Positions 1 through 32,000 of a DNA stretch of 32,000 nt are shown piece by piece; position 1 is the stretch's first letter; every line of letters begins with the position of its first letter. A model generated the notes under the pieces. It did no database searches, had not been told where the DNA came from, and was given only the letters and a program-made list of their open reading frames with translations. The DNA comes from Anabaena azotica FACHB-119. GTDB lineage: Bacteria; Cyanobacteriota; Cyanobacteriia; Cyanobacteriales; Nostocaceae. The stretch is taken from positions 68,561 to 100,560 of the forward strand of contig NZ_JACJSG010000005.1 of the NCBI RefSeq assembly GCF_014697625.1. The letters run 5' to 3'. A program made the translations under genes and the position numbers.

Positions 1-1011
1 AAGGGAAAAGTAATTAAACTCTCGGCGACTACATCTAGTGAGGGTAGTCGGGTAGAACAATTGTTAGTCAAGGAGGGAGATAGGGTAAAACCGGGACAAT
101 TGATTGCAATTTTGGATAGCCGCGATCGCTTGGAGGCGGCGCTAAAGGAAGCCCAAGAACAGGTGAAGGTAGCCCAAGCCAACCTCAACCGTACCCAAGC
201 AGGAGCCAAAGGAGGAGAAATTGCAGCCCAACTAGCCACAATTGCCAGATTAGAGGCGGAAGCAAGAGGTAATATTGCCGCGCAACTAGCTACAGTAGCA
301 CGACTAGAAGCCGAAGTCAAAAACGCCCAAGCGGAAAATCAACGCTATCAAACCCTGTATCAACAAGGGGCTGTGTCAGCACAAGAAGGCGATCGCAAGC
401 GGTTAGACTTAGAAACTGCCCAAAAAACCCTAATCGCAGCTCAAGCCGACTTGCAGCGCATCCAAACCAGCAGCCAGCAACAAATCCAACAAGCCAAAGC
501 CACATTAGCACAAATCACCGAAGTTCGGGGAGTAGATGTAGAAGCTGCCAAAGCCGAAGTTAATCGTGCGATCGCCGCCGTCAATGAAGCAAAAGTAGAT
601 TTACAACAAGCCTACGTGCGATGGCCGAAAAAATCAGGAGACTCCTCTAGTGAAGATGCTCAAGTATTTGAGATTCACACCCGTCCAGGGGAATTAGTCT
701 CAACTGATGGGATTGCCGATATTGGACAAACTAACCAAATGTACGTAGTAGCCGAAGTATACGAAAGTGATATCAGCAAAGTCAAACCAGGGCAAAAAGT
801 GCGAATTATTGGTGATTATTTACCCCTAGAAATGCAGGGAAAAGTCGAACGCAAAGGCTTACAAGTACTTCGGCAAAACGTAGTCAACACCGACCCTACT
901 AGCAATGTTGATAACAGAGTAGTTGAAGTCTATATCCGCCTAAATCCTGTATCTAGTAAAACAGCTGCTGACCTAACAAATATGCAGGTTAAAGCAGTTA
1001 TTGAACTGTGA
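1..1011 (+). CDS. devB: DevB-type membrane-fusion (HlyD family) subunit of a tripartite ABC exporter; 5' end lies outside the window
   Basis: Frame 1 is open from nt 1 (KGKVIKLSATTSSEGSRVEQ precedes the listed TTG at 61), so the gene is cut by the window edge. It has a long coiled-coil segment (AQLATIARLEAEARGNIAAQLATVARLEAEV). HlyD/DevB-like motifs follow: IHTRPGE, MYVVAEVYESDISKVKPGQ, VDNRVVEVYIRL. devC and devA homologues lie immediately downstream. Confidence 0.9.
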   Translation, partial: KGKVIKLSATTSSEGSRVEQLLVKEGDRVKPGQLIAILDSRDRLEAALKEAQEQVKVAQANLNRTQAGAKGGEIAAQLATIARLEAEARGNIAAQLATVARLEAEVKNAQAENQRYQTLYQQGAVSAQEGDRKRLDLETAQKTLIAAQADLQRIQTSSQQQIQQAKATLAQITEVRGVDVEAAKAEVNRAIAAVNEAKVDLQQAYVRWPKKSGDSSSEDAQVFEIHTRPGELVSTDGIADIGQTNQMYVVAEVYESDISKVKPGQKVRIIGDYLPLEMQGKVERKGLQVLRQNVVNTDPTSNVDNRVVEVYIRLNPVSSKTAADLTNMQVKAVIEL

Positions 1012-1270
1012 CAGTTATCAGTTATCAGTTATCAGTTATCAGTTATCAGTTATCAGTTGTCAGTTATCAGTTATCAGTTATCAGTTATCAGTTATCAGTT
1101 ATCAGTTATCAGTTATCAGTTGTCAGTTGTCAGTTATCAGTTATCAGTTATCAGTTATCAGTTATCAGTTGTCAGTTGTCAGTTATCAGTTATCAGTTAT
1201 CAGTTATCAGTTATCAGTTATCAGTTATCAGTTATCAGTTATCAGTTGTCAGTTGACAGGTGACAGTTGC
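1012..1270. repeat. STRR-type tandem heptamer array, 37 units (CAGTTAT with CAGTTGT/CAGTTGA/CAGGTGA variants)
   Basis: Counted directly. Units stay in phase from 1012 to 1270 (259 nt = 37 x 7), starting 1 nt after the devB stop codon. The unit has no stop codon in any + frame, which produces three artefactual SYQLSVI ORFs. Confidence 0.97.
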
Positions 1271-1281
1271 TCCTTTTCCCA

Positions 1282-1365
1282 TTCACCCTTCCCCTTTCCC
1301 CGTTCCCCCTTCCCCTTTCCCCCTTCACCCTTCCCCTTTCCCCGTTCCCCCTTCCCCTTTCCCCC
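1282..1365. repeat. Perfect 42-bp tandem duplication inside a ~100-nt pyrimidine-rich tract just upstream of the devC start
   Basis: TTCACCCTTCCCCTTTCCCCGTTCCCCCTTCCCCTTTCCCCC occurs at 1282-1323 and again at 1324-1365. The tract 1271-1369 is almost purely C/T on the + strand. Confidence 0.95.
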
Positions 1366-1369
1366 TCCT

Positions 1370-2536
1370 ATGTTCCACCAACTCCGGCGAAGAACGCCTT
1401 TAGGATGGCTACAACTGAGCCATGAACGCAGTCGGCTGTTAGTAGCATTGTCAGGTATTGCTTTTGCTGACTTGTTAATGTTTATGCAGCTTGGGTTTCA
1501 AGCAGCGCTTTATGACAGTAACACTACATTACATCGCAGTTTACAGGCAGATATTATTGTCATCGGTTCTCAAACTCGCAACTTACAACGCCTTTCTACC
1601 TTTTCCCGTCGGCGACTTTATCAAGCAATGGATGTCCCTGGGGTGAAATCGGCGGAGGCGATGTATGTGAGTAATATGATCTGGAAGAATCCCCAAACAC
1701 GCCGTGATACAGAAATTTTGGTCATCGGGATTAATCCAGATAGACCAGCTGTAGATTTTCCCGAAGTTAATCAAAAACTATCAGAAATTAAGCTACCAGA
1801 TACAGTTATATTTGACCGTGCATCTAGAGGAGACTATCAAGAAACGATCGCTAAACTAGAACAAGGTGAAACTGTCAAAACCGAACTAGAACGGCGTACA
1901 GTGAGGATTAGCGGTCTATTTAAACTAGGGGCTTCTTTTAGTGCTGATGGTACTCTCATTACCAGCGATCAAAACTTCTTACGTTTGTTTCCCAGACAAC
2001 AATCTTCTAGTGTCAGCGTTGGTTTAATTCAGTTGGAACCCAATGTGAATCGTCAACAAGTAGTAGCAGCATTAAAAGCACGTCTATCAGAGGATGTCAA
2101 GGTGCTAACTCATGACGAATTTATTGAATTTGAAAATAATTTTTGGCGTACTAACTCCCCCATAGGATTTATTTTCAGTATCGGGGTATCAATGGGGTTT
2201 GTAGTTGGTGTAATTATTGTTTATCAGGTGTTATCTACAGATGTTCATGCTCATCTGCGAGAGTACGCAACCTTTAAAGCCATTGGTTATCGTCATTACT
2301 ACTTATTAGGTGTAATCTTTGAAGAAGCAGTAATTTTAGCATTGCTAGGCTTTTTCCCTGGCTTAACAGTCTCTTTAGGACTTTATCATTTAACTCGCAC
2401 TGCCACAAACTTACCCATTTACATGACTGCTATCAGGGCATTGCAAGTATTAATCTTAACTATAGTTATGTGTGCAATTTCGGGAGCGATCGCTACTCAC
2501 AAGCTTCAAAGTGCTGACCCAGCAGATATGTTTTAG
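1370..2536 (+). CDS. devC: DevC-type ABC exporter permease (FtsX-like fold); true start at ATG 1370, not at 1001
   Basis: MFHQLRRRTPLGWLQLSHERSRLLVALSGIAFADLLMFMQLGF is a typical DevC N-terminus. A periplasmic loop and C-terminal TM helices follow (IGFIFSIGVSMGFVVGVIIVY, AVILALLGFFPGL, VLILTIVMCAISG). The ATG at 1370 is in frame with the listed ORF. The upstream 123 codons are STRR and C-tract read-through. Confidence 0.9.
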   Translation: MFHQLRRRTPLGWLQLSHERSRLLVALSGIAFADLLMFMQLGFQAALYDSNTTLHRSLQADIIVIGSQTRNLQRLSTFSRRRLYQAMDVPGVKSAEAMYVSNMIWKNPQTRRDTEILVIGINPDRPAVDFPEVNQKLSEIKLPDTVIFDRASRGDYQETIAKLEQGETVKTELERRTVRISGLFKLGASFSADGTLITSDQNFLRLFPRQQSSSVSVGLIQLEPNVNRQQVVAALKARLSEDVKVLTHDEFIEFENNFWRTNSPIGFIFSIGVSMGFVVGVIIVYQVLSTDVHAHLREYATFKAIGYRHYYLLGVIFEEAVILALLGFFPGLTVSLGLYHLTRTATNLPIYMTAIRALQVLILTIVMCAISGAIATHKLQSADPADMF

Positions 2537-2537
2537 T

Positions 2538-2562
2538 GGGGAAAGGGGAAGGGGGAAGGGGG
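2538..2562 (+). other. G-tract run GGGG-AAA-GGGG-AA-GGGGG-AA-GGGGG (G-quadruplex-type motif), complement of the C-tract upstream of devC
   Basis: Four G-runs of 4-5 nt with 2-3 nt loops start 2 nt after the devC stop codon, read directly from the sequence. Confidence 0.8.
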
Positions 2563-2571
2563 AAAAGGAAC

Positions 2572-2620
2572 AACTGTCAACTGATAACTGATAACTGATA
2601 ACTGATAACTGTCAACTGTC
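2572..2620. repeat. STRR heptamer array in inverted orientation (AACTGAT/AACTGTC, 7 units)
   Basis: Seven in-phase heptamers that are the reverse complement of the CAGTTAT family. They end 7 nt before the devA ATG at 2628. Confidence 0.95.
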
Positions 2621-2627
2621 CTCAATT

Positions 2628-3320
2628 ATGCTAAAAGTCATTTCCATTTGGAATCTTGACCACTACTTCGGTGATGGTTCGCTGCGTAAGCAGGTTTTAT
2701 TTAATATTAATCTAGAGATTCGTGCTGGTGAAATTGTGATTTTGACGGGGCCTTCTGGTTCTGGTAAAACCACTTTACTAAACTTGGTGGGGGGATTGCG
2801 ATCGCCCCAGTCTGGTAGTTTACGAGTGTTGGGACAAGAACTTTGTGGTGCTGGTGCGGAAAGATTGGTACAGGCGCGACGGCGTAATGGTTATATCTTT
2901 CAAGGGCATAATTTGCATGGGAGTTTAACCGCACTGCAAAATGTAAAAATGGGGATAGAACTACATCAATACATTGAGTTAGAGGAAATACAAACTCGTG
3001 CAGTGCAAATCTTAGAGCAGGTGGGATTAGGAAACCGTTTACATTACTACCCTGATCAACTTTCAGGAGGTCAAAAACAAAGAGTGGCGATCGCACGTGC
3101 TTTAGTTAGCTATCCGCAAGTTGTATTAGCGGATGAACCCACAGCCGCTTTAGATAGCCAATCCGGGCGAGATGTGGTTAACTTGATGCAGAAACTCGCT
3201 AACGAACAAGACTGTACAATCCTAATGGTAACTCATGATTATCGCATTTTGGATATTGCTGATCGGATTGTACAGATGGAGGATGGGAAGTTAGTTAATT
3301 CTAATTTAGCAGCAGTTTAG
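2628..3320 (+). CDS. devA: DevA-type ABC exporter ATP-binding subunit
   Basis: Walker A GPSGSGKTT, signature LSGGQKQRVAIARAL, Walker B VVLADEPTAALD, H-loop VTHD. About 230 aa and positioned directly after devC. Confidence 0.93.
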   Translation: MLKVISIWNLDHYFGDGSLRKQVLFNINLEIRAGEIVILTGPSGSGKTTLLNLVGGLRSPQSGSLRVLGQELCGAGAERLVQARRRNGYIFQGHNLHGSLTALQNVKMGIELHQYIELEEIQTRAVQILEQVGLGNRLHYYPDQLSGGQKQRVAIARALVSYPQVVLADEPTAALDSQSGRDVVNLMQKLANEQDCTILMVTHDYRILDIADRIVQMEDGKLVNSNLAAV

Positions 3321-3415
3321 CAGGGGATTGGGGGCTGGGGAGATGAGGGAGCAGAGGAGCAGAGGAGCAACCCACCCCTAACCCCTCCCAGGAGGGGAAA
3401 GGAGCAGAAGAGAAC

Positions 3416-3520
3416 AACTGTCAACTGTCACCTGTCAACTGTCAACTGTCACCTGTCAACTGTCAACTGTCACCTGTCACCTGTCACCTGTCACCTGTCA
3501 CCTGTCACCTGTCAACTGTT
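3416..3520. repeat. STRR heptamer array (AACTGTC/ACCTGTC, 15 units) preceded by a G/A-rich tract
   Basis: Fifteen in-phase heptamers counted from 3416. The junction GGAAAGGAGCAGAAGAGAACAACTGTCAACTG resembles the junction downstream of devC. Confidence 0.95.
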
Positions 3521-3682
3521 AACTAAACATTTCACACCATTGTCGTCCTTTTGCAATATGGCTGCCACAACAGCATGGCATATTGATTATTGTATTTGGT
3601 TACAAAATGCTTTTTTTGGGTTCAAAGGTAGGACTTCCTGCCTTTTTTTGTACCAAAATTACTTACTTCACCAAACTTGATC

Positions 3683-3805
3683 AGGACTTACGCAAGTGTC
3701 ACAATTGGTGGTTGGTGCGTGACGCTACAAGTCTCATGACTACGTTCAAATATTATCGCTCCTCACACACCCTACAGAAAAAATATGCCAGTTGCGTAAG
3801 TCCTA
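3683..3805 (+). mobile_element. MITE-like element, family B, copy 1 (123 bp; diverged interior)
   Basis: Termini AGGACTTACGCAAGTG ... CAGTTGCGTAAGTCCT form a 15/16 inverted repeat. The same termini and length occur at 15817-15939. Confidence 0.75.
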
Positions 3806-3844
3806 TTGATATATAGCGGATTGCAATCGGATAGAATACAGATT

Positions 3845-3910
3845 CATCTGCGTCCATCTGCGTACCCTGCGGGAAGGCTGCGCCAACATCTGCGTTCAAT
3901 CATTTTTTCT
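3845..3910. repeat. CATCTGCGT short repeats ending in ATCTGCGTTCAATCATTTTTTCT
   Basis: CATCTGCGT occurs at 3845, 3855 and 3887. A related block with the same ending occurs at 9260-9301. Confidence 0.8.
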
Positions 3911-3951
3911 GTACCTTACTGACTTAAAAACCGCTATAAATTTGGCTGTAA

Positions 3952-4827
3952 TTAATTTTGAATTGTTAATCCAGCTTCTTGAATTGCTGAAAAAGCGGTG
4001 TCTGCAATAATACGATGAGCCTCAGTTGTGGGATGAATCCCATCCCAAAACAGAAATTGGTTGGGGTTCCCACAGGCGTTAGAACCAGATAGACAAGAAC
4101 TACTCACATTAGTAAAGCCAAATGTCGCTGGATTGGTGATAGCATCTCGATATAACGCATTGGCGTTGAAAGTGACAATCTGAAGCTCAGAGTTTTGTTG
4201 AGAGAGTAGCTTGAGCGATCGCCTCAGCCCTTGGTTGTGTTCCTGTGTTAATGTACTTAAACTGGGGGAATTTGCGCCTGTTCGCGTTGCTGGTAGCTGT
4301 CCTAAGTCTGGTAGATTTCCCACGAGGAATTTTTTTGCACCGACTTTGCTTAGGGATGCGATCGCGCCAGTTACATTTTGCACAGGGATACTTGCATTAG
4401 TTACACCTTGCAAATAATCATTTGCTCCCGCCCACAGTACATATAAGCTGTTTGGGTTAGTTTCTTGCTGTGTTTGTGTAAATGATTGCACCTGAGGCAA
4501 TAAACTGGGTACATAAGCGTTAGCAAGATTGCCTGTAGTTGATCCTCCATAGGCAAAATTGTTAGTTTGCTTGGCGGTAAGATGTAAGCGATCGCTCAAA
4601 TACTCAACCCACACCCGACCATTGGAGTAACGTCCCTGATAGTACGCTGGCTGGGGTGGATAAATTCCCCCAGTCGCCCGAAATACCATACCTGCATCTG
4701 ACAGGCTATCCCCAAACACATACATTTCGCTGATGGGGTGAGTGTTATCGATAAATTTGGCAGATACAACCATGATAAAAACTAGGAATGAAATTACTAT
4801 TACAGAAAACAGATTCTTTTTTTGCAT
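3952..4827 (-). CDS. Secreted GDSL/SGNH-family lipase or acylhydrolase
   Basis: N-terminal hydrophobic signal or anchor (LFSVIVISFLVFIMVVSA). Block I is YVFGDSLSDAG, block III is WAGANDY, and block V is FWDGIHPT, matching the GDSL esterase/lipase pattern. Confidence 0.88.
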   Translation of the reverse strand: MQKKNLFSVIVISFLVFIMVVSAKFIDNTHPISEMYVFGDSLSDAGMVFRATGGIYPPQPAYYQGRYSNGRVWVEYLSDRLHLTAKQTNNFAYGGSTTGNLANAYVPSLLPQVQSFTQTQQETNPNSLYVLWAGANDYLQGVTNASIPVQNVTGAIASLSKVGAKKFLVGNLPDLGQLPATRTGANSPSLSTLTQEHNQGLRRSLKLLSQQNSELQIVTFNANALYRDAITNPATFGFTNVSSSCLSGSNACGNPNQFLFWDGIHPTTEAHRIIADTAFSAIQEAGLTIQN

Positions 4828-5483
4828 TAATCTTTCCCAAAAACCCCAGAGACTGTGGTTTTGTCAACTAACTACAAATGTGAAATTTTAAGTTTGTAAC
4901 TAATCGCTTCTCTAAGCTAACAACCCAACTCAAGGCTTGGTGAGTAAAACCGAATAATTGCAGGTGTGGATTTTCCCAAATGTTTTACTTGATATTCAAA
5001 TAAATGAATATACTTCTGTCTGGTATATTGGTAAGGCGATGAAGTTACCATAATGTAACATCCACTGTTCAATCAAGAATTTCAGAATAAACATTATAAA
5101 ATAATTTTAGGTTTTTCTTTATATATGCAGATATTGTTCTTCAATCTGCATAATTTTGTGTTATTGCTAACTTCAGACTTGTTAATTGCTGTTGAGATAT
5201 CTTGCTTGAGTAGAAGACATAGTTAGAACTCTAGACAGATAATTCTCAGGAAAAATTTTTCTACACTAAAAGTGTAACAAAATGTTAAGATTGTGTAATA
5301 CTGGAAAATGCCAGCTATCTAAATAGATTTTTAGTGACTGCCAATTTTACCGAAAATTAGGTAATAACTAGATTGATATCTTAAAGCTAACTTAAAGCTA
5401 AAAAAATAGCAAGCAGGAGTGTATCTGGAATAACTACATAATTTAACTTGTAAATCATCAACAAATAGTCACGGTAGAAAAGC

Positions 5484-6269
5484 ATGGTTCAATGTCAAAC
5501 ATCAACTCTGCATTCAGAAAAATCAGTTCTGATGGCATCAATAATAAAAGAGGATAAAGACCTGAATAAAGGTATATTTGTTGCAGGGCTTATTATATGT
5601 GTATGGGCGATTAGTCTAATTTTCTTAATCTCATTAGATACGACCAAAATGAATGCAGTATCAATAGGAATAGCTATACTTTGGCAAACATTCCTATATA
5701 CAGGGTTATTTATTAATGCTCATGATGCCATGCACGGTGTAGTTTATCCTAAAAATGCTAATATAAACAATTTCATAGGTAAATTCTCTCTAACATTGTA
5801 TGGGCTTTTATCTTATAAAGATTTATTAAAAAAGCATTGGCAACATCATCGCTATCCAGGTAGTGAATTAGATCCTGATTATCACAATGTTTATCCTCAA
5901 AACTTCTTTCTCTGGTATTGCCATTTTATGAAGTCCTATTGGAGTTGGACACAATTTTTTGGATTAGTTTTAATTTTTCAGGGACTAATAAATTTGTTTA
6001 AAATGCCCCAAGAAAATTTAATCTTATTTTGGATGATTCCTTCTACCTTAAGTTCAATACAGTTATTTTATTTCGGCACATTTTTACCTCATAGAAGGCT
6101 AGAAGGTGGATATACTAACCGCCATTGTGCGCGTAGTATTGGATTTCCTGTATTTTGGTCTTTTATTACCTGCTATCATTTCGGCTACCACGAAGAACAT
6201 CACGAATATCCTCATCTTCCCTGGTGGAAATTACCTCAAGCATACAATACAAAAACAGATGTAATTTAG
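5484..6269 (+). CDS. crtW: Beta-carotene ketolase CrtW (membrane di-iron oxygenase)
   Basis: Histidine boxes HDAMHG, HWQHH and HHEYPHLPWW. The overall sequence closely resembles the Nostoc punctiforme CrtW as I remember it (MVQCQ...LHSEK N-terminus). An alternative start at the Met of MASIIKED cannot be excluded. Confidence 0.9.
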   Translation: MVQCQTSTLHSEKSVLMASIIKEDKDLNKGIFVAGLIICVWAISLIFLISLDTTKMNAVSIGIAILWQTFLYTGLFINAHDAMHGVVYPKNANINNFIGKFSLTLYGLLSYKDLLKKHWQHHRYPGSELDPDYHNVYPQNFFLWYCHFMKSYWSWTQFFGLVLIFQGLINLFKMPQENLILFWMIPSTLSSIQLFYFGTFLPHRRLEGGYTNRHCARSIGFPVFWSFITCYHFGYHEEHHEYPHLPWWKLPQAYNTKTDVI

Positions 6270-6326
6270 TGGTATGGCAAGGTTAGGCTTAAATAAATTA
6301 ACGCCGTACCTCATTACCGCTCTTAC

Positions 6327-6373
6327 GGGCATCTTGCTCGTCCTAAATTCTGGGCGGACAAGATGCCCTTTTT
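6327..6373 (+). terminator. Candidate intrinsic terminator of crtW
   Basis: GGGCATCTTG (6327-6336) pairs with CAAGATGCCC (6359-6368), and TTTTT follows at 6369-6373. It lies about 60 nt downstream of the crtW stop codon. Confidence 0.6.
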
Positions 6374-6458
6374 ACACAAAAATTTGGGATGTTTTTTATT
6401 TGCAAGTCCTTTAAAGGGTATAGGGGTATAGGGGAAAGACTAAAAGCTAAATTCTTCC

Positions 6459-6611
6459 CTTATATCAAGTTCGGCTAATTACTTATAATATGGTTGTTTT
6501 GGTCGGTAATTGGTAATAGCTAATAGGTAATTGTTGTGAGCCATTACCGATTACCGATTACCTATTACCAGCCCCCAATATATGATAAGTATTTAAGCGG
6601 ACATGATATTA
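6459..6611. mobile_element. MITE-like palindromic element, family A, copy 1 (153 bp)
   Basis: Identical to 9105-9257 except one base (C at 6602 versus T at 9248), compared base by base. Internally palindromic: GGTAATTGGTAATAGCTAATAGGTAAT faces ATTACCGATTACCGATTACCTATTACC, and the outer arms are also imperfectly inverted. Confidence 0.85.
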
Positions 6612-6707
6612 CACCCTGTCTTAACAGACTACTTTGGTGCATAAGTCCTAAATATGAAACAATTTAATTTCTGGAAGTCCTTGAGTGATCTACTAACGGA
6701 ATAGTGA

Positions 6708-9026
6708 ATGAGTGCAGAACGCAACTTTGCCTACCAATATCAACCAGGAGGAAGCCTCCCAGTTAATGCTCCAACTTATGTGACGCGACAGGCAGACTCT
6801 GAGCTTTATCAAGCTTTGTACAGAGGCGAGTATTGCTACGTCCTCAACTCTCGACAGATGGGCAAATCTTCACTCAGGGTACAGACGATGAGTAAGTTAC
6901 AAGCACAAGGAATTGTCTGTACTGAAATCGAGCTATCAGGAATTGGTAGTCAGCAGATTACAGCCCAGCAGTGGTATGGAGGTATCATTCAAGAATTGAT
7001 CAGTGGATTACAACTTCAAGTCAATAGGCGTAACTGGTTGCGCGAACGTGAGGATCTTTCCCCGGTGCAGTGCTTGGGCGAGTTCATTGAAACTGTGCTA
7101 TTGGCTCAGATTCATCAACCCTTGGTAGTCTTTATAGATGAAATCGATAGCGTTCTCAATTTAAAGTTTCCCACAGATGATTTTTTCGCTTTATTGCGTA
7201 ATTGCTATGATAAGCGGGCGACTATACCTGAATATAGGCGTATCACCTTTGTTTTCTTAGGAGTGGCAACACCAGCAAATTTGATCGCCGACCCCAATTC
7301 TACCCCCTTTAATATTGGTCAGGCAATTGAATTGAAAGGTTTTCAACTGCATGAGAGCTATATTTTAGCCCAAGGACTAGCCCACAAAGCGAGTAATTCT
7401 CAAGCAGTGTTGAAAGAAATATTGTATTGGACAGGGGGACAGCCATTTCTCACTCAGAAACTCTGTTGGTTAATTGCCAATTCTGAAATTTTTATCCCAG
7501 CAGGAGACGAGGCTAAGACTGTTGAGCAATTAGTACAGAAGCAAATCATTGAAAATTGGGAATCTCAAGATGAGCCAGAACATTTGCGGACAATACGTAA
7601 TCGCCTTTTGAGAAGCGAAAGATCTAGTGTAGAGTTGCTGTTGCTGTCGCAGCAAATTTTGCAGCGAGGTAAAGTTGTCGCTCAAGATTCTCCTGTTGAA
7701 TTAGAGTTGCGACTGTCTGGTTTGGTAGTCAAGCAGCAGGGAAATTTAACCATCAAAAACCGGATTTACCAATTAATCTTTAATTTGGATTGGGTAGAAA
7801 CACAGTTAAAAGTTTTGGGTGTCTCTTCCCCAACAACCTCAATTTGGACAGTATTAGTAGCGAGTGTAGCTGTTGCCGCTTTCGTGATGGGACTGCGAGT
7901 GCTAGGAATTTGGCAATCACTTGAGCTACAAGCTTTCGACCATCTGATGCGCCGTCAGCCGCCGGAGTTACCAGAACGGCGTTTGTTAGTAGTTGGAGGA
8001 GATGAAGCTGATATTAGGCAATATGGCTATCCCATCCCTGATGCCATTCTTGCCCAGGTATTAGACAAGCTCAATCAGTATAATCCAAAAGTTATCGGCT
8101 TGGACATAGTGCGCGATCGCCCCATACCACCAGGGCAGGCAGCATTCATCAAGCATCAACAACACAATCAAAACTTAATTGCCGTATGTGCAACTCATCA
8201 AGACTCCAACCAAAGTATTGCACCTCCGCCACAAATTCCCGCCGCACAAGTCGGCTTTGCAGACTTATATGCTGATAACCTGGGAAAGAATCAGGACTAT
8301 ACCATTCGTCGCTATCTTTTATCCCGCACTCCCAACCCTAACTCGGCGGCTTCCCCTTGTGCTACCAACTATTCTTTCGGTTTTCAGGTGGCATACCGCT
8401 ACTTACGCGCTAAAGGTATTGTTGTCAAGGCTCAAGCAGACAACTGGATATTTGGATCTATTATCAGTAAACGCTTGGAGTCCCGCACTGGTGGGTATCA
8501 AAACTTGGATGCGCGAGGCAACCAATTACTACTTTATTACCGCAACACTGTCGATCCCAAAAAGATAAGTCAACAAGTTTCTTTTAGAGATGTACTCAGC
8601 CATAAATTTAACCCAAATTGGGTTCAGGGACGAGTTGTTCTCATTGGCATGACGGCGACAAGCATCCAAGATTTTCACGATACACCTTTGGGGAGAATGC
8701 GGGGGCTATACGTCCATGCACATTTAGTCAGCCAAATTTTAAGTGCTGTAGAGGATAATCGACCTTTGTTGTGGTGGTTGCCCTTATGGGGAGATGGGTT
8801 GTGGGTTGTATTTTGGTCAACCGCAGGAGGGATAATTGTTTGGCAGTGCAAGGTGTCGCTATACCGAGGGCTGGGTATTAGCATCTGCACCTTGGTGCTA
8901 TATGGGCTTTGCTGGTTTAGCTTCTCCAAAGGTGGGTGGCTACCGTTTGTCCCATCAGCCTTAGCTTTATTTGCTACGGGGGGAAGCATAGTAGCTAAAG
9001 AAAGGTTTTCTCAGTTGCAGAAATAG
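6708..9026 (+). CDS. Membrane protein: N-terminal AAA-like (PF14516-type) NTPase, one TM, periplasmic CHASE2 sensor domain, three C-terminal TMs
   Basis: N-terminal region [26 protein letters not shown], then [15 protein letters not shown] (Walker A-like) and [11 protein letters not shown] (Walker B), as in cyanobacterial AAA-like domain proteins. TM segment [29 protein letters not shown]2 hallmarks [48 protein letters not shown] and [20 protein letters not shown]. Three closing TM helices follow. Confidence 0.85.
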
Positions 9027-9068
9027 TATCATCAGGCTGAAATCGTTAGAGGATGTTTGGAAACCACT

Positions 9069-9096
9069 GTAGAGACGTTGCCTGCAACGTCTCTAC
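9069..9096. repeat. Palindrome GTAGAGACGTTG-CCTG-CAACGTCTCTAC (12-bp stem, 4-nt loop)
   Basis: Read directly, 43 nt after the stop of the CHASE2 gene. A related palindrome lies at 12991-13018. No T-run follows it. Confidence 0.85.
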
Positions 9097-9104
9097 TAAC
9101 TCAT

Positions 9105-9257
9105 CTTATATCAAGTTCGGCTAATTACTTATAATATGGTTGTTTTGGTCGGTAATTGGTAATAGCTAATAGGTAATTGTTGTGAGCCATTACCGATTAC
9201 CGATTACCTATTACCAGCCCCCAATATATGATAAGTATTTAAGCGGATATGATATTA
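9105..9257. mobile_element. MITE-like palindromic element, family A, copy 2 (153 bp)
   Basis: 152/153 identical to 6459-6611 and in the same orientation. Flanking sequence is unrelated on both sides. Confidence 0.85.
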
Positions 9258-9259
9258 AT

Positions 9260-9301
9260 CATCTGCGTTTATCTGCGTTTATCTGCGTTCAATTTTTTTC
9301 T
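9260..9301. repeat. Tandem 10-mer (C)ATCTGCGTTT x3 ending in ATCTGCGTTCAATTTTTTTCT
   Basis: Direct reading. Related to 3845-3910. Confidence 0.85.
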
Positions 9302-9430
9302 AAATCTACTGCCACATTTTAGTCTAGACAAGCTACTACATTATTTTTCGGTGCAATTTCATAGAGAATTGGTATAAGATTTACATGAAAATCCCATTGT
9401 TCTGTTGTAGTTGACTAGGTAACGCACAAT

Positions 9431-10177
9431 ATGGCATGGAAACCTATGAAAGTTGGTTTGACTATTGCTCTGGCATTGACGATATTTGTCAGTAACTCTA
9501 CATTAGGCAGCCTACACAGCAGTTCTGCGCCGCCGCCGCCGCCAGATACAGGTACACCCAAAGGTGATTCTACACCAGGAACAACCCGTCCCAGCGCCAC
9601 TTGTCCAAAGACGAGTAAACCTTTAACTGCCTTAGTAGCTAATAATGGTAATGACTATACGCTTTTGGAGCATCCAACTTTTTGGTTTTATATTCCCTAT
9701 GCTCCTGAGCAAATAAATTATATGGAGTTTTTGCTGCTTGATGGTGATGAGCGTCAGACTATTTACCGAACTGCGGTAAAGTTGGTAGAAAAATCAGGTA
9801 TTATCAAAATTACAATCCCCGCCAAGTCGGAGTATTCTTTTAAAGTCAACGAAACTTATCGTTGGTATTTTAAAGTTAACTGTAAACTAGAACAAAACAA
9901 TCAGCCTGAGCTAGTTTTAAACGGTTGGGTGCAACGACAACCTCTCAACTCCAAGCTGAAAAATCAGATAGAGATGGCGAAGTCTCAAGAATACTTTATT
10001 TATAAACAAAATAATCTTTGGTATGATGCGATCGCTAATCTTGCTCAACAGTATTTTGCTAATCCAGCAAATCAGCAATTAAATCAGGATTGGGCTAATC
10101 TTGTGAAATTGCTGGGCTATTCCTGGGTCGTTCAAGAACCATTGGTAGATGCGGTGTTAATAGCACCCGTCGATTAA
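9431..10177 (+). CDS. Secreted DUF928-family protein
   Basis: Signal peptide (MKVGLTIALALTIFVSNSTLG), then a PPPPPDTGTP linker. Motifs I associate with DUF928 are present: HPTFWFYIPY and ETYRWYFKVNC. Confidence 0.75.
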   Translation: MAWKPMKVGLTIALALTIFVSNSTLGSLHSSSAPPPPPDTGTPKGDSTPGTTRPSATCPKTSKPLTALVANNGNDYTLLEHPTFWFYIPYAPEQINYMEFLLLDGDERQTIYRTAVKLVEKSGIIKITIPAKSEYSFKVNETYRWYFKVNCKLEQNNQPELVLNGWVQRQPLNSKLKNQIEMAKSQEYFIYKQNNLWYDAIANLAQQYFANPANQQLNQDWANLVKLLGYSWVVQEPLVDAVLIAPVD

Positions 10178-12867
10178 AGCCAATTACCAACTAAAACATA
10201 ACCTGCCCAATAATAAGGATTTTGATACTTTCGTTCTTTCATCAAAACTTGCCCTGCGCGATGGAGTGCCATAGCCTTGCTCATTCCTGGCTGACTTAAC
10301 TCTTTGTAGAATTGCTGCATCAGCTTGACAGTAGAATCATCGCTAACTTGCCACAAAGTAGCTAAGGTACTGCGAGCGCCAGAACGAACAGCTAACCCAG
10401 CTAAACCTAAAGTTGCCCGGTTGTCTCCTGCTGCTGTCTGACAAGCACTCAGGACAAACAACTCTATAGGGCTAGATGTTCTTTTTTGGCTACTTGTCAA
10501 TAAGTTCTCTAAATCATTGGCTCTGAGGAGTTCGCCATAGGCGAGAATAAAAGTCTGTTCGGGGTCAGAACTGAAATTACCGTGAGTCGCCAAATGGACT
10601 GCGGAAAATCCACCAGAGTTAAAATTTTCTTGGAGGTTGGCTTTAGTAAATTGGGCGTTCATCAAGATTTTACTTGATGTTATCTGCTGAATTTGTTGCA
10701 ACTCTTCTGTAGCATTAATTGCCGCAAAATAGCGATTTTCTACTTCTAAAGCAGTATTAATGCCAGCACCTAAAACTTTTAATTGCTGAGACCTGGGTCG
10801 TAGGTCAAACAGTTGAGCGTTGGGTAGAACGGCAAGAGCGTACTTTTTTTCAATCAGATATTCGTTGGCTTTACTATCATAAAGGACGGACATGGGAATA
10901 TTACGCAAGTTCCCATCAAGTACAAACACTAAGGTTTGAACTTCCTTACTCTTTTGCAAATGTGGCTCTAGTGGTTCGAGCAACCATCGATAAATTTGTT
11001 GAGAATTTTCGCGGATTTTTCCCGCATTGCGCCCTAATAAGGCTGTTTTCAATTGTTCGAGGGTTTTTTCCACCACCGTCTGGGGAATTAAAGAGCTATA
11101 ATTTCCTATTGGTTGCCCTGGCAATTGAAAAATTACTTCTAATCTATCTTTGAGAATTATCGGGTAAATAAATGCTGCTTGGCGCGAGGCTTGATTTGGG
11201 TTCTGGTTGAGCGATACTATTTGACCAAGGTTACAACCAAGGTAATTTTCTAGTTCTGCCAGTTGTAAAGAGTCTGTATATGCGATCGCTTTTCGCAAAT
11301 TTTCTTGATTCGCTTGACCATTTTCTTGGTTGCTTAAGAGCAAATCTACTAATTCCCGGTAAACTGGCTCTACCTGATCTCTAAAAGATAACTGCACATC
11401 TGGATTAATGGTGAATAAGTCGCGACGCACAGATTTTAGCGTATCTACAGCCGCGATGTAGCTAGCGATCGCTCTTTTGTTATCCCCCTGTTTTTTCAGC
11501 AAGCGTCCTAACTGCCATTCCCAGCGATACTCAATTTCTCCAGCTTGAATCTCTTGGGCAATTAATAGCGCTTGTTCGGTCAGGTGTTGAGCCTCTGACC
11601 ACTGTTTGGTCAATTCATACAACCCTCCTAATTGACCCAGGGCATAGGATTTAGCTCTGCGGTCTTGCAAGCTTTCCGCCTGTTGGACTGCAACGGCTAA
11701 TATCTGCGCTATATCTCGCCATGTAGGGGTTTGTGCAACTTGGTTCTGAGTCGGTAGCTGTTGTTGAGGTCTTTTTATGCAAAAAGTTGTTTCTTTGTCA
11801 ATATCAGGGCGCAGACAAGTTAAGCTTTGGGCTAAATTAAGTCGGGCGTAGATGGCTGTACGGCTAGGAGGTAGGTTAGTAATGGACTGCTGAATTTGCG
11901 TCCACAGTTTGGCTGCTGCTACCGACTGTCCAGTTTCTACCCACAGACTTAATAGATTCAGTTGGGGTTGAATTTGCAGCCCCAATTCTGAAGCTTGTTG
12001 ATAAAATTGGCTTGCTTGTTGAGCGTGCTGAATTGCTTGTTCTTGTTTACCGAACGTAAAGGCTTGATTACTTAAGGCTCGTTCAGTATTGCCCAATTCC
12101 AAAAGCACTGAAGCTTTGGTTGAAGATTGTTCAGCTACTTGCAGACTTGCAGTTAAAACTTGCCGAGACTGAGTTAGCTTGCTAATTCGCCTGAGAGCAT
12201 TACCGAGGCGAAGTAAACCTGTAGCCTGGAGTTGAGGGTCAGATTCTAACTGGAGGAGATGGTTAATCTGCTGTAAAGTTGTTTCAGCTTGGCGGCTCAA
12301 CCCTAGAGCTTGTAAGGCTTTTGCTTGGTTAAGAAAACTACCAATCATCCCTAATTTATCGCCAGCTTGGGCGTAAGTAGCTGATGTCTGCTTCCAGGTG
12401 GCTAGGGCTTGTGCTAATTTTCCCTGAGCCAATTGTAAACTGCCTTGAGTATTGAGGGCTTTTGCTTGAATTTCTCGGTAAGTCTGCAAGTCAGATGATG
12501 CAGGAGGATTTTGTAGGAAGTTGAGACTTTTAGCGATCGCCACCTCAGCCGCCGACCACTGCCCCAAGTCCTGATACACTGAGGAAAGATTGCTCCAGAC
12601 CAATGCTAATTTCAGGTTATCGCCTTGTTGGGCAAATATAGCAGCTGCTTGCAACCAGACTTTCACTGCATCAGCCAACTGTTGAGCTTGGTAAGATTGT
12701 ATACCCTGTTGTAGTAATAATTGGGCATTTGCAGATTGAGCGATCGTTGGCGAAGCACCTTTTACCTGTTGAGGGAACACAACAGTAACGCCAATGCTAA
12801 ACATCAAAAGTGTTAGCAGCATTAGTCCTTGCATTCGTCGAAAAGCGGCTCGGAAAAACTTTGACAC
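10174..12867 (-). CDS. Secreted or periplasmic TPR-repeat CHAT-domain (caspase-like) protease
   Basis: Basic n-region plus hydrophobic core (FRRMQGLMLLTLLMFSIGVTVVF). About 450 aa of TPR-like repeats follow. The C-terminal CHAT domain has a His-Cys dyad context (VHLATHGNF, LFVLSACQTAAGD) and the tail YYWAGYVLVGNWL. The listed start is GTG at 12867; an in-frame ATG at 12834 is an alternative. Confidence 0.88.
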   Translation of the reverse strand: MSKFFRAAFRRMQGLMLLTLLMFSIGVTVVFPQQVKGASPTIAQSANAQLLLQQGIQSYQAQQLADAVKVWLQAAAIFAQQGDNLKLALVWSNLSSVYQDLGQWSAAEVAIAKSLNFLQNPPASSDLQTYREIQAKALNTQGSLQLAQGKLAQALATWKQTSATYAQAGDKLGMIGSFLNQAKALQALGLSRQAETTLQQINHLLQLESDPQLQATGLLRLGNALRRISKLTQSRQVLTASLQVAEQSSTKASVLLELGNTERALSNQAFTFGKQEQAIQHAQQASQFYQQASELGLQIQPQLNLLSLWVETGQSVAAAKLWTQIQQSITNLPPSRTAIYARLNLAQSLTCLRPDIDKETTFCIKRPQQQLPTQNQVAQTPTWRDIAQILAVAVQQAESLQDRRAKSYALGQLGGLYELTKQWSEAQHLTEQALLIAQEIQAGEIEYRWEWQLGRLLKKQGDNKRAIASYIAAVDTLKSVRRDLFTINPDVQLSFRDQVEPVYRELVDLLLSNQENGQANQENLRKAIAYTDSLQLAELENYLGCNLGQIVSLNQNPNQASRQAAFIYPIILKDRLEVIFQLPGQPIGNYSSLIPQTVVEKTLEQLKTALLGRNAGKIRENSQQIYRWLLEPLEPHLQKSKEVQTLVFVLDGNLRNIPMSVLYDSKANEYLIEKKYALAVLPNAQLFDLRPRSQQLKVLGAGINTALEVENRYFAAINATEELQQIQQITSSKILMNAQFTKANLQENFNSGGFSAVHLATHGNFSSDPEQTFILAYGELLRANDLENLLTSSQKRTSSPIELFVLSACQTAAGDNRATLGLAGLAVRSGARSTLATLWQVSDDSTVKLMQQFYKELSQPGMSKAMALHRAGQVLMKERKYQNPYYWAGYVLVGNWL

Positions 12868-12990
12868 TACTTAACTCTTAACTCCAGTATTTCTTATATT
12901 TTGCCCCACTCTCTTGTTGCCAAAATAACAGCCCCAAAACCTACAGCATATTGTGGGTAAATGAGGTACAAGCGTAAAACCCAAAACCAT

Positions 12991-13018
12991 GTAGAGACGT
13001 TACATGTAACGTCTCTAC
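12991..13018. repeat. Perfect 28-nt palindrome GTAGAGACGTTACATGTAACGTCTCTAC
   Basis: Read directly. It lies in the 288-nt gap between the TpsA-like gene and the CHAT gene and shares the stem family of 9069-9096. Confidence 0.9.
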
Positions 13019-13155
13019 AGTATGTCACGAATAGCGAAACTGCTGTAACTATTTCGTAGGGTGGGGAGTGCATCGCCACCTGCTGATATCATATCCGCTT
13101 ACAATCATCAAACCTATACTTTAAAAGCCTTCCACCCTATTCCCTTTCCCCTGCT

Positions 13156-15516
13156 TTAACGCCAGCCACAATCAACTGGGGATGGGTAAGCAATTAATTC
13201 TACATTCCCCTGTTTATTAATAATCCAACCTTGAGCTTCCACAATGCGCTCAGGAGTTGTGGAAACTGAGTTTTCAGCTAATTGTCTTGGCAGTTGCACA
13301 TCTCTCCAAACTTCATTGCTATCAAGGGGTTCATAAGGATTAGGTGGCAAACCACCACGCCCAGTAGCGATAAAAGAACTTTGGCTTTGCCGACTACCAG
13401 GGGTGCAAGCGGTGGAAATTTTTTGCGAAGCATCTAATACATTAATCGGCTGTTCGACTAACCCGTTTCTCACATCTACATCCGGTGTGTTAATTTGCAC
13501 TAAGCCATTAAATGCGGAATCTCTACCAGTAGCAGTGATATCGCTTTCTGAGGTAGGCTCATTACGATACTCAATACCAAAAACGTTGAGAGCGTCAATT
13601 TCTACATTACCACCACGGAAATCTTCTGAATTAGCACTAATATCACTATTTTCCCCAGGAACAGCAATAATAAAACCATTTCTGGCATTAATACTAATGT
13701 CACCACCAGTAACATTATTGCCAGTTGCGTTAGTGGTAATAGCGCTTTGATTGCGTAAGATTAACAAGGGTGTCTTCACAAAAATATACCCACCACCACC
13801 TGTAGTGTCAGCAGTGATTTTGCCTCTGTTGTTCAGATTGATAGAGCCAGCATCTACTGTCAAGTTACCTGCTCTGCCAAAGCCTTGATTACTGACGCTA
13901 ATTTCCGCACCATCTTGAACAGTTAATCTTCCTGTAATAATCGTCAAGTCACCAGCACTACCAGAACCTTCGCTAGCAGCGAACAAACTACTAGGAGCAA
14001 TTTGACCTTTCTTATCTATACCAGTGCCACTCACAACTACAGAATCAGGGGCATCTATATATAAAGTCCCCGCCTCACCCAGGCTACCAGCTATTGCTGC
14101 AACTGACATCCTGGCACCATCTTTAACAACTAGACGCTGAGTTTTGATGATTATGTCTCCTCCCCGGCCTGTCACAGAAACGCCATCTTGTCCTCTACTC
14201 TGAGAAATCAGTCCACTGGGAAAATCAAGATTATCTTTGACTGTGAAACCAATTGCTTCTATAGATTCATCGGCATTTACGCTCAATCTTCCCCCATCGC
14301 CAGCACTAAGAGTAGAAGTTGTCATTTGCCCTCCGTCACGGAGAATTACTTTCTTAGTATCAATGTGCATTTCTCCAGCATCACCAGCATCCTTTTGTGT
14401 ACTAAAACTGCGAACCCTTAAGCTAGAATATAAATTTCCGCCTCCTACTATCTCTACAAATTCATCGGCATCAACAGTTAAACTCCCTCCCTGTCCAACG
14501 CCTTCAGTAGAAGCTTCTATCATTCCACCTTCATAAACTAACAACCGCTTCGTTTCAATTATTATGTTCCCTCCTACTTTACTGCTATTAGTTAAGGTAA
14601 ATAGTCTAGAGTCACCATTGACTTCTACAGATTCAGATCCTTTGATTATTAAAGGTTGACCTGAGTTATTTCCATTGGTTGTCCCTCCTACTTGTGAAAC
14701 ATTTTTGATTACAATATTCCTGCCATAAAACTGAATAGCTCCACTGCCTTCACCCTCTGTAAAAATATAGCTGTTTTTTATTTCAATATCTTGGAAGTTC
14801 TGTGAGCTAGCATACCCTAATGCCCAGCCTTGGGTCAGTGGAGTTAGTGTAACTAAACTATTGTTAGTAACACTTCCTAGCTCGATTCGACCTGCTGGTG
14901 CTTCTATTTCACTAGCATTTATGAATATATCACCACCTAAAAAAGCTAAGGTTTCACGAGGTGAAACACTGAGTGTAGACTCATTAATTTGAATTGGTTT
15001 AGCAGTTTGCCCAAATTGCAATCCCACAGGAACCTTTTCAGTCAGTAGAGGTGGTTTCTGGGTATCAGTAGCACTAAATTCAGTTCCATCAGCAAAAAGC
15101 ATTTTACTAGCTGTGCTGGCTATAAAAGAACCATTAATATTTAATGAAGCATTTACACCGAAAATAATGCCGTTGGGATTAATCAAAAACAGGTTGGCAG
15201 AACCTGTTGTTTGAAGTGAACCATTTATGTGAGAGCTTAAATTACCTGTGACACGGCTAATAATATTCTTAATATTTGAATTGTTTTCAAAGGAAGCTGT
15301 TCCTTTTTCAGGTACAGAAAATTCTTGAAAACTATGAAACAGGTTACTTCCTACTTGTTTACCATCAGTAATAGTGAAGTTTAGTTTATCAGGACTTTCA
15401 ACCTTAGTGCCTAAAGTATTGTCGGCAGTAATTTGTGCGTAGGTTATATCATTGGTTTTTACAAAGCATATAAATATCAAACTTAATGCCGAAAGATGCA
15501 AAATTTGCTTTTCCAT
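13156..15516 (-). CDS. Two-partner-secretion exoprotein (filamentous hemagglutinin N-terminal TPS domain plus beta-helix repeats), TpsA-like
   Basis: Signal peptide (LHLSALSLIFICFVKTNDITYA). TPS domain motifs NLFHSFQEFSV and LFLINPNGIIFG. Repetitive GG-I-I / L-V-DGA beta-helix-like segments follow. The conserved-looking C-terminus is RIVEAQGWIINKQGNVELIAYPSPVDCGWR. Confidence 0.88.
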   Translation of the reverse strand: MEKQILHLSALSLIFICFVKTNDITYAQITADNTLGTKVESPDKLNFTITDGKQVGSNLFHSFQEFSVPEKGTASFENNSNIKNIISRVTGNLSSHINGSLQTTGSANLFLINPNGIIFGVNASLNINGSFIASTASKMLFADGTEFSATDTQKPPLLTEKVPVGLQFGQTAKPIQINESTLSVSPRETLAFLGGDIFINASEIEAPAGRIELGSVTNNSLVTLTPLTQGWALGYASSQNFQDIEIKNSYIFTEGEGSGAIQFYGRNIVIKNVSQVGGTTNGNNSGQPLIIKGSESVEVNGDSRLFTLTNSSKVGGNIIIETKRLLVYEGGMIEASTEGVGQGGSLTVDADEFVEIVGGGNLYSSLRVRSFSTQKDAGDAGEMHIDTKKVILRDGGQMTTSTLSAGDGGRLSVNADESIEAIGFTVKDNLDFPSGLISQSRGQDGVSVTGRGGDIIIKTQRLVVKDGARMSVAAIAGSLGEAGTLYIDAPDSVVVSGTGIDKKGQIAPSSLFAASEGSGSAGDLTIITGRLTVQDGAEISVSNQGFGRAGNLTVDAGSINLNNRGKITADTTGGGGYIFVKTPLLILRNQSAITTNATGNNVTGGDISINARNGFIIAVPGENSDISANSEDFRGGNVEIDALNVFGIEYRNEPTSESDITATGRDSAFNGLVQINTPDVDVRNGLVEQPINVLDASQKISTACTPGSRQSQSSFIATGRGGLPPNPYEPLDSNEVWRDVQLPRQLAENSVSTTPERIVEAQGWIINKQGNVELIAYPSPVDCGWR

Positions 15517-15711
15517 AAAAATTTAAATTTATATAGTCATACTTTTAGAAAAGTGCGTACACACTACTTATATAAAACAATAAGTAAGGTTAATCAATAA
15601 ATTAACCTCACTTCGCTCCAAGCATGACTTTATATAGTAATGTAATTATAATTTAGTCAGAAATCTCATAAGAATATTAAAGCATATCAAATATTTGTTT
15701 CGCAAGTGGCG

Positions 15712-15756
15712 TTGGGCATTGTCCACCATATCATGGTTTTGGTGGGCAATGCCCAC
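15712..15756. repeat. Imperfect 17-bp-stem hairpin built from GGGCAATGCCC-type palindromes
   Basis: TTGGGCATTGTCCACCA (15712-15728) faces TGGTGGGCAATGCCCAC (15740-15756), matching 15 of 17 by eye. Confidence 0.7.
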
Positions 15757-15816
15757 CCTACGGATACTACATATACTGAGATGTTTTCATAAATCAAATC
15801 GGATTCCTATATATAT

Positions 15817-15939
15817 AGGACTTACGCAAGTGTCATCATCACACTAACTGTAGGGTGCGTCAGACCCAATAATCTCGTACAAATTAAGAAATATTCCACA
15901 TCTGACGCACCCTACTATTGTTCCAGTTGCGTAAGTCCT
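15817..15939 (+). mobile_element. MITE-like element, family B, copy 2 (123 bp; best-preserved copy)
   Basis: Outer inverted repeat AGGACTTACGCAAGTG / CAGTTGCGTAAGTCCT. Perfect inner 15-bp inverted repeat GTAGGGTGCGTCAGA / TCTGACGCACCCTAC. Confidence 0.85.
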
Positions 15940-16079
15940 GATATGGTTAGGCAAAACCACTTAAAAATCTATTTTGCCTATTAATTCCTAATTGCTCCTA
16001 GTTTTAGGAGCAATAGCTTTGTCAAAAATAGAGGTAATCTAGCTTTTGCTTAAATAGTTTGAGACTACCAGATTTTTGA

Positions 16080-16502
16080 CTACTGGGAAAAACCGAAAAA
16101 CCGCCATAAAGTAGATAAGAAACTATAAATTCTTGTGAGAAATCTTTCATATTTGTTTGTTAGAGTTGCTCCTGGCGAACAGGTTCCACTCAGGCAATAT
16201 CCAATTTCACCATTACTTAAGGGGCATTTTAGCTGACCCTTGGGGCATATCTCTGAGAAACTGGATACTGGTTCTTCCCTATTAACATCCATTAAAAGTT
16301 TAGCGTTAAGTTCTTTTCCTATATTGAATAAATTTTCACTACTTGCCTTTATAGATGAGGCTGGAAGGAGGATTTCTGAGTCAGTCAATTTTGACGTAAC
16401 CTGTGGCATTGGTGTTTGAACTTCTTCAGCCATAGCCATAGAGCTAAAGAAGAACATAAATGAAAAGGTGAAGGAGATTACAAAAGCAAGTGTACGTTTC
16501 AT
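16080..16502 (-). CDS. Small secreted hypothetical protein (140 aa) with a Cys-containing C-terminal half
   Basis: Clear signal peptide (MKRTLAFVISFTFSFMFFFSSMAMA-EE). The mature part contains CPKGQLKCPLSNGEIGYCLSGTC. I recognise no family, and the local sequence looks AT-rich. Coding status rests only on ORF length and the signal peptide. Confidence 0.5.
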   Translation of the reverse strand: MKRTLAFVISFTFSFMFFFSSMAMAEEVQTPMPQVTSKLTDSEILLPASSIKASSENLFNIGKELNAKLLMDVNREEPVSSFSEICPKGQLKCPLSNGEIGYCLSGTCSPGATLTNKYERFLTRIYSFLSTLWRFFGFSQ

Positions 16503-16710
16503 TGTTTATTTGCTCGTTATAGATAATTGGGTTGATACTGCAAAAGGCAAAAATTCTATAAAATTGACACTTCCGTGGTTTCAAACAGTCGTATTTTTTC
16601 TTCTTTGAGATTAATTTCTAGATACTAGGAAATATCTCATTTTTGGTTTTAAGCATTATCGTAATATGTAGATTTAATCCTCCTTGGTACTTGGCTTTAC
16701 TTGCTGTTTA

Positions 16711-16783
16711 CAGTATGTTGGATAGTTCAACTGAATAGTTGAGTTAAATTCAGGACTTTCAAAATTCAGGTAAATTCAGGTAA
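16711..16783 (+). repeat. Repeat C, copy 1: conserved ~75-nt element with palindrome TCAACT-GAAT-AGTTGA, upstream of the HTH-ATPase gene
   Basis: CAGTATGTTGGATAGTTCAACTGAATAGTTGAGTTAAATTCAGGA... aligns with 20461-20541, with 40 of the first 50 positions identical by eye. It ends in tandem AAATTCAGGT repeats. Confidence 0.75.
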
Positions 16784-16856
16784 AATAAGGATAATTTAGA
16801 TTCATACTTCTTGCTCAACCTTTAAGATTTTTAAATTAATTTAAAATGTACTTCTT

Positions 16857-18260
16857 ATGAACTTCAACTTGGATGAAGCAATAAAAACTGTAAATCAAGT
16901 AGTGTTTATCAAAGAAAAGAGAAAGTTAACAGATGTAGAAATTTTAGTTTTCAAAGGAGCTTGGCATAGACAAGAGTACGATCAGATTGCTGCCCAGAAT
17001 CAATACACAACAAGTTACATAAGTCAAGATGTTGCTCCTAAACTTTGGAAGCTTTTGACAGACTCTTTAGGAGAGAAAGTCAAAAAAAGCAACTTTAAAG
17101 AAGCCTTAAAGCGCTATTGGGAACAACAACAATTAGGGAATATTTTACTAGAACAAGCCCCAATTAACTTTGAAAGTCCTGAAATAATTTACAATGTCAC
17201 AGCTTATGAACAAAGTTTGGCTATTCAACAAAAGCCATCACTTCTAACTCCTGATATCTATGTAGAGCGCCCACCCATTGAATCTATTTGCTATAAAACC
17301 CTGTTGCAACCGGGATCGCTGATTCGCCTGAAAGCTCCCAGGTTGATGGGTAAAACATCTTTAATGACTAGGGTGCTGGCGCAGGTGGCTGAAGATGGCT
17401 ACCGGACTGCAAGTTTAAGCTTTGGGCTGGCAGATAGAAGAACCCACTTCACCAACCTCAATAAATTCCTGCGTTGGTTTTGCTTGAATCTCAGTCGAGA
17501 GCTAAAATTGCCGAGTGAGTTGGATGAATACTGGGATGAGGAAGGGATAGGAGCTAAGGTCAGTTGTACAACCTACTTGGAAGAATATCTGCTGGCGCAA
17601 GCAGACAGTCCTTTGGTTTTATGCTTAGATGATGTAGATTTGCTTTTTCCCTATCCAGAAATTTACGAAGACTTTTTTGGGCTACTGCGATCGTGGTATG
17701 AGAAAGCAAGAAGCCGCCAAACTTGGAAAAAATTGCGGCTGGTACTTGTCTACGGGACAGATGTTTACATCGAACTGAATATTAATCAATCTCCCTTTAA
17801 CGTGGGATTGCCCATTGAGTTACCAGATTTCACCCACTCTCAGCTACAAGACTTGGCTCTACAACATGGCGTAGAGGTTGATACAGATGAAGTTGAAATA
17901 TTAATGAACTTAGTGGGGGGACATCCTTATCTTTTAGAATTGACTTTAGCTCATCTTAAAAGTTATCCAGGCATTACCCTTAAGGAAATTTTGGCAACGG
18001 CGACGACAGAAGCGGGAATTTATGCTCACCATCTGCGGGATTTCTGGTTAAATCTGCAAGAGCATCCAGATTTGGCTTTGGCTTTTAAAAAAGTAGTTAC
18101 TTCTAATAGTCCTGTACAGCTAGAACCTATGCAGGCTTACCAGTTACAGAGTATGGGGTTAGTTAAACTTACTGGCAATGAGGTAGAGCCTCGGTGTTAT
18201 TTGTATCGCCAATATTTCTCTGAGCGCTTGGGGAATAGGCTTGAGACTGTCAAAAGCTAA
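16857..18260 (+). CDS. Cytoplasmic AAA-like (PF14516-type) NTPase with an N-terminal HTH-like helical domain
   Basis: The N-terminal ~90 aa (LTDVEILVFKGAWHRQEYDQIAAQNQYTTSYISQDVAPKLWKLLTDSLGEKVKKSNFKEAL) matches a module I have seen at N-termini of cyanobacterial AAA-like/WD40 proteins. Then IYVERPPIE, LIRLKAPRLMGKTSL (Walker A), LVLCLDDVDLL (Walker B) and SPFNVGLPIELPDF follow. This protein is a paralogue of the ATPase part of 6708-9026. Confidence 0.8.
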   Translation: MNFNLDEAIKTVNQVVFIKEKRKLTDVEILVFKGAWHRQEYDQIAAQNQYTTSYISQDVAPKLWKLLTDSLGEKVKKSNFKEALKRYWEQQQLGNILLEQAPINFESPEIIYNVTAYEQSLAIQQKPSLLTPDIYVERPPIESICYKTLLQPGSLIRLKAPRLMGKTSLMTRVLAQVAEDGYRTASLSFGLADRRTHFTNLNKFLRWFCLNLSRELKLPSELDEYWDEEGIGAKVSCTTYLEEYLLAQADSPLVLCLDDVDLLFPYPEIYEDFFGLLRSWYEKARSRQTWKKLRLVLVYGTDVYIELNINQSPFNVGLPIELPDFTHSQLQDLALQHGVEVDTDEVEILMNLVGGHPYLLELTLAHLKSYPGITLKEILATATTEAGIYAHHLRDFWLNLQEHPDLALAFKKVVTSNSPVQLEPMQAYQLQSMGLVKLTGNEVEPRCYLYRQYFSERLGNRLETVKS

Positions 18261-18304
18261 TTTTTGATTTGTGCGATCGCCTAATAATGTTTCCATATAA
18301 CTAT

Positions 18305-18334
18305 CATGGTGCGTTACGATGGTAACGCACCATG
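18305..18334. repeat. Perfect 13-bp-stem hairpin CATGGTGCGTTAC-GATG-GTAACGCACCATG between convergent genes (possible bidirectional terminator or RNA end stabiliser)
   Basis: Read directly. It sits in the 97-nt gap between the stops at 18260 (+) and 18358 (-). There is no flanking T-run on either strand, so it is not a canonical intrinsic terminator. Confidence 0.6.
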
Positions 18335-18357
18335 TATGCTAAAAGATAAGCGATCGC

Positions 18358-20259
18358 CTACACTGGATAGCTAGTTATGTCAACCAAACGTAAGCCTTGC
18401 TGGCTGACTTCCTTCCATTTGGCAGAGAAGCCCTTCCAGTCGCTATTCCACAAATAATATCCATCTTTACCAGCTCGGAACGCTCCAATAAAGAACCGTT
18501 TACCGTTCTGTACATAGGAATCTAGGCTAATTAGACGTAAGCCTTGCTTACTCAATTCCTCCCACTTAGCGATGAAAGCAGCCCATTCATAGGAATATAG
18601 AGCATAAGCATCAGTGCCAGAACCAAACACCCCATTAAATAACTGCTTACCACCCTGAGAATAGGTCGATACGTCAATCAATCGCAGTCCCTTCTTGCTT
18701 TCTGCCTCCCACTTAGCAGTGAATGCTTGCCAGTCCATACCAACCCACAGAGCATAAGGGTAGGTTCCAGCACGGAATACACCAGCATAGAGTTGTTTGC
18801 CTCCCTCAAAGTAGGTTTGCAAGTTAATCAAGCGGAGTCCCTTTTTGCTCAGTTCTTCCCACTTAGCCTTGAAATTGTCCCACTCTACGCCAACCCAGAG
18901 AGCGTGAGCATCTGTGCCGGCGCGGAAAACTCCAGAGTATAGCCGTTTATTTCCATCAACAAAAGTTTCTAGATCCACAAGCCGGAGTCCAGCATTAGAT
19001 AGTTCTTTCCACTTAACCAAGAAGCTATCCCAATCTCCTACCCAAAAAGCGTGGGGGTCATTTCCAGCACGGAAAACACCAACATAATTTCTGGGACTGA
19101 CAGGTGCGGTGGGGATCAGACCAGGAGCGTCTACCACCCATTGATATTTAACGGTGTATATCCCTCCGTGTCCTGTGAAGGTTAATGTACCAGGAGATGA
19201 AAGGCTGTTCCACCCTGATCTGTTAAGGTAAGCTGTCCCTTCTGCCGTTGGTAGATTAATGAGGGCAGCTCTGGGCGCAAAGATATCATCTTTAGCTAAA
19301 TCGGTGAGCCACTGTACAAACTTGTCCAGAACCCAGCCAAGGAATTTTCCTAAAACTTTGCCAATGATAGCCCCTATTGCACCACCTATGCCCCCGCCAG
19401 CAGCAGTCAGAGCATCTTCAATCCTGCGTTTGATTTCAGGGCCAGCTTTTTCCCAAGCATCTGTGAGAAAATCGGCAAACCCTCCCCAATCAATTTCGGC
19501 AAGATAGAGGATAGCTGCATAGTTTTTAGGCCAAAAAGAGGTCTTAGTGGTGTCAAATTGGTAGAACGTCTTACCTGGGAGGGGATAACTGACGACCGGA
19601 TTATCCTTTTCATCAAAATCCCCTTCTTTGTCTTTTACATCAAAAGGTTTGATTTTAAAGACATTCCCAGTTTCGTCTATTACCATGCCTCCGATTTGGA
19701 TTTCGTCATCCCCTGCTTCTGATCCAAATAAGCCGTCGGTTTCGTCAACGCACTTAACTTCGGTAATGTGAAATCCAACTGATTTGACTTTCGCCTGAGA
19801 TGTCCCGCCACTAAGTGCTTGTATGGCGATAGGTTCTGCAACTGCGGAAACAATATTTTGAGTTAGAGGCAGCGTCTCAATCTGTATGACTGCATCAAGA
19901 AGCTTGGCGGAATTGAGCTGTAATGCAGGTAGACGGGTAGCAGTAAAACCTTGTTGAGCGTAGTCGTCAAGACTAAGAGAAGCGTAACGCCCAAAAGATA
20001 ATTGTCGCTCGGCAGTTGGCTGGGCAGCAATAGCTCTGGCTATTGATTGATACCCCAGTCTTTTTTCTGGTTTGAGTGTCGCAATTGCCAATCGGAAACT
20101 TTCTTCGACACTATCCTGTGCAAATGGCTTATCTTGTCTGTTTGCAGCTGCCAAGAAGGAGTATTGCAGCCCTTGCAACACATCTTCAGCGATTTTTTGT
20201 AATTCGCTATCGCTAAAACTATCAACGGATTGGCGCTCTATCGTGTTAGCAATTACCAT
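18358..20259 (-). CDS. Hypothetical 633-aa cytoplasmic protein: unknown N-terminal region, acidic beta-rich middle, glycine-zipper amphipathic segment, five ~48-aa C-terminal tandem repeats
   Basis: No signal peptide. Middle region: VKCVDETDGLFGSEAGDDEIQIGG. Glycine-zipper segment: AAGGGIGGAIGAIIGKVLGKFLGWVL. Five repeats follow the pattern Y-GVFRAG-D--ALWVG-W--F-AKWEELSKKGLRL--L-TY--GGK-L. Confidence 0.8.
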   Translation of the reverse strand: MVIANTIERQSVDSFSDSELQKIAEDVLQGLQYSFLAAANRQDKPFAQDSVEESFRLAIATLKPEKRLGYQSIARAIAAQPTAERQLSFGRYASLSLDDYAQQGFTATRLPALQLNSAKLLDAVIQIETLPLTQNIVSAVAEPIAIQALSGGTSQAKVKSVGFHITEVKCVDETDGLFGSEAGDDEIQIGGMVIDETGNVFKIKPFDVKDKEGDFDEKDNPVVSYPLPGKTFYQFDTTKTSFWPKNYAAILYLAEIDWGGFADFLTDAWEKAGPEIKRRIEDALTAAGGGIGGAIGAIIGKVLGKFLGWVLDKFVQWLTDLAKDDIFAPRAALINLPTAEGTAYLNRSGWNSLSSPGTLTFTGHGGIYTVKYQWVVDAPGLIPTAPVSPRNYVGVFRAGNDPHAFWVGDWDSFLVKWKELSNAGLRLVDLETFVDGNKRLYSGVFRAGTDAHALWVGVEWDNFKAKWEELSKKGLRLINLQTYFEGGKQLYAGVFRAGTYPYALWVGMDWQAFTAKWEAESKKGLRLIDVSTYSQGGKQLFNGVFGSGTDAYALYSYEWAAFIAKWEELSKQGLRLISLDSYVQNGKRFFIGAFRAGKDGYYLWNSDWKGFSAKWKEVSQQGLRLVDITSYPV

Positions 20260-20460
20260 TGTCTGTAATATTCCTTTGTTTAATGGTTGTTTGAGAAAAT
20301 ATTGTTAAGATTTAGTCTGTTGCAGCAAAAACTTAGCTTGCTTGCCGAAATACGGTAGCGAGACTTAAGAATGGCGATCGCCTGTCTGCAATTAGTGCTA
20401 AACTTAGATGCGATCGCTGTTCGGCTTGGGTTTAAGCTTTTCCTTGACCGCTCATAATGT

Positions 20461-20541
20461 CAGTATGTCTGATAACTCAATTCAATAGTTGAGTCCAATT
20501 CAGGAGTATCAAAAAAAAATAAATTAGTTAAATTCAGGTAA
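20461..20541 (+). repeat. Repeat C, copy 2 (same orientation as copy 1)
   Basis: CAGTATGTCTGATAACTCAATTCAATAGTTGAGTCCAATTCAGGA...AAATTCAGGTAA is homologous to 16711-16783. It lies about 200 nt upstream of the start of the 633-aa gene, on the opposite strand. Confidence 0.75.
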
Positions 20542-20587
20542 TTTCTGGCTAATACCATTTTACGGAATGCCTGATACAGATACATGA

Positions 20588-20770
20588 GTAGGGGCGCACA
20601 GCACAGCTTCCCTACAGCCAATTCGTCCCACCGTAGGCGATCGCTCTGGTAAAATTATCGAAGCCCAAGGCTGGCAAGTAGACCGCAATGGTAACTTGGT
20701 TCTTGTTGCACACACACCTAATCTAACTCCACACAACTCAATGCTTAATTCGTCGGCTTGTGCAACCTTG
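20588..20770 (+). pseudogene. Orphan fragment resembling the C-terminus of a TpsA/hemagglutinin-like protein
   Basis: My + strand translation gives ...RPTVGDRSGKIIEAQGWQVDRNGNLVLVAHTPNLTPHNSMLNSSACATLGG. This parallels the C-terminus ERIVEAQGWIINKQGNVELIAYPSPVDCGWR of the 13156-15516 gene. An in-frame TGA lies at 20585-20587, and there is no start codon or upstream TPS domain. Confidence 0.4.
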
Positions 20771-20804
20771 GGGGGGGTAGAGAGGAGAATTGTTAGCAAC
20801 TTAT

Positions 20805-22244
20805 TTAATTTGCAGAAGATTCAGGTGATTGCACTTCTTGCGGGTTTTGGTCTGATGATGTAGGTTGTTCTCTAGTAGGTTGAGAGGTTTCGCCATTGTT
20901 AGTGACTGAAGGGGCTGAGTTAAATTCCCTTCTGCGTCTTCTATTGTTTGTTGGAGGCGAGGAGGAATTCTCAGTCGATGATGAAGTTGATTCTGTGGTT
21001 GATGGAGTAGGGATGTTTTCGTTAGTTCCGGTGAGTGACCTTCTTCTGCGGTTAGTTACTTGAGTCGAAGTATTGCTAGATTCAGCATTTCTTTGCTCTT
21101 CTTGTCTTTTTTTCTCTGCTTGTTCCACTTGACGAGAACGTTGCGAATCCCTGATTAATACATAATCAGCCGCAATAGTAACTCCCCGCCTACCAGCTGC
21201 ACTTTCCTTTAGTTTCCATTTTCGCGCTTGTGCCAAATGTTCTGCGTCTAATCTACCATTACCGCTAGAACTCACCAATCTAACATCAATAACGTTTCCC
21301 TGTGCATCTGTATCAACTTTTACTACTATTCTCCCTTTAACCCCTCTCTTTCTCGCCCATTCTGGATAACTACTATCACACTGACGACAAGCAGCACGAC
21401 CCTCAAGTTTGTCACTATTAAATCTTAAGTTAGGAGTTGTTGGTGCTGTTGCGATTCGTGAACCACTACCACTACCGTTACCACTACCGTTACCACTACC
21501 AGTACCGCTACCAGTACCGCTACCAGTACCGCTACCGCTACCAGTACCGCTACCACCGCCACCATTACCAGATATTCCTGTTGAGTTCGATGTTACTCCA
21601 CCATTATTTCTATTCGTCGTACCTTGAGAAGGTTGTGAAACCCCTTGATTTGTTCGATTATTTCTAATTCCTGCTAGCAATTTATCAACATTGGTACTTG
21701 CTTGTGGATTAGCTTGTATCGTTGTGCTGTTTGTAGGTGATGTTTGAGTTAGTATATTTTGGGGTTCAGGCGCTTTAGCTTGGGGCTGAGGTTCTGATGT
21801 TCTTTGTGAGGGTAAAGGTTGAAGTGGCTCTATTTTTGATGGTGGTTTTTCGACAACGCTAGATGGTTGAGTAGCAACTGGTGGATTTTGTGGTGATGGT
21901 GCTGGAATTTGAGATACAGCAGCAGGGCTTTTGATACTCGACCCACCACCACCGCCGCCACCAGAGGAGCTATTTGAAGTCGTTAAAATCTGAGATTTTT
22001 CAGGAATCTCAGGTTTTGGTGGTTCTACTTCTTGTGTAGGTTCCGGTTCTGAGGGAGTTTCTACAAGAGTTACTTCTAGGGGTTCTTCTGCAAATTCCGG
22101 CACTTTGAACAGTAGATTACCAACGCCAGAGACTAGCAAACCTATATGCAGAGCTAACGAGCCTAGCAAGCTATAAACTAAAAAAGTTTTGATAGTCTTT
22201 AATTCTTGTTCTCGCTGCCCTACAGCAGTGCCGGAAAAGCTCAT
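20805..22244 (-). CDS. tonB: TonB-family energy transducer with an unusually long low-complexity linker and a C-terminal tail beyond the TonB domain
   Basis: N-terminal TM (FLVYSLLGSLALHIGLLVSGVG), a Pro/Glu-rich segment (EPEPTQEVEPPKPEIPEK), poly-Gly, and a (GSGT)n stretch. The TonB C-terminal domain context is YPEWARKRGVKGRIVVKVDTDAQGNVIDVRLVSSSGN. About 115 further residues are rich in S/T/N/R/E. Divergent exbB-exbD lies next door. Confidence 0.8.
   Translation of the reverse strand: MSFSGTAVGQREQELKTIKTFLVYSLLGSLALHIGLLVSGVGNLLFKVPEFAEEPLEVTLVETPSEPEPTQEVEPPKPEIPEKSQILTTSNSSSGGGGGGGSSIKSPAAVSQIPAPSPQNPPVATQPSSVVEKPPSKIEPLQPLPSQRTSEPQPQAKAPEPQNILTQTSPTNSTTIQANPQASTNVDKLLAGIRNNRTNQGVSQPSQGTTNRNNGGVTSNSTGISGNGGGGSGTGSGSGTGSGTGSGTGSGNGSGNGSGSGSRIATAPTTPNLRFNSDKLEGRAACRQCDSSYPEWARKRGVKGRIVVKVDTDAQGNVIDVRLVSSSGNGRLDAEHLAQARKWKLKESAAGRRGVTIAADYVLIRDSQRSRQVEQAEKKRQEEQRNAESSNTSTQVTNRRRRSLTGTNENIPTPSTTESTSSSTENSSSPPTNNRRRRREFNSAPSVTNNGETSQPTREQPTSSDQNPQEVQSPESSAN
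21463..21569. repeat. Hexanucleotide/dodecanucleotide microsatellite-like tract (CCAGTACCGCTA and variants) encoding the GSGTGSGN linker of TonB
   Basis: Read directly. It encodes GNGGGGSGTGSGSGTGSGTGSGTGSGNGSGNGSGSGS on the - strand and generates two spurious + strand ORFs. Confidence 0.9.
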
Positions 22245-22359
22245 ATTTATTGCTATGTATTCTCAGTAACTTTGAGAGGATATCAAGAAGTATATGCAAT
22301 TGTCAATCATCTATTTGATATGTATTTGCTTAAGTCAATAGCGATCGCATCTAAAATAA

Positions 22360-22520
22360 CGTGAGTTCGACAAGCGTTGTTTTGACCTCACCCCCAACCC
22401 CTCTCCTACGAGGAGAGGGGAGTAAGACGGTGTTTTTTCGCCTCCTTCTCCTGACGGAGACGCTACGCGAAGGCCTTTTAGGAGAGGGAGGTTGGGAGGG
22501 AGAGGTTCATCGAACTCACG
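22360..22520. repeat. 161-bp highly structured palindromic element (MITE-like) in the tonB-exbB divergent intergenic region
   Basis: Ends CGTGAGTTCGA (22360-22370) and TCGAACTCACG (22510-22520) are perfectly inverted. The inner arms ACCTCACCCCCAACCCCTCTCCT and AGGAGAGGGAGGTTGGGAGGGAGAGGT also pair. A nested hairpin CCTCTCCT-ACG-AGGAGAGG is present. Confidence 0.8.
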
Positions 22521-22659
22521 TTAAAAGACTACCAATTTCCCAGGCTTTTACCCTAATCGTCACCTCATCAAAAGATGACTTTTGAGCTAAGATTAGGAAT
22601 TGATTGACAAAGATTTTCATTTATTCTAGAGTGTTTTGATATCTTATCTCATTTAACTT

Positions 22660-22781
22660 GGGACTTACGCAAGTGTCATATTCAAACTAAATGTGGGGTG
22701 CATCAGCCCCAATAATTTCGTACAAATTAGAGGATTTTTCACATCTGACGCACCCTACCCAGTGCCAGTTGCGTAAGTCTT
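22660..22781 (+). mobile_element. MITE-like element, family B, copy 3
   Basis: GGGACTTACGCAAGTG...TCTGACGCACCCTAC...CAGTTGCGTAAGTCTT is collinear with copy 2 and roughly four-fifths identical by eye. Confidence 0.8.
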
Positions 22782-22964
22782 GTAACTGAATAAGACACAA
22801 ACCAAAATGACTTAACCAAATGATTCATTGAGGCTAGGTAGAGGGCAAAGGAAGTCTAGCTGGCATTTCCATAACCGTATTCCTGACTCCAAACATGGAT
22901 CATTCTGCTTTGTATTGTCAGTTTTGAGTAAGTTAATTTCATCTAAAAGCTTGAGAAGTGGTAC

Positions 22965-23618
22965 ATGGACATCAAAAATTTGTTCATAGCTGGTGGTGTA
23001 GTGATGTGGCCACTGCTGGCTGCATCAGTAGTTGCGATCGCGTTAATTGCTGAACGCATCAGATTTTGGTTGAAAGTGAGTAGCCGTCAGCAAATAGTGG
23101 TCAGGGATGTATTAAAGCTATATCGCCAGGGGAATGTAGTTAGTACAATTGATGCCTTGCGAAAGAATGCAGATTTACCAATTGCCAGGATTTTTTTAAC
23201 AGCCTTGGAATTAGAAGAACCAAACCCAGAAGAATTTCGTTTGGCGTTGGAGAGTGAAGCACAGGCGGAAATTCCCCTACTTAAAAGGTTTACCACCATT
23301 TTCGACACAATTATTTCTCTTGCTCCTTTGCTGGGGTTGCTGGGAACAGTGTTAGGTTTAATCACTTCTTTTGCCTCTTTGAATCTTGGTGATGTTGGGG
23401 GAACAAAAACGGCAGGAGTAACTAGCGGTATTAGTGAAGCTTTAGTTTCCACAGCCGCAGGTTTAATTGTGGCAATTTTCACGCTCTTGTTCTCCAATAC
23501 GTTCCGAGGACTTTACCAACGACAAATGGCTTTGATTCAGGAATACGGCGGACAGTTAGAACTGTTGTACCGTCGCCGCTACGAACAGGGAGAAAAAGCG
23601 TATGCGTCTACAAGATGA
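22965..23618 (+). CDS. exbB: ExbB (MotA/TolQ/ExbB proton-channel family)
   Basis: Three TM helices and a conserved region (LLGLLGTVLGLITSF, GISEALVSTAAGLIVAI). ExbD follows directly. Confidence 0.88.
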   Translation: MDIKNLFIAGGVVMWPLLAASVVAIALIAERIRFWLKVSSRQQIVVRDVLKLYRQGNVVSTIDALRKNADLPIARIFLTALELEEPNPEEFRLALESEAQAEIPLLKRFTTIFDTIISLAPLLGLLGTVLGLITSFASLNLGDVGGTKTAGVTSGISEALVSTAAGLIVAIFTLLFSNTFRGLYQRQMALIQEYGGQLELLYRRRYEQGEKAYASTR

Positions 23619-24000
23619 GCCAGATATCCCAGCACAAATTAACATTGTGCCGATGATTGATGTGATATTTGCGATTTTGACATTTTTTATCATGTCAACT
23701 TTGTTTTTAACTCGTTCCGAGGGTTTACCAGTTAACTTACCCAAAGCCGCAACGGGGAAAACAGACCGTCCAGCACAGGTAACAGTGACGATTAATAAGA
23801 CTGGAGAAATATTTCTGAACAAGGAAGCGATTAGTTTAGAACAATTGGAAGCCGGAGTCAGACAAAAGATAGAACCCCAACAACAGTTACTGGTGGTACT
23901 CAATGCTGATGAGGGAGTTAATCACGGTAAAGTTGTGGCGGTGATGGATAAAGTTCGGCGGGTTGAGGGAGCAAAGTTAGGTATAGCTACGCGCAAATAG
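23602..24000 (+). CDS. exbD: ExbD (biopolymer transport protein ExbD/TolR family)
   Basis: INIVPMIDVIFAILTFFIMS TM, then LPVNLPKA and VVLNADEGVNHGKVVAVMDKVR. It overlaps exbB by 17 nt. Confidence 0.88.
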   Translation: MRLQDEPDIPAQINIVPMIDVIFAILTFFIMSTLFLTRSEGLPVNLPKAATGKTDRPAQVTVTINKTGEIFLNKEAISLEQLEAGVRQKIEPQQQLLVVLNADEGVNHGKVVAVMDKVRRVEGAKLGIATRK

Positions 24001-24013
24001 TAAAGATAGGGGA

Positions 24014-24150
24014 CAGGTTACAGGTTACAGGTGAGTCCAGTCCTGTAGGTGGGTTTCCCGCCATAGGGAACTGGCGAACCCGGAGGGTGACAGAGTTAAA
24101 AGTCTTGGCTATTGCTAAATAGCAGGTTACAGGTGACAGGTTACAGGTGA
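24014..24150. repeat. Two short STRR blocks (CAGGTTA/CAGGTGA; 24014-24034 and 24123-24150) flanking a ~90-nt unique core
   Basis: Read directly, immediately downstream of the exbD stop codon. Confidence 0.85.
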
Positions 24151-24234
24151 CAAGCACAGCATTACCTAGAAACAGAAAGACTCTGAAAATATAACTACGG
24201 TCAGCAAAAATACCGTTAGAAAAGATTACATAAA

Positions 24235-26358
24235 ATGTTTTTTACGGCTAAAACTCAGCTTGGAATTCCTTTAGACTGGCAGAAACAATTAAAAAGATTG
24301 ATTCCGTTTCTACTCAGTATCATATTTACGTTGGTAGTAAGTAGCCAAAGTATCAGCTCTGCACCCAAAAATACAGAAATTCTTTGGGACACCTACGGTA
24401 TACCTCATATTTATGGTAATAACGTCCAAGGTGCTTTTCAAGCATTTGGTTGGACACAAATGCAAAGTCATGGTAACTTACTTTTGCGCCTCTACGGACA
24501 AGCAAGAGGAAGAGCAGCCGAATACTGGGGAGAAGAATATCTAGATTCAGACAAATGGGTACTGTCAATGGGTGTACCCAAAAGAGCGATCGCTTGGTAT
24601 AAAGCACAAAGTGGTGCATTTCGCAACTATATCAATGCTTTTACCGATGGAATTAATACCTATGCCAAACAGCATCCTGATTTAATTGATCCTGAAGTCA
24701 AAGTAGTATTACCTGTCACGCCGGAAGATGTGTTGAGCCATTTGCAAAGGGTACTGCTGTTTACCTTTGTAGTTGATTCTGCAAGAGTGGCACAGATGAG
24801 CCAGACAAATTCTGCTCCAGGTTCTAATGCTTGGGCGATCGCACCAAAAAGGTCGGCCAGTGGTAAAGCAATGCTGTTAGCTAACCCTCATCTACCTTGG
24901 GGAGATTTATTCTTATGGTACGAAGCGCAAATTACCGCACCGGGAATTGATGCTTATGGGGCGACATTGGTAGGTATTCCCGTATTAGCGATCGCCTTCA
25001 ACGATAACTTAGGTTGGTCTCACACTGTCAACACTCATGATGGCTGGGATGCTTACGAACTCAAATTACAAAAAGACGGCTATCTTTTTGATGGCAAAGT
25101 TCGCCCCTTTGAAACAGCAAGCTTCCTCTTAAAGGTAAAACAGAAAAATGGCTCTTTACGCGAACAAATATTCACAGTTAAAAGTTCTGTTCATGGGCCT
25201 GTAGTCAGCCAGAAAGATGGTAAAGCCTTAGCAGTGCGTGTCGTTGGTCAAGACAGTTCTGGTATTTTACAACAATGGTGGGATATGGCCAGAGCCAAAA
25301 ATCTCAACCAATTTCAGAGGGCTTTGCAAACTCTGCAACTGCCTATGTTTACTGTCATGTATGCTGACCGTGAGGGGCATATTATGCACCTGTTCAACGG
25401 CCAGGTTCCCGTGCATCAACAAGGAGACTTTGCATACTGGCAAAGTATTGTCCCTGGTGATACATCCAAAACTTTATGGACAAAAATTCACCCCTATCAA
25501 GATTTACCCAAAGTAATTGATCCTGCTAGTGGTTGGTTGCAAAATGCTAATGACCCACCTTGGACTACAACATTTCCCACCGCCATCAAAGCTGAAAATT
25601 ACCCCCCCTATATGGCTCCACGGGGGCCAATAGATTTCCGGGCGCAGAATTCTGCCAAAATGTTAGCCGGGGATGACAGTATTTCCTTTGAGGAAATGAT
25701 TGCCTACAAGCATTCTACCCAGATGGAGTTAGCACAAAGAATTCTAGATGATTTGATTCCTGCTGCACAAAAACAAGGAGATGAATTAGCACGTCGCGCC
25801 GCCGATGTTCTAGCCGCATGGGATCGACAGGCAAATGCAAATAGCAGAGGTGCTGTACTGTTTAGCTTCTGGGTTAACAATATAGATTTAGATAAAGTGT
25901 TTAGCACTCCTTGGCAAGAAAAATCACCAATCACCACACCCGACGGTTTAGCCGAGCCTCAAAGTGCAGTCAAAACCTTATCAGATGTCGCAGCAAAAGT
26001 AGAGAAGACCTATGGAGCCTTAGATGTAGCTTGGGGTGATGTGTTCCGACTCCGGTATGGCGGTTTAGATTTGCCAGCCAATGGTGGCGAAGGAGATAAA
26101 GGTATTTTCCGCGTCGTAACTTTTGCCCCGACAGATAATGGACGCTTTCAAGCAGTTCATGGTGACTCTTACGTTGCTGCTGTGGAGTTTTCCCAGCCAG
26201 TAAAAGCAAAGGCTCTCACCAGCTATGGTAATGCTACTCAACCTAATTCATCCCATGTTGGCGACCAACTGCAACTTTTTGTGCGTCAACAGTTACGTCC
26301 AGTTTGGCGAACCAGACAGGAGATTACAGCCCATTTGGAGGAACGCACAGTCCTTTAA
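24235..26358 (+). CDS. Periplasmic Ntn-hydrolase of the penicillin-acylase family, PvdQ/AHL-acylase-like
   Basis: Signal peptide (LIPFLLSIIFTLVVSSQSISSA). Alpha-subunit start ILWDTYGIPHIYG. Autoprocessing and nucleophile context APGSNAWAIAPKRSASGKAMLLANPHLPW matches the G-SN motif of PvdQ-type acylases. Confidence 0.85.
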   Translation: MFFTAKTQLGIPLDWQKQLKRLIPFLLSIIFTLVVSSQSISSAPKNTEILWDTYGIPHIYGNNVQGAFQAFGWTQMQSHGNLLLRLYGQARGRAAEYWGEEYLDSDKWVLSMGVPKRAIAWYKAQSGAFRNYINAFTDGINTYAKQHPDLIDPEVKVVLPVTPEDVLSHLQRVLLFTFVVDSARVAQMSQTNSAPGSNAWAIAPKRSASGKAMLLANPHLPWGDLFLWYEAQITAPGIDAYGATLVGIPVLAIAFNDNLGWSHTVNTHDGWDAYELKLQKDGYLFDGKVRPFETASFLLKVKQKNGSLREQIFTVKSSVHGPVVSQKDGKALAVRVVGQDSSGILQQWWDMARAKNLNQFQRALQTLQLPMFTVMYADREGHIMHLFNGQVPVHQQGDFAYWQSIVPGDTSKTLWTKIHPYQDLPKVIDPASGWLQNANDPPWTTTFPTAIKAENYPPYMAPRGPIDFRAQNSAKMLAGDDSISFEEMIAYKHSTQMELAQRILDDLIPAAQKQGDELARRAADVLAAWDRQANANSRGAVLFSFWVNNIDLDKVFSTPWQEKSPITTPDGLAEPQSAVKTLSDVAAKVEKTYGALDVAWGDVFRLRYGGLDLPANGGEGDKGIFRVVTFAPTDNGRFQAVHGDSYVAAVEFSQPVKAKALTSYGNATQPNSSHVGDQLQLFVRQQLRPVWRTRQEITAHLEERTVL

Positions 26359-26360
26359 AT

Positions 26361-26385
26361 CAGTTATCAGTTATCAGTTATCAGT
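26361..26385. repeat. Short STRR block (CAGTTAT x3 plus a partial unit)
   Basis: Read directly, 2 nt after the acylase stop codon. Confidence 0.9.
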
Positions 26386-26474
26386 CCTAACGGCGTATGG
26401 TGGGGGATAAAGAAGCGCCACCCTACGCTTTCCACCAATTGATGTGGTGTTTCCCCAAGGATTTAACTGATAAC

Positions 26475-26653
26475 GGGACTTAAACATTCTTGAGGCATAA
26501 ACAAGGCTCAAACCTATACAGGGCAAGGGAAATACACCGAAGGCTCAAAAATGCCTCAAACCCAGATATATTAAGAAACAGGTTAAAACGATGTCAAAGT
26601 CTTTTGGTGTATACGTTTGATGTTTTTTTCAGCCTATTTTTTGTCTAAGTCCC
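26475..26653. mobile_element. Possible 179-bp MITE-like insertion with GGGACTTAAAC / GTCTAAGTCCC termini, flanked on both sides by STRR-like ATAAC(TG) sequence
   Basis: The termini are 10/11 inverted. The left flank is AACTGATAAC and the right flank is AATAACTGTTCACTG. I saw no second copy in the window, so the call is tentative. Confidence 0.4.
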
Positions 26654-26654
26654 A

Positions 26655-26700
26655 ATAACTGTTCACTGATAACTGTTCACTGATAACTGTTCACTGATAA
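26655..26700. repeat. 14-bp tandem repeat ATAACTGTTCACTG x3 (alternating STRR-like heptamers) about 95 nt upstream of the first permease gene
   Basis: Read directly. Confidence 0.9.
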
Positions 26701-26792
26701 AAGAGTACGCACAGGAGAAAATTGATAATTCAGCACTGCGGACAGTCTCAATTAGAAGGCAGAAAATATTTTTTTGATGCAGCACAAAGACA

Positions 26793-27818
26793 ATGGCAAC
26801 TACAACCTTACCTAAAGGTATAAAAAAAACACAAATACCACATTTATTAGGTATTATTCTGGGACTATTTATCCTGCTAATCTGCTTAGTGTATAGTGTT
26901 ACTCTGGGTGCAGCGCAAATACCTCTGGAAGAGATTCTGGCATCGTTTGTCACCTTTGACGGTTCCTATAATCACTTAGTAATTCAGACGGTGAGATTAC
27001 CGCGATCGCTCATTGCTGTTATTGTAGGGGCAGCCTTGGCAGTTGCTGGGGCTTTAATGCAAGGTTTGACACGCAACCCCCTAGCAGATCCAGGTATTTT
27101 AGGCATTGAGTCAGGAGCAGCGCTGGCTGTAGTTGCCACAATTTTTGTCTTTGGCAGTTCTAGTGTGAGTGTTTTAACCATTGTCGCCTTGTTGGGAGCC
27201 ACAGCCACAGCAATTTTAGTCTATGGTCTTGGTTGTTTGGGAAGAGGAGGAGCTACCCCACTAAATCTGACAGTGGCTGGTGCAGCGCTCACAGCTATGG
27301 TTTCTTCCCTCACGACGGCTATCCTCATTGTCAGTCAAAGAACATTAGATGAAATTAGATTTTGGTTAGCTGGTTCATTGTCTGGCCGCGATATCAATAT
27401 CCTCTTACAAGTATTGCCTTTCATTGTGATGGGATTAGTAGTTGCTTTTACCCTGGGTAAGCAAATTACCACCATGAGTCTCGGTGAAGATGTGGCACAA
27501 AGCTTAGGTCAACAAACAGCTTGGGTCAAAATTATCACTGCTATCAGCGTAGTTTTACTGGCGGGAGGTTCAGTAGCCCTAGCCGGGCCAATTGGTTTTG
27601 TTGGTTTAGTAGTGCCTCACATGGTGAGATTTTTTGTTAAAACCGATTATCGTTTGATTTTGCCTTATTCGGCAATTTTAGGGGCAATTTTATTGCTAAT
27701 TGCAGATATTGTTGCCCGTGTCTCATTCAAACCCCATGAATTGCCTGTTGGTGTGATGACAGCAATAGTTGGCGCTCCTTTTTTTGTCTACTTGGCTAAA
27801 TCAAAGGTAAAAAAATGA
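26793..27818 (+). CDS. FecCD-family iron-siderophore ABC transporter permease 1
   Basis: LRLPRSLIAVIVGAALAVAGALMQGLTRNPLADPGILGI is the FecCD signature region. About 9-10 TM helices. Confidence 0.9.
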   Translation: MATTTLPKGIKKTQIPHLLGIILGLFILLICLVYSVTLGAAQIPLEEILASFVTFDGSYNHLVIQTVRLPRSLIAVIVGAALAVAGALMQGLTRNPLADPGILGIESGAALAVVATIFVFGSSSVSVLTIVALLGATATAILVYGLGCLGRGGATPLNLTVAGAALTAMVSSLTTAILIVSQRTLDEIRFWLAGSLSGRDINILLQVLPFIVMGLVVAFTLGKQITTMSLGEDVAQSLGQQTAWVKIITAISVVLLAGGSVALAGPIGFVGLVVPHMVRFFVKTDYRLILPYSAILGAILLLIADIVARVSFKPHELPVGVMTAIVGAPFFVYLAKSKVKK

Positions 27819-28855
27819 AGGTTGATCGGCTAGTCATTCGTTCCCAGAAGATATCCTTCCAGATAGACCGACTTGTACCATTAGTGCTGCTTTGTTTGGC
27901 AGGCTTGATTATGGTAGCAATGGTGATGAATATAGGAAGAGGTGAATATCCGATCTCGCCCTGGGATATTGTCAAAACTGTATTAGGGTTAGATACAGGC
28001 AACCCAGACCATGCCTTCGTGATTTACAATCTCCGTCTACCCCGTACCCTTGTAGCTGTGATGGTGGGAGCGGGACTGGCTATTTCTGGCACTATCTTTC
28101 AAGCAATTGTGCGTAATCCATTAGCTGATCCAGGTATTATTGGTATTAATGCCGGAGCCAGCTTGGCAGCAGTGACAGTAATTATCTTATTTCCGGGGAC
28201 ACCAACCTATTTTTTGCCTTTATCAGCCTTTTTTGGGGCTTTGCTGATGGCTACTTTAATTTACTCACTAGCTTGGAACAATGGAAGCTCCCCTCTGCTG
28301 TTTATTTTAATGGGCGTGGGATTGTCTGCGATCGCCACTGCTTTTACTAGTTTGTTGATTACCTTTGGCGAAATTTATCACGTTAGTGAGGCTCTGGTGT
28401 GGTTGGCTGGGAGTGTCCACGCACGCACCTGGGAGCAAGTTTTTTCTTTATTGCCTTGGTTGCTAGTTTTGATCCCGATGGCGTTGATATTAGCAAGGCA
28501 TTTGAACGCCTTAAATTTGGGAGATGATGTTGCTAAAGGTTTAGGTACTCATGTGGAATGGCAACGTGGTTTACTCTTGCTGGTGGGTGTAGCCTTAGCA
28601 GGTACATCAGTCGCCACTGCGGGGATGATTGGTTTTGTGGGTTTAATTGCTCCTCATATAGGCAGACAGTTAGTAGGCCCAAACCATCAAGGATTGATTC
28701 CTACCGCCGCACTTTTGGGTGGAATGTTTGTTGTGATGGCAGACTTTTTAGGACGAACTTTGTTTGCACCAATCGAAATTCCCTGTGGAGTAGTGACTGC
28801 TGCTGTTGGCGCTCCCTATTTCCTGTATTTGCTCATTACTAACCGCAAAAAATAA
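27815..28855 (+). CDS. FecCD-family iron-siderophore ABC transporter permease 2
   Basis: LRLPRTLVAVMVGAGLAISGTIFQAIVRNPLADPGIIGI. The ATGA start/stop overlaps the preceding gene by 4 nt. Confidence 0.9.
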   Translation: MKVDRLVIRSQKISFQIDRLVPLVLLCLAGLIMVAMVMNIGRGEYPISPWDIVKTVLGLDTGNPDHAFVIYNLRLPRTLVAVMVGAGLAISGTIFQAIVRNPLADPGIIGINAGASLAAVTVIILFPGTPTYFLPLSAFFGALLMATLIYSLAWNNGSSPLLFILMGVGLSAIATAFTSLLITFGEIYHVSEALVWLAGSVHARTWEQVFSLLPWLLVLIPMALILARHLNALNLGDDVAKGLGTHVEWQRGLLLLVGVALAGTSVATAGMIGFVGLIAPHIGRQLVGPNHQGLIPTAALLGGMFVVMADFLGRTLFAPIEIPCGVVTAAVGAPYFLYLLITNRKK

Positions 28856-28873
28856 ACCAGGAAAATATCACGT

Positions 28874-29668
28874 ATGAAAGGACTATCAACCAAAATTTTG
28901 TCTTTAGCTTACGATGGTGTGACAATTATCCGTGACTTGGATTTGGCAATCCCATCTGGAAAAATTACCGCCTTGGTTGGTGCTAATGGTTGCGGTAAAT
29001 CAACCCTCTTAAGAGGATTAGCCAGATTGCTGAAACCTTGTGGCGGTACAGTATATCTAGATGGAGAGTCTATTTTAAAGCTTTCCACCAAAAAAGTCGC
29101 ACAGCAGTTAGGTATTTTACCCCAGAGTCCCACCGCCCCAGAAGGGTTAACAGTAAGAGATTTGGTAGCACAAGGACGATATCCCTATCAAAATTGGTTG
29201 CAGCAGTGGTCAGCAAAAGATGAAAAAATTGTCCAACAGGCACTTGAGACTACAGACTTGTTAAATTTAGCAGATAGAGCGTTAGATACCTTGTCTGGTG
29301 GACAACGACAACGCGCTTGGATTGCAATGACACTTGCACAAGATACAGATATTTTACTATTGGATGAGCCGACTACTTTTTTAGATTTAGCACATCAAAT
29401 AGAAGTTCTAGATTTGTTGTATGAGTTGAACCAAAATCAGGAAAGAACTATTGTCATGGTACTGCATGATTTGAATCAAGCTTGTCGTTATGCAGATTAT
29501 TTGGTGGCGGTGAAACAAGGTCGAATTTTTACGGCTGGCGAACCTAAACAGGTAATGACTGAGGAGATGGTACAAGAGGTTTTTGGGTTAGAATGTCGTA
29601 TTGTTGCTGACCCACTTGTAGGAACACCTATGTGTGTACCGATAGGGCGAAAAGCCAGAAAAAATTAA
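28874..29668 (+). CDS. Iron-siderophore ABC transporter ATP-binding protein (FhuC/FecE-like)
   Basis: Walker [10 protein letters not shown], signature [17 protein letters not shown], Walker [14 protein letters not shown]-loop VLHD. Confidence 0.9.
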
Positions 29669-29705
29669 AGAAACTAGAGGATTTAGCTTTTTATTTACAC
29701 AGTTA

Positions 29706-30701
29706 TTGCTAAAGTTAATAATGATAAATAAACGCTGGTATCAATATATCAAATTATTTTTGATAGTCACCTTAAGTGTAACTTTTTTAAAAGGTTGCTA
29801 TAGTTTGTTACCTCAACAAATATACTCTAATAATCTCAATTCAATAGTATCAGAATGTCGAAAAATTAAGCATGAATTGGGAGAAACCTGTATTCCTCTC
29901 AATCCACAACGAATTATAGTTACTGATCAAGAAAGTTTAGAATCTTTAGTAGCTTTGGGTTTAAAACCAATAGCGACAACAATCGCAAATCGAGTCGGTA
30001 GTAAAGCAAGTATATTAGAGGGTAAAATTGATGGAATTACTTATTTAGGAAAGGAAAGCCAGATAAATATTGAAAAAATTGTCAAATTAAATCCTGATTT
30101 AATTTTAGGTTTGTGGATTAGCCCTCAAGAATATAATTTATTTTCTCAAATAGCTCCAACAGTTTCCATAGGTTTTACACAAACAGGTTGGAAAACAACT
30201 TTTAAACAAATTGCTGAAGCAGTAGATAAAAAGCAAGAAGCAGCAAAAGCCCTGGAGCAATATCAACAAAGAATTGAAAAGTTAAAACTAGCTTTTGCTC
30301 AAAAATCAGAAAAACCAGAGATTTCTGTGATGCGGTTTTATACAGACCTGAAATTTACTCAGTATCTCAATCAAAAATCATTCCCTGTAAGTATCTTAGA
30401 AGAATTAGAACTATCTATTCCTCTTGCACAACGTCAAATTAATAGTTCAAATGTAGGTTATGAAAATGTTAGTTTAGAGCGTGTAGACTTGCTAGAAGCA
30501 GATGCAATGTTTATAGCCCTAGATCCAGGTGCAGAAGAAAATTTTCTAAAATATAAAAATAGTCCTTTATGGCAAACATTAAATGTAGTTCAAAAAAATC
30601 AAGTATATACTGTTGATTCTAGTTACTGGATTTTTGGCACTGTACTGTCCGCAAACGCCGTTTTAGATGACATTGTTAAATATTTATTGTCAGCTTCGTA
30701 A
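29706..30701 (+). CDS. Periplasmic iron-siderophore binding lipoprotein (FhuD/FecB-like, class III SBP)
   Basis: Lipobox-like TFLKGC after a hydrophobic leader. RIIVTDQESLESLVALGLKPIA and NPDLILG are typical of this family. The listed start is TTG at 29706; an ATG at 29721 (MINKRW) is an alternative. Confidence 0.8.
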   Translation: MLKLIMINKRWYQYIKLFLIVTLSVTFLKGCYSLLPQQIYSNNLNSIVSECRKIKHELGETCIPLNPQRIIVTDQESLESLVALGLKPIATTIANRVGSKASILEGKIDGITYLGKESQINIEKIVKLNPDLILGLWISPQEYNLFSQIAPTVSIGFTQTGWKTTFKQIAEAVDKKQEAAKALEQYQQRIEKLKLAFAQKSEKPEISVMRFYTDLKFTQYLNQKSFPVSILEELELSIPLAQRQINSSNVGYENVSLERVDLLEADAMFIALDPGAEENFLKYKNSPLWQTLNVVQKNQVYTVDSSYWIFGTVLSANAVLDDIVKYLLSAS

Positions 30702-30707
30702 GAGTCC

Positions 30708-30901
30708 ATTTATAAAGTAAATATTAAGTAGGGGAGGCAAAAAGCAGTGTGGATATTCCTCCTGCTTTATTGCCGTTGTGTTACGGCTATGTCAGGATTT
30801 GAGCGTTGGCGAAATGAGGAATTAGCCGTAACGCACCAGCAAATATGATGTGTTAAGCGCTGCTTTAACGCACCCGACAATTTAAGGTTTACTTTATAAA
30901 T
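30708..30901. repeat. 194-bp segment bounded by a perfect 14-bp inverted repeat (ATTTATAAAGTAAA / TTTACTTTATAAAT)
   Basis: Read directly. The interior carries TAACGCACC motifs also seen in the hairpin at 18305-18334. It fills most of the gap between the binding-protein gene and the FhuF-like gene. Confidence 0.7.
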
Positions 30902-30946
30902 CATCTCTAAAACTAGAGAATTTAATTTAATCCAGGTAGCTTATAA

Positions 30947-31825
30947 ATGGCACAACAATTAATTTCTCCCCAATTGTGTAACTTTATCAAAGAAATATTT
31001 ACACAAGCTCAAAATACTTTAGATAGTTTTTATACTGACTGCATTATTTTGACTCAGCCTCCTGATGGTGCTGAAATTATCTCACTTTGTGATTACTTAC
31101 AACCAGACAAACTTTTAGCTGCTATCAAAGCCAGACCTGAATACGCCAAAACCCAAGATATTCGCATTGCTGCATCTATTTGGAACAAAGTTTATAGCTG
31201 GAAAACATTACCGGGTGTTTTAGCTTTGATGACTTGGGCTGGTGTAGGGCTAGATGCTTCTCATGAAAATGTCAGTTTTGTTTTGGAAAACGGTCAACCC
31301 AAAGCGCTATGGGTTCACGATCTCAGCCGTACTGTAATTTATCCTCAGCGCTTGTCTATTCCCATCCCCGAAGACTATCCAGGCAAAATAGTAAATAGCG
31401 TGGATGCTTTACACGAAGCTGTATTCACTGGCTTATTCTTACGCAATTTAGCACCAATGATTGAGTGCGTTCATCGTTTAACCAAACTCTCCAAAAAAAC
31501 TATGTGGGGGAATGCAGTTAACGCCTCTGAAGGACAGTTTGCCGAACTGAGCAAATGCACTAGCCTAGAAGCAATACAAACAGATTATTCGGTCTTATAT
31601 GAACAACCTTACAGTTCAGTCATGCCAGGGCGTAATCCTCTTTACAACTTGGTACGCACGGAAAAACTCAATGAACCAGGTTTACCCAATAAATTCACAG
31701 TTAGACTTACTTGCTGCTTATATATTTTAATTCCTCCTGATGATGGAAAGTGTGCTAACTGTCCTTTGATAGAAATGCAGGAACGACTTGCTCTTATTCA
31801 AGAAGATTTGGCTGAAGATAGCTGA
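30947..31825 (+). CDS. FhuF-like ferric-siderophore reductase (C-terminal 2Fe-2S cysteine cluster)
   Basis: The C-terminal cluster TCCLYILIPPDDGKCANCPL has the CC...C-x2-C arrangement characteristic of the FhuF C-terminal domain. It lies downstream of the siderophore ABC importer. Confidence 0.7.
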   Translation: MAQQLISPQLCNFIKEIFTQAQNTLDSFYTDCIILTQPPDGAEIISLCDYLQPDKLLAAIKARPEYAKTQDIRIAASIWNKVYSWKTLPGVLALMTWAGVGLDASHENVSFVLENGQPKALWVHDLSRTVIYPQRLSIPIPEDYPGKIVNSVDALHEAVFTGLFLRNLAPMIECVHRLTKLSKKTMWGNAVNASEGQFAELSKCTSLEAIQTDYSVLYEQPYSSVMPGRNPLYNLVRTEKLNEPGLPNKFTVRLTCCLYILIPPDDGKCANCPLIEMQERLALIQEDLAEDS

Positions 31826-31837
31826 ATTGAAACTAAT

Positions 31838-31938
31838 AGGACTTACGCAACTGGTACAATATCAGGGTGCGTCAGATGTGGAAAATCCTTAAATTTGTAC
31901 GAAATTATTGGAGCTGACGCACCCTACTGGACTGACAC
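31838..31938 (-). mobile_element. MITE-like element, family B, copy 4 (reverse orientation, one terminus missing or diverged)
   Basis: AGGACTTACGCAACTGG...GGGTGCGTCAGATGTGG...GCTGACGCACCCTAC is the reverse complement of the right three-quarters of copy 2. The far terminus (CACTTGCGTAAGTCCT) is absent. Confidence 0.75.
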
Positions 31939-32000
31939 AGCTAAAATGTTGCATTATAAATTTCTTGTGGGATGGGCTTCTAGCCCGTCCGGTGCGGGCA

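Follow-up and report, generated by a model that had tools for sequence, protein, structure and literature searches.

A recurrent envelope-directed gene cassette of cyanobacteria pairs CHASE2 receptors with exported proteins and may signal across the envelope

The 32,000-nucleotide stretch of Anabaena azotica FACHB-119 DNA analysed here ("the window") carries one copy of a six-gene cassette that is common in cyanobacteria, where it is found hundreds of times. A sequence-only reading had pointed to an envelope-directed gene set at this place, and our analysis confirms that the observation is real and that the set is recurrent. We propose that the cassette is a modular trans-envelope signalling system of two convergent units, with its exported proteins as the input side, and we give this reading an even chance of being right. 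The exported proteins are placed on the input side because the extracytoplasmic parts are constant between cassettes while the cytoplasmic domain of the receptor is swapped. The caspase-CHASE2/ECF sigma/DUF1822 half of such cassettes has already been described, computationally; in the literature we searched, we came across no description of the half comprising DUF928, TPS and exported CHAT proteins.

Results

Gene content of the window

All four adjacent ORFs named by the sequence-only reading are present, with the positions and domains it gave them, and every domain scores far above its threshold in Pfam scans, which covered the 20 larger ORFs of the window. They encode an AAA_35::CHASE2 membrane receptor (6708..9026, plus strand, 772 aa; AAA_35 E 2e-34, CHASE2 E 1e-64), a secreted DUF928 protein (9431..10177, plus strand, 248 aa; E 3e-51), a predicted exported TPR-CHAT cysteine protease (10174..12867, minus strand, 897 aa; TPR, and CHAT E 7e-57) and a TpsA-type exoprotein (13156..15516, minus strand, 786 aa; TPS domain E 1e-60, also TIGR01901). 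The set as first drawn was nevertheless too small, since a soluble HTH_VMAP-M9-AAA_35 protein (16857..18260, plus strand, 467 aa; AAA_35 E 2e-142) also belongs to it. The HTH_VMAP-M9 domain was identified on the orthologue from CENA67. The protein is paralogous to the ATPase domain of the receptor, the Walker A/B and GG[QH]P[FY]L motifs being common to both. A gene for AAA_35, with or without the HTH, directly adjoins AAA_35::CHASE2 in five loci, and such a gene accompanies the receptor in six independent genomes. HTH-AAA_35 is likely to be the cytoplasmic output, with putative DNA binding.

Upstream of the TPS gene and on the same strand lies a gene for a small secreted Cys-rich protein (16080..16502, minus strand, 140 aa) with a signal-like N-terminus and no Pfam match. 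Homologues occupy the matching position in CENA67 and in one metagenome locus, and we tentatively regard the protein as an accessory restricted to close relatives. The window also contains exactly two copies, where chance would give none, of a palindromic element, GTAGAGACGTT-N6-AACGTCTCTAC. The first (9069..9096) begins 43 nt past the stop of the receptor gene and is possibly a terminator or RNA hairpin; the second (12991..13018), in the gap that separates the stop of TPS from the start of TPR-CHAT, looks terminator-like on the minus strand.

The CHASE2 receptor and DUF928

The receptor begins with a cytoplasmic AAA_35 domain, a STAND-like NTPase (residues 13-358), whose Walker A (SRQMGKSS) and Walker B (VVFIDEID) motifs are kept in orthologues. 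TM1, the periplasmic CHASE2 domain and the C-terminal TM helices follow, a 1+3 topology. CHASE2 is flanked by a hydrophobic helix (375-402) and by the C-terminal helix group, in which a hydropathy scan finds two helices and the structure model three. The helices in an AF2 model of residues 367-772 (pLDDT 88.5) fit this arrangement, in agreement with the periplasmic CHASE2 domain first read from the sequence, and two periplasmic cysteines, 494 and 551, are invariant.

Across cassettes the cytoplasmic module attached to CHASE2 may be AAA_35, CHAT/caspase, a Ser/Thr kinase (N- or C-terminal), a cyclase with or without PilZ, a PAS-His kinase, SpoIIE/PP2C or TIR. The cytoplasmic domain is thus exchangeable and the extracytoplasmic set constant. 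An ATPase-CHASE2 protein is indeed present, as the description "transmembrane ATPase sensor" had it, but the ATPase is merely one of many swappable modules; the constant feature of the sensor is the CHASE2-DUF928 pair.

The DUF928 protein has the signal peptide and PPPPP linker originally ascribed to it, within the N-terminus MAWKPMKVGLTIALALTIFV...SSAPPPPPDTG. The Pro/Gly-rich N-terminal segment is conserved, yet varies between subfamilies, some of which have no Arg. Alignment reveals a conserved Cys pair (58, 151), and an AF2 model (pLDDT 85.8) combines an Ig/FN3-like beta-sandwich with a helical bundle, which as modelled is a binding-type fold. In 61 of 69 related loci the gene immediately upstream, on the same strand, encodes a CHASE2 protein, with a median gap of 36 bp (at most 200 bp in 64/68); it is important to note that the percentages given here were drawn from each scan's 80 top-scoring loci, which are close relatives rather than whole families, and have no random-locus baseline behind them.

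There are precedents for a secreted protein beside a CHASE2 receptor. In Magnetospirillum the gene for the secreted protein MtxA adjoins a CHASE2 adenylate cyclase, and its deletion gave no phenotype (PMC4439547), while Burkholderia CHASE2 histidine kinases have a secreted LysM-FecR partner in a "BiofilmReg" operon (PMC5192318). In the passages of these papers that matched our search, these partners are, like DUF928, secreted, non-enzymatic and beta-sandwich-containing, and neither a CHAT protease nor a TPS protein is mentioned. The C-terminal domain of MtxA (Ig-like plus helical) ranks second among the PDB neighbours of the modelled DUF928 (4Z29; rank-2 chain B probability 1.0, TM 0.51), but the structural similarity is weak (TM 0.38/0.51) and we found no sequence similarity between the two. 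We infer that DUF928 may be a periplasmic partner or ligand of CHASE2.

The exported protease and the exoprotein

The TPR-CHAT gene has a GTG start and encodes a Sec-type signal peptide (MSKFFRAAFRRMQGLMLLTLLMFSIGVTVVF..VKG|AS), about 580 aa of TPR and then CHAT. The intact His/Cys dyad noticed at the outset is present in the motifs HLATHG (His762) and LSACQT (Cys809), and is invariant in 42/42 orthologues and in 24/24 of another set. The basic-plus-hydrophobic export signal likewise held up: a Sec-type signal is found in 36 of 37 orthologues, against 0/60 cytoplasmic N-termini of CHASE2 proteins (0/57 + 0/3). CHAT is also fused to parts of the two-partner secretion apparatus. One genome (Mastigocoleus) encodes an SP-POTRA-POTRA_2-TPR-CHAT protein, and TPS-CHAT fusions, whose genes have a divergent ShlB neighbour, are widespread; for one such protein, 120/120 homologues among the matches listed have both TPS and CHAT, most of those listed bearing an N-terminal GT2. 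Because the signal is kept in nearly all orthologues and CHAT is fused to POTRA or TPS, the sequences support the view that TPR-CHAT is an exported protease.

TPR-CHAT has no PDB match at the sequence level. Csx29, the TPR-CHAT protein of the type III-E CRISPR "Craspase", and the gasdermin-activating CHAT proteases work in the cytoplasm and are associated with Cas7-11 or gasdermin genes. They share with the window's protein a TPR region followed by a clan-CD CHAT protease domain with a His/Cys dyad, whereas the latter has a conserved Sec signal and adjoins a TPS gene (TPS/TpsB in relatives); Pfam scans of the window's ORFs found no CRISPR-associated or gasdermin family. An exported caspase-fold protease is not in itself without precedent: prokaryotic metacaspases bearing signal peptides were predicted in 2012 (PMC3501461).

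The hemagglutinin-like protein was correctly recognised as having a signal peptide and a TPS domain: its N-terminus is signal-like (..TYA|QI), and the NPNGI motif stands at residue 113. A beta-helix region follows, and then a conserved non-toxin C-terminal domain with Cys 704 and 783. Each extracytoplasmic part of the cassette has conserved paired cysteines. In its signal peptide, TPS domain and beta-helix passenger the exoprotein resembles the type Vb systems FhaB/FhaC and ShlA/ShlB, and related cassettes have a ShlB/POTRA_2 TpsB adjoining the TPS gene. It differs in being short, in its Cys-containing conserved C-terminus, in which no toxin or adhesin domain was recognised, and in the addition of a secreted CHAT protease gene and a CHASE2 receptor unit. 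As first noted, the window also has no TpsB: no ShlB/POTRA gene was found by Pfam among its 20 larger ORFs, and the transporter for this TpsA must be encoded elsewhere. TpsB occurs in only 7 of 80 DUF928-centred loci. The fuller cassettes place its gene between tpsA and TPR-CHAT, with overlapping reading frames in five tpsA-tpsB-TPR-CHAT operons, and in 36/51 loci the gene immediately preceding TPR-CHAT is TPS or ShlB.

Linkage of the two units

Across 160 related loci, taken from genomes and metagenomes, the genes keep a fixed order and orientation, which we take to be more than coincidence, and DUF928, CHAT, hemagglutinin-like and CHASE2 genes are indeed annotated side by side in other cyanobacteria, as the sequence-only reading had stated. 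TPR-CHAT lies downstream of DUF928 in 30 of 49 loci, and is convergent with it in 40/42, at most 500 bp away in 28/42. Among the TPR-CHAT-centred loci with full flanks (n=23), 20 have TPS/ShlB, 16 DUF928/CHASE2 and 22 either. Some 40% of the DUF928-CHASE2 pairs lack a TPR-CHAT gene within 10 kb, and some 30% of the TPR-CHAT/TPS sets lack DUF928/CHASE2 in their neighbourhood; therefore the two units, which are convergent and not co-transcribed, can work separately. The linkage outlasts changes of architecture, as in Scytonema, where GT2-TPS-CHAT adjoins a CHASE2-kinase and DUF928. Genomes hold several paralogous cassettes, frequently on plasmids.

Discussion

In the mechanism we propose, the receptor unit would consist of the CHASE2 membrane protein and the secreted DUF928 encoded just downstream, and the exported accessory unit of the TPS exoprotein and the Sec-exported TPR-CHAT. 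TpsA would stand at the cell surface, and TPR-CHAT would act in the periplasm, docked onto the TpsA/TpsB apparatus, where it would act on DUF928 or on the CHASE2 ectodomain and change its state, in the simplest case by cleaving it. Proteolytic maturation or release of TpsA or DUF928, the role first suggested for the protease, is hypothetical, and one specific cleavage idea gave a negative result: a conserved Arg-containing N-terminal motif of DUF928 is not universal and does not track the presence of TPR-CHAT. DUF928 would serve as a CHASE2 co-receptor or ligand, and the signal would pass the membrane to the receptor AAA_35 domain, which may associate nucleotide-dependently with HTH-AAA_35 and so change transcription. 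As a functional analogy only, the Toll/Spaetzle extracellular protease cascade and FecA-FecR-FecI cell-surface signalling also run from a surface or extracytoplasmic event, through a periplasmic or extracellular step, to a membrane receptor and a transcription factor; they have no components homologous to those of the cassette, whose proteolytic step is hypothetical.

The closest described system is EACC2-caspase-CHASE2 with adjoining ECF sigma and DUF1822 genes (Kaur, Iyer, Burroughs & Aravind, eLife 2021). It is the majority form of the window's cassette (Sigma70_r4 protein, DUF1822, CHAT::CHASE2) and has, like the window, a CHASE2 receptor whose cytoplasmic module is N-terminal, accompanied by a partner that binds DNA. 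The window differs in having AAA_35 in place of the caspase and HTH-AAA_35 in place of ECF sigma and DUF1822. The matched passages of that paper make no mention of DUF928, secreted TPR-CHAT or TPS proteins.

A possible alternative, though one we consider doubtful, reverses the direction of the cassette. CHASE2-DUF928 would sense an unrelated environmental cue and, through HTH-AAA_35 or, in sister cassettes, an ECF sigma, switch on the TPS exoprotein and TPR-CHAT. These two would then be what the system regulates, such as an adhesin at the cell surface together with a protease that processes matrix or proteins, with a role in biofilm, motility or the remodelling of the sheath. That the units are separate, convergent transcription units which may occur apart would suit this explanation, as would the DNA-binding output (HTH-AAA_35, or a Sigma70_r4 protein with DUF1822) beside the commonest cassette types and the transcriptional response put forward for caspase-CHASE2/ECF sigma systems by Kaur et al. 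(2021). However, the TPS/TPR-CHAT/DUF928 set also stands beside kinase, cyclase, PP2C or TIR CHASE2 proteins, which have no direct promoter control, and the constant parts are all extracytoplasmic, the pattern one would expect if the input, and not the target, were what the cassettes have in common.

The caspase/CHAT, STAND-like NTPase and TIR modules invite a second alternative, namely surface-surveillance defence or kin discrimination of multicellular cyanobacteria, in which the exported proteins would detect phage, predator or non-kin and the cytoplasmic module (STAND-like AAA_35, caspase or TIR) would bring about growth arrest or death. The paralogous, often plasmid-borne cassettes fit this idea, and Kaur et al. 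(2021) class the caspase-CHASE2 half with conflict systems. We nonetheless think it unlikely: apart from a generic TPR match no component matched a PADLOC family, the output of many cassettes is ordinary signalling by a kinase, cyclase, His kinase or PP2C, the C-terminus of TpsA is conserved across 21 homologues and not polymorphic, no immunity-like gene follows the TpsA gene, and Pfam scans of the window's ORFs reveal no mobile-element or defence-island context. Very unlikely, in our view, is that TPR-CHAT is solely a dedicated periplasmic processor of TpsA, comparable to the enzymes by which the prodomain of FhaB is trimmed, with DUF928-CHASE2 functionally unrelated, for although TPR-CHAT is tied more closely to TPS/ShlB than to DUF928/CHASE2 (20/23 against 16/23), shares operons and fusions with the secretion components, and has in the conserved TpsA C-terminal domain a conceivable prodomain, 70% of TPR-CHAT loci keep DUF928/CHASE2 in fixed convergent geometry, a linkage that outlasts the change of architecture seen in Scytonema.

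The constant pairing of CHASE2 with DUF928, and the usual one with an exported protease and a surface exoprotein, offers a lead, open to testing, on the signals to which CHASE2 sensors respond.

Conservation of the gene neighbourhood

The sequence-only reading of this stretch proposed that four adjacent genes, encoding a CHASE2 receptor, a DUF928 protein, a TPR-CHAT protease and a TPS exoprotein (TpsA), act together outside the cytoplasm. ORF listing and Pfam searches confirm the four genes, their domains and their coordinates, and the sequence details named in that reading (CHAT motifs, a PPPPP stretch and N-terminal signals) are all present.

Searching GTDB species representatives with a DUF928 profile gave at least 593 loci, of which the best 80, nearly all cyanobacterial, were taken with 10-kb flanks; ORFs were called in these loci and searched with the window domains by jackhmmer. 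A reciprocal TPR-CHAT scan of metagenome contigs gave at least 568 relatives, of which 80 were taken. The counts that follow describe the closest relatives (the best 80 of each scan), not whole families. At 61 of the 69 loci with enough upstream sequence, the gene immediately upstream of DUF928 on the same strand encodes CHASE2; the gap between the two genes has a median of 36 bp (≤200 bp in 64/68). TPR-CHAT is found downstream of DUF928 at 30 of the 49 loci with full flanks, with a TPS protein beyond it at 22/49. The TPR-CHAT and DUF928 genes are convergent in 40/42 cases (one-sided binomial p ∼2e-10 for a single orientation) and lie within 500 bp of each other in 28/42. Viewed from TPR-CHAT, a TPS or ShlB gene is directly upstream on the same strand at 36 of 51 loci; of the 23 loci whose flanks reach at least 9 kb on both sides, 20 have TPS/ShlB, 16 have DUF928/CHASE2 and 22 have one or the other. 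Such fixed order and orientation among the closest relatives exclude coincidence, and the co-occurrence suggested in the sequence-only reading is borne out as an enrichment among these best-scoring loci.

The CHASE2 proteins of these cassettes carry a range of cytoplasmic modules: CHAT/caspase, AAA_35, Ser/Thr kinase (at either end), adenylate/guanylate cyclase with or without PilZ, PAS-HisKA_3-HATPase, SpoIIE/PP2C and TIR. The caspase-type N-terminus is the majority form (54 of ∼60 receptors in the first set). TIR is another cytoplasmic module on the CHASE2-DUF928 pair, as seen on plasmid pB of Kovacikia minuta (locus L172:7036-10185), where a DUF928 gene and the gene for a 1,049-aa TIR-annotated protein with CHASE2 stand in divergent orientation. 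Further cassette versions lie on pNPUN03 of Nostoc punctiforme and pCC7120alpha of Anabaena PCC 7120. A CHASE2 query against plasmids matched cyanobacterial plasmids only, and the two CHAT matches inspected in the plasmid search beyond cyanobacteria (Azospirillum, Aureibacter) share just the CHAT domain and have other neighbours. Microcoleus-type cassettes at six of the fetched loci (L031, L033, L036, L046, L048 and L049, at ∼3,600-5,600) encode an additional, TPR-less CHAT protein (∼490-630 aa) ahead of the DUF1822/CHASE2 genes, on the opposite strand; it has Pfam support at L033 and jackhmmer support at the others.

The receptor and its soluble AAA_35 partner

Among bacteria, CHASE2 is widespread as a sensor domain; it was defined in 2003, and we know of no ligand and no solved structure for it. 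The window receptor (6708-9026, + strand; 772 aa) has AAA_35 at residues 13-358 and CHASE2 (PF05226, E 1e-64) at residues 390-709 by Pfam. Transmembrane (TM) helices are placed at residues 379-398, 693-713, 717-740 and 747-771 by an AlphaFold2 (AF2) model, with hydropathy in support, such that one hydrophobic helix precedes CHASE2 and three more stand behind it (AF2 of residues 367-772, pLDDT 88.5). Given one helix before CHASE2 and three after, AAA_35 and the short C-terminal tail are predicted to be cytoplasmic, and the protein has the transmembrane-receptor character of the CHASE2 family (Zhulin et al. 2003). In that family's description the output (kinase, cyclase or GGDEF/EAL) is C-terminal to the last TM helix, whereas the window receptor has only about 10 residues after TM4, its cytoplasmic module being the N-terminal AAA_35; the same inverted layout occurs in the CHAT::CHASE2 forms. 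The CHASE2 domain has a conserved Cys pair (C494/C551). A fold search with its model found no PDB structural neighbour (nothing better than E 0.4) and thus offers no structure-based hint of a ligand. By sequence, AAA_35::CHASE2, HTH-AAA_35 and TPR-CHAT have zero PDB matches. A study of a Burkholderia CHASE2 system likewise calls CHASE2 ligands unknown (PMC5192318).

Receptors of the AAA_35::CHASE2 type are common in cyanobacteria, with well over 100 clusters among the matches listed. In every case examined (Amazonocrinis CENA67, the related loci L007 and L025, Gloeothece PCC 7424, Nostoc TCL26-01 and Pleurocapsa PCC 7319) the receptor gene adjoins a soluble AAA_35 paralogue, usually with an HTH_VMAP-M9 N-terminus. 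The HTH-AAA_35 gene at 16857-18260, a sixth cassette gene that the sequence-only reading did not see, is this partner. Both AAA_35 paralogues in the window retain the Walker A, Walker B, SPFN[IV]G and GG[QH]P[FY]L motifs, the last of which appears to resemble the GLPL of STAND NTPases.

DUF928 as a candidate partner of CHASE2

The DUF928 gene (9431-10177, + strand; Pfam) encodes a 248-aa member of a large family (6,522 clusters when grouped at 50% identity, E ≤ 1e-3). Its signal peptide is followed by the PPPPP stretch; a Pro/Gly-rich N-terminal segment, conserved and less ordered, lies ahead of a modelled Ig/FN3-like beta-sandwich and then a helical bundle (pLDDT 85.8). There is a conserved Cys pair, C58/C151. 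The predicted fold is of a binding type, not that of an enzyme. No PDB entry matched the model at E < 1e-3 in a fold search. Hits 2 and 3 were the C-terminal domain of MtxA (4Z29; probability 1.0, TM 0.51-0.52 on target), and a search of PDB sequences with the DUF928 profile gave nothing significant, making the MtxA link a weak fold match without sequence support. MtxA is described as a secreted protein with an Ig-like plus TPR-like helical domain, its gene lying directly ahead of that for a CHASE2 adenylate cyclase (PMC4439547), and the gene ahead of a Burkholderia CHASE2 histidine kinase is described as coding for a secreted LysM-FecR protein (PMC5192318). On the basis of this gene context and the weak fold match, a secreted beta-sandwich partner may be general for CHASE2 receptors.

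We considered a PGTTR segment, which sits before Cys58 in the window DUF928, as a site of cleavage by CHAT. It is replaced by GGGSR or the Arg-free GGGLDPS in other subfamilies, and the Arg motif is uncorrelated with a nearby TPR-CHAT gene (31/54 with, 24/35 without). We have discarded this Arg site as a specific cleavage claim. The sequence-only interpretation, in which an exported protease would process the exoprotein or DUF928 in connection with the transmembrane sensor, is partly supported, in the coupling of the genes.

A TPR-CHAT protein with a predicted export signal

The TPR-CHAT gene (10174-12867, − strand), with a GTG start, encodes 897 aa comprising TPR repeats and a CHAT domain at residues 620-895 (PF12770, E 7e-57; Pfam). 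The motifs HLATHG (His762) and LSACQT (Cys809) are present, and the dyad that had been read as intact is unchanged in all members of two orthologue alignments (42/42 and 24/24), where His758, Thr761, Gly763 and Ser807 are likewise invariant. The protein is a predicted CHAT (clan CD, caspase-fold) peptidase. Its N-terminus is basic and then hydrophobic (MSKFFRAAFRR-MQGLMLLTLLMFSIGVTVVF-PQQVKG/AS). A basic and hydrophobic N-terminus followed by AxA-like sites recurs in 36 of 37 full-length orthologues, which argues for the export that was first suggested from the single window protein. Such a signal is found in 0/57 CHAT::CHASE2 proteins, 0/3 AAA_35::CHASE2 proteins and none of the sigma-like proteins used for comparison; 2/52 DUF1822 proteins score as hydrophobic at the N-terminus.

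In type III-E CRISPR Craspase (Csx29) and gasdermin-CHAT systems, the TPR-CHAT proteins are cytoplasmic and act with Cas7-11/gRAMP or gasdermin. Neither identity applies here, given the conserved Sec signal and the lack of any such family among the window ORFs (Pfam). A 2012 survey reported a fusion of metacaspase with CHASE2 and noted that prokaryotic metacaspases may bear signal peptides (PMC3501461).

TpsA and its link to CHAT

TpsA (13156-15516, − strand; 786 aa) has the features of a two-partner secretion (type Vb) exoprotein: a signal-like N-terminus, a TPS domain at residues 27-262 (Pfam PF05860, E 1e-60; TIGR01901, E 2e-24) and the NPNGI motif (residue 113). Its export is predicted to be TpsB-dependent. 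Type Vb systems encode the cognate TpsB with TpsA, whereas the window does not; as the sequence-only reading had remarked, no ShlB/POTRA match is present, here among the 20 larger ORFs (Pfam). The C-terminal ∼120-aa domain is conserved in 21 homologues, which have motifs and Cys in common (GLxxLP...C...SxFxxTGRGGLPPxP...IVEAQGWxxxxxGxVxLxA...C; Cys pair C704/C783), so TpsA is not a polymorphic CDI toxin. We reject contact-dependent inhibition (CdiA/CdiB/CdiI) on this ground and because the next gene encodes TPR-CHAT rather than an immunity protein.

Among relatives, a ShlB/POTRA_2 gene lies between tpsA and TPR-CHAT in overlapping frames at L006, L008, L047, L059 and L064, with further examples in metagenomes; the window and most Nostocales copies are without it. 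Two near-identical contigs of Mastigocoleus testarum (L076/L078:6298-10839, − strand) encode a 1,513-aa protein with a signal peptide, POTRA, POTRA_2 and TPR-CHAT, which looks like a TpsB that has lost its barrel and whose N-terminus is now joined to the adjacent TPR-CHAT. A cyanobacterial family of ∼1,650 aa combines GT2, a hydrophobic segment, TPS, a beta-helix and CHAT (L082:222-5165, − strand; L173:10001-14923; L175:10001-14998), and TPS and CHAT are both present in 120/120 homologues among the matches listed for the L082 protein. We suspected the GT2 part of the L082 ORF to be an ORF-calling artefact; a database search showed the fusion to be real and widespread. It is topologically odd for a TPS exoprotein to bear a glycosyltransferase, which is presumably cytoplasmic. 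The GT2-TPS-CHAT gene has a divergent ShlB/TpsB neighbour, and genes for a CHASE2-Ser/Thr kinase and DUF928 come after it in Scytonema hofmannii. Through the POTRA-TPR-CHAT and TPS-CHAT fusions, CHAT is physically connected with both the TPS pathway and the extracytoplasmic space.

Flanking genes and DNA elements

Upstream of TpsA, on the same strand, a small secreted Cys-rich ORF (16080-16502, −; 140 aa, no Pfam family) has equivalently placed homologues in Amazonocrinis CENA67 and one metagenome contig (L133) only. Beyond HTH-AAA_35 lies a gene for a BTRD1-repeat (polyglycine-hydrolase-like) protein without a signal peptide (18358-20259, −); the equivalent place in CENA67 holds a BTRD1 + beta-lactamase gene on the opposite strand. 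A separate iron/siderophore uptake cluster (20805-31825) encodes TonB, ExbB (with a probable ExbD), a penicillin-amidase family protein, two FecCD permeases, an ABC ATPase, a periplasmic binding protein and an FhuF reductase. It adjoins the cassette in the window and is not seen in related loci. The upstream flank (DevBCA-like ABC exporter, GDSL lipase and fatty-acid-desaturase-family gene) is unrelated to the cassette.

A 28-nt palindrome, GTAGAGACGTT-N6-AACGTCTCTAC, is present in exactly two copies in the window, where zero copies are expected by chance. The first (9069-9096) is just past the receptor stop and the second (12991-13018) separates the TPS stop from the TPR-CHAT start, so that the pair brackets DUF928 and TPR-CHAT; the element could be a terminator/attenuator hairpin or a small dispersed repeat. 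The receptor-DUF928 spacer is unusually long at 404 nt (∼36 bp in most related loci). It contains short tandem repeats at 9150-9300 (TTACCGA/TTACCTA heptamers and CATCTGCGTTTAT-type units), and is not conserved against the orthologous CENA67 spacer. Scanning for promoter and terminator consensus sequences gave counts not above shuffled expectation.

Relation to described systems

Kaur et al. (eLife 2021) describe EACC2-caspase proteins with variable C-termini, CHASE2 among them, and with neighbouring ECF sigma and DUF1822 genes, and propose stimulus sensing followed by a transcriptional response. The systems described there are the left half of the majority cassette, which has a Sigma70_r4 protein, DUF1822 and CHAT::CHASE2. 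Their CHASE2 receptor has N-terminal EACC2 and caspase domains, while that of the window has AAA_35 instead; ECF sigma and DUF1822 have no Pfam match among the window ORFs, and HTH-AAA_35 stands in their place. The window version lacks the defining EACC2 features and is built on the same plan. A WD40 survey notes a CHASE2-DUF928 neighbourhood in Nostoc punctiforme. Full-text searches of literature outside subscription returned no paper linking CHAT to two-partner secretion or DUF928 to TPS/CHAT. All the domain families are known; no description appears to exist of the exported half (DUF928, TPS and secreted TPR-CHAT) or of its coupling with CHASE2.

Discussion

We propose as a general model, to which we give about even credence, that these genes form a modular trans-envelope signalling cassette. 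What varies between cassettes is the cytoplasmic part; the periplasmic and surface components stay fixed, so the simplest placing of the exported proteins is on the signal-input side of the CHASE2 receptor. The opposite assignment, in which the TPS/TPR-CHAT operon is a regulated output, is less probable. With the exported proteins as input, TpsA would be exported through a TpsB encoded elsewhere in the genome, and TPR-CHAT would be active in the periplasm beside the TPS apparatus, where its target may be DUF928 or the CHASE2 ectodomain, modified most likely through cleavage. From the DUF928-CHASE2 pair the signal would then reach the AAA_35 domain, and nucleotide-dependent association of AAA_35 with HTH-AAA_35 would change transcription. 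The step from protease to DUF928 is the doubtful part of this scheme.

The TIR, caspase and STAND-like modules, together with plasmid location, would also suit a surface-surveillance immunity system; PADLOC, however, found no defence-system match beyond a generic TPR hit, and many of the outputs are ordinary signalling modules, leaving this explanation decidedly unlikely. That TPR-CHAT only matures TpsA is improbable.

Returning to trans-envelope signalling, its most specific form is that CHASE2 receptors sense a protein, the secreted DUF928, rather than a small molecule, with the state of DUF928 set by an exported CHAT protease docked on the TPS exoprotein. We hold this only tentatively, as rather unlikely in full. 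If true, bacteria would have a proteolytic signalling cascade outside the cytoplasm, with a logic like that of Spaetzle/Toll, feeding swappable outputs: a STAND-like ATPase and HTH protein here, and a caspase, kinase, cyclase or TIR elsewhere.

The sequences also point to clan-CD (caspase-fold) proteases as a conserved, recurrent feature of the bacterial envelope, and to a possible new role of two-partner secretion, in signalling in free-living phototrophs. At the closest-relative loci, a single secreted family, DUF928, accompanies cyanobacterial CHASE2 almost without exception, and an exported caspase-like protease and TPS exoprotein are often there as well, regardless of which cytoplasmic output the receptor has. 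The pairing therefore makes the question of what CHASE2 senses concrete and genetically testable. The main value of the finding is a testable candidate for the CHASE2 input, with tractable copies in Nostoc punctiforme and Anabaena PCC 7120.

Follow-up and report, generated by a model that had tools for sequence, protein, structure and literature searches.

In a 32,000-nucleotide stretch of DNA from Anabaena azotica FACHB-119 (the window), two convergent genes encode a 467-aa P-loop NTPase and a 633-aa protein that joins a glycine-zipper module to a repeat domain. The pair is a genuine two-gene unit, inherited jointly. The two genes are linked beyond chance, and the 3.86-kb unit that the repeats delimit is found again in a second genomic setting. 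We read the pair as a regulator-plus-output arrangement rather than as a self-contained STAND-type sensor/executioner, and give this reading slightly less than an even chance. A regulatory link looks likelier than direct activation, and a role of the pair in defence or cell death is put forward as a hypothesis only.

Layout and recurrence of the gene pair

The NTPase gene occupies 16857..18260 on the plus strand and encodes an HTH_VMAP-M9 domain and an AAA_35 P-loop NTPase; its product is 100% identical to database protein P0277 of Anabaena azotica, the source of the window. The 633-aa gene (18358..20259, minus strand) encodes an N-terminal module of ~390 aa followed by five BTRD1 repeats. The genes lie tail to tail with a spacer of 97 nt. 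The first-pass annotation had delimited the same convergent open reading frames and had noted that they are not one operon, which holds because convergent genes are not co-transcribed.

We compared gene neighbourhoods in about eight independent contexts. Measured between its outer repeats, the 3.86-kb unit has an 89% identical counterpart in a different setting (locus L011): positions 465-4340 of that locus align with 20563-16704 of the window in a single 89% HSP whose ends are exactly the outer edges of the two element copies, with unrelated sequence on either side. In that genome, the unit has a ResT/TelK telomere resolvase gene next to it. More broadly, orthologues of the 633-aa gene have an AAA_35 gene within 3 kb, and three different arrangements occur. 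The pair is convergent in the window and in L010/L011. L004 and L006 have divergent pairs, with outer flanks unlike each other, and in L003 the 633-aa orthologue is preceded at 2.8 kb by an HTH-TIR-AAA_35 gene. The NTPase domains encoded beside these orthologues are 42-54% identical to that of the window, compared with 25% for the CHASE2 and GAF paralogues.

Co-occurrence of homologues, which had been proposed as a check on the pair, holds for these orthologues but not throughout. L007/L008, which represent one Nostocales context, have no AAA_35 gene in the vicinity, where only an ADYC gene and a WD40 gene, the latter truncated, are present, and homologues of the 633-aa protein at ~50% identity have as neighbours either an ECF sigma factor, a Ser/Thr kinase and a 132/133-aa open reading frame, or ankyrin and GerE proteins. 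On a plasmid of Streptomyces, a gene for the standalone module directly follows, after 100 nt and on the same strand, one for a STAND-like NTPase+TPR protein.

The locus of Nostoc CENA67 (L045) is syntenic with the window over 6708-18234. It carries an 83% orthologue of the NTPase followed by a different BTRD1 protein, a BTRD1+beta-lactamase type whose repeats are only 23-24% identical to those of the window, and homology with the window ends directly after the NTPase gene. Proteins that combine HTH_VMAP-M9 and AAA_35 at 63-83% identity are found all over the Nostocales (4755 matches at E<=1e-20), against about 13 patchily distributed members of the 633-aa family. Most NTPase orthologues thus lack a 633-aa partner, and the NTPase is not dedicated to it.

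The CHASE2 cluster, the hairpin and the bracketing element

The wider conserved partner of the NTPase is the CHASE2-AAA_35/DUF928/CHAT cluster. In the window, the conserved CHASE2/DUF928/CHAT/TPS cluster spans 6708-15516. Its first gene (6708..9026, plus strand) encodes a 772-aa AAA_35-CHASE2 protein (AAA_35 E=2.3e-34) and lies 7.8 kb from the NTPase gene; the two proteins belong to the same Pfam family and are distant paralogues (25% identity over 251 aa). Orthologues of the 467-aa protein are positioned at the edge of, or translationally coupled to, the CHASE2-AAA_35/DUF928/CHAT(/TPS) cluster. The short HTH-AAA_35 form and this cluster occur together in three genomes, those of Anabaena, Nostoc CENA67 and Planktothrix, which represent two orders. 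The first-pass annotation had seen two paralogous switches here. Their common family is borne out, but they are probably not independent, given this shared occurrence and, in Planktothrix, the translational coupling of the short form to the CHASE2 cluster. The 633-aa gene, in contrast, is no conserved part of the cluster, being replaced in L045 and absent in Planktothrix.

One may therefore ask whether the two genes have any functional link. The HTH-AAA_35 protein could belong solely to the CHASE2-AAA_35/DUF928/CHAT/TPS system, and the 633-aa gene could be mobile cargo (a secreted toxin, adhesin or surface protein) that lands at the variable cluster edge because dispersed repeats favour recombination there. 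The association of the short NTPase with the CHASE2 cluster fits this reading, as do the halt of window-L045 homology directly after the NTPase gene, the origin of the bracketing element in a dispersed family, the rarity and varied neighbours of the 633-aa family, and the right flank of the pair, an ordinary TonB/ExbBD/FecCD/FhuF iron-uptake cluster. It sits less well with L010/L011, where the NTPase and 633-aa genes move together away from the CHASE2 cluster, with the divergent pairs of L004 and L006, which are not alike in their outer flanks and lack a CHASE2 gene for 8-10 kb around, or with the presence of two unrelated BTRD1 architectures beside orthologous NTPases despite the rarity of BTRD1. 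On balance, we regard independence of the two genes as doubtful without being far-fetched.

Between the convergent stop codons lies a hairpin (18305..18334) with a 4-nt loop and, as previously described, a perfect 13-bp stem. The 97-nt spacer folds at -34.8 kcal/mol (z=-5.07), and none of 200 shuffled sequences was as stable. HIP1 octamers at 18273 and 18350 flank the hairpin and pair with each other, and the stem is kept in L011. There is no T-run at the hairpin, and a simple terminator scan made no call there. The hairpin is probably a bidirectional transcript-end structure.

The pair is also bracketed by two copies of an element that had been noticed as a shared stretch of ~75 nt and that proved alignable over ~90 nt. 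The left copy (16711..16800, plus strand) precedes the NTPase start codon by 57-146 nt and includes a palindromic core, TCAACTgaatAGTTGA, three AATTCAGG repeats and a sigma-70-like, promoter-like site at 16758-16786. The right copy (20461..20553, plus strand) precedes the 633-aa gene by 202-294 nt, in antisense orientation. The copies are in direct orientation, are 81% identical over 54 nt and are the only two in the window, where 0.01 would be expected by chance. The element is kept ahead of the NTPase orthologues of L011 and L045, and in L045 the BTRD1+beta-lactamase gene is likewise preceded by a diverged copy, placed and oriented as the right copy is in the window. The arrangements of L004, L006 and L003 lack the element, which speaks against a regulator-plus-output reading.

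The element belongs to a dispersed family of intergenic repeats. Copies also lie near unrelated genes, which weakens the bracketing as a sign specific to the pair. For instance, it occurs at metagenomic loci for double-glycine peptides and C39 transporters that have neither AAA_35 nor BTRD1 genes in the vicinity. The element could be a dispersed repeat of a generic kind or mark a hotspot of recombination.

Domains of the two proteins

The 467-aa protein matches AAA_35 (PF14516) over aa 129-456 with E=1.8e-142 and 474.5 bits, above the gathering cut-off of 27 bits. Both Walker motifs are intact: the Walker A P-loop APRLMGKT (aa 160-167; nt 17334-17357, plus strand) and the Walker B motif LVLCLDDVD (aa 253-261; nt 17613-17639, plus strand). 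Matches to AAA_16 and AAA_22 are weak and fall under the Pfam threshold. The N-terminal HTH (HTH_VMAP-M9, PF26355; aa ~1-95, plus strand) is assigned from the precomputed match on P0277, identical over 100% of the protein, which has PF26355 together with PF14516; the same HTH is found on the 95% orthologue in L011. These domain calls confirm the earlier description of a DNA-binding-type N-domain joined to an AAA-like NTPase. A sequence search returned no solved relative. Elsewhere on plasmids, HTH-AAA_35 paralogues have heterogeneous neighbours, which counts against a regulator-plus-output reading. To our knowledge, no AAA_35 protein has a known output.

The C-terminal part of the 633-aa protein (aa 389-633; 18361..19095, minus strand) is a BTRD1 domain (PF17660, 89.8 bits against a cut-off of 23 bits), so that the repeats proposed to suit ligand binding are indeed of a ligand-binding type. 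There are five repeats of ~49 aa, with a periodicity of 147-150 nt in the DNA, and in the predicted model each comprises three strands and a helix, together forming a five-repeat barrel. Foldseek matched this model to the N-domain of a polyglycine hydrolase (7tpu_A) with probability 1.00. BTRD1 was found on none of 72,556 plasmids, though 38 of them carry AAA_35 genes.

Elsewhere, the usual fusion partners of BTRD1 are hydrolases of the M23, astacin, S8 or beta-lactamase-fold type, and the L045 neighbour is of this BTRD1+hydrolase type. The 633-aa protein might accordingly be taken for a housekeeping cell-wall or peptide-processing enzyme of the BTRD1/polyglycine-hydrolase type. We consider this very improbable, given that the protein has no catalytic domain, that its family counts about 13 members with a patchy distribution and that one copy is interrupted by an IS630-type element. 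A match to a well-characterised housekeeping family, which the first-pass annotation had named as a finding against its proposal, did not emerge: besides BTRD1 there is no Pfam or NCBIfam match, including none to PF00144.

The N-terminal module (19096..20259, minus strand) represents a family that is absent from Pfam and NCBIfam, with 1054 clusters (family representatives, counted at 50% identity; at least 1000). Its predicted structure (pLDDT 83.6, pTM 0.84) has a six-helix domain at aa 18-129, a C2-like beta-sandwich at aa 157-255 and 326-378, and an inserted helical hairpin at aa 256-325. The hairpin bears the glycine zipper, G288-G308 (19336..19398, minus strand), in which the claimed GxxxG repetition runs through G288/292/296/300/304/308 in a hydrophobic helix. 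It contains the most hydrophobic segment of the protein, at a borderline value of 1.53 (19-residue Kyte-Doolittle window), and most of the 78 aligned family members likewise have their hydrophobic maximum there. Gly-zipper Pfam matches in relatives are weak and sub-threshold. A GxxxG-rich hydrophobic hairpin is a feature of glycine-zipper channel formers, and the 633-aa protein is in this respect a putative pore former.

C2 domains fill much of the top of both Foldseek lists, none of them significantly; for the module model, the best C2-type match reaches E=0.03, with probabilities of at most 0.77 and TM-scores, normalised to target length, of at most 0.49. Pfam gives no C2 match for the 633-aa protein, and a PDB sequence search was empty. 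The protein had been called cytoplasmic, which agrees with the lack of an N-terminal signal peptide, though about 12-18 of the 78 relatives carry Sec- or TAT-like signals. In relatives, ricin, B-lectin, tachylectin or LGFP domains take the place of BTRD1.

Compared with the L011 cassette, a tract at 19104..20153 has lowered nucleotide identity (69-80%, against 89-98% elsewhere) and raised dS (0.65 versus 0.17-0.18 elsewhere; dN/dS 0.30), while the BTRD1 domain is 98% identical in amino acids to that of the L011 orthologue. From these sequence comparisons we infer that the module has been exchanged among lineages via recombination.

Models of function and known systems

STAND-type transcription regulators such as MalT and AfsR combine an HTH with an oligomerising P-loop NTPase and are frequently encoded beside their target genes. 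The 467-aa protein likewise joins an HTH to a P-loop NTPase; it differs in that its HTH is N-terminal and TPR or other sensor domains are lacking. In the regulator-plus-output reading, the HTH-AAA_35 protein would be an ATP-driven DNA-binding switch, possibly partnered with the membrane-bound CHASE2-AAA_35 paralogue, that acts via the shared ~90-nt element on two promoters, its own and that of the neighbouring BTRD1-type gene. Binding of the HTH to the element is a purely conjectural step. The 633-aa protein would be the variable output, soluble and targeted by its BTRD1 barrel, with a glycine-zipper hairpin that can insert into the membrane of a competitor or of its own cell and an N-terminal module swapped between lineages through recombination.

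In favour of this regulator-plus-output reading we counted the co-inheritance of the unit, the recurrent NTPase neighbours of the same subfamily, the L045 BTRD1 gene with its element, the rarity of BTRD1, the CHASE2 link, the promoter-like site in the left element, the nature of the module, the Streptomyces STAND-like NTPase+TPR pair and module swapping (dS 0.65 vs 0.17). Against it we counted the occurrence of the element elsewhere without AAA_35 or BTRD1, L007/L008, the varied neighbours of the ~50% homologues, the sub-significance of the C2 similarity, the borderline hydrophobicity of the hairpin and the number of independent contexts, about eight.

The first-pass annotation had instead placed the 633-aa protein among the effectors found beside STAND-like NTPases in defence and programmed death. 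In that model, the HTH-AAA_35 protein would be a STAND-like sensor, for example of foreign DNA, that oligomerises and directly triggers a membrane-permeabilising executioner in an abortive-infection or programmed-death module. The zipper hairpin, the hydrophobic maximum in most aligned members, agrees with it, as do the recurrence of NTPases beside the module in two phyla (including the STAND-like neighbour in Streptomyces), the multicellular hosts (Nostocales and Streptomyces), the exchange of an effector-like module by recombination and the TIR that lies between HTH and AAA_35 in a sister NTPase, since TIR domains are typical effector or signalling domains of conflict systems (PMC7159879). 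However, the NTPase has no STAND-type C-terminal sensor repeats (TPR, WD40, LRR) by Pfam and ends 11 residues past AAA_35. BLASTP of the N-terminal domains of the two proteins gave no alignment at E<=100 that would indicate a common adaptor (EAD-type) domain. The convergent genes are not co-transcribed, and the NTPase family is ubiquitous, mostly without the 633-aa partner. The pair has no convincing match to known defence systems in PADLOC-DB 2.0, where the NTPase gave only a marginal PDC-S58 match (E=0.0099, 12.8 bits, no single stretch passing) and the 633-aa protein none. The signal peptides and lectin fusions of relatives point to extracellular action rather than inside-out suicide. Direct triggering is, in our view, unlikely.

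The locus resembles the NTP-dependent conflict systems of multicellular bacteria (Kaur, Burroughs, Iyer & Aravind 2020 PMC7159879; 2021 PMC8195603) in having a P-loop switch with a variable N-terminus (HTH, or HTH+TIR in the sister protein) beside a variable, recombining effector-like gene in filamentous hosts. The likeness extends to naming, in that HTH_VMAP-M9 and the UniRef names of relatives refer to 'vWA-MoxR associated protein'. The window differs in having no vWA-MoxR pair, VMAP-C or iSTAND core; a MoxR AAA+ gene with an adjacent vWA gene, as in vWA-MoxR ternary systems (PMC7159879), is not among its open reading frames, and AAA_35 is not named in the main text of PMC7159879 or PMC8195603. 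With polyglycine hydrolases and bacterial BTRD1-peptidase fusions (PDB 7tpu; PMC9912923), the 633-aa protein shares the five-repeat BTRD1 barrel. It differs in lacking a beta-lactamase-fold catalytic C-domain or peptidase domain and in carrying BTRD1 at the C-terminus, joined to a non-enzymatic, membrane-active-looking module. The predicted C2-like sandwich and the lectin-type fusions of relatives recall lectin-targeted or C2-bearing membrane-attack proteins, for instance the perforin C2 domain (PDB 4y1s, in the Foldseek list), although no sequence or structure match of the module is significant (best Foldseek E=0.03).

A wider and rather improbable proposal is that the module family comprises conditionally membrane-inserting executioners, in which a six-helix domain and a C2-like sandwich hold a releasable zipper hairpin, the binding domains are swappable and adjacent P-loop switches or kinases exert control. 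If so, the binding domains would be BTRD1, ricin, B-lectin, tachylectin and LGFP, the controllers would be AAA_35 in Nostocales, STAND+TPR in Streptomyces and an ECF sigma factor/Ser-Thr kinase elsewhere, and the family would form a new class of regulated membrane-attack effectors of multicellular bacteria.

Through the module, a family of more than 1000 clusters comes to light that neither Pfam nor NCBIfam covers. With its hydrophobic zipper hairpin, its C2-like sandwich and the signal peptides and lectin fusions of its members, this family allows a membrane-attack function to be tested directly. BTRD1 gains a second context besides the solved polyglycine hydrolase, one that points to a part in targeting or binding. 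Among the uncharacterised switch proteins of filamentous cyanobacteria, those with AAA_35 rank with the most abundant, and this locus offers a compact, testable case, with a candidate target next door, a candidate operator common to both promoters and, in the membrane-bound CHASE2-AAA_35 paralogue, a possible upstream sensor.

The gene pair and its intergenic repeats

The two genes have the sizes and the convergent orientation reported in the first-pass annotation: a 467-aa protein is encoded at 16857-18260 (+ strand) and a 633-aa protein at 18358-20259 (- strand), with 97 nt between them. The spacer contains the perfect hairpin described there (18305-18334; 13-bp stem, 4-nt loop, z=-5.07), with HIP1 octamers on both sides. 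This hairpin has no T-run and was not called by a simple terminator scan. The pair is bracketed by two copies of a common element of ~90 nt (16711-16800 and 20461-20553), which lie in direct orientation and are the only copies in the window. Rfam has no match in 15400-21000, so neither the spacer hairpin nor the element belongs to a known RNA family.

The two copies are old, as they are ~75-81% identical to each other and 95-96% identical to their counterparts in L011, a metagenomic relative of the two-gene unit. The element is a member of a dispersed intergenic repeat family, with the conserved core CTCAATAGTTGAGTTAAATTCAGGA ... AATTCAGGTAAATTCAGG, that we also found on metagenome contigs (L025, L030, L031, L034, L037-L039 and L041). 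Its copies are sometimes paired, a few hundred bases to 5 kb apart, and at several loci they lie near genes for double-glycine leader peptides and C39-type transporters. Some metagenomic loci carry copies without any AAA_35 or BTRD1 gene. We rejected a role as a cassette-specific att-like site because the copies are old and their relatives are dispersed near unrelated genes.

The two proteins and the N-terminal module

The 467-aa protein is 100% identical to an Anabaena azotica 'AAA-like domain-containing protein' (P0277), which places the window in a heterocystous cyanobacterium. It matches AAA_35 (PF14516) over aa 129-456 (E=1.8e-142), with intact Walker A (APRLMGKT) and Walker B (LVLCLDDVD) motifs. 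The DNA-binding-type domain proposed for its N-terminus is supported by a precomputed match to HTH_VMAP-M9 (PF26355) in the first ~100 residues; Pfam, NCBIfam and PADLOC gave nothing usable for this region, the Pfam copy scanned being one without the PF26355 model. The protein has no repeat-type sensor, since no domain follows the NTPase module. Its suggested paralogy with the CHASE2 fusion (6708-9026) holds as membership of a common Pfam family, with an identity of only 25%. Proteins of ~465 aa with the same two domains occur at 63-83% identity throughout Nostocales and beyond; the NTPase family is annotated, though uncharacterised. PDB sequence searches with the 467-aa and the 633-aa protein were both empty.

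In the 633-aa protein, the C-terminal 245 residues form five BTRD1 repeats. Foldseek matched its AlphaFold model with probability 1.00 to the N-domain of a solved polyglycine hydrolase (7tpu), a five-repeat barrel of unknown function (PMC9912923). In the other BTRD1 proteins of the homologue search, the repeats are attached to hydrolases of the M23, astacin, S8 and beta-lactamase-fold types. A housekeeping hydrolase role for the 633-aa protein is nonetheless highly improbable, because it lacks a catalytic domain and its family is patchily distributed. Exact look-up found no identical record, and look-up of P0232 returned none.

The remaining ~390 residues, hereafter the module, have no Pfam, NCBIfam, PADLOC or PDB match, and the module family is unannotated. 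A first metagenome scan found no match, a word-indexed search with a broad alignment (A4) added few proteins, and a genome-collection scan with the N-terminal alignment found two loci only, one of them an IS630-disrupted fragment. An exhaustive profile search, by comparison, yielded 1054 cluster representatives (E<=1e-3). Most consist of the module alone (350-450 aa); in some relatives it is joined to Ricin-B, B-lectin, tachylectin or LGFP repeats, and a PKD match was weak and sub-threshold. Roughly 12-18 of the 78 aligned members carry Sec- or TAT-like signal peptides; the window's protein has none. In Heteroscytonema crispum UTEX LB 1556 (L002, 786-2157), an insertion sequence has interrupted the gene: no more than the initial ~146 residues of the homologue remain (59% identity), and ORFs of an IS630-type transposase (HTH_32, DDE_3) come next.

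A model of the module built with the 78-sequence alignment (pLDDT 83.6, pTM 0.84) predicts a six-helix domain (aa 18-129) and a beta-sandwich (aa 157-255 and 326-378) into which two long helices are inserted (aa 261-286 and 293-322). These helices carry the GxxxG run G288-G308, in agreement with the glycine zipper noted earlier. Within the protein, hydrophobicity peaks in the second helix, as it does in the equivalent region of most aligned relatives. Residues conserved family-wide are mostly acidic or glycine (C170, T174, D185, E255, D257, D324, D325, G366 and Y368), and E255, D257 and D324-D325 border the helical hairpin in sequence. For the module model, Foldseek gave no significant match (best E=0.03); C2 membrane-binding domains (cPLA2, otoferlin and perforin C2) made up much of the top of both searches. 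Foldseek against the viral library gave no match. We infer that the 633-aa protein would be soluble, targeted by its binding domain and able to put the hairpin into a membrane.

Scored in 150-nt windows, the window and L011 are 89-98% identical everywhere except at 19104-20153 (aa 36-385 of the 633-aa protein), where identity is 69-80%. At the amino acid level the BTRD1 barrel is 98% and the NTPase 95% identical. Because dS is 0.65 in the divergent tract and 0.17-0.18 in the NTPase gene and BTRD1 repeats, the sequences indicate that recombination exchanged the module for that of a divergent allele and left the barrel and the NTPase in place. In-situ positive selection was rejected: dS is raised as much as dN (dN 0.20, dN/dS 0.30), which recombination fits better.

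Genomic associations of the pair

The proposed link between NTPase and effector finds support in the recurrence of the unit and its neighbours. The metagenomic locus L010/L011 aligns with 16704-20563 in a single HSP (89%) that ends at the outer edges of both element copies. Since its flanks are unrelated, the unit is present in two genomic contexts or more. L004 and L006 have different outer flanks; in both, an AAA_35 gene with a weak Xre-type HTH lies immediately upstream of, and divergent from, an orthologue of the 633-aa protein at 70-73% identity. L003 has an HTH-TIR-AAA_35 gene 2.8 kb upstream of its orthologue. The NTPase domains neighbouring these orthologues share 42-54% identity with that of the 467-aa protein; for the CHASE2 and GAF paralogues the figure is 25%.

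In Nostoc sp. CENA67 (L045), synteny extends over 6708-18234 and takes in the CHASE2-AAA_35, DUF928, CHAT and TPS genes, a small ORF and an 83% identical NTPase orthologue. The next gene, on the same strand, encodes a different BTRD1 protein, with a beta-lactamase domain and five repeats that share just 23-24% identity with those of the 633-aa protein. A diverged element copy is placed and oriented relative to the start codon of this gene as in the window. Given that BTRD1 is rare (0 of 72,556 plasmids), chance is a poor explanation for two architectures of it next to orthologous NTPases. A Streptomyces plasmid carries a gene for the module alone, 100 nt downstream of one for a STAND-like NTPase (899 aa) that has MalT-like TPR repeats. 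As this is the one plasmid with a module homologue and none carries BTRD1, a plasmid-borne origin of the unit was rejected.

Two of these loci have further features. The gene adjoining the unit in L010 (1-1461) codes for a telomere-resolvase catalytic domain of the ResT/TelK type (E=8.7e-28), which suggests a linear plasmid or prophage context. In L003 1-7193, three switch proteins (Pkinase-AAA_16, GAF-AAA_35 and HTH-TIR-AAA_35) are encoded in a row, with an RTX (HemolysinCabind) protein between them and the 633-aa orthologue.

Other findings speak against a dedicated pair. The HTH_VMAP-M9 and AAA_35 combination gave 4755 matches at E<=1e-20, whereas the full 633-aa architecture is common to only ~13 proteins (49-95% identity). 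AAA_35 genes occur without any BTRD1 on 38 plasmids, among heterogeneous neighbours, and one Nostocales context of the 633-aa family has no AAA_35 gene. On metagenomic contigs L005 (6116-12001) and L012 (5482-11345), a homologue at ~50% identity ends a same-strand series of an ECF sigma factor, a ~925-aa Ser/Thr kinase with a weak TPR match and a 132/133-aa ORF without a family match, a different signalling partner. Other homologues at ~50% identity lie near ankyrin and GerE genes.

The wider conserved association of the NTPase is with the CHASE2 cluster: AAA_35-CHASE2 (772 aa), DUF928, TPR-CHAT (897 aa) and a TPS-domain haemagglutinin-like protein (786 aa), at 6708-15516. In Anabaena and Nostoc, the short NTPase gene lies at the edge of this cluster. 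Plasmid p1 of Planktothrix agardhii carries the CHASE2/DUF928/CHAT part, with no TPS gene in the stretch retrieved; there the short NTPase gene overlaps CHASE2-AAA_35 at the start of the latter (TGATG) and is translationally coupled to it. The two AAA_35 paralogues may work as a pair. The 633-aa gene could be cargo at a recombination-prone edge of the cluster, with no functional link to the NTPase. Against the recurrent neighbourhoods described above, we regard this as a doubtful reading, if a serious one.

Just outside the right element copy, a short remnant reading frame GKIIEAQGWQVDRNGNLVLVAHTP (~20585-20790, +) resembles the C-terminus (RIVEAQGWIINKQGNVELIAYP) of the TPS protein (13156-15516) and has the look of a piece of a gene that a rearrangement left behind. 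Strong inverted repeats without an Rfam match lie between the TPS gene and a 140-aa ORF, at 15713-15755 and 15817-15939 (16 nt at 94%; a nested pair, 16 nt at 94% around 15 nt at 100%). To the right of the pair, an ordinary cluster for iron/siderophore uptake follows (20805-31825: TonB, ExbB, ExbD, a penicillin-amidase-family acylase, two FecCD permeases, an ABC ATPase, a periplasmic binding protein and FhuF), so the pair is not within a uniform defence island. TonB has a Gly/Ser-rich region that 12-nt tandem repeats encode (21450-21569).

A candidate switch and its proposed output

The arrangement of the pair is similar to that of NTP-dependent conflict systems of multicellular bacteria (PMC7159879, PMC8195603), but both of their defining features, a vWA-MoxR pair and a common EAD, are absent. 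PADLOC gave no convincing match for either protein, only a marginal one of the NTPase to PDC-S58. The 467-aa protein may be likened to HTH-bearing STAND regulators, but has no sensor repeats. No adaptor domain is common to the two proteins, and a link of that kind was rejected. Direct activation of the 633-aa protein as an executioner by the NTPase, as the first-pass annotation proposed, has the recurrent adjacency in its favour, and we consider it unlikely. It is likewise rather improbable that the module family is a new family of regulated membrane-attack effectors.

Our best estimate, held tentatively, is a DNA-binding ATP switch with a variable output of BTRD1 type. The HTH-AAA_35 protein would be an ATP-dependent DNA-binding switch, probably allied to the neighbouring CHASE2-AAA_35 membrane sensor system. 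The adjacent BTRD1-type gene would supply the variable output, with a cis-element common to output and switch genes, and the 633-aa product would be targeted by its BTRD1 repeats and capable of membrane insertion.
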